A stretch of DNA of 64,000 nucleotides, taken from a virus. Taxonomy: Duplodnaviria; Caudoviricetes. Under the pieces are notes generated by a model that saw only the letters and a program-made list of their open reading frames with translations, had not been told where the DNA came from and ran no database searches. Location: the IMG/VR virus record IMGVR_UViG_3300030330_005136, positions 9,133-73,132 of that record. One strand, given 5' to 3'. The position numbers and the translations under genes are program-made. Shown here piece by piece: positions 1-64,000 of the stretch (the stretch's first letter is position 1; each line of letters starts with the position of its first letter).

Positions 1-6
1 AACAAA

Positions 7-363
7 ATGACTAAAGAAGCAATTCAACTTGAAGAAAAAAGAACTTATTACGAAGCAGTAAACAACTTGCTTGAGAACATCAAAACCGACTATGCTAAGT
101 GGACTACTTGGGAAGAAGGAATCGAAAGATTCAACAATGGTATTAGATGTGAAGATGGTAGAAAGTATACCAAAGTTATCACAGGCACGAGTGTTTGGGG
201 TTTCATCGCTAAAACCGATGGAGTTGTAAAGGGTGTGCCTTGTAAAAAAGGTGATGTGTTCAAAGCTGCTGGTTGGAGAGGTCCTGCCAGATATACTAGA
301 GGCAATATCTTTGCTGAGAACCAAAACTATTTTCAGTGGACTGGTCCTAACTACATGAGATAA
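7..363 (+). CDS. Conserved phage hypothetical protein (118 aa)
   Basis: Clean ORF. Its C-terminal motif GDVFKAAGWRGPARYTRGNI resembles a small protein family common in T4-like phages (recalled, not searched). Confidence 0.8.
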   Translation: MTKEAIQLEEKRTYYEAVNNLLENIKTDYAKWTTWEEGIERFNNGIRCEDGRKYTKVITGTSVWGFIAKTDGVVKGVPCKKGDVFKAAGWRGPARYTRGNIFAENQNYFQWTGPNYMR

Positions 364-509
364 TGATGGATGTCCTAAGAAATATCATTGGAATCATATT
401 GAACCTAAGTATGGCACTTGGGTTCTTTATGATGCTTCATATAATGAGAGCAATAATTTATTTAAAAAAAGATAAAAAAATGCTTGACTTTGTCAAAAAA
501 AATTCGTAA
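363..509 (+). CDS. Possible 48-aa membrane peptide (not in ORF track)
   Basis: ATG overlaps the upstream TAA (TAATG). Translates MMDVLRNIIGIILNLSMALGFFMMLHIMRAIIYLKKDKKMLDFVKKNS, one hydrophobic segment plus a basic tail. The 3' end overlaps the next promoter. Confidence 0.45.
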   Translation: MMDVLRNIIGIILNLSMALGFFMMLHIMRAIIYLKKDKKMLDFVKKNS

Positions 510-512
510 TAT
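484..512 (+). promoter_or_regulatory. sigma70-like early promoter
   Basis: TTGACT-N17-TAATAT, followed by an AAGGA RBS and the ATG at 539. Confidence 0.75.
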
Positions 513-538
513 CATATATCAATAATAAGGAAATAATA

Positions 539-811
539 ATGAACTTAAATAAAAAAGATCAAAAAGAAATACTAGAATATTTAAAACACATCACCAGTGA
601 GTTAACCGATGCTTACAATACAGCGCCTGATACACCAGAGACGAGTGATACCCTATACTACATAGATACTGCCAGAGACTTGGTTGATGAACTAACAATC
701 AATATTGAGGATAATCAAGAAGCACCTGTTCCTCATGAAGATATGGATAGAGAAGGTGGACTTAAAGGTCCTGATGGACTTCCTTTGAACTTCCCATTTG
801 GAGACAAGTAA
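539..811 (+). CDS. Hypothetical acidic protein (90 aa)
   Basis: ORF with RBS, directly downstream of a promoter. Confidence 0.8.
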   Translation: MNLNKKDQKEILEYLKHITSELTDAYNTAPDTPETSDTLYYIDTARDLVDELTINIEDNQEAPVPHEDMDREGGLKGPDGLPLNFPFGDK

Positions 812-927
812 TGTTAGAAATCATAATTGGAATATCAGTTTGTGCTCAGTTCGTTATGTGGGCTTATTTTCAAACTCAAATAAATATATTGAATTACAAA
901 TTAGAGGTAAGTAATGGAATACAATAA
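811..927 (+). CDS. Small 38-aa membrane peptide (not in ORF track)
   Basis: TAATG coupling to the upstream stop. Translates MLEIIIGISVCAQFVMWAYFQTQINILNYKLEVSNGIQ. It fills the gap between two genes and supplies the GAGG RBS for 914. Confidence 0.6.
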   Translation: MLEIIIGISVCAQFVMWAYFQTQINILNYKLEVSNGIQ

Positions 928-1255
928 TCTTGCAAGTTACGGAATGGCATCCTTTGAAAAAGAGCCGATAAGTCACTGTTGTGGTGCTGAAGCTATATAT
1001 GCAAATGGATATGCAGTCTATGGATTGCCACATTGTGATGATTGTGAAGAAGAATGTTTTAACATCCATGATGATGATGATGAAAGAGCCGCTCAACTAT
1101 TGGCTCACTTAGAAATTTGCTTTGATGACCTTGAGGAAGGTCAGACATCAGTTGATTATTTTCTTGAGTTGGTAGAAGATAAAGATCATCCATATCTAGA
1201 TGGTTTAAATCCTCAGCATCCATTCAATAGTTATTATGATTTTTTTGGAAAATAA
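914..1255 (+). CDS. Hypothetical protein with Cys-cluster (zinc-ribbon-like) motif
   Basis: SHCCGA...HCDDCEEEC motif; acidic C-terminal half. Confidence 0.75.
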   Translation: MEYNNLASYGMASFEKEPISHCCGAEAIYANGYAVYGLPHCDDCEEECFNIHDDDDERAAQLLAHLEICFDDLEEGQTSVDYFLELVEDKDHPYLDGLNPQHPFNSYYDFFGK

Positions 1256-1268
1256 TTAAAAATAATGC

Positions 1269-1297
1269 TTGCTTTTGTCAATATTTCTTTGTAATTT
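1269..1297 (+). promoter_or_regulatory. sigma70-like early promoter
   Basis: TTGCTT-N17-TAATTT. It shares 16/18 nt (AATGCTTG-NN-TTTGTCAA) and GTAAT at identical spacing with the promoter at 484. Confidence 0.7.
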
Positions 1298-1340
1298 AAC
1301 GTATCGAAAATAACCAATAAATAATAAAAAGGATAAATAA

Positions 1341-1754
1341 ATGACTTACTTATTTGAATACACAATCTTAGATGACAACATTAAAGTTGAATATACATTC
1401 AGCACCGTTACTGATGGAATCAAAGTTATCGACATGTGGGTTGATGACAAACCTCATGATGTAAATTGGATGGGGCCTGAAGCCAGAGCTAAGCTAATGG
1501 CTAGACTTGAGAATGACTTCACTAATAGAATGTGTGGTACTAATGATGATGAATCTTATATGGATAATTTACTAACTACTGGCTTCGGTGAGGTATCTGA
1601 ACAAGATGAATTTGCTGAAGGTGGTGGGTACAATGGTTTTGAAACCGAAGTTGATCTTGATAGGGATATGCCTGGATTCGAGGGTACGATGGATGCCCTA
1701 GAGGATATGGTTGATGGTGTTGTTGGAGAACCTGAATTCTTAGGAGGCAGATAA
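1341..1754 (+). CDS. Hypothetical acidic protein (137 aa)
   Basis: ORF with AAGGA RBS after a promoter. Confidence 0.8.
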   Translation: MTYLFEYTILDDNIKVEYTFSTVTDGIKVIDMWVDDKPHDVNWMGPEARAKLMARLENDFTNRMCGTNDDESYMDNLLTTGFGEVSEQDEFAEGGGYNGFETEVDLDRDMPGFEGTMDALEDMVDGVVGEPEFLGGR

Positions 1755-1755
1755 T

Positions 1756-2067
1756 ATGTTTGGATTAAATGAAACAAGATATGGAACTAAAGACCTTATT
1801 GCTTGGGATGTAAATGGTGGTGTCGAAGACATCACCTTACACAACCTGCTCGTGGAAGTGGGGTTGCTCGATGAAGGTCATGATCATGAAGAGCTAACTG
1901 TTGTATGGGAGTATGCCGACCAAGAAATATCCATCCAAGAGATATATGATAATGATTCAGGTAAGGTGCTATGGAGACTACCAGAGGATGAAGCATATTC
2001 AGAAGAAGATGATGTTATAATGAATTCACTTCTCATGTGGGGTGAGTTAGAAAGTACAATAATGTAA
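1756..2067 (+). CDS. Hypothetical acidic protein (103 aa)
   Basis: Tightly packed ORF with GGAGG RBS. Confidence 0.8.
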   Translation: MFGLNETRYGTKDLIAWDVNGGVEDITLHNLLVEVGLLDEGHDHEELTVVWEYADQEISIQEIYDNDSGKVLWRLPEDEAYSEEDDVIMNSLLMWGELESTIM

Positions 2068-2267
2068 TGGAACATTTTAAAGACATACTTCGTATATATA
2101 GGAAATCGGGCTACGACTTAGCACTCTCTTACTCTCGTAACTTACTCATCAACGGCAAAATTTCTTTTAACTCTCATAATAAAATATCCGAATCTCTCTC
2201 CTCATTCGAGGTCATGCCTCGTAAGGTAAGAAAGATTTTACTTGACAAATCAACAATAATTTTGTAA
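2067..2267 (+). CDS. Hypothetical basic protein (66 aa)
   Basis: TAATG coupling; the 3' end overlaps the next promoter. Confidence 0.65.
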   Translation: MEHFKDILRIYRKSGYDLALSYSRNLLINGKISFNSHNKISESLSSFEVMPRKVRKILLDKSTIIL

Positions 2268-2270
2268 ATT
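2242..2270 (+). promoter_or_regulatory. sigma70-like promoter
   Basis: TTGACA-N17-TAAATT, then TAGGAG RBS and the ATG at 2296. Confidence 0.75.
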
Positions 2271-2295
2271 ACATTAACACTAATAGGAGAATATA

Positions 2296-2538
2296 ATGGC
2301 AATAAACATAAAAAAGATCGACTTATCACAGTTCATGTTAAATGAAGATGATGAGAAGATGATGAAGAAGATGGACAAGAAGTCTTCACCTGATGAAGAT
2401 ATCAAACCGAGTGTAAACCTCGACTATGTAGATGAGGCAACACTAGAAGAGAATATCACAGCAGCTGGTGATTACTATGACTACGATGGTAGGGAAAGTA
2501 TTAATGACCTGGAAGATCTTGGAATGGATATTTACTAG
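2296..2538 (+). CDS. Hypothetical acidic protein (80 aa)
   Basis: Strong AGGAG RBS; clean ORF. Confidence 0.8.
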   Translation: MAINIKKIDLSQFMLNEDDEKMMKKMDKKSSPDEDIKPSVNLDYVDEATLEENITAAGDYYDYDGRESINDLEDLGMDIY

Positions 2539-2557
2539 GTCGATGATATTTATGAGT

Positions 2558-2869
2558 ATGGAAGTATCAAATGAAGAGCTACAAGAGCTACTAACTAGAT
2601 TTATGGATCGTCTCGATAAGATGGAAAAAGAACGTGATGTCATGAAGAAGAAGCTTGATAGAATGCACAATCATATCAGAGATGTAAATAAAGCACTTGA
2701 CGAATTATACTATAGTATGGGTGATGAGCAAGACATCGAGTTTAATGTCTCAGAAGAAGAATTAGAACATGTAAGAAGCATTACTAATTTAATTCAAGAT
2801 GATAAGATGGAATTTCTAGATGACGATCAGTTCAAATCAATGATACATTCTGTAGTCGGAGAATCATAA
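2558..2869 (+). CDS. Hypothetical coiled-coil protein (about 103 aa; start revised from 2468)
   Basis: The 2468 start overlaps the previous gene by 71 nt. The ATG at 2558 follows the ATATTTAT motif exactly as at 32767. Heptad-like MDRLDKMEKERDVMKKKLDRM. Confidence 0.7.
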   Translation: MEVSNEELQELLTRFMDRLDKMEKERDVMKKKLDRMHNHIRDVNKALDELYYSMGDEQDIEFNVSEEELEHVRSITNLIQDDKMEFLDDDQFKSMIHSVVGES

Positions 2870-2873
2870 TCTA

Positions 2874-3170
2874 ATGGTATTCGAAATCCTTTGTGCCATT
2901 TTAGGCATAATCTTAATCTTTCTAATTATGCTGATATACTATAGTTTAAAACGTATCACCACATATGAAGAAATAATATTACAAATAAACGATAAAATAG
3001 AATATGTAAATGCTCAACTAAAACTAATAGATGAAAAGGGAACTTTTGAGGCCGATGATGAAGTGGGTTTCTTTTTTCAAGAACTAAAAGAAGTCGGCAA
3101 AATACTTGATAATTTATTTGAAGAGGTTGATGATGCCCCCACTAAAAAAGAAGAGAAAGAAGAAGAGTAA
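2874..3170 (+). CDS. Small protein with N-terminal transmembrane helix
   Basis: FEILCAILGIILIFLIMLIYY followed by an acidic soluble region. Confidence 0.8.
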   Translation: MVFEILCAILGIILIFLIMLIYYSLKRITTYEEIILQINDKIEYVNAQLKLIDEKGTFEADDEVGFFFQELKEVGKILDNLFEEVDDAPTKKEEKEEE

Positions 3171-3849
3171 AATATATTTCGGAACACCTGTACATGATGC
3201 CATAGTAGCATATAACAGATCAGATGATTATACATTTAGACATAAAATATACACAGATGAAATCCATCCAGCATTTCTAAAACTTGCTGAAAACATAATC
3301 AATACATTTAAGTTTAGTTACTTTGATTATGGTTTTAGAGATTTACAAGAAGAAGTGGTATCCAACCTTGTAATAAACATGCACAAGTTTGATGAGACTC
3401 GTGGTTCGAAAGCATTTAGTTATTTCTCTATTGTTGCTAAAAACTATCTGATATTGAATAACAATGCTAATTATAAAAAAATGAAATCTCATGATGATAT
3501 ATCTGTATTAAATGGACAAGGCACCATAGATAATAGCATCAATCCATCTATATCAAAAGAAATATTTGAAAAAACTGTTGAATATCTTTATGAAAGATTA
3601 GAAGTATTATTTCCAAAAGATAAAGATCGACATGTTGCTGAATCTATTTTATACTTGTGTAAGAATAAAGATCAGATAGATAACTTCAATAAAAAGGCTC
3701 TGTACATAATGATTCGTGAAATGACAGATGTGCAGACATCAAAAATAACTCAAATATCCAATGTATTTCGTAAAATATATCCACGTATTCAAGAAGAAAT
3801 ACTGTCAAAGGGTCATATTGACAACCTTGCAATAACTGGTTCTATATAA
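3130..3849 (+). CDS. Phage RNA polymerase sigma factor (T4 gp55-like late sigma)
   Basis: Sigma region-2-like DLQEEVVSNLVINMHKFDETRGSKAFSYFSIVAKNYL. It sits immediately upstream of the structural module. GAGG RBS before the ATGs at 3130/3133. Confidence 0.7.
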   Translation: MMPPLKKKRKKKSKIYFGTPVHDAIVAYNRSDDYTFRHKIYTDEIHPAFLKLAENIINTFKFSYFDYGFRDLQEEVVSNLVINMHKFDETRGSKAFSYFSIVAKNYLILNNNANYKKMKSHDDISVLNGQGTIDNSINPSISKEIFEKTVEYLYERLEVLFPKDKDRHVAESILYLCKNKDQIDNFNKKALYIMIREMTDVQTSKITQISNVFRKIYPRIQEEILSKGHIDNLAITGSI

Positions 3850-3863
3850 TATTCCTTGTATCC

Positions 3864-3873
3864 TATATTTATA
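3864..3873 (+). promoter_or_regulatory. Candidate late promoter TATATTTATA
   Basis: The same 10-mer occurs in intergenic gaps at 3864, 27846, 37786 and 57019, each ahead of a structural gene block. Confidence 0.6.
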
Positions 3874-3887
3874 ATTAGGATACTTAT

Positions 3888-4283
3888 ATGGATAATGACT
3901 TTAAAATATTTGGTGATAAGAACTTCTCTGATTTATCGAAGGAGATATACGAGAATTCTAAACTAAAAAAGACACAGATTGATCTTTTAATTCAAGAAGT
4001 GCATGGATACATACAAGGCATAGAAGATATTGCGGTTGTAGGTCCTATAATAAAAGAATTGATGGATGTAGGAATCAAGAATGATGATAATCTAGTTAAA
4101 TTAGCAACTTTATATCAAAGACTTATGGCTAAAACTATGACAGCAGAATCAGATGTTACATTATTATCCGATGAAGAAAAAGAAGAATTAATGAATGCTC
4201 TTGAAGATGTATCCACGGATTTACAAAAAAAATCAGATGAGATAGGTATAGAAGAACTTAGAAAAAAATACGGAGACTCGTAA
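3888..4283 (+). CDS. Conserved phage hypothetical helical protein (131 aa)
   Basis: Clean ORF heading the structural operon; AGGA RBS. Confidence 0.8.
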   Translation: MDNDFKIFGDKNFSDLSKEIYENSKLKKTQIDLLIQEVHGYIQGIEDIAVVGPIIKELMDVGIKNDDNLVKLATLYQRLMAKTMTAESDVTLLSDEEKEELMNALEDVSTDLQKKSDEIGIEELRKKYGDS

Positions 4284-5681
4284 ATGTCTTTTAGTTTTCA
4301 ACTTGGAAGAGTTAAATCTGTATTTACATCTAACTCTGATACTAAACCGTTGGAAAGCACCCCAGCACAAACTGGTAGGATATTATTCAATCCCATAAAT
4401 GATGAGAACCCTTCGAGTAAAAGTTTGTCTGCAATACCTTTATTTCGTGGTTATAATGATTCCATACAGCATGGTGATTTAATTTTATATGCCGTAATAA
4501 CAAAACGTATTTATTATTTAGGACCACTTAATACACAAAACAATCCGTCTAAGACAATTGATCCTGCGTATAATCCTAGACGTGGTGGATTAAATCAAAA
4601 TGAAGATTTGTCAAAAGATAATGCCGACGGTACAAACAAATTGATACCTAATTTTTCTGTTCCTAAACTAGCTAAGATAGCTAATAATAAAATGGATTTT
4701 CCTGCAATATCTGATCGAATAGATTACAACTCGATACTATATAGCGAATCAACGTTTTCAGATTTAGTTTTAGAGGGAAGGTATGGTAATGCTATCAGAA
4801 TAGGTGCACGTAATCTAAATCCAACTTTAATAATATCAAATAATAATAAATCAGAATCAGAAACCCTAGGCGGTGGTGGCTCTATATTTGCTATGACATC
4901 AATCGGCACTATTGACAACAACTTTCCTTCTGAAATACATAAGGAAAAAAGAAATAATGAATTAATAGATGTGCCTGGATACAGATTATCTGCAGACTCG
5001 GATGGTTTTAATATCAATAGAGGAAATGATATTGTTAACGAGGAGATACCCGAAAGTAGATTTAATTACAATTATGGATTTATAAAAGATTATATACCTG
5101 ATGAATCTATAAACCCTAATAATGAATTTGATCAGATAATAATATCATCTGATAGGTTGATATTTAATTCAACTGTTGAAGATGTGACGATATCAGCAAA
5201 TCGTAATATTAATCTAGGAAGTAATAAGAACTTTACATTAAACAATAAAGGTTTCTCAGTATTTCAATCTCAGAATATTTATATAGGAGAAGAAGCGAAA
5301 AAGAGAGATGAACCCATGGTATTGGGTAATAAGCTTCAGAATTTATTAGTAAGGATATTAAGATTATTAGGGGATGCTCAGGCACTCGGTGATATGAATG
5401 TTCCGCAGAAACTAACGTTGTTTCCAAACATACATGTTGCCGGTACTTTGAGTCAAGAAGTGGATAACATAATGCAAGAATTTAATCTAGGAACTATTCA
5501 GCCTGGGCAGAATCCAGTACCTGAATTCGAAAGGAATTTAGATGAAAATGGCAATGCTGTATCAGACAACATTACCGGTCAAGCATCATTTTTATCAAAT
5601 AGACATTTTGTAGAACCAAATAGAGTGGAAGTAGAGGTTCAAGGTCCTCCGGCACCACTTGAAAATCAAGCACCAACATAG
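4284..5681 (+). CDS. Baseplate hub / central spike protein (gp5/VgrG-like, no lysozyme domain recognised)
   Basis: N-terminal OB-fold-like region (LGRVKSV...AIPLFRGYNDSIQHGDLI), DLVLEGRYGNAIRIG, and the beta-helix-like QIIISSDRLIFNS...NIYIG...EPMVLG; lies upstream of the gp25-like gene. Confidence 0.6.
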   Translation: MSFSFQLGRVKSVFTSNSDTKPLESTPAQTGRILFNPINDENPSSKSLSAIPLFRGYNDSIQHGDLILYAVITKRIYYLGPLNTQNNPSKTIDPAYNPRRGGLNQNEDLSKDNADGTNKLIPNFSVPKLAKIANNKMDFPAISDRIDYNSILYSESTFSDLVLEGRYGNAIRIGARNLNPTLIISNNNKSESETLGGGGSIFAMTSIGTIDNNFPSEIHKEKRNNELIDVPGYRLSADSDGFNINRGNDIVNEEIPESRFNYNYGFIKDYIPDESINPNNEFDQIIISSDRLIFNSTVEDVTISANRNINLGSNKNFTLNNKGFSVFQSQNIYIGEEAKKRDEPMVLGNKLQNLLVRILRLLGDAQALGDMNVPQKLTLFPNIHVAGTLSQEVDNIMQEFNLGTIQPGQNPVPEFERNLDENGNAVSDNITGQASFLSNRHFVEPNRVEVEVQGPPAPLENQAPT

Positions 5682-5689
5682 GAGTGATA

Positions 5690-6097
5690 ATGAAGTTATC
5701 TTTATTTAAGAAAGTAATAAGAGAAGTGATAAGAGAAGAAATAGAATATTCTATTGCGGGACTTCGTAAAGAATTAAAAGAAGTACTGGTTAGTAAGATA
5801 AATGATGATATGCTAAACGAAACACCCTCTGTGGCACAGAGCACTAAGGTGGTTCAAAAACCGGTGACTGAATCAAAACAAAGAGTTCCGATGACAAAAG
5901 ACTCTATATTAAACAATTTATTAAAAGAAACTGCTGACTCGGGTGAATGGCAAAATATCAATAAAGAAGCTGAAAATACTTCTGTGATGGATCAAACTGA
6001 ACAATTACCCGATCATTTAGCAAACGCTTTCAATAAGGATTATTCAGGTGTTATGAAAGCTGTAGAAGAAAAGGCAAAGTTTAAAAATGGCGCTTAG
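5690..6097 (+). CDS. Conserved phage hypothetical protein
   Basis: MKLSLFKKVIREVIREEI N-terminus. AGGAG at 5680-5684 favours the ATG at 5690 over the GTG at 5684. Confidence 0.75.
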   Translation: MKLSLFKKVIREVIREEIEYSIAGLRKELKEVLVSKINDDMLNETPSVAQSTKVVQKPVTESKQRVPMTKDSILNNLLKETADSGEWQNINKEAENTSVMDQTEQLPDHLANAFNKDYSGVMKAVEEKAKFKNGA

Positions 6098-6521
6098 ACA
6101 ACCAAAAGATAGTTCAGGTGACTTACGACAAGATCTTAAACAGATTGCTATCGATAGGATAGGACAATCTGAGTATGATGCTATGGATAATATTAGTAAA
6201 CAAAAGATTAGTGAGTTTACAAATGAACAAGCAATTGCTATTCAGGCATTTTTACAAAGACAAGAATTGAACATAACTGATATGGAGGCATTTGGTATCA
6301 TTGAACCTGGTAGAATACAAACCTTACCATCCGTTGTAACTGGTGGTACAGCACCTGGTGGAGGACCTTTATTACCTGGTACATTAGCAGCGTCTACCCA
6401 AAATTCTAATAGAATAAAATTTAGAGTTCAGATAAGTGACACCTCAAACAAGGTTGGAATACCCGAAGTGGGTAGACAAGTAAAAAGAACTTTAGTTAAA
6501 TTTTTAAGGATATTTTTCTAA
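6087..6521 (+). CDS. Hypothetical protein in baseplate module (144 aa)
   Basis: Overlap-coupled on both sides. Confidence 0.75.
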   Translation: MALRQPKDSSGDLRQDLKQIAIDRIGQSEYDAMDNISKQKISEFTNEQAIAIQAFLQRQELNITDMEAFGIIEPGRIQTLPSVVTGGTAPGGGPLLPGTLAASTQNSNRIKFRVQISDTSNKVGIPEVGRQVKRTLVKFLRIFF

Positions 6522-6955
6522 TGGCTATAAGAGATACAAGAGTAAATCGATTTATTGAAGACCAAGACACTAGGGTAAGTGTTGGGTTACAGATGCCATT
6601 GGGTAGACAACCTGGATCTGGTGATGGATTCTTTGCGTCTACTAAAACAACAATTGATGCCGTAAAGGAAGATATCAAGATGTTATTACTAACTCAACAA
6701 GGGGAGCGATTATTTCAACCATTACTTGGTATGAATATTAGAAGATTTTTATTTGAACAGATTACAGAAAATACAGTGATTGAAATCGAGAATGATATTG
6801 TATCAACATTCTCACGATGGTTACCTTTTGTTCAGTTGAATGATATTAAAATAGATATAACTGAGCAAGATAAAAACAAAATTAAAATTGATATAAAATT
6901 CAATATAGCAAATGCACCAAATGATTTACAATCTGTTGGTGTGATATTGGGATAA
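6521..6955 (+). CDS. Baseplate wedge subunit, GPW/gp25 family
   Basis: AVKEDIKMLLLTQQGERLFQPLLG...LFEQ...IENDIVSTFSRWLPFVQL is the gp25 signature. Confidence 0.9.
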   Translation: MAIRDTRVNRFIEDQDTRVSVGLQMPLGRQPGSGDGFFASTKTTIDAVKEDIKMLLLTQQGERLFQPLLGMNIRRFLFEQITENTVIEIENDIVSTFSRWLPFVQLNDIKIDITEQDKNKIKIDIKFNIANAPNDLQSVGVILG

Positions 6956-6959
6956 AAAC

Positions 6960-8942
6960 ATGGCATATACAGATCAAAAGGTATCACCGACAAATATTAA
7001 TTACACGAGTAAAGATTTTTCAAGTCTAAAGGCCGACTTAATTCAATATACGAAAGCATATTTTCCTGATACATATAGAGATTTTAATGAGACATCACCT
7101 GGAATGATGTTGATAGAATTAGCTAGTTATGTGGGTGATGTGTTAAGTTATTACATTGATTACAACTATAAGGAAAGTTTACTCACCACTGCTACTGAAC
7201 GAAAAAATGTGATAAGGTTAGCAGAATTTTTAGGATATAAGACAACTCCTATAACCCCATCTGTTGTTAAACTTACTGTTACCACCGATGTATCTGCCGT
7301 CAATGGTATGCCTGATTTTAATTCTATACCTGCATCAACTAGAACTATTGATAGTGGATTACAGGTTTCATCGACTGAAAACTCTTCATTAGTATTTGAA
7401 ACGTTAGGAGAGGTTGATTTTACCATATCTGGTTCACCCGATACACCTTCACCTGAAATAATCAGTCGTGATGATACCGGCATTGCAAGTCAATACAGAT
7501 TGACTAGATTTGTAAATGCTGTATCCGGTGAAACAAAGACAAAATCCTTCACCATCACATCTCCAACCAAATTTTTAGAATTGAATTTAGGTGAAACTAA
7601 TGTTGTTGAAATACTTGATGTAAAAGATAGTTCAAATGCTAAATATTTCGAGGTTGATTATCTAGCACAAGATAGAATACTCAAGGAGATTCACTATTCG
7701 GATGATCCGGATAGACAGACTGCATATCAACAAGGTAGTGTTGGATTAGGAGAACAAGTTTCTGTTGATGTATCTATACCATATACTTTAGAATATATAA
7801 AGACTAATAAAAAGTTTGTGAGAAAAGTTGATCCGATAACCAACAATACTAAACTACAATTCGGTAATGGATTATACAGATTCAACATATCAGGTTCATC
7901 AAGTGCCGGATTATTCTCAACAATAGAACAACAAGGTATGTCGGTTTCGGGTGTTCCATCAACTGTGATCAACAGTGCAATAAACAATCTTACTACAAAT
8001 AATTCACTGAACCTCGGTGAGACACCGGCTAATACAATTATCACAGTAACCTATAGAGTTGGTGGTGGGGCTAATACCAATGTTCAAGCTGGCGAATTGA
8101 CAAACTTGGTTACTGCTATTAGCGGTATATCAGTGAACAATAGTGAACCAGCAAGTGGTGGTACTGATGGTGAAACTATTACTGAGATAAAAGAAAATGC
8201 TAAAACATTTTTTGCCTCTCAGCTAAGATGTGTGACTCGTGAGGACTATCAAGCTAGGATATTAAACTTACCAGCAAAGTTTGGTAATATAGCAAAAGCT
8301 CAAGTCGTTAGACTGAATGATATAAGCGGATTAAAAATTTATACATTATCCTATGACCAACGTAGAAAACTTACACAAACACCATTGTTAGTTTTGAATA
8401 ATTTAAGATTATATTTAGAACAATTTAGAATGATAAACGATGCTCTTGACTTTGGTTTTGATCTTAACATCGTAGACCCAAGCAATTCTGCATATGATAC
8501 ATCACTAATTTTTTCTGGCTATAAGATAAACTTTGGTGTTTTCTTTGAGGCAGTCGCCGATAGAAGATTTAATAAAACAGAAGTAAAACTAGAAATCATA
8601 GATTGTATTAGACAGTTTTTCATAATTGATAAAATGCAGTTTGGTCAAGCTATTAATCTCAATGAACTAAGATATGAAATATTAGGAAAAGATGGTGTTA
8701 TCGGGTTACCCACACTAAAGATTTTTCAAAGTACAGGAAACTTAGGTAACGAGTTTAGTGGAACTGAACGAATTTTATCTAGTGTTGATGCCGCAGGTAA
8801 TTCTGTTGGGACTGAAACAGGCTATGGTTTTTCATATCCATTTGAAGGTGCTTTAGAAAATGATATAATCAGACCATCGGTGACACCCGCAGTGTTTGAG
8901 CTAAGAGAACCAAATAATGATATCTATGGGAGGGTCTTGTAA
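6960..8942 (+). CDS. Baseplate wedge protein (T4 gp6 / baseplate-J-like)
   Basis: KDFSSLKADLIQY...DFNETSPGMMLIELASYVGDVLSYYID; GGTDGETITEIK...QLRCVTREDY; follows gp25. Confidence 0.9.
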   Translation: MAYTDQKVSPTNINYTSKDFSSLKADLIQYTKAYFPDTYRDFNETSPGMMLIELASYVGDVLSYYIDYNYKESLLTTATERKNVIRLAEFLGYKTTPITPSVVKLTVTTDVSAVNGMPDFNSIPASTRTIDSGLQVSSTENSSLVFETLGEVDFTISGSPDTPSPEIISRDDTGIASQYRLTRFVNAVSGETKTKSFTITSPTKFLELNLGETNVVEILDVKDSSNAKYFEVDYLAQDRILKEIHYSDDPDRQTAYQQGSVGLGEQVSVDVSIPYTLEYIKTNKKFVRKVDPITNNTKLQFGNGLYRFNISGSSSAGLFSTIEQQGMSVSGVPSTVINSAINNLTTNNSLNLGETPANTIITVTYRVGGGANTNVQAGELTNLVTAISGISVNNSEPASGGTDGETITEIKENAKTFFASQLRCVTREDYQARILNLPAKFGNIAKAQVVRLNDISGLKIYTLSYDQRRKLTQTPLLVLNNLRLYLEQFRMINDALDFGFDLNIVDPSNSAYDTSLIFSGYKINFGVFFEAVADRRFNKTEVKLEIIDCIRQFFIIDKMQFGQAINLNELRYEILGKDGVIGLPTLKIFQSTGNLGNEFSGTERILSSVDAAGNSVGTETGYGFSYPFEGALENDIIRPSVTPAVFELREPNNDIYGRVL

Positions 8943-10576
8943 TGCATCGTTCATTTTTTGCTGTAAAAGATACGACAATAAACAGTGGTTCTGATCTTAT
9001 CGATGGAACAACTTTTCAAGATAAAAATGTTGGTCAAGATGAAGTACTAGAATTAAAAAAAGTTTTTGACAATAGAGAGTTTAAACATCCAACTCGTATG
9101 TTGATACAATTTGATACTGATGAAATAGAAAGCTATATCAGCTCATCGGTTTTACCAAGTGATTATAAACTAGTATTGAGACTATTTGAAACTGCTGGAA
9201 CAAGTGGACTTAGTAATGATTACACCATAGCTGCTTATCCACTGAGTGAATCATGGGATGAAGGTATTGGTAAGGAAGAAGACAATCCAAAAACAACTAT
9301 AGGTTGTAGTTGGTTGAATAGAGAAAATGACAGCCCTAATGTATCAGAAGTAAGTTGGTCTGATGCTGGTGGTACTTATATAAGTGAGGATGAAGTAACA
9401 CAATCATTTTCACTATCATCACCTGACATCGAAATGGATATCACTAATATGTCCAAAAAATGGTTCGGTGGTGTAAATCAAAATCATGGAATCCTACTTA
9501 GATTTTCAGGTAGTTCTGAAACTGGTGATATCGTTTCAAGTTCAATAGACTTAGTAGCATCATCTTCATTTCAACGTAGTGTAACAGGCACTGCCGCAGG
9601 TGATGGTTCATTGTTAGCACATGCTGTTTCGGTTCAGAGCATTGGACAATTCAATGGATATGGAAGTTCGAATAAATATCTTATAAATAGTGAAGTCACT
9701 CGTAGTGTCAATTTATTATCAGGTAACACATATAGATTTTACCAACAAGATAGTACTAATAATAATCATCCATTTAGGTTCTCTACAACTTATCAGCAAA
9801 GTGGAGTCGATGCTGTAGATTACAGTACTGGTGTCACAATCGTTGGTGTTCCTGGTAATACAGGTGCTTATACTGAAATAGTAGTTACCGATTCAACACC
9901 CACATTATATTACTACTGTACAAATCATGGTGGAATGGGTGGTAGTGGAAAGCTCGTGGATGGTGTGGAACAAGGTAGGGTAACAACATCAACATCTTCA
10001 TTGGCAATATCATCATCCATATCTTCATCAACAGTAGAAACAACTGTAAATCATACCTTACAAAGTGGTGAAGCAGAAGACCTAAAATTCTTTTCAAGAC
10101 AAACCAATACAATTTATTCACCAAAGTTAGAGTTACGATGGGATGATCATTTACCAGCAACTGGTTCAAACACAGGTAGTTTGACTCCATTAGATCTATC
10201 TGGTCAATCGGAAAACTTTTTATATCAATTACACAAAAGAGAATCGTACAAAGAAACTGAAACCGTTAAGTTTAGATTCGGTGCTCGTAAAAGACATATC
10301 GATAAGAGTTTTACAACATCGATACAGAGTGTAAGTGGTAGTTATCTTGCTGAAGGATCAGCATCATATTCGATTATCGATATGGCAACTAATGAAGATG
10401 TGATACCTTTTAGTCAATATACCACGATGAGTTGTGATCCAATATCACCATACTTTACACAAGACTTGAATACCTTTGAACCTAATAGAGCATACAAGGT
10501 GTTGGTAAAGGTAAAACATAATGATGGACAAGTCATTGTTTATGATGATGATTTTGAATTCATACTGAGGAGTTAA
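8942..10576 (+). CDS. Virion structural protein with inserted cupredoxin-like domain
   Basis: DTTI...TRMLIQFD...ESWDEG...NHGILLRF...KFFSRQTNTIYSPKLELRW framework, interrupted by HPFRFSTT...LYYYCTNHGGMG. Confidence 0.7.
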   Translation: MHRSFFAVKDTTINSGSDLIDGTTFQDKNVGQDEVLELKKVFDNREFKHPTRMLIQFDTDEIESYISSSVLPSDYKLVLRLFETAGTSGLSNDYTIAAYPLSESWDEGIGKEEDNPKTTIGCSWLNRENDSPNVSEVSWSDAGGTYISEDEVTQSFSLSSPDIEMDITNMSKKWFGGVNQNHGILLRFSGSSETGDIVSSSIDLVASSSFQRSVTGTAAGDGSLLAHAVSVQSIGQFNGYGSSNKYLINSEVTRSVNLLSGNTYRFYQQDSTNNNHPFRFSTTYQQSGVDAVDYSTGVTIVGVPGNTGAYTEIVVTDSTPTLYYYCTNHGGMGGSGKLVDGVEQGRVTTSTSSLAISSSISSSTVETTVNHTLQSGEAEDLKFFSRQTNTIYSPKLELRWDDHLPATGSNTGSLTPLDLSGQSENFLYQLHKRESYKETETVKFRFGARKRHIDKSFTTSIQSVSGSYLAEGSASYSIIDMATNEDVIPFSQYTTMSCDPISPYFTQDLNTFEPNRAYKVLVKVKHNDGQVIVYDDDFEFILRS

Positions 10577-10577
10577 A

Positions 10578-11480
10578 ATGCCATTTCATACATCAGGATC
10601 CATGAGCAGAAGTTTTGGTGGTGGTTATGGAACTATTAAGATTTTTCTAGAAGAAACCGCCGGATTAACCCAAGGTGAGGAGTACTCGTATCGAGTAGCA
10701 AATGGTCAAACCATACATACAGCGATTGCTGCACGAATCAATGGTCATGTAGTCTTAGTGGATAGTAATTACACCATTGGTTCTAATCCACCACCATTTT
10801 TTGTTGGTCAATCTTTAACAGTTCTTGTACCAGATGCAGGATCTGGCATGGGGGATATTCCCTTACTTACAACTGTAATTAATAGCATAACACCATTGAA
10901 TGAGCCGCCGCCTGGAGCCGAATCTGAGCCAACTTCGCCACCAGCTGGTATAACCCTTCAAAATCCAATGATCGGTGCTTTGAGTCCACAAGGACAATGG
11001 ACATGGTCAGGTGCTCGTTGGGATAATATACCAGGTCCGCCTCTTGAGGAGAAAATTGTAACTTTATTCGATGGTGCAAATTTAAGAACCTTTCAACTCA
11101 GAGAAGAAATACCGATAGAAGAGTTTATGTCCACTGTACTCAAGGATGTACCGATAGAAGCAATACAAGAATTAGATTCCAATAATGAAGTGGTTGAAAC
11201 TTATGAAGTTGAGCATCAAACATCTGATACTACCTTTACTGGTATCGTAGGCAGAAAATCACAAAATAGAAAGGCAAAAAGAAGAAGTAAATTTAATATA
11301 AAGAAGACAAAAGGTAAAAGGGTGGTGCCTGATAATACACGATCTGTCACGGATGTAAATACGAATAGATCAATACAACAACCAGGTGGTGATCAACAGT
11401 CACGAGGTGGTGGTGGTAGATCAGCAACAACTCAAATACCGGGTGGTGGTAGATCAGGAGGTGGTGGTGGCACTTACTAG
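10578..11480 (+). CDS. Hypothetical protein with basic and Gly-rich C-terminus (300 aa)
   Basis: Clean ORF within the structural operon. Confidence 0.7.
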   Translation: MPFHTSGSMSRSFGGGYGTIKIFLEETAGLTQGEEYSYRVANGQTIHTAIAARINGHVVLVDSNYTIGSNPPPFFVGQSLTVLVPDAGSGMGDIPLLTTVINSITPLNEPPPGAESEPTSPPAGITLQNPMIGALSPQGQWTWSGARWDNIPGPPLEEKIVTLFDGANLRTFQLREEIPIEEFMSTVLKDVPIEAIQELDSNNEVVETYEVEHQTSDTTFTGIVGRKSQNRKAKRRSKFNIKKTKGKRVVPDNTRSVTDVNTNRSIQQPGGDQQSRGGGGRSATTQIPGGGRSGGGGGTY

Positions 11481-11508
11481 TATAAAACCCAATGTAAAGT
11501 ATAATATA

Positions 11509-12729
11509 ATGGTTGATGCACCAGAGGGAACTTTGCAATATAGGCTAAGTTACCAAGGTGAACCAGCTCCAGCAGCGGTCTACTATGATGAAGCACCGAT
11601 TGAACCGATACCAGCTAGTTTACCAGTATTACCACCATCAAATCAATCATATCAGAATTCAAATAACCAAGGTGTTGAAGGATTATTGACTGGTAGAAAA
11701 TGTAGTAACTGTGTATTCTATGAAGCAGAGTCCGGCAACTGTAGTCGTTGGAATGCCTTGGTCAGAAGTTATTATTGGTGTATATCTTGGAAAACAATGC
11801 AACCTGTGATTGCCGAAGAAAATCAATTTACAAAATATATAGATCAAACAGCTGCTATAGTAGATCCAACCATACCAGTCGAAGAAGATAATTTATATAA
11901 TTTTTTTATAGGACGTGTTAAAGATCCTAATACTCAAGAACCTAATCTTTCTAATTTACTTACACCTTTAAATGCTTTATTCTCAACCTATGGTGCTTAT
12001 GTTTACGGAGATATTCTCAGGAGGATGATAGACTCAGGTAATGCATTTGATTTTGACAATGTTCCAATGAATTTATTTTTTACAACACAAGAAGATTTTT
12101 TAAATGCTATCGAGTTTGTTAACAATGGTGGATTGGTTGAGTTTGATACACCATTGGATCAGCACGATTCAGTTCAACAGCATTTAGTTACTTATGAGTT
12201 ATCAAAGAGAGGCGATTCAACATTGCCAATGAATTATCCACAATCATTGACAATAAATCTACATGGAAGTTTTTATGGCGAACCGATAAATATTTTATCA
12301 CAGATGGATTTTGTAAATGGTAAGATTGCTTACAACCCTAAATTTACTGCTAGTCGTAGACATGTGTTATTGGATAATAGATTTTTAGAATATGAACAAA
12401 CAGGTAGAGTAAAGATTGATATAGTAAAACAAAGTATTCGAGAGAGGTTGTTAAAATTTTTGAATGATAATTCAAAACCCTATATCATATCAAACCCATC
12501 GGCAATAACTTTTATACAATGGGTTGGTGATAGAGCATTTACATCCGAATCATGGCAAGAATTATATAGTTATATGCTAACAGTTGATAGACTTTCTGCT
12601 GATGATCAGCAATTGATAACATTGATACAAAATACTTTAGGTGAAGTGTTGATTGATGAACCTGCCAGAGCTGAGATACCTTTGATAACAAATGTTATTA
12701 ATCAACCAACAAAAGAAGAGACAGAATAG
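11509..12729 (+). CDS. Hypothetical protein with HiPIP-like four-Cys motif (start revised from 11386)
   Basis: The 11386 start overlaps the previous gene, whereas the ATG at 11509 follows a short gap. Motif CSNCVFY-x6-C-x12-WCISW. Confidence 0.7.
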   Translation: MVDAPEGTLQYRLSYQGEPAPAAVYYDEAPIEPIPASLPVLPPSNQSYQNSNNQGVEGLLTGRKCSNCVFYEAESGNCSRWNALVRSYYWCISWKTMQPVIAEENQFTKYIDQTAAIVDPTIPVEEDNLYNFFIGRVKDPNTQEPNLSNLLTPLNALFSTYGAYVYGDILRRMIDSGNAFDFDNVPMNLFFTTQEDFLNAIEFVNNGGLVEFDTPLDQHDSVQQHLVTYELSKRGDSTLPMNYPQSLTINLHGSFYGEPINILSQMDFVNGKIAYNPKFTASRRHVLLDNRFLEYEQTGRVKIDIVKQSIRERLLKFLNDNSKPYIISNPSAITFIQWVGDRAFTSESWQELYSYMLTVDRLSADDQQLITLIQNTLGEVLIDEPARAEIPLITNVINQPTKEETE

Positions 12730-15105
12730 ATGCAGTGGGTAACATTACCAAGAGCTATTGATGGCATTGTAAGGGATTGTCGTGTTTTAAATTTTGCCAT
12801 AGAGGCTGGTACACAAGGTGGAATCATATCTGCAAATTCCAACGGAATTGTACCTGATCCAACCGGTGATACAAATCCATTTAAGCCATTGATGTACGAA
12901 AGGTTTGATATTACAATTGATCAACTCGAAGGGGAGATAAACTGTCCTTATATTTTTCGTAGAGAACCACCTGAAATCGAAGAAGATGGTGAGGTGATAA
13001 ACAAGACAGAGATAATTATTCCTTTTTCACCACTAGGTGGATTTGCTCAATTCAGAATTAATTATCAATTTATACTTTATCCTAGTGATCCTGAGGCCGA
13101 ACAGTTTTTAGTAGACTTGGATAACGATGGTAACTTAGATGGTATAGTCTACAATGGTAGTGTGGAAACACCAAGGACACTTGTTCCTAGAAGACCATTC
13201 ACTCCACCACCACCCCCACCACCTGTATTTACAATAGATGAAGGTCAGATTAAGGAAGCATTGGCCGACAAGATATACGAAAAGTTTTTCAACTCTGAGG
13301 AAATACAAGCAGATATATCTGATGTTTTAGCATTACAAACCACAACTTCTGAGGATGGGGTTAATTACAAAACTGGTCGAGAATCGGAGGATCAACAACT
13401 TATACTTTTCAAGAAAGATCGAAACACGCCAGAAAATAAAAAAGATTTCGAAGGTGATGGTTCGGACGGTATACAGGCAATATCTAACATCATTAGTGCC
13501 AGTTTTGCCGGAACTGATGAGAGTGGAGTGATCGATCTTTCGGAAAAGCTTAATGATGAAATAAGCATTATTCGAGATGACAGCCGTTCACCTGACGGTT
13601 CTTTGGGTAGGGTATCATCTATAGATCCGAATTATTTTGATCCACCAATACCTGTAAGCACAAGTGCACCAGACATACCAAAATTTTATGTACAGATTAC
13701 AAAATACGTTTTAAAATATAGTGCTAATTTTCAAACAATAGATGTAGATTTTGCCGAATTATGGCAATACTATCAACAAGCCAAACCAGATGATAGCGGT
13801 TTAGATCCAAAAGAACCTGAAATGTCTGATGAGTGGAAAAACAGACTAAACCTCTCACAATTAACACTTGTCAAACCAAGTAACAAAATTGATACTATTA
13901 AAGCTAGAGCTACTTTGGATACAAACATTTTTGAATTACTGCCACCAGGACGTGAAAGACAAATACAGATTGATAATTTCTTTGATCTATTTACTCAATT
14001 GATCGGCACGCCTCCAGGTTTTCAAGATGAAAATCTAGATAATATACCTGAAACGATCGTGGATGAACAGACTGATTTGAATCAAAGAATAAGCACAGCA
14101 ACAGAGGAATTGTATCAACAGTCATTCATAACAAGGACTGATGAAGATGCTGATGATGTGAATCAAAATAAGACTTTAGAGTCCATGAGAAATAGGTTGA
14201 ATCAATATTTGTTCGATGTAGATTCCGTGGTGGAAGATGTTGTTGATTCGAGACCTGAATACGAAAATCAATCATCAGGTTTTCTGAAGTTAAGAAGATT
14301 AAATCAATCCATACTGATCAAAGGTCCTAGTGAAACTCCGTCATTTGGTAATTGGACTGAAGATGGTTTCACGATAACCATGTGGGTAAGGTTTTTGAAT
14401 ACAACCGGTGGTGGTAGTCTGTTCACCTATGGTAATCCCATGATGAGAACAAAATCCAGCTTTAGATTAGAGACCATGACGGTTCAAGAGGGTGATAATG
14501 TCAAAGATGATACCACCTATGATAAAGCAAGAAGGGTGATTCGATTGGTGGTATGGGAGGATCGAAGAGAAGATCCTTGGTGGCAAGAAAAAATTTCTAC
14601 GGGACAGATGGATTGGGATGCTCCATGGGAAAGAAGAGCAGGATATTTATATGAAAGTGCAGTGCCTTTTGATAACTCCATCAATCCAGATGGTCGTGAA
14701 TCTAAACTACCATCCTTTCATAGTCAGATGCCTTCTAGTGATATTCCAGATAGAAAATATTATTTTTTAAATTACACAAATATTCCAACTGATGATTTAG
14801 AGGAATGGTTCTTTGTGTGTGCTACATATGATCCGAGCATAAAAGAAATACCATCTTTTGGTGCAGATTTTCCAAACTATTACGGTGGATTTGACTTTCA
14901 CCTATCAAATCCAAATGATGATTTAAAACCAGGCACTTTACAATTTACAAATAGTAATAGTCACCGTAAGGATGAACTATTTTGGTTAGGTCATAAGGAC
15001 GTTGGTTCTACCGGATTAACATCTAAGTCCAGTGTAGGAAACAGATGTAAAGTGGAGATAATAAGTCGAAGTGATTTATTAAGAGCTCGTGGTTATAGGG
15101 TATAG
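12730..15105 (+). CDS. Virion structural protein with C-terminal LamG/concanavalin-like domain (791 aa)
   Basis: GFTITMWVRF...GSLFTYGNP...EWFFVCATYD; poly-Pro linker PFTPPPPPPPVF. Confidence 0.65.
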   Translation: MQWVTLPRAIDGIVRDCRVLNFAIEAGTQGGIISANSNGIVPDPTGDTNPFKPLMYERFDITIDQLEGEINCPYIFRREPPEIEEDGEVINKTEIIIPFSPLGGFAQFRINYQFILYPSDPEAEQFLVDLDNDGNLDGIVYNGSVETPRTLVPRRPFTPPPPPPPVFTIDEGQIKEALADKIYEKFFNSEEIQADISDVLALQTTTSEDGVNYKTGRESEDQQLILFKKDRNTPENKKDFEGDGSDGIQAISNIISASFAGTDESGVIDLSEKLNDEISIIRDDSRSPDGSLGRVSSIDPNYFDPPIPVSTSAPDIPKFYVQITKYVLKYSANFQTIDVDFAELWQYYQQAKPDDSGLDPKEPEMSDEWKNRLNLSQLTLVKPSNKIDTIKARATLDTNIFELLPPGRERQIQIDNFFDLFTQLIGTPPGFQDENLDNIPETIVDEQTDLNQRISTATEELYQQSFITRTDEDADDVNQNKTLESMRNRLNQYLFDVDSVVEDVVDSRPEYENQSSGFLKLRRLNQSILIKGPSETPSFGNWTEDGFTITMWVRFLNTTGGGSLFTYGNPMMRTKSSFRLETMTVQEGDNVKDDTTYDKARRVIRLVVWEDRREDPWWQEKISTGQMDWDAPWERRAGYLYESAVPFDNSINPDGRESKLPSFHSQMPSSDIPDRKYYFLNYTNIPTDDLEEWFFVCATYDPSIKEIPSFGADFPNYYGGFDFHLSNPNDDLKPGTLQFTNSNSHRKDELFWLGHKDVGSTGLTSKSSVGNRCKVEIISRSDLLRARGYRV

Positions 15106-15107
15106 AC

Positions 15108-18100
15108 ATGTCAGATATCATCATAGAAGGCAAAAATCTAAGTGATATAAACCAAAGCAACTTTCAAACCGTTGGTGTTCGTAGTGCTCTTTATTTCGAT
15201 ACAAATTATACTGCAAATGAATCACTTAGTGTTGATGAAGATGTTTTTAAACATGATACAATAGATGTACACTTAGCAAGATTAAGTCCTGATCCAATTA
15301 AAGATTTATTACCAAGTAAGTTAATAGAGGTTGCTACTATAGAACCATGGCAAGGTAGATTACATTTCGATAGAGACTTCAGTTATGATTCAGCAGCTCC
15401 TACTGAGGGTCCATATCTTGGTCTTTTTGAAGGTGTTAACAATTTTATACCTAATTGGCAACCTTTTAATAGTGGTAGACCAAGTGGTAATCCAGCTAAT
15501 CCTACTAGTAAATTTTATTACCCATATTTTTATACAGGTAACTTGTACGAAGTGGATTTTCAAAATGAAAAACTTACAAGGCTTGTGGTCAACAATTTAT
15601 ATGCTAGAATACCAAATAATATAGGCTTTGGGGTAGAGGAAAGGGAATCAACATCTACATATGTCGTAAAGGATGATAGGTTTCCATTGGGAACTTACAC
15701 CGAAGAAAATAAACAGTATTGGGAAATTCAAACAAGTGATCCTGTATCACGTAATTCTCAATTTAGTTCAACGAGAATGCAAATAGCATTGTCAACAAAA
15801 ATGTCAGATGGTATTATTCGTAGTGAAGAAGAACAGTTTTCAGTTGATGCTTTTACTTTTACAGAAAGGGATGGTGTTATAACTCCATTGTTTTTTTACT
15901 ATGATAAAAACTTACATCCCGTTGAATATAATAATGCCACGACTGGTAAAGTAAGTATGAAGATAGAACTTCGTGAATCAGGTAGAAATGGTGACAATGA
16001 GTTAGATTTGTATCAAGAAAGAAATCCAGTCAGACCATTTCTCATGGGTTTTGAAAAAGACGAATTACGTAACGGTGGTTTTACCATAGACGATCCACCT
16101 GAAGAGTTAATTGGAACTGGCGAAATATATGGTGAGGGTTTGTATTTTGCTGATTACAGTATAACTTTACAGGCAATTGCTAATCCCGATAGTTACCTTT
16201 TAGGTATATTTGATATACCTGATGATAACTTGAAATCAACTGGTGGAGCTAATGGTTCATATACCTTTCAAATGCCCAATGAGGATGTTCAATATTTAGC
16301 AAAATTCAGACCTAATCCTTATATTGTGCTGGGTCAAAAATTTCTTAATCCGGAGACTGGTAATGAGCAAAGCGGAGGTTCGGAATCCAAGGGACAGGTT
16401 AGACTATGGCTATCAAAACTTCAATTAAATATTAATTCAAGTAATTACGAAACTGTTCCATTAGAGGGTGGTTTTGATTTACCACTATTTCAAGATCCTG
16501 GTGGTAGAGTCATCAGTAGGAATTTTAGACCAACAGATTTTGGTGGTGATTTCCTTACATTGGAGCAAAAAGAAGCAACAACTAATTTTAAATTCAGAGG
16601 TTGGACTTACGAATCAGGTAGTGAATCGATAATTGCATCTTTTGAAGATATAGAAGTACCAACAAACACTCCAGGTGGAGTTTTCCCTTTGCCTGCTGAC
16701 CAACATTATAATGGATCTCTTTATGGTAATTTGGGAGGTAACGCGGGAAATATAAAAACCATAAAACTCAATGAGGATTTTCGTTATCCAAATGGTCGAT
16801 TGTTTATCTATGCTAATTATAGTCTAATAATGTTTACTTTAAACAATTTGAACAATCAAGTTGATTTTGAAAATAATTTTGCTGATGCCTTAAAATATGG
16901 ACCTTTTAAATTTGTCACTGCTAAGGGAAACTCACCGAGTATCGATGATTATAAATCTACTGATCTTTCTCAGTTTGAAGCATTTGCTGCTGGAGATGAA
17001 AAAGTAAGACTTTTAATAGCAGGTCCTGGTATGGGATATGCAAATGCCGAATATTTACCAAGTGGTGATAATGCACATCTAACACCAATAGAAGAAACTG
17101 GTTATGAATTTGGTGATTTTTTTTGGCATAAAACTGATGATGAAGAAATACCTTTAAGAATTGATGTACCTCAACCAATACCCAACACAATGGAAAATGC
17201 AATAGAATTGAATGGAGGGTCTGAACCCACTCCAACTGTTGTAGAGGGTGATGCGCCATTTAACCAAAATGGTATTACTTTAGAGGATACTCAACCTAGT
17301 GGTTATAGTGTGGGAACGGTAGACATCACTGGTTTATTCAAAGTCACAAATGTTCAATTTTCTCATTACGGTGGTACTGAAGAGGGAAGTGAGGGGACTA
17401 TTGCACAATACTCAATAGATTGGGGTCCCAATATAACTAATCAAACTAGAAACGTAAATAAATTTCGACTTGATGAAAATGAAAGGGATGATTATAAAGG
17501 TGTGTTACTAGGTGATACAGTATATCTAGGATCATTCGAAGATGCTGTTGCACATAATGGTGGTCCTTTGGATGACGAGGTCGCTCTTCCAGCAGGAGCT
17601 CCTATACCAGCTGGTACTTTACAAAGTGGATTGGAATATGATTATTCTATCGGATCAACGCATGGATTAGATGATGTTTTTATAGTCGAGGATTACGATG
17701 TCTCAGCAGTATCTAGTGATGTAAATGTGATATATATAACTTGGGGGGTAAACCCAAACGCAGATGTCGCTGGTGGGTTGTCAAGTAATGAGATCAATCA
17801 AATCATAACAACAGAGACCACCTCTTCGATAAGTTACCAACCTCTGCAAAATGGAATTTATATTAAGTCAAGAGATTTAGGTGCTAATACTAGTCTTACA
17901 ACTGCTATTGTAGAAAGTGATACTAGTATTTCAGGTCGGGTTAGATCGAAAGAAGATAGTGGCGCTATAGACGCCGACATGTATGGGTTTGGTCAAACCT
18001 ATAGAGTAACAATGACACCATCTCAAGCATCTCTGCCGCCAGAGATAGATGTTTTTCTTGCACAGGAAAATGGAGACTTGACATTATCAACTAATATTTT

Positions 18101-18755
18101 TCCAGGACTTACAAAAGAAGCTTTAGGTGTGGAATGGAATCCTGATGATTGGAGTCCAAACGGTGGTGGTTCTTTTTCTTATACTTTGCCTGAGTCACGA
18201 GATGCCACCCTTGGTGAACTAAATTTACCATTGTTTTACAAGTATATAGAATTTAGAATTCAAACATTACAAACTGCTGAAGGTGAGCAATCAGAAAATA
18301 ATGAACTTGTAGATCCAAATTTTTATGTTGGATTAAATGTATTTGGTATGCCAGGAGCTGGTGGACAGATATTCAATGACTTTCAACAGGATCAAGAACC
18401 TGTATTAGTATCAACCGGTGGTTTGGTCAATTTATTTAATATAGAAGAAATGGTTGATGAAAATGGAATACCATATCAAGAATTTTCTCAAATACCAGAT
18501 GGGCTGAGAACCGTTGTTCTAAGAGCCGTTCCAACTTCAGGTGGTTTTTCTGATGAAAATTCTGTAGGGACTTGGAGTTTCGTGGCTGATCCTGGTGTAG
18601 ATGTAGACACGGTTGGTTCTATTACTCAATTTTGGGTTGGTGATCCAGAGAATGATAACTTTGGACATCATTTAGGAATTATCACATTTAATCAAGAAGG
18701 TCCTGTAACTGTAAAATATCAGTGGTTTGGTGATGGAAGTGGAGGTGGTCCATAA
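15108..18755 (+). CDS. Large structural protein with InlB B-repeat-like beta-sandwich domains (1215 aa)
   Basis: YSITLQAIANP...SYTFQMPNEDVQYLAKF and FKFRGWT resemble the Listeria/Bacteroides (InlB B) repeat. Confidence 0.6.
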   Translation: MSDIIIEGKNLSDINQSNFQTVGVRSALYFDTNYTANESLSVDEDVFKHDTIDVHLARLSPDPIKDLLPSKLIEVATIEPWQGRLHFDRDFSYDSAAPTEGPYLGLFEGVNNFIPNWQPFNSGRPSGNPANPTSKFYYPYFYTGNLYEVDFQNEKLTRLVVNNLYARIPNNIGFGVEERESTSTYVVKDDRFPLGTYTEENKQYWEIQTSDPVSRNSQFSSTRMQIALSTKMSDGIIRSEEEQFSVDAFTFTERDGVITPLFFYYDKNLHPVEYNNATTGKVSMKIELRESGRNGDNELDLYQERNPVRPFLMGFEKDELRNGGFTIDDPPEELIGTGEIYGEGLYFADYSITLQAIANPDSYLLGIFDIPDDNLKSTGGANGSYTFQMPNEDVQYLAKFRPNPYIVLGQKFLNPETGNEQSGGSESKGQVRLWLSKLQLNINSSNYETVPLEGGFDLPLFQDPGGRVISRNFRPTDFGGDFLTLEQKEATTNFKFRGWTYESGSESIIASFEDIEVPTNTPGGVFPLPADQHYNGSLYGNLGGNAGNIKTIKLNEDFRYPNGRLFIYANYSLIMFTLNNLNNQVDFENNFADALKYGPFKFVTAKGNSPSIDDYKSTDLSQFEAFAAGDEKVRLLIAGPGMGYANAEYLPSGDNAHLTPIEETGYEFGDFFWHKTDDEEIPLRIDVPQPIPNTMENAIELNGGSEPTPTVVEGDAPFNQNGITLEDTQPSGYSVGTVDITGLFKVTNVQFSHYGGTEEGSEGTIAQYSIDWGPNITNQTRNVNKFRLDENERDDYKGVLLGDTVYLGSFEDAVAHNGGPLDDEVALPAGAPIPAGTLQSGLEYDYSIGSTHGLDDVFIVEDYDVSAVSSDVNVIYITWGVNPNADVAGGLSSNEINQIITTETTSSISYQPLQNGIYIKSRDLGANTSLTTAIVESDTSISGRVRSKEDSGAIDADMYGFGQTYRVTMTPSQASLPPEIDVFLAQENGDLTLSTNIFPGLTKEALGVEWNPDDWSPNGGGSFSYTLPESRDATLGELNLPLFYKYIEFRIQTLQTAEGEQSENNELVDPNFYVGLNVFGMPGAGGQIFNDFQQDQEPVLVSTGGLVNLFNIEEMVDENGIPYQEFSQIPDGLRTVVLRAVPTSGGFSDENSVGTWSFVADPGVDVDTVGSITQFWVGDPENDNFGHHLGIITFNQEGPVTVKYQWFGDGSGGGP

Positions 18756-20752
18756 TGGCTATCGTTAGAAATGCTAAGAAACAAGATTTTGACTATTATT
18801 TAACCAATATAGATTGGGATGATGGCACTGAAATAGATCGCGATATACATCAGTTTACACGTAATGATGTGTTTGATCACACATATGAAAAACCAGGTTT
18901 CTATTCTGTAAAGGGATTGGTGTTTAAATTTGAAAGGGTAATGATTGATGCAACACCACCATCGGAATTTCCTCAAGGTTCTATCTCTGTTCCTTCTATG
19001 ATAGTCAATTGGATAGAGGTTGAAGCTGACGATGGAGATAAGGAAATAAGAAGTAAACAACAAATTAGGAACATAAGAGAACCTCTGTCTGAATTTAAGA
19101 TACGTGATAGGTTTGAAGATACATATTGGGTGATAAAACATAAAAGTAGTGTAAACCATGATGTAAGGATGGGTACTGAAAATTATATATCGAGTAAAAA
19201 TTTACCAGCAAGTTGGGTAAATACAATTGTTGCTCCTATCACAAATGCATCATCGGGTGAACAACAAGATGGAATTTCAATTCAAATACCGATCAAAATG
19301 GATATATCAGATATAGATATGATTTACTATTCCTTTGAAGTCAATGTAGCAAATCCAAATGGTGAGAATAATCCATCGGAATATGCTATTTTAGAAAGAT
19401 CACACCCACCCTTGATCTCAGATAATGGAGATATAAATCCTGACTATGGCATACGATTTGACTCAGCTAGATTTATTGAAGGCATGGGTGGTGATTCAAC
19501 TGATCCCAATAGAGATGACACAGATGTAGTAAAAAATCAAGGTTGGCAAACAGTCAGTGGATATATTTTCGTTCAAGAGCCACCTAGTAATACAGCAACC
19601 AATGGTTCTAATATCGAAAATTTAGATTTTCAAACAATTGAATCTCAAATTATGATATTCCCAAGAAGACGTAGTGATACTCCACAGGATGAAGATGAGA
19701 TTACTTACATTGGTTTAAGAAAAGTAGTTATCAGAACACCAAATACAAAAAATATAATCAGACCAAATGAATGGCAAAGATTTTATTCTAATATGATTGT
19801 AAATCCAAGAGATGATTATCAATCTCCACTATATGAATTAAACGATTTCGCTATGATCGGTGGTGTATCGGAAAAATCATCACATTTCAAGACATTAACA
19901 GCTTTAGCTGCTTTTGATAATGATAATAAAGAATATAAAAATAGTTCACTGATATCAGGTTATAACCCTTACGATTTTATTGCTATTTATGATACCATGG
20001 CAAAATATAATGCTGATTATTATAATGAAGTTTTAGATCCATATACCAATCCCATACATGAGGATTATGCTCCATATTGGAGAGATGAAGACAACCTTAG
20101 TGAAAAATTTAGCTTATTTGATAAAAAAAGAATTCATAATGGTTTTGTTGATAGACAATATCATGGAGTGCTTAAAGACACAGAGCTTGTAGATGTAGAT
20201 ATTAGCACAACAAAGGTTTATAAAGGTGCGATACCTATCTACGAACATTTGGGGGTTACAGGTTATGCACTTGGAAATCCATCTAGACCAAATTATTGGA
20301 AAAACATAATACCAAAGGATTACAAACTTACTGATAGAAGTGGGTTTTCTCAAGAACCATTGGAAGATCCAACCAAAGGATCGATAACTCCAAGAATACC
20401 AAGGTTAGTTTGGGTGATTGATGAAGAAGATGATCAGACTTGGAATGGTGGATATTACTGGCCACAATTACCAAAGATGACAAAGGGTGGGGTGTTTGCT
20501 GAACCAATTGATGAATACGAATATGGTGGTAGAAATAGTTTGATAACAAGTGATGAACCGATTGATAAAACTCTATTCAACCTTACTTTTGATGCCGATG
20601 ATATAGAGGAATTACAAGACATCACCAATAATTATAATATAGAGTACAGAGTTGATGGGTTATTGGATCTCAATGATGATAAAAGAGTTGATTTGATAAC
20701 AGCAGATATCACAGATACTTTAGAAAAAGATTTTGATAGGCAGGCATTCTAA
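18755..20752 (+). CDS. Structural protein with PKD-like domain (665 aa), paralog of next gene
   Basis: IDWDDGT...HTYEKPGFYSVKGLVF; ends RQAF. Confidence 0.65.
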   Translation: MAIVRNAKKQDFDYYLTNIDWDDGTEIDRDIHQFTRNDVFDHTYEKPGFYSVKGLVFKFERVMIDATPPSEFPQGSISVPSMIVNWIEVEADDGDKEIRSKQQIRNIREPLSEFKIRDRFEDTYWVIKHKSSVNHDVRMGTENYISSKNLPASWVNTIVAPITNASSGEQQDGISIQIPIKMDISDIDMIYYSFEVNVANPNGENNPSEYAILERSHPPLISDNGDINPDYGIRFDSARFIEGMGGDSTDPNRDDTDVVKNQGWQTVSGYIFVQEPPSNTATNGSNIENLDFQTIESQIMIFPRRRSDTPQDEDEITYIGLRKVVIRTPNTKNIIRPNEWQRFYSNMIVNPRDDYQSPLYELNDFAMIGGVSEKSSHFKTLTALAAFDNDNKEYKNSSLISGYNPYDFIAIYDTMAKYNADYYNEVLDPYTNPIHEDYAPYWRDEDNLSEKFSLFDKKRIHNGFVDRQYHGVLKDTELVDVDISTTKVYKGAIPIYEHLGVTGYALGNPSRPNYWKNIIPKDYKLTDRSGFSQEPLEDPTKGSITPRIPRLVWVIDEEDDQTWNGGYYWPQLPKMTKGGVFAEPIDEYEYGGRNSLITSDEPIDKTLFNLTFDADDIEELQDITNNYNIEYRVDGLLDLNDDKRVDLITADITDTLEKDFDRQAF

Positions 20753-22722
20753 TGGCAATACAATGGAAAAGAAATACTAGATATCCATCGGTCACAAGAC
20801 CAGGTGCATTTCCTAGAATACAAGAGTTTGATGATCTAACCGGAGAGGACATTCTTGAAGATACTTGGTTTGAGCTAACCGGTATAGATGAAGAGGAGAT
20901 AAACAAGTTTAAGTTTTCCTTGGGGACTTGGATACATTTAAGTAGAAGAAATAGAAAGATACGAGTTTTAACTGCTGAAGAATCAAATAATATCACATAT
21001 CCAATTACATCAGATCAAGAAGATGAGGAAATAACTACAGAGCCTAAACCAGATTTTAAACCGCCTGATTTTTTAGGGGGAGCAAGTAGGCCTCATGAAT
21101 GGGCAAAAGATAAAGGTGGTGCTATACCAGATGAAAGTCAAAATCCTCTCAATATAGTGGATTTAGAAGTTTTAAAACCAAATGGTGATAGAAGAATACG
21201 TGAAGGACTTGGAGAGGGTGGTGTGGATGTGCCTGTAAATGTAGCAGCACATGATAAAATTACACAATACACTGATTCGTTTAAAACTATGAATCGGAGA
21301 TTTCCACTTGTAGGTCCTGGCCCCAATCATGTTGCTGTGGGTGATAGAACAGAGGATAGGATTTGGATTTGTTATAAGAATTCAGCCGAAACACAAAAGA
21401 TTCTTGGGGTTCCAGTTGCTGTTGATTATTATTATGAGTGGAAAGCCAATTTAGCAGATGAGTATTGGTCAGAAGAAAACAAATTACTCTTTCCAAGTCT
21501 TGGTTTTCAGTGGGTGTGGATACCTAGTAATAAGCGTATTACTGATGCGGAAACTGGTCTCTCAGCCTATGGTGATTGGGTACCTGGTGGTAATTTAGTC
21601 GAAACGGAAAACCAAGCTGGTTCTGATAATCAATATGTTGGTCTAGTCACAAAATCACCTATTCAAAATGTATCGAATATCGAACAAGATGATTTATTTT
21701 TATATCATCAGATAGGTTCTGATGAATACAAAGATATATCTGCTCCATTAGAAGTATACTTTAGTTTTAATTATTTAGAACGTGATGAAACTAGCGTGGA
21801 TAAGATAAAATATAAAGTGATAGAATGGGGCGATGAAGAAGATCAAATGTCTGATCAACAAATTTTAGATAGTGAATTTTTTTATCTGTATGAAAGCGAT
21901 GATTCTGTTTTTGATGGCGCAAAATATAAAAAACTCTGTTTAATTGCCTCAGAAGCGATCGAATTAGAGGGTGAAGACGTAAACGATGGTGTTGGTGCTG
22001 ATAGGGGTGTAATACATAGCCATGTTTATATTGAACCTGGTATAAAAACAATAAAAACAATCGTGTTTAGGTTTGATGAAACAGGAATTTTCTTACTAGA
22101 AACATCAATTGTTCACACCAACATATTTATCGGAGATCCAAATCAAAAGATACAGAATTTTAATATATTTGGTGGAGAAGAATTTACGGTATTGCCGTTG
22201 GAAGAAGAACTTGAACCAATCATAGGAAATATAGATAAGAGATCAGAGTATGTTAGATCGATTGAAAAAATTAAAAATAATGATTTATATCAAAGTTCTG
22301 ATTATTTGGAAAAACTATATGCTGATGAATTTTTACCTAATGTTAATAACGACTTATATGGTGAATATGCTGGTAATATAGATTTAGGTATTACAAGAGT
22401 TTTCAAAAAAACATATAATATCTTTGATTTTATCGGCGGTGATGCTTTACAAATTATAAATAACAATTTTGAATATCCACAAAATAGTTTACCACTCAAT
22501 AGTTCTGCTACCGAGATACTTATAGATAATGGAGATTGTGTTGTGAATCTTGATCCAAGTAATCAAAATAATGATCAATTAGAAAATAATGGTACATCTG
22601 ATGAAAAGGGTGTATTGATGGGTGATTTTAGATTAGTCAAAAATCCAAAACAAAAAATTAGAAAAGAAGATGCTATGCAGTTGCCAAAATTAAACACACA
22701 AAAGAAAAGACAGGCTTTTTAG
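20752..22722 (+). CDS. Structural protein with PKD-like domain (656 aa), paralog of previous gene
   Basis: IEWGDEE...HVYIEPGIKTIKTIVF; ends RQAF. Confidence 0.65.
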   Translation: MAIQWKRNTRYPSVTRPGAFPRIQEFDDLTGEDILEDTWFELTGIDEEEINKFKFSLGTWIHLSRRNRKIRVLTAEESNNITYPITSDQEDEEITTEPKPDFKPPDFLGGASRPHEWAKDKGGAIPDESQNPLNIVDLEVLKPNGDRRIREGLGEGGVDVPVNVAAHDKITQYTDSFKTMNRRFPLVGPGPNHVAVGDRTEDRIWICYKNSAETQKILGVPVAVDYYYEWKANLADEYWSEENKLLFPSLGFQWVWIPSNKRITDAETGLSAYGDWVPGGNLVETENQAGSDNQYVGLVTKSPIQNVSNIEQDDLFLYHQIGSDEYKDISAPLEVYFSFNYLERDETSVDKIKYKVIEWGDEEDQMSDQQILDSEFFYLYESDDSVFDGAKYKKLCLIASEAIELEGEDVNDGVGADRGVIHSHVYIEPGIKTIKTIVFRFDETGIFLLETSIVHTNIFIGDPNQKIQNFNIFGGEEFTVLPLEEELEPIIGNIDKRSEYVRSIEKIKNNDLYQSSDYLEKLYADEFLPNVNNDLYGEYAGNIDLGITRVFKKTYNIFDFIGGDALQIINNNFEYPQNSLPLNSSATEILIDNGDCVVNLDPSNQNNDQLENNGTSDEKGVLMGDFRLVKNPKQKIRKEDAMQLPKLNTQKKRQAF

Positions 22723-25700
22723 ATGAAAATTGTAAATAACTATACAGATAAGATAAGTAATCTTATATCCGGTACTGATCAATATGAAATACCAAGTGGT
22801 CTAACCACAATTGCTTACCAAAATGCATCAATTTTCCAAAGACCTGAAATAGTTCTTAATGTATTATCTACCGGTGGAACATTTCAATCATCTTTTACTT
22901 TAGAAAACAACACTGATTTTTATGTAAAGAACAATCAAATTTATCTAAAACCAAATGAGGTATTGGATAGAGAGGGATTTTTTGCCGGTCAGTATAATCT
23001 TAGATTTAATTTTATACAACCCTTAAAATCTAGTGAGAATGATAAATTATATCTCGGTGAAGTATCACCATCAAGAAGGGAAATAAGACTTAGCACCGCT
23101 TTTGACGTTAATATCAACCTTACTAAGATAAATAGCTTTTTCATCCTTGAGGGTGATGATTATAACTTCGATTGTCAACTAGAGTTATCACGTGGAAGAT
23201 ATATACCAATAAATGCCTTCGCTATCGATAATCAAACCGGCGGTAGAAATAGTTTAATACTAAAATTAAATGAAGAGTTCCCGACTGATGTTGCATTACT
23301 AGATACGGATTTTCGTCTAGTAAAAAAATGGTTTGCTTCACAAGAACAGACGATCTCCTTTGTAGATGAGGAGGGTTTGGCAACAGGTGGTGGTAGATTT
23401 TTACAAGTTGACACAAGTTTCTTAACTGAAAATAGTTCAATAGAAGATGATATAACAACTTACTCTGAGATCATAACTGGTTCGGAAGATGTTGTATCTT
23501 TATTTACACAAAGAAAGAAAGATCAAAATCTCAATATAGATTTTTCTGAATTTTCAAACCATGTCTTCTTTGGTTCTGCTGTAAGTAAATTAGAAAATTT
23601 TAAAGATAAAGTTGTAAAACTTGAAGGTTTGTTTAATCAATTATCGGCATCATTATCCATCAGTAGTAGTATGGATGAGATTGAGCATAGAAAAAGTTTA
23701 TTTAAACAAATTAGAACTGAAAAAGAAAATTTCACTTCATATGAAAAATTTATGTATGAAGATAATCAAAAAAGATCTCCTAATTCGGCGCCTGGATTAC
23801 AGACAAATTTAGCTGGTGGAAATTATAAAAATAAAAGAGATGATAATTATACAACTTTAAGTGGCAGTAAATCTGAAGGTTTCGATAAACTGCACAAAAA
23901 AAATTCTACAAGTGAATATATACATTTGTTCACAGATGTATACAATGTTGAACAACCACCTTTTTATAATAGAAATGATTTTGTTTATCTAAGTTTTATA
24001 CTAAGAAACGAAGCCCACACTGCTGATTCAGGTTACACTTTACATATAAGTGGTGGGGTAGCTAATGATAAAATGGAAGGACAAACTTATAAAGAATATG
24101 ATTATGGTCGATCTTATAAAATACCATTTAATGCTTTTAGTGGTTCAGTATTAGCAAATCCTGAGTCAACAGGCTCACACTATAAGAGATACATATTTAA
24201 ATCACAACAAAATTATTTTAGACCGGAAGAAGCAAATCCTGATGTATTTACGATAAGTGATTATAGTTCGACATCAACTGCTTGGGAAATACTAACTGGT
24301 TCAAATGTACAATCAGCTTCAACCAATGGTTCTATAGGTGATGGTTTTGCCTATGGTATTAGAGACAGCTCAGGTCAACAAACACAATACATATTTCCAT
24401 CTGTGGTTGATAGGAATAATCTTAGTAACACATTTACTTTTATTACTGGTTCTTTATTACCACAAGGTGATTTATTTCCTGTTTATGCTCAACAGAATCC
24501 TGCTTTCATTCCCCATTTTTCTTCATACTTTACAGATGTTCATGTATCGTATAATGATCCGACAAATGTTCACCCCTTTTCAACTGTCTACAGACCACCT
24601 AGTGGAAGTTATGCTGGTTCGGATGAATGGAATAATTGGTACGATGGTATTCATGCTTCTGCTTCTCTATACGATACAAACAATATACATTCGCTAGTCA
24701 ACAACTTACCACTTGAATTACGAACAGGTGATCAACATGAGGTGTTAAGAAGATTTGTTAATATGTTGGCTGAGCAATATGATTTACTTAGAAACTATAT
24801 TGACAACTATTTAAATTTTTATAAATTAGGATATACAAATCCAAATTCGATGCCGGATAGTTTATTACCGATACTTGGTGATACTGTTGGGTGGGAGTTA
24901 TTGAATGTACAAAACAAAAACACATCTATTGAAGATTATGCTGAAAGTACGGCAGGTGATGAAATCGGTGTACAAGCTGTTATTAATTCTACATGGAAAA
25001 AAATTCTAAACAATTTAGTTTATGTCTACAAAACAAAGGGAACTACAGAAGCAATTCAAAGTTTACTAAATCTATATGGATTCGATTCTAATGGGTTTAG
25101 AATGCATGAGTATGGTGGTTCTACTGCTGAACACAATCCAACAATCATCACTAATGAGGCAACTAACTTTGAAAATGGATTAAAAAATGTTCAAGGTAAT
25201 GTATCATTTGTTCAGAACATAGAACCATTTCCCATGATCAATTTCAGAGGAACAAATTCACTCGGTGTGGATTGGTGGAGAAATGATGCGACTGCTAATG
25301 GTGTTGAGTTTGTGTTCAATGCTGATAAGTCATTAACTGATCAAACGATACTAAGGTCAAGTGGATCAAATAATGATCTATGGGATTTACGACTAATACC
25401 ATCAGCATCATCAACTGATTTTAGTCAACTACAATTTAGATTGAATACAAGTAACAGTGGTTCTAGTGTTATAGCTTCTAATGCTGTATCTATGTCATCT
25501 CCATTTGTTGATTTTCAAAATGGTAATATCTACAATGTACTGTTACAAAGGGCTGTTGTGACTGGTTCATCACCACATAATGCTTTTACTCAATCCTATG
25601 AGTTATTCGTAGCTAGAAAAGATGATGATAAGATATTAGATGTAAGTGCCACAAGTATGTCGTGTGCTATATCAGGTGCTAATTATAACTTTGTCAATCA

Positions 25701-27819
25701 AGATGTTTCAAAAACATCAGAGAATTTATTTGTAGGTGAAACCCTAAGTGGTTCACTGGCTGAACTAAGGGTGTGGAATAAAAAATTAGACATATCTAAA
25801 TTCAAACAACATACCTTGAATTATAGAAGCACGGTATCAAACACCATAACTGGTTCAGTTGATGATATTATATTTAGATATCCGTTTGATGAAAACATTG
25901 TTAATTGGTCAACTAATCCAAATTCTGCTTCACTAAAAGTTCATGATGCTAATTCACAGAATGTAAAAGATTATTCTATATTCATAGTATCACAAAGTAA
26001 TTTTAATTACACGACAACGATGACAGAACAAACATTTTATAGATTTGCTATAAAGGGAAATGATAAATTACCAAATGATAATCAGACAAATCTAACACCT
26101 AGAATGAAAACTACTGGCCAATTAAATCCTGATCAAGCTTCTATTGAAGATCCAACGGATGCCAGTGGTCAGCCAGAAAGACAATTCACAAATAGATTTG
26201 GACGAGATGTTTCTTATGTAAATGCGGTTGATGGATTGGTGATGAACCTTATGCCTGATTTTAGAATAGATGATTTTATCGGTGATCCTGATGAATCTCT
26301 TACAGATACTTATGAAGATTTAATGACATTACGTAGAAAATTGTTAGATGAGCCTGGTGTAAGAATTGATGTAGAAGCTAATATTAGAGCTGTTGAAAAT
26401 ATTCTAAGTGATGAAATAAAGGAAACATTAGAAGTATTGACACCCGCAAAAACTAATTTTGAAATGTTCTATGATATCAAGAATGATTCTTTATTTCGAT
26501 CAAAAATACCAAAAAGAGCTCAACTCACCACTCAACTAAACCCAAATAAAGCCATAGGTGTAATTGATGCCGATAAATTTGACGAACCAACAATCGTATC
26601 TACTGCAAATGAAAACATTAAAACAGCATTTATTGATGCAGATAAATTTGATGAACCTACTGTAATTTCATTTGCTAATAACAATGTAAAAGAGGGTAAG
26701 ATTGATGCCGATCAATGGGATGAACCAACGATTATATCTACAGCAAATGAAAATTTAAAAATTGGAAACATAGATGCTGAACAATGGGATGAACCTACGA
26801 TAACATCTACTTTTGAAAACATCCAAGGTGGAACTGATATAGAAATGGTTGATCTAACTAAGTCAAGATTAGCAAATAATTTCAGTGCTACTGCAGAAAA
26901 AATGAATGAATTTTTCTTAGGGTCTAAGAATCATATTGGTAGAAACCAAGGAACAGGTTCTAACAGTAGATTTTTTAAATCCATTAATGGTGGTGTTAAT
27001 GGAGATTTTAACACTTACAAATTCGAGAATAGATTTACATTTAAAACCATCGGTGATACAGAGCATTTTATTAATTCATCAAGTCATCATGATGAATTTA
27101 GGTCTTTTCAAAATAGACATTTTGTAGATCAAAATCATCCAGAAAGATATGTTTATAATTCATTTTTTGGAAGTAATGGTAATGGCACAGTTGCTGGTCG
27201 AATGGTCGGTAGAACAAAATTTTTCAAAACAGACTCGGATGGTAACATAACATATCCGTCTAATCATTATATAAATGCGCGTACCAGTAAGGACAGATTA
27301 TTAAGATTGACATATTTAGGCACACAACATGATGGTTCTAACCCGACCCAAGATCCATTGAAAAATGATCCACAACCATCGGTCTCGGCATATATCATAA
27401 ATGTTCGTGGTTCGGATACATTGAATAGATTAAAAGTTGAACGACCAATAGCAAAAGAATTACAACAGATGAGACTGAGATTAGATTCTGCCGGTGGTGG
27501 TGTTGGAGAAGCAACTTTTAAATTGTTCAGAAAAAACAAAGAATTGTTTACTGAAACATTCAATACAGATACTAGAATTAAAAACACCAAATTTTCTTTA
27601 ACAGGTGCTCTTTCAGAATATCGTTTATTAATTACACCGGAATCAGGTAAAAAAATTGGAGATGCTTTTGTAATTGGTAGAACTATAAAACAAAAAGATG
27701 GTAGTAATAAAGTTCAGAAACTTGCCAGTATAAGTGCAGCTCGTAGACCAAATGGTACAATGTCAGTAAAATTTACAAAAATAAGAGGACCTTTTACTAT
27801 TTTATTTAGAATAAAATAA
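22723..27819 (+). CDS. Very large baseplate/tail structural protein (1698 aa) with LamG-like region
   Basis: LGEVSPSRREIRL, FSNHVFFGSAVSKLENF, KKILNNLVYVYKTKGTTEAIQSLLNLYG (tail P2 protein I / gp7-like segment), GSLAELRVWNKKL. Confidence 0.65.
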   Translation: MKIVNNYTDKISNLISGTDQYEIPSGLTTIAYQNASIFQRPEIVLNVLSTGGTFQSSFTLENNTDFYVKNNQIYLKPNEVLDREGFFAGQYNLRFNFIQPLKSSENDKLYLGEVSPSRREIRLSTAFDVNINLTKINSFFILEGDDYNFDCQLELSRGRYIPINAFAIDNQTGGRNSLILKLNEEFPTDVALLDTDFRLVKKWFASQEQTISFVDEEGLATGGGRFLQVDTSFLTENSSIEDDITTYSEIITGSEDVVSLFTQRKKDQNLNIDFSEFSNHVFFGSAVSKLENFKDKVVKLEGLFNQLSASLSISSSMDEIEHRKSLFKQIRTEKENFTSYEKFMYEDNQKRSPNSAPGLQTNLAGGNYKNKRDDNYTTLSGSKSEGFDKLHKKNSTSEYIHLFTDVYNVEQPPFYNRNDFVYLSFILRNEAHTADSGYTLHISGGVANDKMEGQTYKEYDYGRSYKIPFNAFSGSVLANPESTGSHYKRYIFKSQQNYFRPEEANPDVFTISDYSSTSTAWEILTGSNVQSASTNGSIGDGFAYGIRDSSGQQTQYIFPSVVDRNNLSNTFTFITGSLLPQGDLFPVYAQQNPAFIPHFSSYFTDVHVSYNDPTNVHPFSTVYRPPSGSYAGSDEWNNWYDGIHASASLYDTNNIHSLVNNLPLELRTGDQHEVLRRFVNMLAEQYDLLRNYIDNYLNFYKLGYTNPNSMPDSLLPILGDTVGWELLNVQNKNTSIEDYAESTAGDEIGVQAVINSTWKKILNNLVYVYKTKGTTEAIQSLLNLYGFDSNGFRMHEYGGSTAEHNPTIITNEATNFENGLKNVQGNVSFVQNIEPFPMINFRGTNSLGVDWWRNDATANGVEFVFNADKSLTDQTILRSSGSNNDLWDLRLIPSASSTDFSQLQFRLNTSNSGSSVIASNAVSMSSPFVDFQNGNIYNVLLQRAVVTGSSPHNAFTQSYELFVARKDDDKILDVSATSMSCAISGANYNFVNQDVSKTSENLFVGETLSGSLAELRVWNKKLDISKFKQHTLNYRSTVSNTITGSVDDIIFRYPFDENIVNWSTNPNSASLKVHDANSQNVKDYSIFIVSQSNFNYTTTMTEQTFYRFAIKGNDKLPNDNQTNLTPRMKTTGQLNPDQASIEDPTDASGQPERQFTNRFGRDVSYVNAVDGLVMNLMPDFRIDDFIGDPDESLTDTYEDLMTLRRKLLDEPGVRIDVEANIRAVENILSDEIKETLEVLTPAKTNFEMFYDIKNDSLFRSKIPKRAQLTTQLNPNKAIGVIDADKFDEPTIVSTANENIKTAFIDADKFDEPTVISFANNNVKEGKIDADQWDEPTIISTANENLKIGNIDAEQWDEPTITSTFENIQGGTDIEMVDLTKSRLANNFSATAEKMNEFFLGSKNHIGRNQGTGSNSRFFKSINGGVNGDFNTYKFENRFTFKTIGDTEHFINSSSHHDEFRSFQNRHFVDQNHPERYVYNSFFGSNGNGTVAGRMVGRTKFFKTDSDGNITYPSNHYINARTSKDRLLRLTYLGTQHDGSNPTQDPLKNDPQPSVSAYIINVRGSDTLNRLKVERPIAKELQQMRLRLDSAGGGVGEATFKLFRKNKELFTETFNTDTRIKNTKFSLTGALSEYRLLITPESGKKIGDAFVIGRTIKQKDGSNKVQKLASISAARRPNGTMSVKFTKIRGPFTILFRIK
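26557..26832 (+). repeat. Four tandem 69-nt (23-aa) coding repeats, IDA(D/E)(K/Q)(F/W)DEPT(I/V)...
   Basis: The ID codons start at 26563, 26632, 26701 and 26770, an exact 69-nt period. Confidence 0.9.
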
Positions 27820-27845
27820 AGGTAAATGGTATTTTTAGTTTTCAC

Positions 27846-27855
27846 TATATTTATA
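27846..27855 (+). promoter_or_regulatory. Candidate late promoter TATATTTATA
   Basis: Intergenic; followed by AGGA RBS and the ATG at 27873. Confidence 0.6.
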
Positions 27856-27872
27856 ACTAAATAGGATTAATT

Positions 27873-28553
27873 ATGGGTATATTAAATAATGACACAGTAA
27901 TTGTAGATGCTATCTTAACTAAACTTGGTCGAGATAAGTTGAGACAAGGTGAACCTTTAGGCATCACACAATACGCCTTTGGAGATACAGGCGTAGATTA
28001 TAATTTATACAATCCGAATCATCCATCAGGATCAGATGCTTATGGTCAAGCAATTACAGGCTTACCACAATTAGAAGCTGTGCCGGATGACGATGTTTTT
28101 ATGAGATCAATATTATTTGGTAGTGGAGAACGTGGTATACAGAACTATGGATTTATTGATTTGCCAGATGGTTTAACGAGAACCATACAACATATACCTG
28201 GTGGTATTCAAAGTACAGCAATTGTATTGAGACCAAGAGTATTCTCTGCTGGTACAGAATTAACCGATACAGAATTTAAATTCACAATTTTAGACCACAG
28301 AGGATTAACTGCTACCATAGGTGGTAATACAATCGTTGGTAATAATTTTAAATCAGTTGATGTAGATAAGAGATCAGCTAATGGAGTTGAGTTACAACTA
28401 AATGCTCAAGCTGGACAAATTTCTAATCAAGTCATTAGAACTGTTAGAGTACAACTAGTTGGTGATGGAGCAGCACCAGTTCAAGTAACGATCACTGTAC
28501 AACCCAATACCGATGTTAATAGTAGTGGTAATACTTTTGGTGAAGGTGGATAA
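27873..28553 (+). CDS. Conserved virion structural protein (226 aa)
   Basis: MGILNNDTVIVDAILTKLGR...ITQYAFGDTGVDY is typical of tail/baseplate genes of large myoviruses (recalled, not searched). Confidence 0.7.
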   Translation: MGILNNDTVIVDAILTKLGRDKLRQGEPLGITQYAFGDTGVDYNLYNPNHPSGSDAYGQAITGLPQLEAVPDDDVFMRSILFGSGERGIQNYGFIDLPDGLTRTIQHIPGGIQSTAIVLRPRVFSAGTELTDTEFKFTILDHRGLTATIGGNTIVGNNFKSVDVDKRSANGVELQLNAQAGQISNQVIRTVRVQLVGDGAAPVQVTITVQPNTDVNSSGNTFGEGG

Positions 28554-28565
28554 TAGGAGTAAAAC

Positions 28566-29597
28566 ATGAAAGCTTTTAATTTTGCTGAAGATGTAGTAAC
28601 AACCGAAGTAACTGTAACTGATGGATTTGGTGATGGTGGTGTTGGTATATTAACTGGAACTAATTTAACAACTGCATCATTATCAGACGCGCAGAAAAGA
28701 AAATACTATAATATACAATTTAATTCCAAGGATCACTTATCTGTTGCCTATGGTCATATACAAGGTAGTGGAAGTGCTCAACAAAGTACTACTGTGGAGG
28801 GTGAGACTAAAGCTATTTATGGTCAATTTTTTAATTTATTAGAAACCGATAGAAGTGCCTTAAAATCAAACAGAGGTTTTCTAATTGGTAATGTTACTGC
28901 TTCTGATGCTTACTTTATTGTAGCTGAAAGATTACAGATGAAGGATAGATTAAATCCTGGAACATTCACTTTATCTTTTTCAGGTTCTAATTCTGCTGGT
29001 ACGGCTACGACACTTAATTTGACAGATGACAGTAAAGTAAACAATGCTACTGCTGCTCCCTTTGGTGAAAGATATTCTATACAAGTAGGTTCTGCAGGTG
29101 TGATAACTGATACTACTGAACATGGTCATTTTTATCCGGACGCCGGTATATTTGTTTTGAGTGGTACTCAAATGTCTGCAAGTTTACCTGGTAAACCTAC
29201 TTATGTGACTTCGGGTGTTGTAAAACCATCGACTGAAATGGGAACTGGCTTGACACCAGATTTACGAGTCGCTGATGCCGTTGATAACGCTCATAAAATG
29301 GTTACTGCCTTATCCAAAGGTTCGGTGACATTGAGATCAGAAGAAAAACAATTTATCTATGATTACTTCTGTAGGGCTAAAGCAAATGAGTTTAATTATT
29401 CACAAAACCTAACATTTTGGAGTGGTTCACAATATGATATTCGTCATTCTGATATGATTAACAATCCACAGGTTTATATTACAGAAGTTGGTTTATATGA
29501 TGAAGCTGGTGAATTAATGGCTATCGGTAGATTGAGTTCTGCTCTAGAAAAGAATTTTAGTTCAGAAGCAATTATCAAAGTCAGATTAACATATTAG
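28566..29597 (+). CDS. Baseplate/tail-fibre-attachment structural protein (343 aa)
   Basis: C-terminal YFCRAKANEFNYSQN...VYITEVGLYDEAGELMAIGRLS, tail-collar-like. Confidence 0.65.
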   Translation: MKAFNFAEDVVTTEVTVTDGFGDGGVGILTGTNLTTASLSDAQKRKYYNIQFNSKDHLSVAYGHIQGSGSAQQSTTVEGETKAIYGQFFNLLETDRSALKSNRGFLIGNVTASDAYFIVAERLQMKDRLNPGTFTLSFSGSNSAGTATTLNLTDDSKVNNATAAPFGERYSIQVGSAGVITDTTEHGHFYPDAGIFVLSGTQMSASLPGKPTYVTSGVVKPSTEMGTGLTPDLRVADAVDNAHKMVTALSKGSVTLRSEEKQFIYDYFCRAKANEFNYSQNLTFWSGSQYDIRHSDMINNPQVYITEVGLYDEAGELMAIGRLSSALEKNFSSEAIIKVRLTY

Positions 29598-29606
29598 TGT
29601 TATGGG

Positions 29607-30440
29607 ATGCTTAAACAATTTACTGAGGAAAATGTAAATTTATACGAGTTCAAATCGAATAAAAATTACACAAAAAACCAATCTCAAATAATAAGATACA
29701 ACTTTGTATCTGGTTCATCAGACGAAACTCTATCACGAAATTACAATTTTGCTAGAATAAATTTTTATCTTAGTGGTTCTGATTACAGTCAACATGTAAA
29801 AAGATATAATTCATACCCAACTGCTGGCAACAGATTCAATACCGATAATATGTTTTTTAATAAATTTTATATCAGTGGATCTGTTTTGTCAATCCCACAA
29901 AATGAATTCGGTGACAAGATAAAACCAGGCACATTTACACTTACAGATAACTCAACAGCAACAGAAATCACAATTATTGATGATTTCAATGGTAACCTAT
30001 ATGCTCCAAATGCCCCATCCTCATCCAATCCAAGTCTAGCACTATCATCATCAGCAAACTATGTGGGAAATATATTTTACGAATTAGGTGTATTTACAAT
30101 AGTAGAAACAGGCTCATTCGATGGGACAAATAATTATTCAGATGTAACTAGTGGTAATTTTACAATAAATTACAAAGGAGTTCATGACTTGACAACCTAT
30201 GAATATGTCTGTACTGCTTTACCTAATGAATTAAATCAAACACAAAATATGTCAATTTTTAAGGCTCAAAGTGCTGGTAGATTGAAGGATAATTTGACTG
30301 GTAGTTTATTTCCAACTTATGTAACTGAAGTCGGTTTGTATGATGATTCTGAAAACCTAGTAGGTATCGCTAGATTGTCAAAACCAATACCAAAATCAAG
30401 AGTTATTCCCATGAGATTCTTCGTTAGAATGGATTATTAA
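29607..30440 (+). CDS. Paralogous baseplate/tail-fibre-attachment protein (277 aa)
   Basis: YVCTALPNELNQTQN...TYVTEVGLYDDSENLVGIARLSKP; shares the (D)R/K-L/I-x-PGTFTL motif with 28566. Confidence 0.65.
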   Translation: MLKQFTEENVNLYEFKSNKNYTKNQSQIIRYNFVSGSSDETLSRNYNFARINFYLSGSDYSQHVKRYNSYPTAGNRFNTDNMFFNKFYISGSVLSIPQNEFGDKIKPGTFTLTDNSTATEITIIDDFNGNLYAPNAPSSSNPSLALSSSANYVGNIFYELGVFTIVETGSFDGTNNYSDVTSGNFTINYKGVHDLTTYEYVCTALPNELNQTQNMSIFKAQSAGRLKDNLTGSLFPTYVTEVGLYDDSENLVGIARLSKPIPKSRVIPMRFFVRMDY

Positions 30441-30453
30441 TAAGATATATATG

Positions 30454-30461
30454 ATATTTAT
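30454..30461 (+). promoter_or_regulatory. Candidate late promoter core ATATTTAT
   Basis: Intergenic, ahead of a GGAG RBS and the GTG at 30491. Confidence 0.45.
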
Positions 30462-30490
30462 TATTGTAATCTAAACCACAGGAGAAAAAC

Positions 30491-30778
30491 GTGATTGAAA
30501 CATATGCCGAATACGGCGCTATTGGTGTTATAATAATGTTATTCGTTGGTATGATTAAGTTTTTACAATCATCTTTGACTAATAAATTAGGAGAAATCGA
30601 AGGTATCTGTATAAAACTTATAGATCGTTGGAATCGTAGTGATGAAACTCGTGACAGAAGACATGAACAGAGTAATTCTGAGAATGATAGAAGACACGAG
30701 CAGATGCTACAGGCGATTAATCGTATCACAGATGACTTAAACTACCTGAAGGGTAGAATAAATAATACACCAAAGTAG
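30491..30778 (+). CDS. Putative holin-like protein (BhlA/UviB-type architecture)
   Basis: A single N-terminal TM (YGAIGVIIMLFVGMIKFL) followed by a charged coiled coil; GTG start with GGAG RBS. Confidence 0.5.
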   Translation: MIETYAEYGAIGVIIMLFVGMIKFLQSSLTNKLGEIEGICIKLIDRWNRSDETRDRRHEQSNSENDRRHEQMLQAINRITDDLNYLKGRINNTPK

Positions 30779-31102
30779 ATGGATAAACCACAGACAGCAA
30801 GAAGTTATAGGGCAACCGTGTTAGACGATAATGCGGTAGTATCTATCAACCTAAAATGGTTGGCTCAGATAGGTGCATTGTTGGCGATGTTAGTCTATGG
30901 TTATTGGAATATGGTCACACGCATAACTAATTTAGAACAAGAGGTGGCTGATGCTGATGCTCAAATAGCAGAATTGGTAGAGAAGCATATTAAAGAAGAA
31001 GAAGTTAGATATACTGAAATGGAAAAACAGCTTAAATTTTATGAAAAGGAATTCAATATAAATCCTCTGAGCTGGGGTAGAAAGAAAAAGAAAAACAGGT
31101 AA
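30779..31102 (+). CDS. Single-pass membrane protein with coiled coil and basic tail
   Basis: WLAQIGALLAMLVYGYW TM; RITNLEQEVADADAQIAEL coil; WGRKKKKNR end. Confidence 0.7.
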   Translation: MDKPQTARSYRATVLDDNAVVSINLKWLAQIGALLAMLVYGYWNMVTRITNLEQEVADADAQIAELVEKHIKEEEVRYTEMEKQLKFYEKEFNINPLSWGRKKKKNR

Positions 31103-31146
31103 CACCCACAAACAAATTGTTACAGTCATCGTATACTTTTGTTACA
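31099..31146. promoter_or_regulatory. Candidate upstream activator sites (TGTTAC repeats)
   Basis: GTAACA (31099-31104) is inverted to TGTTAC (31118-31123); TTGTTACA is directly repeated at 31117 and 31139 (22-bp spacing). Confidence 0.4.
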
Positions 31147-31176
31147 ATAGACACCTAAAAACATCCTCAAAAAAGT

Positions 31177-31193
31177 TTGGTACAGTTCTTGTA
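31177..31193 (+). promoter_or_regulatory. sigma54 (RpoN)-like -24/-12 promoter upstream of pilin cassette
   Basis: TTGGTACAGTTCTTGTA = TGGTAC-N5-TTGTA versus the consensus TGGCAC-N5-TTGCA, with GG-N10-GT spacing. It also forms the palindrome GTACA-N5-TGTAC. Confidence 0.45.
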
Positions 31194-31226
31194 CTATATA
31201 GGTATAAACTAAATAGGAGAACTGAA

Positions 31227-31853
31227 ATGTTCAAATCAATAATACGATATCTAAAGAGCACTAATGGTAACTCATTAGCTGAATTTGCAGTAACAACTGC
31301 TATGATGGCTACATTGGCTACCACTGCTGCACCTAAATTTTCTGGTGTTGGTGAAGGTGCTAAGGAAAAGAAAACATTAGCTGATATTGACAAGATTGTC
31401 AAATCTGCTAACAACTTTTATAACGCTAAAGTTACCGAAGAAGGTCGTGGAAGATTTCCAGGACAGACAAAGTATGATGCTGCTGTAGGTGGATATGCTT
31501 CTGATTCTTTACTACTTGCTGGTGTAGAAAACTTTACAACTTTTAGCTCTAATGAAGGACAAAATTGGGCTTCTGTATTCGGAACAACTACAGATGGTGC
31601 TAAAGCACCAGTTGGTCATAATATATCTACAGATGAAGATGATGATAAAGATGGATCATATGATGTATATACAGGTGCTGAGGAGTTCTTAAATGAGTTT
31701 GGTGGTAACCCAATCAAGACACCATTTCAGGATGGTCACTACATCTATGCGGTAATCGCTGGTGGTGGAAGTGGTTCATCTTCTTATTCACCCATTCTTT
31801 ATGTTGCTGACTTAGAAAATCCAAGCAACTTTAAAAAGAAATTACAACCATAG
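31227..31853 (+). CDS. Type IV pilin / pseudopilin-like protein 1 (208 aa, non-canonical G|NSLAE site)
   Basis: Basic leader, G|NSLAE with Glu+5, about 20-aa hydrophobic helix ending APKF, GspG-like amphipathic helix and PIKTPFQDGHYIY; TAGGAG RBS. Confidence 0.75.
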   Translation: MFKSIIRYLKSTNGNSLAEFAVTTAMMATLATTAAPKFSGVGEGAKEKKTLADIDKIVKSANNFYNAKVTEEGRGRFPGQTKYDAAVGGYASDSLLLAGVENFTTFSSNEGQNWASVFGTTTDGAKAPVGHNISTDEDDDKDGSYDVYTGAEEFLNEFGGNPIKTPFQDGHYIYAVIAGGGSGSSSYSPILYVADLENPSNFKKKLQP

Positions 31854-31863
31854 GAGAACTAAA

Positions 31864-32289
31864 ATGTTGAACCAGAAAGGATTTACATTAATCGAACTTA
31901 TCATGGTTACAATTATTTTAGGTATCTTAGCTGCTGTTGCCATACCGAGATATATGACAACAGTTACAAAAGCCCATGAGGCTGCTGAAGATGCGGTAAT
32001 TAACTCTATAAAAGCTGGTTTAGAAACTTATGCTGTCGAACAACTAATGGATAATGGTAGGAAATCATGGCCTACAAATCCATTCGATGCTCTAGACACC
32101 AAACCTGCTGGACACACCACAGACACAGATGATGCTGATGTTGATGGAGAGTGGACATACAATACCACTAGTAAGAAGATCACACATCAGAGAAGTGATA
32201 ACACACGTGTGGCTTGGCAATACGATGAGGGAACACAATCAGGCGACAATGCTGCTGTGGGAACTCTAGGATCAAGAGCTAGTCTGTAG
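31864..32289 (+). CDS. Type IV pilin / pseudopilin-like protein 2 (141 aa)
   Basis: Canonical class III signal peptide MLNQKG|FTLIELIMVTIILGILAAVAIPRY. Confidence 0.95.
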   Translation: MLNQKGFTLIELIMVTIILGILAAVAIPRYMTTVTKAHEAAEDAVINSIKAGLETYAVEQLMDNGRKSWPTNPFDALDTKPAGHTTDTDDADVDGEWTYNTTSKKITHQRSDNTRVAWQYDEGTQSGDNAAVGTLGSRASL

Positions 32290-32298
32290 GAGTTAATA

Positions 32299-32727
32299 AT
32301 GAAAAACTCTAACGGATTTACTCTGATAGAGTTGGTTGTAACCATCGCTTTAGTGGGGATATTGCTGGGAACGGCTATCCCCACTTTTCATAGGGTGGTT
32401 GCTGAAACTCAATCCCAAGTAAACATATCAAACATGGAAATAATAAAAGACACATTTCTACAGTATTATTACGACAATCACATGAGTGGTGATCCACATT
32501 TTCCACAAGTTCCATCTGATAGTTTGTTGAATACTACATATCGTCAGACGACCTTGGGTGATGGTAGAACGCCTGATATGTTGTTCAGTGGAGACTTACC
32601 TTACAACAGCAATAAGAAACCATTTTTATACTATTGGGATGATGATTCCTTAACAAAAAGAATTGTTGTAAAGGATAATGATTTAGATAGCCCATCATAT
32701 AATCAAAAGGTAATTGGTGAAATATAA
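32299..32727 (+). CDS. Type IV pilin / pseudopilin-like protein 3 (142 aa)
   Basis: Canonical class III signal peptide MKNSNG|FTLIELVVTIALVGILLGTAIPTF; GspG-like LPYNSNKKPFLY. Confidence 0.95.
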   Translation: MKNSNGFTLIELVVTIALVGILLGTAIPTFHRVVAETQSQVNISNMEIIKDTFLQYYYDNHMSGDPHFPQVPSDSLLNTTYRQTTLGDGRTPDMLFSGDLPYNSNKKPFLYYWDDDSLTKRIVVKDNDLDSPSYNQKVIGEI

Positions 32728-32730
32728 CAC

Positions 32731-32762
32731 TTGACTTTTATATATTTTTTCTGTATATTTAT
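32731..32762 (+). promoter_or_regulatory. sigma70-like promoter overlapping a late-promoter core
   Basis: TTGACT-N17-TATATT; the -10 region continues as TATATTTATG. Confidence 0.6.
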
Positions 32763-32766
32763 GAGT

Positions 32767-33159
32767 ATGAAACTAATGGATATATTATTAGAAAGGGTGG
32801 ATTTTCATCAAATAGCAACCGAGTTAGTGAAGAAAGCTGGGTTAAATTCAAAAGTAAAATTTACAAAAACAGGTAAAAACAAAGCAGATTATAATGTTGA
32901 TCAAGACATAATCAACATTAAACCAACATCAAGATTTAAAGATTTTTTAGTTACAGTATTTCATGAAATAGATCATGCAAAAGATGCTCAACGGATGGGT
33001 AAGGAAAAGTATAAGAAAGCATACGAGATGGAAATGAACAAGGCAGTTCAAAGAGGCGAAGACCCACATGATGATAATTTTTATGAAAAGAAAGCAGAAA
33101 AGTTTGGTCGTAAGATGGCAAAAGATTACCTGAAGATAAACAGGAAAAATATTTATTGA
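32767..33159 (+). CDS. Small HExxH zincin-like putative metallopeptidase (start revised from 32731)
   Basis: VTVFHEIDHAKD plus a downstream FYEKKAE Glu ligand. The TTG at 32731 is the -35 box. Confidence 0.6.
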   Translation: MKLMDILLERVDFHQIATELVKKAGLNSKVKFTKTGKNKADYNVDQDIINIKPTSRFKDFLVTVFHEIDHAKDAQRMGKEKYKKAYEMEMNKAVQRGEDPHDDNFYEKKAEKFGRKMAKDYLKINRKNIY

Positions 33160-33659
33160 AAAAATTAGGCTTGGATGCCTCTACAACAACGGTTGGTTAT
33201 GCTTTTGTGGACGGCAAAGAAATAGTTACAATGGGATTTATACCCATTCAAAAAGAAGATACGATTCGAGATAAGGTTGAACTTACTATGAAGGAGATAA
33301 CTGCGGTTGATCCCTTTAATCAAGTTGAACAGATATACATCGAGGATAGTTTATCTGGTTTTATGCGTGGTAGAACATCACAACAAACAATAGTAAAGTT
33401 AGCAAAGTTCAATGCTGTATTGGTTTACTGTTTAGAATTTGCCTATGGGGAGATTGTAAAGGGTGTGAATCCAATGACGGCTCGTAAAAAGTTATTCGGT
33501 AAATCTCGTGTAAAGGGTAAATCAGCAAAAGAATTTGTAAAAGAAGAAATAAATTGCTTGTATTCTTTAGACGAATATATTAAATTAACACCAACAGGAT
33601 TGTGGGATAAAAGAAACATGGATAGTTATGATGCTTTAGTATGTGCTCTGTATGAGTGA
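33156..33659 (+). CDS. ruvC: RuvC-like Holliday junction resolvase
   Basis: LGLDASTTTVGYA, IYIEDSL and DSYDALVCA catalytic motifs. Confidence 0.85.
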   Translation: MKKLGLDASTTTVGYAFVDGKEIVTMGFIPIQKEDTIRDKVELTMKEITAVDPFNQVEQIYIEDSLSGFMRGRTSQQTIVKLAKFNAVLVYCLEFAYGEIVKGVNPMTARKKLFGKSRVKGKSAKEFVKEEINCLYSLDEYIKLTPTGLWDKRNMDSYDALVCALYE

Positions 33660-34563
33660 TAAAGTTGTAAATCTATTAGAAAGAGCATTAAACAGTAGAG
33701 GTAAGAAACTAACAAAACCAAATGAGTATATGTTTTACTCACCTTTTGTTAATCATTATAAACCAAAGCTACAGATTAATGTCTCTACACAGAAATGGCA
33801 TTGTTGGGTTTCCAACATGGGTGGTCATTCTATATACTCTTTGTTTAAGAAACTTAATGTCAATAGAGAGTTATATGGTGAGCTAAAAGACATCTTTTTC
33901 GTACCTGAGACTACAGATGTAGAGAAGAAAGAAGTTGTTGTTTTGCCGAGGCATTACAAACCATTGTGGGTTAGGTCAAGATCTTTGTACCAAGGACATG
34001 CTCTAAAGTTTTTAACAGATCGTGGTATTACAAAATATGATATTAAAAAATATAAAATAGGTTTTTGCGAGGATGGTTTGTATCAGCACAGAGTGATTGT
34101 ACCAAGTCATGATGAGAATGGTATATTGAATTACTTCGTAGGTAGGTCATACATGGAAAGTGGTATGAAATATAAGAATCCAAATGTATCTAAGGATGTG
34201 GTTGGATTTGATTATCACATAGCCTGGTCAAAACCAATTGTTTTATGTGAGGGTGTGTTTGATGCCATGACTATTCGTAGAAATGCCATACCGATGTTTG
34301 GTAAAAAACCATCAAAAAAATTATTAATGAAGATATTTCAGAAAAGATGTAAGACAATTTATATAGCATTGGATGACGATGCTAGAAAAGAAGCTTACAT
34401 GTTAGGGGAATTTTTTAGTGACTTTGGTATAGATTCTAAGGTTGTGAATCTACCAAAGGATAAAGATCCGAATGACTTGGGATTTGAAAGGATGAGTGCT
34501 CTAATAGAACAGACACTATCCTCAAGTTTTTCAGACACAATACAGGCAAAGTTATATGGGTGA
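33652..34563 (+). CDS. dnaG: DNA primase (TOPRIM) with degenerate Zn-binding domain
   Basis: RVIVPSHD, KYKNP, VLCEGVFDAM, IALDDDA, KDPNDLG. Confidence 0.9.
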   Translation: MSDKVVNLLERALNSRGKKLTKPNEYMFYSPFVNHYKPKLQINVSTQKWHCWVSNMGGHSIYSLFKKLNVNRELYGELKDIFFVPETTDVEKKEVVVLPRHYKPLWVRSRSLYQGHALKFLTDRGITKYDIKKYKIGFCEDGLYQHRVIVPSHDENGILNYFVGRSYMESGMKYKNPNVSKDVVGFDYHIAWSKPIVLCEGVFDAMTIRRNAIPMFGKKPSKKLLMKIFQKRCKTIYIALDDDARKEAYMLGEFFSDFGIDSKVVNLPKDKDPNDLGFERMSALIEQTLSSSFSDTIQAKLYG

Positions 34564-37500
34564 TATAAAAAAGATAGCACACTTAGCTGATATTCATATC
34601 AGAAAACTACATAGATTCAACGAGTACAGAGATGTCTTTGACAATCTGTATAAAAAATTACGAGATATAAAACCTGATTTGATTTACATCGGTGGTGATG
34701 TTGTACATGGAAAATTAGATACATCACCTGAAGAAATCAGAATGGTTGCTGAGTTCTTCTTAAATCTAGCTGATATATCTGATCTGTTAGTGATACCTGG
34801 AAATCATGATTGTAATTTAAATAACAAATCACGAGAGGATGTGCTGTCTCCGATTGTTGATTTGGTTCAACAGATAAACCCAAGAATACACTTTTGGAAG
34901 AAAACAGGTGTGTATGAAATGGGAGGTTGTCATTTTGGTCACCTTTCTGTATTTGACATGACTAAGGATGGTAAACCAAATGCTAAAAATATACCACGAG
35001 CAAAAGACATAGATGGTGATCATAAGATTGGTATTTATCACGGTGGGGTCGGTAACTTCCAAGTTGACACTGGTTTGGTGATGAGTGATGAACATGTAAA
35101 TGTTATTGACTTTGATGGTTATGATATGGTGTTGTTAGGTGATATACATAAGAGACAATTCTTAGATGATAAAGAAACCATAGCATATCCAGGTTCATTG
35201 ATTCAACAGAATTTTGCTGAAGCACCTGAACATGGATTTTTACTATGGGATGTGAAGACACGTAAGTCTGAATTTATACAAGTGGAAAATGAACATGGAT
35301 TTAAAACTGTAATTGTTGAAGATGGTAAGATAAAAAGTCGAATGAGGTTTGTACCCAAGTATGGTAATATAAAGATAAAACATAAAGATACCACTGCCGA
35401 ACAATTAAGATTAATCGAATTAAATCTTCGTAAAAAATATACCGATATAAAATCAATAGTCACAGAAAAAATAGATTCTATAGAAGGTCACTTAAACGAA
35501 AGCAAAACTAAAATATCTATCGAAGATATACATGATTTAAAGGTGCAGAATAAACTAATTGAAAAATTAGCAAAAGTGGAGCAACCAAATATAGATGATA
35601 AGACTTTACAAAGAATATTTGATATAAATGAATTAACAAATTCTTCTATTGGGATGAAAAATGAATTACCAAGAAATGTAGATTGGAAGCTAAAATACAT
35701 TGAGTTTGACAACATGTTTAGCTATGGTAAAAACAATAGAATAGATTTTACAAAACTAAATGGTGTGGTTGGTGTGGTTGCTCCAAATCACAGTGGTAAA
35801 TCAGCATTGATTGACATTATAGCTTATACATTATTTGATGTATGTAGTAGAACTATCAGAGCTGTTGAAGTATTGAATAATGAATCTAAATATTTTGAGG
35901 TAAAATTATCTCTAGAGGTAAATGGTGAGGATTATATTATTCATCGAGTTGGTAATTTAAAGATCAAGACAAAACGAGCTACTGGTGAAGTTCGTAAATT
36001 ATGTCCTGTTTCTGTAAAGTTTTATATGGAAGAGAATGGTGAGTTGATTGACCTTAGTGGAGCAGCTCGTAATAATTCACAGTATGGCAGTGGTACAAAT
36101 GAAGAGATAAGAAAGATACTCGGAACATTTGATGATTTTATTTTAACATCATTATCATTACAGAACAATGGTCAGAACTTTATTGATAAGAAACAGGCTG
36201 AAAGAAAAAAAATTCTGAGTCAGTTCATGGGTATTGATTTGTTTGATAAGTTGTTTGATGTTGCAAAACATGATGTAGCTGATGAACGAGCATATTTACG
36301 AAAGGTAAAAGACAAGGATGTATTCGGTCAACTATCTAAATTACAAAAAGAATTACAAGGGTATGAAGAATCAAAAGAAAAGCTTGATAAAGAAGTAGAA
36401 CCATTTGAAGTTGAGATAAATGAGTTAGAGGAACAGATTGACAACCTAAAATCAAAACTAAAGTATGTTCCGAGTGGTGTGGATGAAGTTGATGAAAATA
36501 TCGAGATAGAAAAGGAACAAGAGCTGGAAAGACAGCAACAACTATTGGAATCCGAAGAAGAATATAGAGAAGATATTCGACCATTGTATAATAATATCTA
36601 CAACAAAATAAAAGAATTTGACGAAGATGAGTTAGAGAATAATTATAAGAAATACAAAAAAACAAAAGAAGATTTGACAAAGATTGAGGCTGATGTCAAT
36701 GTAAAAGAAACTCAGATAAAACATTTAAAGGAATCTCTAGAAGAAGCAAAAGAACATGAGTTCGATGAGGATTGTGAGTATTGTGTGAAGAATAGTCAAT
36801 GGCATATTGAGAAAACAAAATCATTAACAAAAGAGATAACAGATTGTAAATTAGATCTACAAAAAATCTTATCTGATAAACATAATCTAGAAAAGGATAT
36901 TGAAAGTTTTGGTGATATAAATCGTGATAGGTCTAGATATCAAGAGTTAAAAGAAGATTTAAAACAAGTTGAAAATGATGCATACAAAACACAGGCTAAG
37001 ATGAAAGAATTAGAAGCATTGGTGTTGAGTTTAGAAAAAGATTTGGAGAAGATTTACGAACAAAATAAATTATACGAGGAGTATCAATCTGCTCTAGAGT
37101 TCAATGATAAGATCAATGATAAGATAGAAGTATTACAATCAACATTGGATAAAAGTAAGAGTTCATATGATATCGTTATCAGAGGTATACAGACTATAGA
37201 AAATCACATATTGGTAAATAAAACAAACAAAAAGAATTTAGATAGCGAAATCAAAGATTTAGTGGATGCCGAACAAAAGGTATTGGATTATGAACTATAT
37301 CTTAGATTAGTCAGTTCAGATGGTATTCCAAGATTGATTATTAATGATGCCCTACCTGTCATTGAGAATGAAGTGAATACTGTATTGGATCATATGATGG
37401 CTGGATTTCATTTAGGCATAACAAACGAAGATAAGAATATAAATCTATATATACGGTACGACAATCAAGAATGGCCATTATCTCTCTCATCGGGTATGGA

Positions 37501-37762
37501 AAAGTTCGTATCTTCTCTCGCACTTCGTGTTGGTTTGATCAATGTTTCTAACCTACCAAGTCCTAATTTTCTCGTTATAGATGAGGGTTTTGGTACATTG
37601 GATACTGATAATCTCTCAAACATGAAGGGTGCTTTTGATTACTTGAAGACAAGATTTGATTCGGTTTTTATAATCTCTCATTTAGATACCATAAAAGACT
37701 TTATGGATTATCTATTACCCATCAATAAAACAGACAAACACTCAAATGTGACCTATATTTGA
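34556..37762 (+). CDS. sbcD-sbcC: Fused Mre11/SbcD nuclease - Rad50/SbcC ATPase (T4 gp47-gp46-like), 1068 aa
   Basis: Phosphoesterase motifs DIH, GDVVH, GNHD, YHG, GDIH, YPGS; Walker A APNHSGKS; CEYC hook; signature LSSGMEK; Walker B LVIDEGFGTLD; ISH. Confidence 0.95.
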   Translation: MGDIKKIAHLADIHIRKLHRFNEYRDVFDNLYKKLRDIKPDLIYIGGDVVHGKLDTSPEEIRMVAEFFLNLADISDLLVIPGNHDCNLNNKSREDVLSPIVDLVQQINPRIHFWKKTGVYEMGGCHFGHLSVFDMTKDGKPNAKNIPRAKDIDGDHKIGIYHGGVGNFQVDTGLVMSDEHVNVIDFDGYDMVLLGDIHKRQFLDDKETIAYPGSLIQQNFAEAPEHGFLLWDVKTRKSEFIQVENEHGFKTVIVEDGKIKSRMRFVPKYGNIKIKHKDTTAEQLRLIELNLRKKYTDIKSIVTEKIDSIEGHLNESKTKISIEDIHDLKVQNKLIEKLAKVEQPNIDDKTLQRIFDINELTNSSIGMKNELPRNVDWKLKYIEFDNMFSYGKNNRIDFTKLNGVVGVVAPNHSGKSALIDIIAYTLFDVCSRTIRAVEVLNNESKYFEVKLSLEVNGEDYIIHRVGNLKIKTKRATGEVRKLCPVSVKFYMEENGELIDLSGAARNNSQYGSGTNEEIRKILGTFDDFILTSLSLQNNGQNFIDKKQAERKKILSQFMGIDLFDKLFDVAKHDVADERAYLRKVKDKDVFGQLSKLQKELQGYEESKEKLDKEVEPFEVEINELEEQIDNLKSKLKYVPSGVDEVDENIEIEKEQELERQQQLLESEEEYREDIRPLYNNIYNKIKEFDEDELENNYKKYKKTKEDLTKIEADVNVKETQIKHLKESLEEAKEHEFDEDCEYCVKNSQWHIEKTKSLTKEITDCKLDLQKILSDKHNLEKDIESFGDINRDRSRYQELKEDLKQVENDAYKTQAKMKELEALVLSLEKDLEKIYEQNKLYEEYQSALEFNDKINDKIEVLQSTLDKSKSSYDIVIRGIQTIENHILVNKTNKKNLDSEIKDLVDAEQKVLDYELYLRLVSSDGIPRLIINDALPVIENEVNTVLDHMMAGFHLGITNEDKNINLYIRYDNQEWPLSLSSGMEKFVSSLALRVGLINVSNLPSPNFLVIDEGFGTLDTDNLSNMKGAFDYLKTRFDSVFIISHLDTIKDFMDYLLPINKTDKHSNVTYI

Positions 37763-37780
37763 CATAATCGAGATTCCTAA

Positions 37781-37795
37781 ATATTTATATTTATA
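37781..37795 (+). promoter_or_regulatory. Tandem candidate late promoters ATATTTATATTTATA
   Basis: Two overlapping copies of the motif, then AGGA RBS and the ATG at 37807. Confidence 0.6.
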
Positions 37796-37806
37796 TAGGA
37801 ATCGAT

Positions 37807-40800
37807 ATGCCAATACAAGATAATTATACACAGCGACTAGGACTGGCAGAACTAGATGTTTTTTTAGATACGCCGGACAATAGTAATAGATATTTTAATA
37901 TCATCAACTTACCACAAATTGCTGGGTATGGTAAATATTCCTTTCAAATATCCTATAACGATCCTGATGATACTGATTTATTATTAAAACAAGGTTCTGG
38001 TATTTTATTCGAATTTGTTGATGCCAATGGTGAAACTATATTTTCAGAATTATCAGATATACCAGATGCCAGTGGTGCCGCATCGGGTTATTTTTGGATA
38101 AAAAAAGATCCACTCTGGCTAGCTGGCGAAATAGCTGATGGGCCGGCTACTTTATATATTGTAGGGGAACTAGACAATGTACCTGAAGAGTTCGAAGGTA
38201 CATATAATGTTAGGACTGCCTTTACTTTCGATATAAGAAAATCACAACCAAATATTTCGAGAATTTTATTTCATGATGTTCCGGCATTAGAGCAAAGTTC
38301 TAGTATTAATGGTCAGATTCAAGAATTTGATAGAGGTAGTTCAACTTTTGCCAGAGGATATATTGAAGTCAGTGCCTCTCATATGGAAACTCATGGTGGT
38401 CAGGTAAACTTCATTGAGTTATCTTATCTAGAATCTGGTAGTAGGACAGAAGAATTTACACCATTGGCAGAGTATCCGTTACGTGGTTCGTCATCAAGAT
38501 ATGAATTGGATGATACTGGTTCTATTGATGGATTGAATCCGATATCACATGTATTCAGAATGCCTGTCCCTCGTGATTTTCGTAGAGACAGTGAAGTAAA
38601 ATTTAAATTAAAATTTTTAGATGCTAATAAATCACCAGCAAAATATTATGATGAGATTAAAAATGATCAAGTTATAGAAATAACATCTTCTTTTATAACA
38701 GTAAGTGGAACGCCTTTTATTATTGAAAATGAAGATAATTTACTCAAGGGTTCGATGTTTACTGGTCAAGCTGTTGGCAAGGGATTTGAAACATCCGGTA
38801 AAAGCAGTGCATTTATGAAAACAGTAGATTACACTGGTTTCAAATCCGCTAGTCTAGGTATAGGTAGTCCTGGTGTAATGTTCTTTAGTGGTTCTGTGTT
38901 GACATCGAGTGGTGACAATTATCAAGGGGTTGGATTAGAATTATTTGCTAACACAGAAAGTTTTTTAAGATTTAGATCAGACCCATCAGAATTAGATATC
39001 AAAACAAAAGCATTTTTTGTAGGTTCAGAAACAACTCAATTTATCAGTGCATCTGGTGGAACAATAGAGATAAGTTCTAGTAATTTTCATTTAGAACCTA
39101 GTGGTGATGTCACCATGACCGGAACAATTGAAGCCGCTGATGGTAAAATAGGTGGGTTTCATATATCAGAGTCTAGAATAAATTCTGAAAATGAAAAAAT
39201 AATATTTAAATCAAGTGGACAGATATCAGCTTCTTCATTGTTGTTAGCATCGGGTTCATTTATTGTAGATCCTGATAATCTTTCAAGATTTGGTCAAGAT
39301 GGTTTTCAAAGTTTTGTCATGGCTGAAAATACTGGTGTAATCATACAGACAAGTAATTTTAATCTTAACACTGCTAGATTTATTATCAGTTCAAGTGATG
39401 TTGGTGTCATGGCTGTTGGTTCAACACCGCCTGTAGCTCATAACAGTGGAACTGGCTTTTATGTAGATGGTGATGGTAATTTTCTTGTAGGAAAATCCAC
39501 AGGTCCTAGATTACAATTCGATGGTTTTCAAACTACAATAAGTTCATCTAATTTCTTTCTTGGTTCAGATGCTCAATTTGTAAGTGGTAGTAACGGGAAT
39601 ATTGAGATAAGTTCTAGTAATTTTCATCTAGATGCTGCTGGAAATGTTATAATGGCTGGAACTATAACAGCAAATGCTGGAACCATAGGAGGGTTTAATA
39701 TAACTAATAATGCCTTATCCTCTGATAATTTTTTCATCAGTGGTGCCGCCACAGGTGCTGAATTATTTATATCATCATCTGGTTTTTCTGTAGATGCTCA
39801 AGGTGTGGTTAGTGCGTCTGATTTATCATTACAAGGTGGAGATGTTGGTGGTTTGTCTGTTGCTGAGGGAACTGTATCTGTTGGTGAAATACTAAAACTA
39901 AAAGATAGTGGACAGATTACAGGTTCACAAGTTTTGTTTACTGGTGGAAAAATCAGTGGTTCTGCTTTAGATATAATTGTTCCTAAATTCTTTTTAGGTA
40001 GTGAAGAACAATTTGTAAGTGGTTCAAACGGTAATATTGAAATAAGTAGTTCTGATTTTCATCTAGATAAAGATGGAAGTGTAAACATGTCAGGTACTAT
40101 TACAGCAACTGCTGGAGCAATTGGTGGATTTGGTATTAGCTCAAATGCTATAAGTAGTTCAAATAATAATTTAATACTAAAAGATAGTGGTCAAATAACT
40201 GGTTCAACAGCATTATTTACTGGTGGAAAAATTGCTGGATGGACTATAAGTGGTACAACTTTAGTTGGAAATAATGCGACACTTGATGGTGCTGGTTCTG
40301 CTTTATTTAAATCCGATGCGGGTCCTGATACAGATAATAGTGCTCCTTTTGATGAAGCACGAAATGAATTTTACATAGATTTTTCTCCATCCGATCAAAG
40401 TAACACACGAAACTTTTTTGTAAAGTTTGGTCCTAATTTTATGGTGGATAGTGATGGTATATTGATAGCCAGTGGTGCTACTTTTGCTGGAACTATAACT
40501 GCCAGTGCAGGTTTGATTGGGGGATTTGTAACAGACAGTTCATCTTTTCATGATAATAGCAATAATATTTTTATAAGTGGTAGTCCAAAGATAGGTGGAA
40601 ATCATCATCCATCTTTTATGTTTATATCAAGCTCAAACTTTAATGTAAAACAAAGTGGGGATATAACAGGATCATCTGCTCTATTTGATGGTATTATAAA
40701 TGTTACAGGAACAGGTCAGATTGCTGGATTTGGTATAACCCAAACTGCTATTTCAAGCTCAAACGATAAACTGATATTAAAATCGAGTGGTCAGATTACT

Positions 40801-43800
40801 GGTTCTGATGTTTTATTTAGTGGCGGTAAGATTGGTGGTTTTACTTTAGGAACAAATACATTTACAGCAACAAATTTTGAACTTGATCCGAGTGGAAAGA
40901 GGATAACACTTGGTAGTGGAAATAGTATTTTTATTGCTGATGGTGACGAAGGAATACAATTAGGTCATGCTACATTTGCTGATGCTCCTTTTAGTGTTAC
41001 GACTGCAGGTGTGTTAAAGGCTACAAGTGGAACGATTGGTGGATTTACATTAAGTACAAACGAATTAACTGCTACTAACTTTGAATTAAATCCAAGTCAA
41101 AAAAGAATTACATTAGGAAGTAGTAATGATATCTTTATTGCTGATGGTGATGAAGGTATTCAGTTAGGTCATGCTACATTTAATAGTGCTCCATTTAGTG
41201 TTACTAAAGCTGGATTCTTACATGCTGCCGCTGGTAGGATAGGTGGTTTTGGTATAAGTTCAAATTCGATTACCAGTTCTAATGATAATTTAATATTAAA
41301 GGATAGTGGACAAATAACAGGATCTACAGTTCTGTTTACTGGTGGAAAGATAGGTGGTTTTACAATCGATGCTGATGAAATTAAATCTACAAATCTATTA
41401 TTAGATTCTAATAATGAAAAGATAACTGTTGGTAGTGCAAACGCCATTACAATACAAGGTGGTGGCACAGATAATTTTATTGTGATGGGAAGTAAAACTG
41501 CTTTTGCCCAAACATCCACTGCTGGTGTGATATTGGGTATGGATAATAATGTCCCATCCTTTGATCTAACTAGAAATTCTACAAATTATGTTAGGTTTGA
41601 TACATCGACTGGTGTTGATATTAAAACCGATACATTCAAATTAGATACAGCAACATTAGACATAGATTCATCAACAAGTAGAATACAAGTTGTGGATGGT
41701 TCTTCAAATGAGGTTGTAAGATTAGGTGAAATATCCGACAGTGCTTCAGATTTATTTGGTTTAAAGGTTTACGATGGAAGTGGCACTGCTGATGCCAACA
41801 CATTAGTAAAACTTGGTGGTGAAGGTAATACCATTGGTGGTTGGACAATTACAAATGATCAGATAAGATCCCTAAATCTTGTTATACATTCAAGTGGTAG
41901 ATTAGAAACTGCTGATTTCGCCAGTGGTGTTAAGGGGTGGAGGATATCTTCTGAAGGTAATGGTGAAGCTGAATTTGAAAATGCTACAATTCGTGGAACT
42001 CTTTCAACTGCCGTATTTGAAAAAGAAACTGTAAACGCCGTAGGTGGTCAGTTGTATGTTGCCAACTCAACAGCACTTACAGGATCAGGTCAGATATCTG
42101 CAAGTTTTGACACAATGAGTGTCGTTAATGTAAGCGGATTTGCACAAGGTGAAATATTAAGTTTAAAGAAAGTAAGTGATACGGGTTTTACCACAGAATA
42201 TGTTTTAGTCAATAGTTCTTCTAGAGACGATAAATCAAGTGATACAAATTTTTCTGGTAAATTAAATGTGACTCGTGGATACGGATCAGGTGTTACTGGC
42301 GATAGTGGTTCGTTAGGTGGTTCTCCTAACAATGCTCAATCCTATGAACCTGGTCAAGTAATAGTATCAACCGGTAAAGTTGGAACTGGTTACATAAGAT
42401 TAAATGCTAATCCAAATGATCAAGCCACACCTTTCATGGATATTGTAGAAAGAACTGGTAGTGGAATATATGATATAGAACTAAAAACAAGGGTGGGAGA
42501 TCTTAGTGGTTTAAGTAGTGGTTTACTATTTGGAGAATCAAATCCAGGATTTGGTATCTTTACTGGTAATGGTTTTTTCAGTGGGGGAATAACTGCTACA
42601 ACTGGTTCATTTACAGGTGCTGTTCACATTAACACCTCTGCTTCTGAGATAATGAAACTCGGTACGAATGTTAGTGGAACTGATGATGGTATCTTTGTAA
42701 ATAACAATAACTTTCTTTTCACTGATGGTCGGTTTAAGACAGGTAATGCAACCAACTTTATTTCACATGATGGTGCTGGAGCAGTAGAAATATCATCACA
42801 AAATTTTACTCTAAAGGGTGGAACAAAATTATTAATGACTTCTGAAAGTTTAGCCTTTGATACTTCAAATGCTTCAACTGCTACGAGAACTGCTGGAACT
42901 GGTGTTTTTATGGATGTCGATGGTAATTTTAGAGTTGGTAATGCCAGTGGTAATAGACTTACATTTGCAGGCTCATCATTAGAATTAGTAACTACTGATC
43001 TTAATATAGATACTTCTACATTTGATGTATCTACTGATAATGGTGGAAAGATTGCTATGGGAGCTACACCACCAACAAGTATAACCAGTGGAACTGGTAT
43101 TTTTATGAGTGGTAGTGGTGAGTTCTTAGCTGGAAATGCCAGTGGAAATCACATAAAATTTGATGGAACGAATGTTCAAGTTGCCGGTCAAATAACAATT
43201 TCTGCTGGTTCTACATCAGAAGTTGATTTTGGTGCTGGTGCAGCTGCTTCTGCAAGTGCTGCTTCAGCAAGTGCTGCCACTGCTCAATCCTCTGCAAGTG
43301 CAGCACAAACTTTAGCAAGTGAAGCATCGGCATCGGCTGCCGTAGCGTCTAGTTCAGCAGCGACTGCGACTGCTGCTGCCTCGACTGCTCAATCTGCTAT
43401 TGATACTATGGAAACTCAAGTTGTATTAACCAACGAGGGGATGTCATTAAGAGCTGTTAATGATGCAGGAAACCCCAATTTAAATGGACAGGATGTGGTT
43501 CAGGTTGGGACAACTACAAAGTTTTTTGATGGTGTGGATGATACCGATGCCAATCAAAAACTTAGATTAAACACCGATGGTGTGTTTGCTTTTGCCAACA
43601 CCACACAATCATTTGCGAGATTTTTTAGTGAGGGTGTTCAGATAGTATCGGGTGGAGTTGAAAGAGCTAAATTTGCTGGTACAACCACAATAGGTAATAC
43701 TGCTTTTGAACATGTTGAGATAACAAGTGCTTCTTTAAAACTAAAAGGTGGGGAAAACGGAAGCATAACTAGATTATCCATGGATGCTGATGGTATGCAA

Positions 43801-46800
43801 ATTGGTTCAGTATCAAATGGTATAACTCTAAATGCAAGTGGTGACGCTACATTTAATGGTGCGATTACGATATCACCAAGTGATTTACCTGATGGAACTG
43901 TTAGTGGTTCAGCTCAGTTAGCCGATGCTATCAGTGGTTCTGCAAATCAAATATCAGCATCTGCTGCTGCTCAAGCAACACAAGTAGTCTTAGACTCAAA
44001 CGGAATGTCTCTGAAGAGTCAAGACACAAGTAAGACATTAGCTAGTTTTGGAACAACGGTTACAATTGGTGAAAATGCTGATGATAAATCAAGAGTTTTT
44101 ATAGATAATGATTCTGTTGATCTTATCGTAGATTCAGGTGGAACAGATACGACTTTTGCTTCATTTGGTGCTACAACTACTGTTGGTAATGCTAGTGCTG
44201 AACATGTAAGTATAGATAGTGATTCTGTTGATATCATACAAGATGCTAACAATAAAGCCGTGGTAAATGCTAGTGGATTGACAATTACACAAGGGGGTAA
44301 CAATGTTGCGACTTTTGGTTCAACTGCTAGAATGGGACAGACATCAGCAGAACATATTTTAGTTGATTCAACAGGATTATTATTAAAAGATAACACAGAT
44401 GTTATTGGCAAATTTGTTCAAGGTGGTGCTACACTAGGTAAAACCGGTGGGGCTCATATTTCTGCTTCTACAACTGATGTAAGTATTATTAGAAATAATA
44501 ATAATAAAGCAATTGTTGATGCTGATGGTTTAACTATAACACAAAGTGGAGCTGGAGTTGCTAAATTTGCTTCTACAACAACTATAGGAGAGACTTCTAC
44601 TGAACATGTAGAAATTACATCTACATCATTTAAATTAAAAGATGGTTCAACAGATAGATTGATTATGAATTCTGATGGTATTAGTATTGGAAATCAATTC
44701 TCTGTAGATTCGGATGGTGATGCCACATTCGGTGGAACACTTACTATCGGCAATATAGTTTCGAGTTCTGCTCAACTTGCTGATGCTATTAGTGGTTCAT
44801 CAAATGCTTTCTCTGCTTCAGCTGCGGCTAGTATAGCTCAGACAGCAGTCGATTCTGCTTCAGTTGCTTCTGCTGTACAAATAACCAGTGATGGATTAAA
44901 TATTCTAAGAGCTGATAATGGAAGTGAACTTGCTTCTTATGGTGCGACCACAACAATAGGAAGTACAAGTGCAGAACATATATCAATTAGTAGTGATGCC
45001 ATTGAAATAAAAACCAATGCAAATACCACAGTATTATCTGCTTCATCTGCTGGATTAGATATGGCTGGTACGATTAAAGCCAGTGGTGGTACAATCGGTG
45101 GTTTTAATATTGGAACTGATTTAGATTCTAGTGCAGGAACATTAAAACTCAAAGGTGCTACAGGACAAATAACTGCTTCAGATGCTCAAATAACAGGTAA
45201 GATAATTGCTACTACTGGTACAATTGGTGGTTTCAATATTGGAAGTGATTTGGGATCAAGTGGTGGAACATTAAATTTAAAAGGTAGTTCTGGTCAAATC
45301 ACAGGTTCTAATGTATTATTCAGTGGTGGGGATATTGGTGGATTCATACTCTCGGACGACAAATTTATAGGTCAGATATCAAATGCTAAAACATTCACTA
45401 TCGACAGTGGTCAAAGCGCTGATTTACAGTATGATGGTAATGATGCCTCAGGAATAATATATGGACCCAAGAGTTCTCATGATCTAGGTACTGGTGTGAA
45501 TTTTACTGGTAGTGCTTGGGTTATGTCTGATGCAGGTGGAGCAAATGAAGGTATATTTTTTAGAGCAGGTGTCAAAGATACATTTGTTAAATTATCAACC
45601 ACCGGTGGTGAGGACAATGGTGTATTAGCAATAAGTTCATCAAATTTTTCGATAGACAACAGTGGTAATGTTACGATGGCTGGAACTGTTACTGCCGATG
45701 GTGGTTCTATAGGTGGATTTACCATCAATGGTAGTCAATTAACAGGAAGTTCAGGTGCGATTCTTGCTACTGCTGCAAGTGGTGATAGAGCCGTATTTGA
45801 TGGAACAAATAATGACTTGAGATTTTATGAATCTGGTAAAGGTGGTACATCAACATCATTGAAATTAGGAAAATTCGGACAGTTAACATTTGGAACTGCT
45901 GGTAGTGTTGTAAATCAATATGGTATAATTCTAAGTGGTTCTAGTTTTAATGTGAGTAAATTTAGTGTAACTAATCCTGATGTAACTGAGAACTTAGATT
46001 TTACTGGTGTTCCGAATACTTTTCAAACCAATATTTCTAATATAAGTTCAACACTTGATATGGGATCAGCTAGAGACGTGTTCAGAGGAAGAGCTGGAGC
46101 CGTCTTCACTGCAAAAACTGGTCTAGCATCAGACCTAACCACAACAGGTTTGCTTGCTGGTATGATGGGACAAATAGAAGATGACAATTTACGTTGGGAC
46201 ATGTCTGCTGGTGGTTTTTTCGTAAGTTCTGAAGATAGAGCTCTAATAGATGCTGATGAAGGTGGTGGTGTTGGAGATGGAAGTTGGGCTCTGGCAACAG
46301 TTGGTAGAGTCATGATGACTGGTAGTAATGGTTCTGGTTTCAGTGCTGCTTCCATGCCACCGACATTAACAGTTGGTGGACCTGGTGGTAAAAGTATTCA
46401 AGCCGATGGATTAGTGGTTATGAAAGCAGATGCAACTGTTGATGGAGCATTATCAGTTGGTGGAACTATAAGTGGAAGTCTGATTCGTAGTTCTGGCGAT
46501 GTTGTTGCTTTCCATTCATCAGATAAGAGACTAAAAGATAATATAAGAACAATAGAAGAACCTATATATAAATTAAGACAACTAAAGGGTGTTGAATATG
46601 AGTGGAATAATAAACAAGATACATATCCAAGTGGTTCATTAGATAGTGGTATTATAGCACAGGATGTACAAAAAGTTCTACCACAATTAGTAAAGGAAAA
46701 AGAAGATGGGTATCTCGGTGTTCGACATGATAGATTAGTCGGTCTATTAGTTGAAGCCATAAAAGACCAACAAGATCAAATAGATGAGATGAAAGAACAA

Positions 46801-46830
46801 ATCAAGGAGTTGAAAGATGGCAGTTCCTAG
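37807..46830 (+). CDS. Giant tail fibre (3007 aa) with C-terminal intramolecular chaperone (peptidase S74)
   Basis: Many G(T/K)IGGF and ITGS-x-LF-x-GG repeats; C-terminal SSDKRLKDNI...LKGVEYEWN...GIIAQDVQKVLPQLV...LLVEAIKD. Confidence 0.9.
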   Translation: MPIQDNYTQRLGLAELDVFLDTPDNSNRYFNIINLPQIAGYGKYSFQISYNDPDDTDLLLKQGSGILFEFVDANGETIFSELSDIPDASGAASGYFWIKKDPLWLAGEIADGPATLYIVGELDNVPEEFEGTYNVRTAFTFDIRKSQPNISRILFHDVPALEQSSSINGQIQEFDRGSSTFARGYIEVSASHMETHGGQVNFIELSYLESGSRTEEFTPLAEYPLRGSSSRYELDDTGSIDGLNPISHVFRMPVPRDFRRDSEVKFKLKFLDANKSPAKYYDEIKNDQVIEITSSFITVSGTPFIIENEDNLLKGSMFTGQAVGKGFETSGKSSAFMKTVDYTGFKSASLGIGSPGVMFFSGSVLTSSGDNYQGVGLELFANTESFLRFRSDPSELDIKTKAFFVGSETTQFISASGGTIEISSSNFHLEPSGDVTMTGTIEAADGKIGGFHISESRINSENEKIIFKSSGQISASSLLLASGSFIVDPDNLSRFGQDGFQSFVMAENTGVIIQTSNFNLNTARFIISSSDVGVMAVGSTPPVAHNSGTGFYVDGDGNFLVGKSTGPRLQFDGFQTTISSSNFFLGSDAQFVSGSNGNIEISSSNFHLDAAGNVIMAGTITANAGTIGGFNITNNALSSDNFFISGAATGAELFISSSGFSVDAQGVVSASDLSLQGGDVGGLSVAEGTVSVGEILKLKDSGQITGSQVLFTGGKISGSALDIIVPKFFLGSEEQFVSGSNGNIEISSSDFHLDKDGSVNMSGTITATAGAIGGFGISSNAISSSNNNLILKDSGQITGSTALFTGGKIAGWTISGTTLVGNNATLDGAGSALFKSDAGPDTDNSAPFDEARNEFYIDFSPSDQSNTRNFFVKFGPNFMVDSDGILIASGATFAGTITASAGLIGGFVTDSSSFHDNSNNIFISGSPKIGGNHHPSFMFISSSNFNVKQSGDITGSSALFDGIINVTGTGQIAGFGITQTAISSSNDKLILKSSGQITGSDVLFSGGKIGGFTLGTNTFTATNFELDPSGKRITLGSGNSIFIADGDEGIQLGHATFADAPFSVTTAGVLKATSGTIGGFTLSTNELTATNFELNPSQKRITLGSSNDIFIADGDEGIQLGHATFNSAPFSVTKAGFLHAAAGRIGGFGISSNSITSSNDNLILKDSGQITGSTVLFTGGKIGGFTIDADEIKSTNLLLDSNNEKITVGSANAITIQGGGTDNFIVMGSKTAFAQTSTAGVILGMDNNVPSFDLTRNSTNYVRFDTSTGVDIKTDTFKLDTATLDIDSSTSRIQVVDGSSNEVVRLGEISDSASDLFGLKVYDGSGTADANTLVKLGGEGNTIGGWTITNDQIRSLNLVIHSSGRLETADFASGVKGWRISSEGNGEAEFENATIRGTLSTAVFEKETVNAVGGQLYVANSTALTGSGQISASFDTMSVVNVSGFAQGEILSLKKVSDTGFTTEYVLVNSSSRDDKSSDTNFSGKLNVTRGYGSGVTGDSGSLGGSPNNAQSYEPGQVIVSTGKVGTGYIRLNANPNDQATPFMDIVERTGSGIYDIELKTRVGDLSGLSSGLLFGESNPGFGIFTGNGFFSGGITATTGSFTGAVHINTSASEIMKLGTNVSGTDDGIFVNNNNFLFTDGRFKTGNATNFISHDGAGAVEISSQNFTLKGGTKLLMTSESLAFDTSNASTATRTAGTGVFMDVDGNFRVGNASGNRLTFAGSSLELVTTDLNIDTSTFDVSTDNGGKIAMGATPPTSITSGTGIFMSGSGEFLAGNASGNHIKFDGTNVQVAGQITISAGSTSEVDFGAGAAASASAASASAATAQSSASAAQTLASEASASAAVASSSAATATAAASTAQSAIDTMETQVVLTNEGMSLRAVNDAGNPNLNGQDVVQVGTTTKFFDGVDDTDANQKLRLNTDGVFAFANTTQSFARFFSEGVQIVSGGVERAKFAGTTTIGNTAFEHVEITSASLKLKGGENGSITRLSMDADGMQIGSVSNGITLNASGDATFNGAITISPSDLPDGTVSGSAQLADAISGSANQISASAAAQATQVVLDSNGMSLKSQDTSKTLASFGTTVTIGENADDKSRVFIDNDSVDLIVDSGGTDTTFASFGATTTVGNASAEHVSIDSDSVDIIQDANNKAVVNASGLTITQGGNNVATFGSTARMGQTSAEHILVDSTGLLLKDNTDVIGKFVQGGATLGKTGGAHISASTTDVSIIRNNNNKAIVDADGLTITQSGAGVAKFASTTTIGETSTEHVEITSTSFKLKDGSTDRLIMNSDGISIGNQFSVDSDGDATFGGTLTIGNIVSSSAQLADAISGSSNAFSASAAASIAQTAVDSASVASAVQITSDGLNILRADNGSELASYGATTTIGSTSAEHISISSDAIEIKTNANTTVLSASSAGLDMAGTIKASGGTIGGFNIGTDLDSSAGTLKLKGATGQITASDAQITGKIIATTGTIGGFNIGSDLGSSGGTLNLKGSSGQITGSNVLFSGGDIGGFILSDDKFIGQISNAKTFTIDSGQSADLQYDGNDASGIIYGPKSSHDLGTGVNFTGSAWVMSDAGGANEGIFFRAGVKDTFVKLSTTGGEDNGVLAISSSNFSIDNSGNVTMAGTVTADGGSIGGFTINGSQLTGSSGAILATAASGDRAVFDGTNNDLRFYESGKGGTSTSLKLGKFGQLTFGTAGSVVNQYGIILSGSSFNVSKFSVTNPDVTENLDFTGVPNTFQTNISNISSTLDMGSARDVFRGRAGAVFTAKTGLASDLTTTGLLAGMMGQIEDDNLRWDMSAGGFFVSSEDRALIDADEGGGVGDGSWALATVGRVMMTGSNGSGFSAASMPPTLTVGGPGGKSIQADGLVVMKADATVDGALSVGGTISGSLIRSSGDVVAFHSSDKRLKDNIRTIEEPIYKLRQLKGVEYEWNNKQDTYPSGSLDSGIIAQDVQKVLPQLVKEKEDGYLGVRHDRLVGLLVEAIKDQQDQIDEMKEQIKELKDGSS
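40831..41238 (+). repeat. Tandem 204-nt (68-aa) duplication within giant fibre
   Basis: IGGFTL...TATNFEL.PS.KRITLGS.N.IFIADGDEGIQLGHATF..APFSVT.AG occurs twice; IGGF starts at 40831, 41035 and 41239. Confidence 0.9.
43231..43398 (+). repeat. Ala/Ser low-complexity stretch (56 aa) within giant fibre
   Basis: GAGAAASASAASASAATAQSSASAAQTLASEASASAAVASSSAATATAAASTAQSA; locally GC-rich. Confidence 0.9.
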
Positions 46831-48424
46831 TAGTGGTGAATTATCTTTATTAGGTATAAAAAGAGAATTGGAAAATAATAATTATAATTTAAGTTTCAGT
46901 TACACGAATATCTCTTTAGAGGATTTATCCGATGGTACGGTAGCTACGATAAATACATCAAATAATTCTTCGGATAGACCCGATGGTTCTGCTCCTCATG
47001 CTATGTCTGAGTTTTATAATTATGACCACGATTTGTCTGGTCTTGGAGATGCGAGTGGACTTGCTGTTCAATCTCAAACGACCACTGCTGTAACTTTTGT
47101 ATATACCGAAGGGGCTAATTCAGATCGTACAATAGTAAAATTAACTAATTATAATGGTAGTACAAGTGGCTTACCCGCAACACTGAATATAAATGGATTC
47201 GGTGGTAGTTTTCCCAATCAATTTCAAAATGTTGATGGTAGTGGTACAAGCACTTTTACAGTAACAGGAGGAACTAGCACTTTTTTCTTGGGTGGAACTG
47301 CTGCAAATGTCACTTTATCTGCTAATGATTTTGTTAAGGTAAAGGTTCAGTCAAGTGATGGTAGTAGTACAGGAACTCTAACTGGTGAAGTTACTGGATT
47401 TACTTTACCAGGTGTACCAACAAGTTTAGGTACAACCAATATTAGTTCTCATGCTATGACCATAGGTTGGACTGCTCCAACGGGTGGGGTAAATGCTTCT
47501 AATGGATACAGATATTATCATGGAACTAACTCCACTGCTACAAATAATTCAGCCGTTGATACTGGTAATACGTCAGTAGCACTTACTGGTTTAGATGCAA
47601 ACACAACTTATTATTGGACTGTTCAAGCAAAAGGGGATGGTGGTGATTTCGGTTCAACTGCTACTCAAGTTGCCATATCAACCGCGCCAGATTCAGTTGG
47701 AACTATTACTGCCATACCTAATATAAATAGTATAACTCTTAGTTGGTCATCGACTCCAGCTGGAACAAGTGAATATAGAGTTTATTTCGGAACGAATTCT
47801 ACAGTAACAAGTAATGCTACATCTACTGTAGCTTCTTCCAAAACTGCTGCTACCTTTACAAGTTTAACTCAATCAACAACACATTACTTTGGTGTTCAAC
47901 CTCGAAATTCAGATGGAAATTATGGTGATATTGTAACGGGTAATGCAACCACACTTGCACCAACAACTTATACTCATCATGTGGGATCGACTTCAAGAGG
48001 TTTTAGTGCTATAGCTCTAACAACTTATACGACAACTCATACAGGTGTGGGTTCAGGCACTTCATCTCTAAGTGACATGATTAGAGTTACGATTGCGAAT
48101 GGTAATGCCGATGCAGTAACAATCACCACGGATAATCCTACTCCTGCTCTTGGAACTTTTGAATTTCTTGCTTCTGCCACTGAGGGTGATGTGGTAGGTC
48201 CTAGCCCATCAGGTACATTTCAAGCTTTAACCCATAGTTTTAATGTAGGAAATTGGAGTCAAGGTGGTGTTACTGCTTATTTCTTCAGATTAAAATGGAA
48301 TCATGGTACACTGCCTGGTTTTGGAACGCAACAAACATCAACTACAGTACGAATCACCACTACAAATACAGGTGCGTCACCAGTATCTGGTTTTCTTGAT
48401 CTAGTAATAAAGGCTTCAGCATAA
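46817..48424 (+). CDS. Putative fibre-tip adhesin with fibronectin type III domains (535 aa)
   Basis: MAVPSSGELSLLGIKREL...APHAMSEFY N-terminal module; FN3 motifs IGWTAP...YRYY...LTGLDANTTYYWTVQA and LSWS...YRVY...LTQSTTHYFGVQPRN. Confidence 0.75.
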   Translation: MAVPSSGELSLLGIKRELENNNYNLSFSYTNISLEDLSDGTVATINTSNNSSDRPDGSAPHAMSEFYNYDHDLSGLGDASGLAVQSQTTTAVTFVYTEGANSDRTIVKLTNYNGSTSGLPATLNINGFGGSFPNQFQNVDGSGTSTFTVTGGTSTFFLGGTAANVTLSANDFVKVKVQSSDGSSTGTLTGEVTGFTLPGVPTSLGTTNISSHAMTIGWTAPTGGVNASNGYRYYHGTNSTATNNSAVDTGNTSVALTGLDANTTYYWTVQAKGDGGDFGSTATQVAISTAPDSVGTITAIPNINSITLSWSSTPAGTSEYRVYFGTNSTVTSNATSTVASSKTAATFTSLTQSTTHYFGVQPRNSDGNYGDIVTGNATTLAPTTYTHHVGSTSRGFSAIALTTYTTTHTGVGSGTSSLSDMIRVTIANGNADAVTITTDNPTPALGTFEFLASATEGDVVGPSPSGTFQALTHSFNVGNWSQGGVTAYFFRLKWNHGTLPGFGTQQTSTTVRITTTNTGASPVSGFLDLVIKASA

Positions 48425-51366
48425 TGGCAACTTTAGTAAAAACAGGAATAGGTGATGGACAAACTCTAACACCAGTAATCATAACTGAACTATATGATGC
48501 TTTTACTGGTGACAAGTTATTTGATAATATCATTATAAATAACAGTATGAAAGTTACTCATGATGGTAAGGTTGCCATAGGACCACCTGGTTCTGATAAA
48601 AATACCCCACATCAATTGAATGTCGAAGGAACACTTCAAGCAGATATAGGTAGATTTACAGAATTGATAGTAACGAGTCAATCATTCGTTACATCGTCTA
48701 ATTTGGTTATAAGTGGTTCTAATATATTTGGTACAGTAGCAACAGATTTACATATATTTACTGGATCTTTACAAGTAAGTGGAAGTGAAAATTTTGATAA
48801 TTATTTTCTGAATAATGTTGCCATAGGTAAACAAGAAAATACACATAATATATTCGAAGTTCAAGGTAGTACGACAATATCGAATGCTATCACTGCCAGT
48901 GATTTGACCATATCGAACAGTGGTTCATTTGCATATGTAAAAATTAGTGGTGATTTGGAAGTTGATGGTGACACAACGATTGGTGGTAATCTTACATTTG
49001 GTAATGCTCCTACTGATAATATTTCATTTGCTGCTGATATCGATTCTAATTTTATACCAGATGATAATGCTACATTTAATTTAGGAAGTTTTGCTCAACA
49101 ATGGAATAAATTATTTATAACAGATATACAGGCTAATGCTTTAGCTGTTACTAGTTCTGTTTTAACTATTGATAGCAGTGGTAATATTAGTTCTAGTATT
49201 TCGGCTACAGGTTCATTTGGTTCACTTGTTACACCTGGCATATTAACAGTCGGTGGTTCTACGACAATTGGTGGGACATTAGATGTAACTGGTGTAATTA
49301 GTTCAAGTGGTGATGTTAATTTTGCGGGAACTGCCTCGTTTGGTAAAATAAATATTACAGATACCATATCGATCAATACTGCGTCAATCGATAGTTTAAA
49401 TGTATCTACCTTACAGATAAATAATCTAACTGGTTCTGTTGATAAAGTATTAGTAACTGATGCCAACAACAATCTTAGGTTTGATTTTGCTGATAGAACA
49501 TCAATAGTTGGTAAAAATTTAACTGGCACTACTATTAGCGCTGGGACACCGATAGTCGTAAGTAGTTTTGTAGGAACTGATGTGTATGGTGTACAGCCAG
49601 CAAGAAATGACATAGAGGCTAGAAGTCCGGCAATAGGAATTGCACAGGAAGATATAGGGGTTGCTGGGACAGGTGATGTTATATTAAGTGGTTTAGTTAG
49701 AAGTTCTCAACTAGATACCTCTGCTTTTTCAGTTGGAGATGATTTATTTCTTGGTGTATCTCAATTACAAAACACAAAACCTACTGGTGCTGGCGTAGAG
49801 ATCCAATTGATTGGGAGTGTTCTCAGATCATCTGCCACAGATGGTGAGATATTGTTATTATCTGGCGGTGGCGGTGGTTCATTAGAAGTATTAAACATAG
49901 ATCATATATTCGTAGGTTCAGGTTCAGTAACAGAAAATCTACATTTATCTGGTGCATTAAATAGAGCTACTTTAGACAACGTTACGGCAACTGGTACAGG
50001 CTCTTTCGGACATCTAGTCATTAGTGGTAATGTTACAGCTAGTGGGGTGATAAGAGCTGATGCTTTCGAGTCTGTAACCGAAGGAAGTGCTATTGATTTT
50101 CAAGATTCACTAGCCGTATCTGGTAGTATTACGGCACAAGGAAATGTAAGTTCATCACTATCATCAACGGCTTCGTTTGGTTTATTGAATTTAAGTGGTA
50201 TTGAAATAAATCCTGATGGAGTTCAAAGAGATCAAGTATTAAAATTTAACGGAACAGATTTTGTTCCAGCAGCACCTGATGAAACTTTTGTTTTTACAAT
50301 TGCCGATTTCGATACTAATGATGGTACAACTCCACAATTAATAGGAACTGGTTCTTGGAAAGCCGCGGGTGCCCTTACATTTACGGCAACTTATAATAAT
50401 GGACCACCTGATGGACATAGTGGTGGTTCTGAAGGTGCTCCTAAGATAACCTCTATAATAGATGGTGTGACTAGTGGTTCAGATATGTTTCCGTTGAGTT
50501 CTAGTTTTTCAACCGGAACAAATAATAGAGCCATACTGTTCCCACCAAACAGTAGTGATGATATAAGATTTAGATTATTTGCTTCTGCTGGTAGCGATAC
50601 AGATAATGATTTTTCAGACCAACGGGTATTCTTTTTTAATCAATTTGTATTCGGTGATTCGAGTAAAAGTGGTAGTTTTAATCAAGCTGATATAAGAGCA
50701 TTGGCTTCTGCAAATACAATCACCACCAATGATACAACAAGAACTATTTCGGTATCAATCGGTGCCTCTAATTATTTGAACTTTGCTCATAGAACCGGTG
50801 ATACAAATGTTACACAAGTATTTTGTGGTAATGATCCGAATCGACTTACAGTTGCCATGGATATAACCGATGCTACAACTAGAATACCAAAAAGAGAAAC
50901 AGTCAGTTATATCAATACTGCTGGAAAGACAGAAAACTTTTTTGTGTATTCAAGTAAAGAGCAGAATATAGATGCACACTCTACAACTTTTGTGACAAGT
51001 ACATCATCTCAGATAAAAAATTATACTTATTTTGGAACAGGTTCTTCTTGGACTAACAATGAAGCAAGCATCGAAGCACTTACTAACAAAACTACGACCA
51101 TAGATGATGGATCAATTACAGGCAATACTTTAGCTATCGGAACATTTATCAGTAAATTTGTGATTGTAGCTATTCCAAATCGCTATGGAGATAATAATGT
51201 GGATTATCAGTTCAAAGATAATTCTACAAATCTTCCATTTGATTTTACTCAACAATCAGATGTAACAGTTACCAATGCTGTGGGATTTCAAGAAGACTAT
51301 AGTGTGTATAGATCAACTAATTTATTAACAATGACGAACGCTACAGTTCTGATAGATACGGTGTAA
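48424..51366 (+). CDS. Tail fibre / virion structural protein (980 aa)
   Basis: STGSFG shaft modules; AIGIAQEDIGVAGTGDVILSGLV (capsid-cement/fibre-like domain). Confidence 0.7.
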   Translation: MATLVKTGIGDGQTLTPVIITELYDAFTGDKLFDNIIINNSMKVTHDGKVAIGPPGSDKNTPHQLNVEGTLQADIGRFTELIVTSQSFVTSSNLVISGSNIFGTVATDLHIFTGSLQVSGSENFDNYFLNNVAIGKQENTHNIFEVQGSTTISNAITASDLTISNSGSFAYVKISGDLEVDGDTTIGGNLTFGNAPTDNISFAADIDSNFIPDDNATFNLGSFAQQWNKLFITDIQANALAVTSSVLTIDSSGNISSSISATGSFGSLVTPGILTVGGSTTIGGTLDVTGVISSSGDVNFAGTASFGKINITDTISINTASIDSLNVSTLQINNLTGSVDKVLVTDANNNLRFDFADRTSIVGKNLTGTTISAGTPIVVSSFVGTDVYGVQPARNDIEARSPAIGIAQEDIGVAGTGDVILSGLVRSSQLDTSAFSVGDDLFLGVSQLQNTKPTGAGVEIQLIGSVLRSSATDGEILLLSGGGGGSLEVLNIDHIFVGSGSVTENLHLSGALNRATLDNVTATGTGSFGHLVISGNVTASGVIRADAFESVTEGSAIDFQDSLAVSGSITAQGNVSSSLSSTASFGLLNLSGIEINPDGVQRDQVLKFNGTDFVPAAPDETFVFTIADFDTNDGTTPQLIGTGSWKAAGALTFTATYNNGPPDGHSGGSEGAPKITSIIDGVTSGSDMFPLSSSFSTGTNNRAILFPPNSSDDIRFRLFASAGSDTDNDFSDQRVFFFNQFVFGDSSKSGSFNQADIRALASANTITTNDTTRTISVSIGASNYLNFAHRTGDTNVTQVFCGNDPNRLTVAMDITDATTRIPKRETVSYINTAGKTENFFVYSSKEQNIDAHSTTFVTSTSSQIKNYTYFGTGSSWTNNEASIEALTNKTTTIDDGSITGNTLAIGTFISKFVIVAIPNRYGDNNVDYQFKDNSTNLPFDFTQQSDVTVTNAVGFQEDYSVYRSTNLLTMTNATVLIDTV

Positions 51367-51370
51367 GATC

Positions 51371-52840
51371 ATGGGTGTAAAAGTAACAGGACAATTTGAA
51401 CCAGCTGGTGAATTTTCAATAGTAGATGCTAAGGATGTATCAGGTAATATAACAAGTAGTAATATTCAATTATCTGGTAACATAAGTGGTTCAACTACTT
51501 CGACTGGTTCATTTGGTAGATTAGAAATTATCGGTAATTCTGTTCTAGGTGGAGATTTAGACTTAACTGGTAATATAACCATTGGAGATTCTGATACAGA
51601 CTCATTGACAATAACAGCAGATCTAACATCAAACCTCATACCCAATGCTGATTCAACATTTAATTTAGGGAGCCCGACTAAAAATTGGAAAGAAGGATAT
51701 ATTGAAGAATTATCCTCTACCAATATAACTGCGAGTGGAAACATAAGTGGTTCTGGCATATCAACGGGCTCCCTAGCCCATTTACACGTAACTAACAACA
51801 TTGGTGTGGGCACACTAAGTCCATTAGCAACTGTTCACATAAGTGCTTCCGATGGTATAATAATACCTGTGGGAACTACATCACAGAGAAGTGGAGATGC
51901 TGTTAGGGGTGAGATAAGATTTAATACTGAGATTCAAACCTATGAAGGATATGATGGTAATAATTGGGGTTCATTGGGTGGAATGACTGATGTTGATAAA
52001 GATACACTTATAACTGCTGAAAATTCTGCTGGTGAGGATAATGATGAACTCAAATTCTTTACCGCTGGTGTTGAAAGATTAAGAATATTTGCTGATGGTC
52101 ATATCAGTGCAAGTGGAAATATCACTGCAAGTGGGAATATCATTGGAACAAATTTAGTAGCTGATAGTTCTTCATTTAGTGCTAGAGTAACTGCTGTCAC
52201 ATCAAGTATATCAGAATTAAAAACAGATAGTGGTAGTTTTTCATTAAGAAATACAAACCTTGAAACGACAGCAAGTGCCATAATAAATAATTTTGATCAA
52301 GTTCAAAGTTTGGGTAAAACTGATAGTGTTGATTTCAACAATATCACAACAACTGGTAATGTGAGTGGTTCAATGACTTCAACGGGTTCATTTGGTAGAA
52401 CTATTGCCCAAAGTGGTCGATATTCTGATTTACAAGTTACTGATGATTTGACAGTAACAGATGATGCTGGTATTGGTGGTGTACTTACAGCAACTGGTGG
52501 AACTAAATTAGGTAATGCTTTATCCGATATCCATGAAGTTACAGGATCTTTGACTGTGACAAGTAATAATTTAACCGTTGAGAGTAATGGTTCGATAAGT
52601 AGCTCTTTGACATCCACTGGTTCATTTGGAATGATAAAAAAAGATGGATTAGATATACGAGAGCATTTTAGTAGAAATTTAGCGGAAGCATTTGAATTAG
52701 ATTCAAATGGAGATTTTCAACCATCACCTATGAATAAATACATAGTTGATACCAGATGGGACTTAGATGATAATGGAGATTTACAAATGCGGGAAAGAGA
52801 ACTATGGACTTTATTTCCTGATGATTATTTCTCAGATTAG
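51371..52840 (+). CDS. Tail fibre-like protein (489 aa)
   Basis: IPVGTTSQR...GEIRFNT...YEGYDGNNWGSLGG, DNDELKFFTAGVERLRI; STGSFG repeats. Confidence 0.75.
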   Translation: MGVKVTGQFEPAGEFSIVDAKDVSGNITSSNIQLSGNISGSTTSTGSFGRLEIIGNSVLGGDLDLTGNITIGDSDTDSLTITADLTSNLIPNADSTFNLGSPTKNWKEGYIEELSSTNITASGNISGSGISTGSLAHLHVTNNIGVGTLSPLATVHISASDGIIIPVGTTSQRSGDAVRGEIRFNTEIQTYEGYDGNNWGSLGGMTDVDKDTLITAENSAGEDNDELKFFTAGVERLRIFADGHISASGNITASGNIIGTNLVADSSSFSARVTAVTSSISELKTDSGSFSLRNTNLETTASAIINNFDQVQSLGKTDSVDFNNITTTGNVSGSMTSTGSFGRTIAQSGRYSDLQVTDDLTVTDDAGIGGVLTATGGTKLGNALSDIHEVTGSLTVTSNNLTVESNGSISSSLTSTGSFGMIKKDGLDIREHFSRNLAEAFELDSNGDFQPSPMNKYIVDTRWDLDDNGDLQMRERELWTLFPDDYFSD

Positions 52841-52843
52841 TCG

Positions 52844-52851
52844 ATATTTAT
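52844..52851 (+). promoter_or_regulatory. Candidate late promoter core ATATTTAT
   Basis: Intergenic gap ahead of 52886. Confidence 0.4.
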
Positions 52852-52885
52852 CTATATACCATCAATGTAACTAGAATGAGAAATT

Positions 52886-53689
52886 ATGTCAACTAGAAAT
52901 TTTGTACCAAGAAGTGGTTCTGAGGGGCAGATCGGAACATCAGCAAAACCATGGGGGGTGGTTGTTGCGGATATAGGTCACTTTGCTACCGTAAGTGGAA
53001 GTATAAGTGGCTCTGTAGTTTCAACAGGTTCTTTTGGTAGGTTAGAAATAGCTGGAGATTCGAGCCTTACCGGTGATGTCTCGATAGGTGGAAACATCAA
53101 CATAGGAGATGCCGATACAGATTCTCTTACAATTGCTGCAGACCTTACATCTAATCTGATTCCAAATGTAGATTCGACATTTAATATAGGATCAACTGCA
53201 AAGAATTGGAAGATAGGTCATATAGAACAAGTATCATCCACAAATCTTACTGCTTCTGCTGATATCAGTTCGAGTGGAAATATTTTTGGAACAAATTTAT
53301 TAGCAGATAGTGCTTCATTTAGCACAAGAATAACTACCGATAGTTCTTCTATTAGTACAAGATTGACGACTGAAGAAGCAAATGTCGATGCTCTACAAGT
53401 AGACAGTGCAAGTTTTTCAACAAGAATAACTAATCTAAAAACAGATTCAGGTAGTTTTTCTACGAGGGTAACAAATCTAAAATCAGATTCAGGAAGTTTT
53501 TCTGATAGAGTTACATTATCAGAAGCATCAGGTAGTGCGATCTTAGAGGGTGATTTTGTTTTTACAAATATCACAGCTAGTGGAAATATCAGTGCTAGTG
53601 GAGATATACAATCAGATGGAAGAATTTTTGAACAAGGGACTAGCGTCATAGACCACGCCACGGCTATGTCAATAGTATTCGGAGGATAA
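52886..53689 (+). CDS. Short fibre-like protein (267 aa), paralog of 51371 and 54016
   Basis: Shares GD.DTDSLTI.ADLTSNLIPN.DSTFN.GS..KNWK with 51371; DSASFSTR coil repeats; ends AMSIVFGG. Confidence 0.75.
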   Translation: MSTRNFVPRSGSEGQIGTSAKPWGVVVADIGHFATVSGSISGSVVSTGSFGRLEIAGDSSLTGDVSIGGNINIGDADTDSLTIAADLTSNLIPNVDSTFNIGSTAKNWKIGHIEQVSSTNLTASADISSSGNIFGTNLLADSASFSTRITTDSSSISTRLTTEEANVDALQVDSASFSTRITNLKTDSGSFSTRVTNLKSDSGSFSDRVTLSEASGSAILEGDFVFTNITASGNISASGDIQSDGRIFEQGTSVIDHATAMSIVFGG

Positions 53690-53690
53690 T

Positions 53691-54014
53691 ATGGCAAACA
53701 CATTTAAAAATGCCGCGGTGGCTATTGGAAACACAAACACTACGGTCTATACATGTCCTGCATCAACAAGTGCTGTGGTTCATGCGGTTTACATCAGTAA
53801 TGTAGATGGTACTAATGACGCTACAGTGGATGTACTTGTTACAGACAACAGTCAAGGCACTAATTTTCACATCATGAAAACAGTCGATGTACCAGCAGAC
53901 TCTAGTTTGGTGATAGAAAAACCAATAAACTTAGAAGCAAATGATATATTGATATGCAAAGCTTCAGCTGCTGGTGATCTAGAGGCATTTGCCAGTGTTT
54001 TAGAGATTACCTAA
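53691..54014 (+). CDS. Small conserved virion protein (107 aa)
   Basis: MANTFKNA...TVYTCPASTSAVVHAVYISNVDG...PINLEANDILI; a common partner of fibre genes ending in AM-x-I-x-(F/L)G. Confidence 0.75.
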   Translation: MANTFKNAAVAIGNTNTTVYTCPASTSAVVHAVYISNVDGTNDATVDVLVTDNSQGTNFHIMKTVDVPADSSLVIEKPINLEANDILICKASAAGDLEAFASVLEIT

Positions 54015-54015
54015 T

Positions 54016-56991
54016 ATGGCTGACTTAAAATATATCGGTAAGAATATTTTAACCCATGATCTCATTCTCAAAAAAGGGAATGTCAGTGGTTCTGCATCCT
54101 CTACGGGTTCTTTTGGTAATTTAAAAATCTCAGATAATGCATCTATCACTGGTGATATGGTGGTTGGTGGTAGACTAACTGCTCAAGAAATACATACAGA
54201 GATAGAAAGTGCTTCAATTATATTCACAAGTGGAAGTACAAAGTTTGGTGACACATCAGATGATACCCATGAATTTACAGGTTCTATACTTGTAAAGGGT
54301 AATCTTACTGCTGAGAACCTAACTGCTGATTCAAGTAGTTTTTCAACAAGAGTAACAAATCTAGTTTCTGATTCTGCTTCATTCTCAACTAGAATAACAA
54401 CTGCTGAGACAGAATTAGAAGAAACTATAATAAGTGCTTCTGCTCAGTTAGCAGAAGAGATTAGTGGTTCGTTTACGGCACCGAGTGCTTCATTATCTAC
54501 GAGAATAACAAATCTTAAATCAGATAGTGGATCATTTTCAACAAGAATAACTACTGATAGTTCAAGTTTTTCTACAAGAACAACCACATTAGAAGCAGCC
54601 AGTGCTTCATTTTCAACTAGAGTAACAGATTTAAAAACCGATAGTGCATCCTTTTCTTCTAGAATAACAACTGCTGAGACAGAATTAGAACTTACTCTAA
54701 TCAGTGGTTCTGCTCAAATTGCTACACAAATCAGTGGTGCTTTTGATACAGTATCAAGTAGTTTATCCGATAGATTACAAACTGCTGAAACAGAATTAGA
54801 AAATACACTAATCAGTGGATCAGCACAACTTGCTGCTGAAATCAGTGGTGCGTTTACACAAGGTTTTGAGTTCAATGGGACAATAAGTGGTTCAGCAACC
54901 TCAACCGGTTCATTTGGTAGGGTTGAAGTTGAACACATACATTCAACAGATGATATATCAGCGGCTGATGATATTACTGCAGGTGGTAGACTTGTTGCTG
55001 AGACAGATGCAAAAATTGCTAATATTATTACATTAGATGTTAATGGTATCTCGGTGGGTGGTGACACAAGATATATAAGAGTAGGTAGTGATTCTGATTT
55101 TGAAATAAACCATAGGCATCCTCTACATACATCTCCGTTTCGTGCTAGTACAAATACCAACATATTAACAGATAAAACTAATCATGGATTATTATTATTT
55201 GGTGGTAATCCTGGTATAATAATGGAAAGTCCAGTATCTGGTAGTGAAGGATTTTTTCTAAGTGGTAGTAGAGCTAATATAGAACTTAGGGGTGGAAACA
55301 TAAGTGGTTCATCAACCTCAACTGGTTCGTTTGGATTGGTATTACAAAATGGTTCTGAGTTATCAACATTCTTAGGTGCTGCTGGAACAGAAACTCTTTT
55401 CAGTGGTTCGGTTGCTTCAACTGGTTCATTTGGTAGAGTAGAAGCTGCAGGAGTTATCTCAGCTGAACATATTATTTCAACTGATGATATGGTAGTTTCT
55501 GATAACCTCGATGCAGGTAGCATAGATGTTGGTCAAATAAGTATAACTACTGATGGTATTAATCTTGGTAATGATGTAAAATTTTTAAGAATGGGTAACG
55601 GTATTGATTTTGAAATAATTCACAATAATTCAAATGATTTTCCTGGTTCAAACAATGTTACAAGTATTAAGGATTTAACTGGTGAAGGTATAAATATAAA
55701 AACATCAACAAGTGGTAACGCAAGGGGATTGTTGATATCAGGTGCTCCGATGACTTCTAGTGTCGATACTTATATCTCTGCATCAAATCTTAAAGTAGAT
55801 GGAAATACAACTGCTACATCATTTACTGGTATATTTCAAGGTGCTCTATCAGGTTCAGCACAAATTGCTTCAAACATCAGTGGTGCTTTTGCTGTAGCCA
55901 GTGCGAGTTTTGCTGCTGATATACTGAGTAATAGTTCTTCATTTGCCACAAGAATAACTGCTGATAGTTCTTCATTTGCTGCTCGTGATACATTGAGTGA
56001 GGCTACATCAAGTAAAATTCTCAATGGTGAATTAGAGTTTACAAATATTACAGGCAGTGGACATATCAGTATGTCATTATCATCCACTGGTTCTTTTGGT
56101 AGAGTTTCATTAACAACTCTTGGTGGTCATAGTCCATTTGTAATTGATTCAATTGTAACTGCTAGTTCTGCTGTTCAATTAGATGGTAAGGTTTTTATTC
56201 AAACAGGTTCGATTGAAGGTGATCTTCATGTAAGAACTGCTGATAATCTAATGAGAATCGGTAAATCTACAAGTGGGGTGATCGTCAGTGGTTCTGAAAA
56301 CATATCAAGATTTGCTACCGGCTCAGATGGGAGTATTATTGATTTAGGTTTTACAGTCACAGATGAGGATGGAAATGTTGTCCTTGCTGGTGATGGTGAT
56401 GGTATACATGTAGATTCTAACAACTATTGGTATAACAACAAATTCTATAAAATTGGTGATGGTGTTGATAAATTTTTAGAGTTTGATAATGTAGACCTCA
56501 AATATAAAGGACAGGTATTTGCTTCAACTGGTTCTATCGATGGTGAACTATTTATCAAAAGTCCAACTGGCAGTATGTTCATTGGTAAGTTTACAGGTGG
56601 TCTACCAAGCAGTGGATCTGGTAATATATCAAGATTTGCTACTGGCTCAGATGGTAGTATCATTGATCTTGGTTTTACAACGACTGATGAAAGTGGTGAG
56701 ACTGTTTTTCTATCTACCGGTGATGGTCTCGTTGTTGATGCAAACAACTATTGGTACACAACTGGTCATTTTAAATTAGGTGATGGTCAAAAACAAATTG
56801 AATGGAATACAACTGATTTAAACATAAGCGCTTCCACTGTGGATGTAACGACTTTAAAAGCCAGTGATGTTAATTTTGCTGGATTACCAACAAGTGATCC
56901 ATTGATAACAGGTTCTCTATGGGTGTCGGGTAGTGCAACAAGTGGTAGTTTTAAATCTGGCTATGTGATGATATCAGGTATACATGGATAA
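54016..56991 (+). CDS. Tail fibre-like protein (991 aa) with coiled-coil repeats and a duplicated C-terminal domain
   Basis: DSASFSTRIT repeats, SAQ(I/L)A..ISG(A/S)F modules, 108-aa tandem duplication. Confidence 0.75.
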   Translation: MADLKYIGKNILTHDLILKKGNVSGSASSTGSFGNLKISDNASITGDMVVGGRLTAQEIHTEIESASIIFTSGSTKFGDTSDDTHEFTGSILVKGNLTAENLTADSSSFSTRVTNLVSDSASFSTRITTAETELEETIISASAQLAEEISGSFTAPSASLSTRITNLKSDSGSFSTRITTDSSSFSTRTTTLEAASASFSTRVTDLKTDSASFSSRITTAETELELTLISGSAQIATQISGAFDTVSSSLSDRLQTAETELENTLISGSAQLAAEISGAFTQGFEFNGTISGSATSTGSFGRVEVEHIHSTDDISAADDITAGGRLVAETDAKIANIITLDVNGISVGGDTRYIRVGSDSDFEINHRHPLHTSPFRASTNTNILTDKTNHGLLLFGGNPGIIMESPVSGSEGFFLSGSRANIELRGGNISGSSTSTGSFGLVLQNGSELSTFLGAAGTETLFSGSVASTGSFGRVEAAGVISAEHIISTDDMVVSDNLDAGSIDVGQISITTDGINLGNDVKFLRMGNGIDFEIIHNNSNDFPGSNNVTSIKDLTGEGINIKTSTSGNARGLLISGAPMTSSVDTYISASNLKVDGNTTATSFTGIFQGALSGSAQIASNISGAFAVASASFAADILSNSSSFATRITADSSSFAARDTLSEATSSKILNGELEFTNITGSGHISMSLSSTGSFGRVSLTTLGGHSPFVIDSIVTASSAVQLDGKVFIQTGSIEGDLHVRTADNLMRIGKSTSGVIVSGSENISRFATGSDGSIIDLGFTVTDEDGNVVLAGDGDGIHVDSNNYWYNNKFYKIGDGVDKFLEFDNVDLKYKGQVFASTGSIDGELFIKSPTGSMFIGKFTGGLPSSGSGNISRFATGSDGSIIDLGFTTTDESGETVFLSTGDGLVVDANNYWYTTGHFKLGDGQKQIEWNTTDLNISASTVDVTTLKASDVNFAGLPTSDPLITGSLWVSGSATSGSFKSGYVMISGIHG
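56203..56826 (+). repeat. Tandem 324-nt (108-aa) duplication
   Basis: TGSI.G.L...NISRFATGSDGSIIDLGFT.TDE.G...GDG..VD.NNYWY occurs twice; NISRF at 56299 and 56623. Confidence 0.9.
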
Positions 56992-57018
56992 TATGATGGA
57001 CAGAAACAAAAATAATCT

Positions 57019-57028
57019 TATATTTATA
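57019..57028 (+). promoter_or_regulatory. Candidate late promoter TATATTTATA
   Basis: Intergenic, ahead of 57075. Confidence 0.55.
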
Positions 57029-57074
57029 ACTGATAAGGTTTATTTGATCACCAGCAAAATAGGCACGAATTAGA

Positions 57075-59687
57075 ATGGCAAAACATGATATAGTATTATT
57101 GAATACAACCTCAAGTGGTTTCGAGACTGATCTAGGTAGTAATGTTGCAAGAATAAAGGGAGATGCTGATGATTTATTTCAAGTAAATAACGCATCCGGT
57201 GTAGATAAGTTTGCCGTAAGTTCTACTGAAAACTCGATGATTATCGGTGGTGATCTTACCCTAACGGGTAATCTATCAAGTTCACTAAACTCCACTGCTT
57301 CTTTTGGTAAAATTGTCGCGACAAAGTTTGTTGGTGATGCGACTCAAATGACCAATACAAATCAAACTAGTCATGTATCAAGCTCTAAACAATTAGCTGC
57401 TCGTATATCAGGTGCCTTTACTGCAGGTTTCACAACAACTGGTGATATATCAGGTTCAGTAACTTCAACTGGTTCTTTTACACGAGTGGTTGCTAACACA
57501 TATGTAGGATCAGGTGCTCAATTATTTGATCCCCCTAGTGTTGCTGGTGAAATAAGTGGTTCAGGACAAATAGCAACACAAATCAGTGGTGCTTTTACAA
57601 GTGGATTTACGATCTCAAAAACATCTACAATAAGTGGTTCTGGTACTTCAACAGGTTCTTTTGGTACAATTGTTATAGGACCTACTGTTGGATTACAACA
57701 AACTATCTCTGATACATCAGAATTAACTGGTTTACCAAGTTTTGCTGGTTTTATTTCTTCATCAGCTCAAATTGCTTCTGATATAAGTGGAAGTTTTACC
57801 AGTGGTATGGCGATGAATAATTCGACAATTAGTGGATCAGCTACCTCAACAGCATCTTTTGGAAGAGTAGATGGTATAGTTTCTATCACTGGTGATGCTT
57901 CGCAGGTAAGTGGATTAGCAATCTCAACTAATTCTGTAAGTGGTTCTGCTCAACTTGCTGCTGATATAAGTGGTAGTTTTACCAGTGGATTTGAATTTGA
58001 TAATTCCATCAGTGGTTCAGCTACCTCAACAGGTTCTTTCAGTAGATTGAACTTTAATTCGTTAAGTGTTACCGATGTAAGTGGTATAACTAATCATGAG
58101 GCTGGTCATCTAACAGGTGCAAGTGGTATAGCTGACGACATAAGTGGAAGTTTTACAAGTGGATTTAATTTTGCAGGAACTATAAGTGCTTCTTCTGATT
58201 CTACCCTTAGAGTACAATCACTTGATTTAGGTGGAACTTTTACTTTTGGATCAACTAATCTAGTAAAAAATTGGGACACCTCTCTTGTTAGAACAGCTAC
58301 TTATGGAACTAATTTAGCTTCTGCTATCAGTGGAGCTTTTAATCATGGATTTGGATTTGAAGGAACAATAAGTGGTTCTGCTACTTCAACAGGATCTTTT
58401 AGTAGAATACAATCTCAAGAATTATTTGTAAAGCAAATGGTTGGTGAGAGAAAACCAATCAGTGGTTCTATGAATCATGATAATTACATCAGTGCTTCAC
58501 ATAAAACAGATTCTCATGGAAGGTTAACCATACCAATATTTGGTAGAGGACATACAGTGAACACACAACAGTTCACTGCTACAGGTTCAATGGAAAGTCA
58601 AAAATACAGAGCTAGAGCTGGACAGTTATTCGTAGATAATTTTGGTAGATTAAATATGACGGTACAAACCGGTTCCGAAGTTGCTGTTGCTGGAACTTGG
58701 ACACAAGGTCCAACAACACCTATGAATGTTGGAGGTGGTGGAGCAGCGGCTACTGGTACACCAAATGCGATTATTCAAAGCTCTCCTTTTGCTGTATATT
58801 CGGGTAGTGCGATATATGATGGTATTAGTTGGTTTCAGACATCGGATGTTACTGCTGTTGCTGGAGCTACAAAACAAAATTGTAGTATAGGAACGGTTGA
58901 TGCTGCTCTATTCCTTAGACATAGTGGTGGTTCTACATCAGGTACTAACACAGGTAGGTACGGATCTTTTCCAACTACTCCAGCTCATACAACTTTTCAA
59001 GAAGATTGGGATGGTGTTGGTTGGACTAGAGGTCCTAATAGTGCTGGTACTTTTGTAAAAAGAAACGGTACTTCCGGCAAGGTTGGTTCTGCAAACTCAC
59101 ATATTGCATTTAATGGAGATGATTATCCAACAGCAGCTGGAACTTCTGCTTGGAATGGTGTGACATGGCAAGCAGTAGGTCCTCATACACCCACTGTTAG
59201 AGATGATGGTGGTGGTTTCGGTGGTGTATATGATGGTGTTGTTGCTGGTGGTAAAGCACCTAATAATACTTGTGTGGATGAATGGAATGGAACGAGTTGG
59301 GCAACTGCAACTGCTCTACCAACAGGACAAACTTGTGCGGGTGGTGCAGGACATCAAAATGCTGGAATAATTATGGGTGGAAGTCCTAGCACAGAAGTTC
59401 AAGAATATAATGGAACGACTTGGTCAGAAGGTATTTCCTTACCAGTTGCTATGTCAAATCATGCTACTGGAGGAAGTAATTCTGGTAGGGCTTTTTCTGT
59501 TAATACCAACCATACATATTTTTGGACAGGTGGATTTGTAACAGGTTCAGCAGACACCTATAACAACTTCTCACAGAATCCAACAGGAAGATATTTATTA
59601 ACAAAGAAATTACAATCAAATTATTCACCTGGAACTTCTGGTGGAGTAACCAGTGGTTCATCCGATGGTTATGGTGGTGGATATTAA
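57075..59687 (+). CDS. Tail fibre with C-terminal Kelch-like beta-propeller (870 aa)
   Basis: Repeated ISGS...STGSF shaft units, then YDGISW, WDGVGW, WNGVTW, EWNGTSW, EYNGTTW repeats. Confidence 0.8.
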   Translation: MAKHDIVLLNTTSSGFETDLGSNVARIKGDADDLFQVNNASGVDKFAVSSTENSMIIGGDLTLTGNLSSSLNSTASFGKIVATKFVGDATQMTNTNQTSHVSSSKQLAARISGAFTAGFTTTGDISGSVTSTGSFTRVVANTYVGSGAQLFDPPSVAGEISGSGQIATQISGAFTSGFTISKTSTISGSGTSTGSFGTIVIGPTVGLQQTISDTSELTGLPSFAGFISSSAQIASDISGSFTSGMAMNNSTISGSATSTASFGRVDGIVSITGDASQVSGLAISTNSVSGSAQLAADISGSFTSGFEFDNSISGSATSTGSFSRLNFNSLSVTDVSGITNHEAGHLTGASGIADDISGSFTSGFNFAGTISASSDSTLRVQSLDLGGTFTFGSTNLVKNWDTSLVRTATYGTNLASAISGAFNHGFGFEGTISGSATSTGSFSRIQSQELFVKQMVGERKPISGSMNHDNYISASHKTDSHGRLTIPIFGRGHTVNTQQFTATGSMESQKYRARAGQLFVDNFGRLNMTVQTGSEVAVAGTWTQGPTTPMNVGGGGAAATGTPNAIIQSSPFAVYSGSAIYDGISWFQTSDVTAVAGATKQNCSIGTVDAALFLRHSGGSTSGTNTGRYGSFPTTPAHTTFQEDWDGVGWTRGPNSAGTFVKRNGTSGKVGSANSHIAFNGDDYPTAAGTSAWNGVTWQAVGPHTPTVRDDGGGFGGVYDGVVAGGKAPNNTCVDEWNGTSWATATALPTGQTCAGGAGHQNAGIIMGGSPSTEVQEYNGTTWSEGISLPVAMSNHATGGSNSGRAFSVNTNHTYFWTGGFVTGSADTYNNFSQNPTGRYLLTKKLQSNYSPGTSGGVTSGSSDGYGGGY

Positions 59688-59696
59688 GGATAAGGT

Positions 59697-62600
59697 ATGG
59701 CAACAAGAGATATATTAGTACTGAATACAACTGCCAGTAGGGCTGAAACTCAACAAGGTTCTGATACTGTTGTTATCAGAGGAAATAGTGGAGAAGCTTT
59801 ATCTGTAGAAAACTCAAGTGGTACTTCTATTCTATCAGTAAATACTGTAAGTTCATCAGTAGATGTTGCTGGTAAGATAACTGCTACCACTAATGTTAGT
59901 TCTAGTATAACTTCAACAGGTTCTTTTGGTAGGGTAGAAGCTACGACATTAGTCGGTGATGCTTTTAATCTTACTAATACGGCAATAGATGGAACAATCA
60001 GTAGTTCTGGTCAGATTGCCAATCAAATCAGTGGTGCTTTTAGACAAGGTTTTGAATTTGATGGAACTATTGGTTCAGTTGCTGGTCATACCACAACAGC
60101 ATCATTTGATCGAATAGTAGCTACCGTCTTTTCTGGTTCGGCTGCTAATCTTACCAACACTGCTTTACAAGGAACATTATCTAGTTCAGCTCAAATTGCC
60201 ACTGCTATTAGTGGAGCTTTTACAAGTGGTTTTCAATTTACAGGAACGATTAGTGGATCAGCAACTTCTACTGGTTCCTTTGGTCAAATATTTGCTAAAA
60301 AGGCAGTGGGTAATGTATCAGCGATGACAAACTTAGTTCCTGAAGGAGTAGTCAGTGGTTCAGCACAACTTGCTTCACAAATCACTGCAAGTTATGCAGG
60401 TGGATTTGAATATCAAGGAACGATTAGTGGTTCAGCAACTTCAACTGCTTCACTTGCTAATGTACAAGCAACAACAGTGGTGGGTAATGTAAGTAATTTA
60501 ACAGGTTTGATTCCATCAGGAATAATCAGTAGTTCAATTCAGATTTCTTCTTCCATCAGTGGTTCTTTCAACAAAGGTTTTGAATTTACAGGTAATATAT
60601 CACAAAACACTGGTGTATGGAGTGAAATAAACGCCATGAATAGTGTTAGAAAAGAACATGAAGCTGGTGGTAATGGGGTAAATGCGGCTATCGCCGCTAG
60701 TGGAAATACTCCTGGACAACCCTATGGAAGTCCTCAAACAGAAGAATGGAACGGCACGAATTGGTCAGAAGTAAACGATATGATTGCCGGTATTAGACAA
60801 GGTGCTGGTGGTGGTACAACAGAATCTTTCATAGTGTTTGGTGGAACTCAATTTCCAGCAACTCCTTATTATAATCCAACTGAAGAATATAATGGAACTA
60901 ATTGGTCTGATGGTGCTAACATGATTACTGGTAGATATGATCTCGCTGGTATGGCAGAAAACACAGAAAAAGCCCTTGCCATAGGTCCTACAAAAACCGA
61001 GGAGTATAATGGAAGTGCTTGGACAGAAGTAAATGATTTAATTACAGGTAAGTCTCAAGGCACTGCTTTTGGAGACACCACAGAGACCGCTTATTTTGTA
61101 GGGGCGCCTGGTGGTTCAACTCAATATTGGAATGGAACTAATTGGTCAGAGGTGAATAATACAAATGTACAATCTCTAGCAGGTGGTGGATCACATGGAA
61201 GTGCTAATGACGCTATAATATATGGTGGTATACATTATCCATATAATCCAGGTGCGTTGGTAAGCTGTACTGAAGCATGGGATGGTACTAGTTGGGCTGT
61301 TCGTTCAGGTTTACCAACAGCTATTTCTAGTGTTAGGGGTGCGGGTGACAACGGTAGTACAGGTCAGTTGGGACTTGCAGTTGGTGGTGGTACTCCATCG
61401 ATAACAAACAAAGTTGTTTCTTGGAGTGGTGTTCTTATTACTACAGGTTCATTTGGAAGAGTAGAGGTAACATCAATATCAGGTGATGGTTCTAATCTTA
61501 CTGGTACAGCATTAGCTGGAACAATCAGTAGTTCAGCACAGATTGCTTCTAACATCAGTGGAAGTTTCAACAAAGGATTTACCTTTAGTGGTGACATTAC
61601 ATCAAAAGCTGTTGTATTTTCATCAGGTGGAGATTTAAATTGTGCTCCAGGTGCTGTATCTCCTGCAGGTGATAATTTTGTTGGTGCAACTTATCGTGGA
61701 GCTGCTGGTAATAAAAATGCTGGTTTGGTATTTGGTGGTTTTAGGTTTGTAAATTATAGACCATCTGGCTTTACAGAAGAATACGATGGAACTAGTTGGT
61801 CAGAAGTAAATGACATGATTGATCCTGGAGCTGCTGCTGGTGGTGGAACATCCGAAGCTGCTATTGCTACTGGTGGAAATTACAGAAATTGTGATACAGA
61901 GGAATGGAATGGTACTAATTGGTCAGAGGTAAATCATCATATTAATGATCTACATTGTGCTTATAAACCGCTTTCAATTGGTAACTCTTCCGAAGCTCTT
62001 ATTACAGGTGGTGGTGTACCCACTGCTCCATATGGTCAAACTGAAACATGGAATGGGACAAATTGGGCAACAGCAAATCAAATGATACATGATCCAAGAG
62101 GATGGCATGGTGGAGCTGGAACTCAAAATTCTGGTTTGACTGCAGGTGGTCCTCATTCCCCTTATAATGGTGTATCTTGTACTGAAACATGGGATGGTAC
62201 AAGTTGGTCGGAAGGGAGTTCTGCTCTTATAAATAATATGAAATTAGTATCTATGGCTGGTAGTCAAAATGATACTTTATTAGCTGGTCATGCTCAATCG
62301 ACAAATTGGTCAACTAATATTTTCTCGTATGCAGCTAATGTTTCAGAGTGTAGTATTTGTTGGAATGGTTTAAATTGGGCAACTTCTACTGATTTAGATG
62401 TGAATGGAACAAGTAGAAGACTTGGGATGTCTGCTGCTGGTTCTAATACTGATGTTGCTTTCTTTGCTGGTGGTATAGATATAAACTCACCTCACTCTTT
62501 TGGTTGTACTATAGAAAGTGAAACATTTGTTGCCAGTGCTTCATTCTCACATATAGATGCTGCTAGAATCACTGCTAGTGTTGATGGAATGACGAATATA

Positions 62601-64000
62601 AATCCACCAGAAGGTGCGATATCAGGTTCTGGTCAGATTGCTTCTAATGTAAGTGGAAGTTTTAACAAAGGTTTTGAATTCAATGGTGAGTTAAGATCAC
62701 TAGGGACTTGGACTAATGGTGCAGATTTTACTGGATGTTTTACTTCACTCTATGGTAAATATGGATACAGTGCTATCGGTACACGAGATGCTGCTATCGT
62801 GGCTGGTGCCAGTGGTGCTCATCAAGGTTGGGTTAGTAATACCTATTTTTATAATGGAGTTGCTTGGAGTGATACTGGTAATAATATGATACAAGGGGGT
62901 TCACACAGTGCACATGGAACTGCAAATGCTGGTTTAGCTATAGGACGACATAGTCGCGCTCCAGGAACAGGTTATTTTTATACCTGTACAGAAGAATATA
63001 ATGGAAGTGCTTGGTCAGAAACCACAGATGGACCATATAAATTAAAAGGTATAAATAATCAAAGTGCTGGAACACAAAATGCTGCCCTAGTTGCTGGTGG
63101 TAATTGTGATACAACTGATACTCTTCATGCTATAAAACGACATGCCTTAGCTTGGGATGGTTTGAGTTACTCTCATGTTGGTACTTTAGCAGAAGCAAGA
63201 GACTCAGCTGCTCTTACTGGTACTATGAACGCAGCTCTTGCTCAAGGTGGTGGTTCGGATTCATGTACTCAACATATGAATTCCGACTCAACTTGTACAG
63301 AGGAATGGAATGGTAGTGCTTGGTCAACTGCTGCTGCCTCTAATTTCCCAACTGGTTGTGGTGTTATGGCTTCTGGAAAATCCTCAAATGATTCGATGCA
63401 TGTCTATGATGCCAGTGATGCTTCTCTAAAATCTGATGTTTATAATGGTACAACTTGGAGTTTAGGTCCAAATATGAATGGAACCGGTAGGATTCAAGAT
63501 TTTGGAGCAGCTGGAACAACTGCTAGAAGTTTCTTTATGTCTCGTCTTCGTGCTGATATTGAACATTTTGATGAAAACCATGTTACTTCTTCCATAGGTA
63601 GAGTAGATGCTAATGAATTTTCACTAGAATCCAATACAGATTTAACAGTAAATGAATCCTTACAGATACCTCAGTATGCCACTAACCCACCTATAACAAG
63701 TTCTGCTGGTGAGGTTTGGTACAATACAGATGAAGAAAAACTTTATTTTACATATGATATCAACTCTTGGACTGAGGTTGCAGCTACTAACACAACCCAT
63801 AATTTTGGTGGATACGCCGGTGGTGTAGGTCAAGGTATAGTTTGGGGTGGAGCTGCTCCAAATACCGAAGACAAATCAGAGGTTTGGGATGGAAATACTT
63901 GGACAGAAGTAAATGATTTGAACACGGCAAGAACTTATAGTCCTGGTGGTGGTAGTAGTAATTCTGCTATTGCTGCTGGTGGAAGTAATCCTGCACCATT
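59697..64000 (+). CDS. Large multi-Kelch tail fibre (>1430 aa), 3'-truncated by window end (not in ORF track)
   Basis: ATG at 59697 after an AAGG RBS; MATRDILVLNTT is paralogous to MAKHDIVLLNTT at 57075. The frame was open at all spot-checks (60001, 61201, 62401, 63601, 63961), with many TEE(W/Y)NGT(N/S)WSEVN repeats. Confidence 0.9.
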   Translation, partial: MATRDILVLNTTASRAETQQGSDTVVIRGNSGEALSVENSSGTSILSVNTVSSSVDVAGKITATTNVSSSITSTGSFGRVEATTLVGDAFNLTNTAIDGTISSSGQIANQISGAFRQGFEFDGTIGSVAGHTTTASFDRIVATVFSGSAANLTNTALQGTLSSSAQIATAISGAFTSGFQFTGTISGSATSTGSFGQIFAKKAVGNVSAMTNLVPEGVVSGSAQLASQITASYAGGFEYQGTISGSATSTASLANVQATTVVGNVSNLTGLIPSGIISSSIQISSSISGSFNKGFEFTGNISQNTGVWSEINAMNSVRKEHEAGGNGVNAAIAASGNTPGQPYGSPQTEEWNGTNWSEVNDMIAGIRQGAGGGTTESFIVFGGTQFPATPYYNPTEEYNGTNWSDGANMITGRYDLAGMAENTEKALAIGPTKTEEYNGSAWTEVNDLITGKSQGTAFGDTTETAYFVGAPGGSTQYWNGTNWSEVNNTNVQSLAGGGSHGSANDAIIYGGIHYPYNPGALVSCTEAWDGTSWAVRSGLPTAISSVRGAGDNGSTGQLGLAVGGGTPSITNKVVSWSGVLITTGSFGRVEVTSISGDGSNLTGTALAGTISSSAQIASNISGSFNKGFTFSGDITSKAVVFSSGGDLNCAPGAVSPAGDNFVGATYRGAAGNKNAGLVFGGFRFVNYRPSGFTEEYDGTSWSEVNDMIDPGAAAGGGTSEAAIATGGNYRNCDTEEWNGTNWSEVNHHINDLHCAYKPLSIGNSSEALITGGGVPTAPYGQTETWNGTNWATANQMIHDPRGWHGGAGTQNSGLTAGGPHSPYNGVSCTETWDGTSWSEGSSALINNMKLVSMAGSQNDTLLAGHAQSTNWSTNIFSYAANVSECSICWNGLNWATSTDLDVNGTSRRLGMSAAGSNTDVAFFAGGIDINSPHSFGCTIESETFVASASFSHIDAARITASVDGMTNINPPEGAISGSGQIASNVSGSFNKGFEFNGELRSLGTWTNGADFTGCFTSLYGKYGYSAIGTRDAAIVAGASGAHQGWVSNTYFYNGVAWSDTGNNMIQGGSHSAHGTANAGLAIGRHSRAPGTGYFYTCTEEYNGSAWSETTDGPYKLKGINNQSAGTQNAALVAGGNCDTTDTLHAIKRHALAWDGLSYSHVGTLAEARDSAALTGTMNAALAQGGGSDSCTQHMNSDSTCTEEWNGSAWSTAAASNFPTGCGVMASGKSSNDSMHVYDASDASLKSDVYNGTTWSLGPNMNGTGRIQDFGAAGTTARSFFMSRLRADIEHFDENHVTSSIGRVDANEFSLESNTDLTVNESLQIPQYATNPPITSSAGEVWYNTDEEKLYFTYDINSWTEVAATNTTHNFGGYAGGVGQGIVWGGAAPNTEDKSEVWDGNTWTEVNDLNTARTYSPGGGSSNSAIAAGGSNPAP

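Follow-up and report, generated by a model that had tools for sequence, protein, structure and literature searches.

What is a run of type IV pilin genes doing in the genome of a tailed phage? The locus that raises this question lies within a window of 64,000 nucleotides, the whole stretch of DNA analysed here, in IMG/VR record IMGVR_UViG_3300030330_005136. It consists of three tandem plus-strand ORFs, hereafter P1, P2 and P3, that the first-pass annotation had described as a phage-encoded operon of pilins or pseudopilins. Our analysis makes it probable that P1 to P3 represent a phage-borne copy of the subunit genes of an MSHA-like pilus locus of Marinimicrobia (SAR406), equipped with a host-type sigma-54 promoter and assembled by the machinery of the host. 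In the dark and low-oxygen ocean, SAR406/Marinimicrobia rank with the most abundant bacteria yet to be cultured, and we know of no cultured phage-host pair for this group.

Each of the three products starts with a class III signal sequence, i.e., a basic leader ending in glycine, a glutamate at position +5 and a stretch of about 20 hydrophobic residues after the signal (P1, KSTNG↓NSLAEF; P2, NQKG↓FTLIEL; P3, NSNG↓FTLIEL). The glycine at -1 and the glutamate at +5 were invariant among 34 P1 relatives and in the P2 and P3 alignments. A TAGGAG ribosome-binding site precedes the start codon of all three genes, and the TAG stop codons of P1 (31851-31853) and P2 (32287-32289) provide the first three bases of the TAGGAG of the following gene. 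A full AGGAG is found in only about 9 of the 44 ORFs of the window. The overlaps between stop codons and TAGGAG suggest that translation of P1, P2 and P3 is coupled. The signal sequences, the ribosome-binding sites and their overlap with the stop codons had been listed in the first-pass annotation and could be read directly from the sequence, as could the lack of the C-terminal disulfide typical of type IVa pilins, since P1, P2 and P3 contain no cysteine. The GC content of the cassette (38%) is close to that of the phage (35.5%), and no terminator-like sites were found around the cassette. Immediately upstream, positions 30491-31102 encode two small membrane or coiled-coil proteins with a weak Rz-like spanin match. 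We did not retain a lysis module here, as the match is weak and the proteins are absent from the related loci compared; found only in the present record, they are not part of the cassette.

Table. Features of the pilin cassette and its upstream region (positions in the window).
Feature	Position	Strand	Basis or remark
Candidate activator half-sites: GTAACA at about 31101, TTGTTACA at 31117 and 31139 (22-nt spacing)	31099..31146	+	Direct repeat; putative binding
Sigma-54-type -24/-12 element TGGTAC-N5-TTGT (GG-N10-GT)	31178..31192	+	Motif conservation; putative function
TAGGAG ribosome-binding site of P1	31214..31219	+	Sequence
P1, prepilin, 208 aa, probable major subunit	31227..31853	+	Predicted cleavage G14↓N15, Glu at +5
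P2, type IV pilin, 141 aa (G6↓F7TLIE)	31864..32289	+	Host-locus orthologue: first FTLIE pilin
P3, type IV pilin, 142 aa (G6↓F7TLIE)	32299..32727	+	Host-locus orthologue: second minor pilin

P2 and P3 were recognised by the Pfam profile N_methyl (PF07963) with 32.1 bits (7.5e-8) and 34.1 bits (1.7e-8), respectively, above the curated cut-off of 21.2 bits, and both passed TIGR02532. P1, which has Asn at +1, found no match in Pfam, PHROG or NCBIfam, and only 4 of the 34 members of its family matched the pilin family HMM, weakly. A profile of the P1 family reached solved type IV pilins (geopilin, 1e-5; MshA, 6e-4; PilA, 1e-3), and the P2 profile matched many of them (best, 1e-13). Judged by these profile matches, P1 represents a pilin family that is missed by standard HMMs. 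The GspG equivalog TIGR01710, with a cut-off of 88.85 bits, gave 48.3 bits for P2, 28.6 bits for P3 and no match for P1. The HMM search proposed in the first-pass annotation thus held for P2 and P3 as N_methyl proteins, but left P1 unrecognised and none of the three at the GspG threshold; likewise, the GspG/PulG-like features that it had attributed to all three are weak in P2 and P3 and went undetected in P1.

Structure prediction pointed in the same direction. The AF2 model of P1 (pLDDT 76) has an N-terminal helix spanning residues 17-72 and a small beta domain, and that of P3 (pLDDT 89) is pilin-shaped. The best 13 VIA-align matches of the P1 model and the best 19 of the P3 model were all pilins or pseudopilins, with modest Z-scores (4.4-5.6 and 4.7-6.5, respectively) in a range that the tool rates as non-decisive. 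A Foldseek search of the PDB with the P1 model returned nothing at E ≤ 0.001. As modelled, P1 and P3 have the pilin fold, in which a small beta sheet packs against an extended N-terminal helix. A PilA/PilE-like type IVa major pilin, with a C-terminal disulfide-bonded D-region, was rejected for want of cysteines. A Tad/Flp or TadE/TadF identity (PF04964, PF07811) was also considered for P1, whose G↓NSLAEF resembles the G↓xxxxE(Y/F) motif cut by TadV-type peptidases, and was dropped as no Pfam match appeared at E ≤ 1; furthermore, the peptidase encoded beside cellular P1 genes is of the PilD type with an A24_N_bact domain, which speaks against a Tad/Flp reading. P1 is probably the major pilin and P2 and P3 minor or priming pilins, although P2 is more GspG/PilA-like by sequence than P1, which counts against this assignment of P1.

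The cassette is flanked by genes for a baseplate wedge, a tail fibre, RuvC and a primase, in agreement with the phage flanks reported earlier. P1 followed by FTLIE pilins was found in 80 IMG/VR contigs, several of which share the upstream tail genes or the downstream RuvC and primase genes, and the identical P1 sequence occurs on 43 contigs, the longest being 168 kb. P1 relatives amounted to 3741 proteins at E ≤ 1e-3, forming 502 clusters at 50% identity. To judge from these counts, the carriers are large marine phages of a highly abundant group. Among INPHARED phages there was no DNA match to the cassette and no protein match to P1, and the matches of P2 to phage and prophage pilins were scattered and confined to the N-terminal helix. 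No sign of lysogeny was seen in the window.

The cassette is conserved under purifying selection: reading frames were intact in all copies examined, and dN/dS was 0.13-0.28 for P1, 0.06-0.13 for P2 and 0.10-0.26 for P3. Within P1, residues from about 89 to 150 are variable, with an omega of 0.22-0.85 vs 0.06-0.18 in the flanking parts, and this region is probably exposed. Compared to the closest relative, P1 shares 89% identity with a dS of 0.56, whereas P2 and P3 share 99% and 96%, respectively, with a dS of 0.15-0.21. The middle of P1 looks swapped between close phages.

Profile searches found no Peptidase_A24, true T2SSE, T2SSF or secretin in the 73-kb record, which extends the absence of a prepilin peptidase, assembly ATPase, platform protein and secretin noted for the window. 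As the record is about 40% complete, absent genes could lie elsewhere. Related phage records in the range of 109-132 kb also lacked these genes, A24 and T2SSE being absent from five of them and T2SSF and secretin from four. Furthermore, no stand-alone MshEN protein (PF05157) was matched in the present record or in four relatives. Matches to PF00158 (22-27 bits, four of five records) were considered as a possible phage-encoded sigma-54 activator and rejected, since they correspond to MoxR-like AAA+ proteins of 379-405 residues without GAFTGA. Phage prepilins devoid of assembly machinery must depend on the host. The absence of assembly genes from the record and its relatives therefore supports the dependence on host machinery that the first-pass annotation had deduced.

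P1 relatives were detected at 40 genome loci, and the named ones belong nearly all to Marinimicrobia/Neomarinimicrobiota, single-cell genomes included; to date, the P1 family is known solely from Marinimicrobia and from phages that putatively infect them. None of the other phage proteins of the window matched at these 40 cellular loci. The host loci keep the P1-P2-P3 order, with identities to the phage proteins of up to 73% for P1 and up to 72% for P2 (Marinimicrobia locus L088), while P3 aligns over its full length with the host genes at 34-43% identity. Directly upstream lie genes for PilD, a T2SSE/MshEN (MshE-like) ATPase, a sigma-54 activator and PilC (T2SSF). The host locus contains at least six pilin genes and a gene for a large LamG protein, and P1 occurs in tandem arrays in the host. 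This cellular counterpart has the look of an MSHA-type pilus locus, not of a type II secretion system. Since phage relatives carry at least four pilin genes and the host locus even more, the phage cassette is not the complete set that it had initially been called.

Phylogenetic analysis placed phage P1 among cellular P1 copies, adjacent to the host paralogue that adjoins P2. The best tree contained at least three phage/cell changes; several independent acquisitions were nonetheless not retained, as a single phage clade remained acceptable in an AU test (p = 0.24). Phylogeny, which had been suggested as a predictor of the host, thus points to Marinimicrobia/SAR406, and from gene homology in MAGs and SAGs we infer that these bacteria are the host of the phage.

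The region upstream of P1 provides a further connection to the host. A sigma-54-type -24/-12 motif, the only conserved island of the P1 intergenic region, precedes 142 of 170 P1 copies, host and phage together, and has a single plus-strand match in the window. In phages, TGGTAC-N5-TTGT was found at the same distance from P1 in most copies scanned (12 were without it, some of them cut by contig ends), whereas most cellular P1 paralogues are preceded by TGGCAC-N5-TTGC. The phage motif keeps GG and carries GT at -12 instead of the GC that is canonical and present at the orthologous host positions; TTGT at -12 was also seen in some host copies. The conservation of this motif argues for its predicted promoter function. 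With few exceptions, the phage copies share fixed C-to-T changes at -23 and -12, and an extra phage-specific conserved block, ACTATATAGGTAA, lies downstream of the motif; given both, the phages may use a transcription mode of their own. The ACTATATAGGTA block was rejected as a general phage promoter, as the window contains one exact copy and near-matches at chance level. In host loci, no hexamers were more enriched over the 130 nt preceding the sigma-54 motif than GTTACA and GTAACA (59-61% of regions vs 9-10% in the background), and GTTACA was enriched in phage loci as well (65% vs 11%).

By homology, the cassette is a host-related pilin operon reliant on host machinery, and in infected cells a pilus is most likely built from, or re-surfaced with, subunits made by the phage. 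We infer that host RNA polymerase, sigma-54 and the host pilus activator would transcribe P1, P2 and P3 as one message in the infected cell. The prepilins would then enter the inner membrane, where host PilD would cleave them after Gly14 (P1) or Gly6 (P2 and P3), and the MshE-like ATPase and PilC platform of the host would polymerise them into a pilus with a phage-specified surface. Cleavage and polymerisation find indirect support in the PilD, ATPase and PilC genes located beside the cellular homologues. By analogy with prophage P-FimU, our leading guess for the benefit is re-surfacing of a receptor, so that rival pilus-binding phages, or the own progeny of the phage, would be kept off infected cells. 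More tentatively, and at somewhat less than even chances, the phage could specify a filament of its own, made of major and priming minor pilins and switched on through host sigma-54/activator signalling.

Cyanophage psbA sustains photosynthesis, and the pilin cassette could by analogy sustain a host function, with fresh phage subunits maintaining or boosting the host pilus during infection. The gain would then lie in attachment to particles, capture of DNA or nutrients, or buoyancy, with pilus function rather than exclusion as the aim. The N- and C-terminal assembly parts of P1 have stayed near those of the host (82-83% identity at an omega of about 0.07), a sigma-54 promoter of host type has been kept together with the activator half-sites, such that expression would follow the host pilus signal, and phages of a very abundant marine group have conserved the cassette; moreover, the viral pilins of SNJ2 aid host biofilm formation and motility (PMC12426801). 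Yet the exposed middle of P1, fast-diverging and apparently swapped among close phages, fits an arms race better, and we regard such a sustaining role as unlikely. Conversely, the phage pilins could poison the host machine by jamming or capping it, leading to loss of pili or of type II-like secretion and blocking superinfection. Of the at least six pilin genes present in the host locus the window holds only three, and it lacks a LamG tip protein, which would suit a blocker. Well-known phage proteins such as Tip and PfsE (cited in PMC12426801) inhibit pilus assembly, and such an action has been suggested for truncated PilA-like proteins of phages (PMC12952977). However, none of P1 to P3 is truncated and each aligns with its host orthologue from end to end, purifying selection acts on both the assembly helix and the globular domain, and a blocker would need neither a major pilin with two cognate minor pilins in host order nor a fast-evolving exposed loop, making poisoning quite improbable.

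A mis-joined cellular fragment, or a recent capture without function, could also produce pilin genes in such a record, which is a fragment and whose pilins have close cellular homologues. The first-pass annotation had itself named a chimeric join and frequent pseudogenisation with dN/dS near 1 as grounds for abandoning its reading. Instead, dozens of contigs, assembled independently and from different samples, share the cassette and its phage context, exact P1 copies are widespread, frames are intact with dN/dS of 0.06-0.28 overall, and GC is near that of the phage. Recurrence and selection therefore refute an artefact or passenger, to which we attach next to no probability.

A host-built pilus re-surfaced with phage-made subunits remains the preferred reading. 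The cassette offers a strong sequence-based link between abundant large marine phages and the SAR406/Marinimicrobia phylum. With the host-type promoter in place, host signalling would set the timing of phage pilin gene expression. If the pilins re-surface the pilus, competition between phages at a pilus receptor would count as an evolutionary force in open-ocean waters, just as in Pseudomonas. On the more tentative reading of a filament specified by the phage itself, abundant ocean phages would reprogramme the surface behaviour of SAR406, be it phage exclusion, particle attachment or DNA capture, and the fast-evolving P1 loop and the tandem P1 arrays of the host would be two sides of a pilus-centred arms race.

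RpoN and PilS-PilR control the major pilin gene in Pseudomonas aeruginosa and Myxococcus xanthus. The present loci likewise have a predicted GG-N10-GC-type promoter directly before the first pilin gene, repeated candidate half-sites upstream and, in the host pilus locus, a sigma-54 activator gene. In contrast to these systems, the phage element has T for C at -23 and -12 and an added block, and the phage has no activator gene. The Marinimicrobia locus resembles the MSHA locus (msh) of Vibrio and Shewanella in its MshEN-domain ATPase, PilC/MshG-like platform, many pilin genes, AAA_22 protein (MshM/ExeA-like) and large LamG protein (MshQ-like), and the P1 profile matches MshA (structure 9lab). 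Unlike MSHA, it includes its own PilD and sigma-54 activator, and the P1 family has the signal G↓(N/Q/S/A)SLAEF and escapes N_methyl; the likeness drawn here is one at the locus level.

Virus-encoded pilins have precedents, so that this is not the undescribed kind of system envisaged initially. The SNJ2 provirus of Natrinema sp. J7 encodes PilA1 and PilA2, which host machinery assembles into dominant surface filaments (Xiang et al., Cell Rep 2025, PMC12426801). Both cases involve tandem virus-encoded type IV pilins, those of SNJ2 having been acquired from the host. SNJ2, however, is an archaeal temperate pleolipovirus whose pilins serve as receptor for a second virus, whereas the present carrier is a bacterial tailed phage with FTLIE-type signals. 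Sztanko et al. (Cell Rep 2026, PMC12952977) describe P-FimU, from F10-like prophages of Pseudomonas aeruginosa, which enters the host pilus and blocks adsorption of tip-binding phages, and P-PilA, known from Xylella prophages and from non-temperate phages of four groups. Like these, the present pilins are highly diverse phage-encoded homologues of host pilus subunits, with the host assigned here by homology, and come without assembly genes. P-FimU and P-PilA are single genes of cultured Proteobacteria phages; the present phages are uncultured, as is their putative host phylum, and carry three pilin genes (at least four in relatives), probably major plus minor pilins, in host order behind a putative host-type sigma-54 promoter. 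Phages can thus carry a whole subunit operon with a predicted enhancer-dependent promoter, beyond single pilus genes.

The first-pass annotation had read three tandem phage genes, P1, P2 and P3, as type IV pilin-like on the basis of class III prepilin signals. We found these signals in all three products: each has a short basic leader with a terminal Gly followed by about 20 hydrophobic residues, and the mature N-termini (NSLAEF in P1, FTLIEL in P2 and P3) place a Glu at +5. TAGGAG precedes the start of each gene, and the TAG stops of P1 and P2 form the first bases of the next gene's TAGGAG, as had been described. Since a full AGGAG precedes only about 9 of the window's 44 ORFs, the ribosome-binding sites of the cassette are among the strongest there. 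The three proteins have no cysteines and thus lack the C-terminal disulfide, again as described. At 38%, the GC content of the cassette differs little from the 35.5% of the window.

Features of the pilin cassette (31227-32727) and its upstream motif
Feature	Position	Strand	Basis
TGGTAC-N5-TTGT, sigma-54-type motif	31178-31192	+	sequence motif; conserved upstream of P1
P1	31227-31853	+	ORF, 208 aa
P2	31864-32289	+	ORF, 141 aa
P3	32299-32727	+	ORF, 142 aa

Profile searches recovered P2 and P3 with Pfam N_methyl and TIGR02532, whereas P1 had no match in Pfam, PHROGs or NCBIfam. The GspG-like features proposed earlier were borne out only weakly, as P2 and P3 remained below threshold for the GspG model, and likewise for ComGC and PilA, the N-terminal helix accounting for most of these matches. 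The family of P1 is large, with 3741 proteins (E<=1e-3, among 90% clusters), or 502 clusters when grouped at 50% identity. In an alignment of 34 diverse members, Gly-1, Glu+5, the SLAEFA and EGRGRFPGQ motifs and a C-terminal SPFQDGHYIY...PG...VAD.ENP block are almost invariant, and the middle is variable. Searched by sequence against solved structures, the family profile matched geopilin (1e-5), MshA (6e-4) and PilA (1e-3), and 10 of its 11 matches at E<=1 were pilins. AF2 modelled P1 (pLDDT 76) with a helix spanning residues 17-72 followed by a small beta domain. Foldseek gave no significant match with this model; VIA-align returned pilins or pseudopilins in the first 13 places, with Z of only 4.4-5.6. 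The P3 model was good (pLDDT 89), and its first 19 structural matches were pilins (Z 4.7-6.5). We conclude that P1, P2 and P3 are all type IV pilin-like proteins and that P1 is a member of a divergent pilin-like family missed by standard HMMs.

Consistent with the reported absence of assembly machinery, Peptidase_A24, T2SSF and secretin were all absent from the 73-kb record, itself a fragment, and T2SSE gave just weak sub-threshold AAA+ cross-matches there and in relatives. Among related phage records of 109-132 kb, also fragments (59-72% complete), Peptidase_A24 was absent and T2SSE sub-threshold in five, and T2SSF and secretin were absent from four. Scanning a single genome for every prokaryote species, we found 40 loci with P1 relatives. 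None of the window's other proteins matches these loci, indicating that they are cellular. In line with the expectation that cellular homologues would predict the host, nearly all named loci belong to Marinimicrobia/Neomarinimicrobiota (SAR406; GTDB Fidelibacterota), including single-cell genomes. A few MAG contigs labelled Methanobacteriota, Balneolaceae or Crocinitomicaceae (L101, L093, L125, L115) carry the same Marinimicrobia-type pilin locus and are therefore probably mis-binned. L115 (2.7 kb, from a bacterial MAG) contains phage-type genes, groups with phage P1 and is probably a phage contig.

The cellular loci resemble an MSHA-type pilus locus. They have one to four P1 paralogues in tandem, then orthologues of P2 (up to 72% identity) and of P3 (34-43%, aligned end to end). 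The genes immediately upstream encode a response regulator, a PilD-type peptidase (A24_N_bact and Peptidase_A24), an MshEN-domain T2SSE ATPase, a sigma-54 activator and a T2SSF platform protein. Further N_methyl pilins, a large LamG or 550-aa protein, and AAA_22, PilO-like and T2SSB-like proteins lie downstream. A second PilB/PilD set, accompanied by a PilT-like ATPase, occurs in each genome as well. In the Marinimicrobia loci L088, L090, L092, L100 and L101, up to four P1 paralogues precede the minor pilins, most with their own putative sigma-54 promoter, an arrangement suggestive of alternative major pilins set in an array.

The phage context of the cassette was examined in IMG/VR, where 80 loci carry P1 (47-89% identity). 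An FTLIE pilin lies 3' of P1 wherever the contig continues, usually followed by a P3 orthologue, and several loci keep 343- and 277-aa tail-region proteins upstream, or a zincin-like protein, RuvC and primase downstream. This recurrence, with shared phage flanks, shows that the cassette is phage-borne and not a chimeric join. It is under purifying selection, with low pairwise dN/dS against relatives (P1, 0.13-0.28; P2, 0.06-0.13; P3, 0.10-0.26). Many related phages have a fourth pilin, which is a P2 paralogue of 131 aa, and some have still more; compared with these, the three-gene version in the window is a reduced one. A quick maximum-likelihood tree, built from 135 P1 sequences, places phage P1 among cellular P1, beside the host paralogue adjoining P2, and the cellular P1 of SAG AM-382-M06 is nested in a phage clade. 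An AU test did not reject a single phage clade (p = 0.24), and the data thus fit one or several transfers, in either direction.

The window's record (73 kb, about 40% complete) has every gene on one strand. Its phage genes encode baseplate wedge and tail-fibre proteins, RuvC, a primase whose nearest cultured relatives are in Flavobacterium phage immuto and Microcystis phage Mel-JY01 (about 38-41% identity), an SbcCD-like fusion and a 3007-aa Peptidase_S74 protein. The fusion joins an SbcD-like Metallophos nuclease domain and an SbcC-like AAA_23 domain in a single 1068-aa protein (34556-37762). The 3007-aa protein (37807-46830), with its C-terminal Peptidase_S74 (endosialidase chaperone) domain, is most likely a giant tail fibre and is followed by an fn3-containing protein (46817-48424). 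In the closest related phage locus, L003, P1 is directly preceded by a gene (L003:2866-3507) for a membrane protein of 214 aa that combines a Popeye (POPDC)-like region with a cyclic-nucleotide-binding domain (cNMP_binding, 2e-15). Neither this gene nor the two preceding it are present in the window; two small membrane/coiled-coil ORFs (30491-31102) stand in their place. Upstream of the window in the same record (L083, G000:C1), a secreted protein of 123 aa that bears the motif AVAGVRGAEAEDEAL (L083:1828-2199) is homologous to the C-terminal part of an ORF of about 200 aa found 3' of the pilins in many related phages (e.g. L010:7875-8483). This protein does not belong to the pilins and is absent from host loci. 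A 246-aa protein with a Walker A motif (L083:6751-7491) looks PhoH-like by eye.

Most cellular P1 paralogues are preceded, at 35-100 nt, by TGGCAC-N5-TTGC, the sigma-54 consensus. Phage P1 genes have TGGTAC-N5-TTGT at the same distance, with only 12 copies lacking it, some truncated at contig ends. When the upstream regions of twelve phage copies were aligned, conservation was confined to this block, which runs on into ACTATATAGGTAA. The window has one plus-strand match, which singly is not above chance; the weight of the promoter case thus lies in its recurrence at one position in 142 of 170 P1 copies. In hosts, GTTACA and GTAACA are the top enriched hexamers within the 130 nt that precede the motif (about 60% of regions vs 10% background), and GTTACA is enriched there in phages too (65% vs 11%). 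TTGTTACA is present twice in the window, with a spacing of 22 nt. No activator was found in the phage: the sole Sigma54_activat match, outside the window, is a 379-aa MoxR-like AAA+ ATPase (L083:58-1197) conserved in related phages, which has weak Sigma54_activat and T2SSE matches and lacks GAFTGA. We infer that host sigma-54 and a host pilus activator would drive the cassette, leaving room for a phage-adapted promoter variant, since the C-to-T changes are fixed and an additional block is conserved.

P1 evolves unevenly, with omega of 0.22-0.85 over residues 89-150 vs 0.06-0.18 in the rest. Against L003 (L003:3625-5122), P1 is 89% identical with a dS of 0.56, whereas identity reaches 99% for P2 and 96% for P3 at dS of 0.15-0.21, an approximately threefold higher synonymous divergence for P1. 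This mosaic divergence suggests that P1 alleles may be exchanged by recombination among phages. The fast region and the divergence of P1 relative to P2 and P3 both suggest that selection acts on the exposed surface.

On the reading best supported by these data, host PilD would process the phage pilins, and the host MshE-like ATPase and PilC would build from them a pilus whose surface is specified by the phage. As to purpose, the main rival explanation is that the phage pilins sustain host pilus function, like an auxiliary metabolic gene; that they act as poison subunits is less likely. We favour receptor re-surfacing or superinfection exclusion as the likeliest role, given the fast P1 region, the suggested P1 exchange, the tandem P1 arrays of hosts and the experimental precedent of P-FimU (PMC12952977).

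Pilus subunits known from phages and viruses include P-FimU, P-PilA and PilA-like genes of non-temperate phages (PMC12952977), as well as the SNJ2 pilins (PMC12426801). The only earlier reports of SAR406 viruses that we found are SAG-associated contigs (PMC4611503), and the cassette adds a putative phage link to this group. Also new are the P1 family and, as predicted from sequence, a host-type enhancer-dependent promoter carried along with the pilin operon. Furthermore, compared with the known phage and virus pilus genes, the cassette is a multi-gene operon in host order, combining a probable major pilin with minor pilins.
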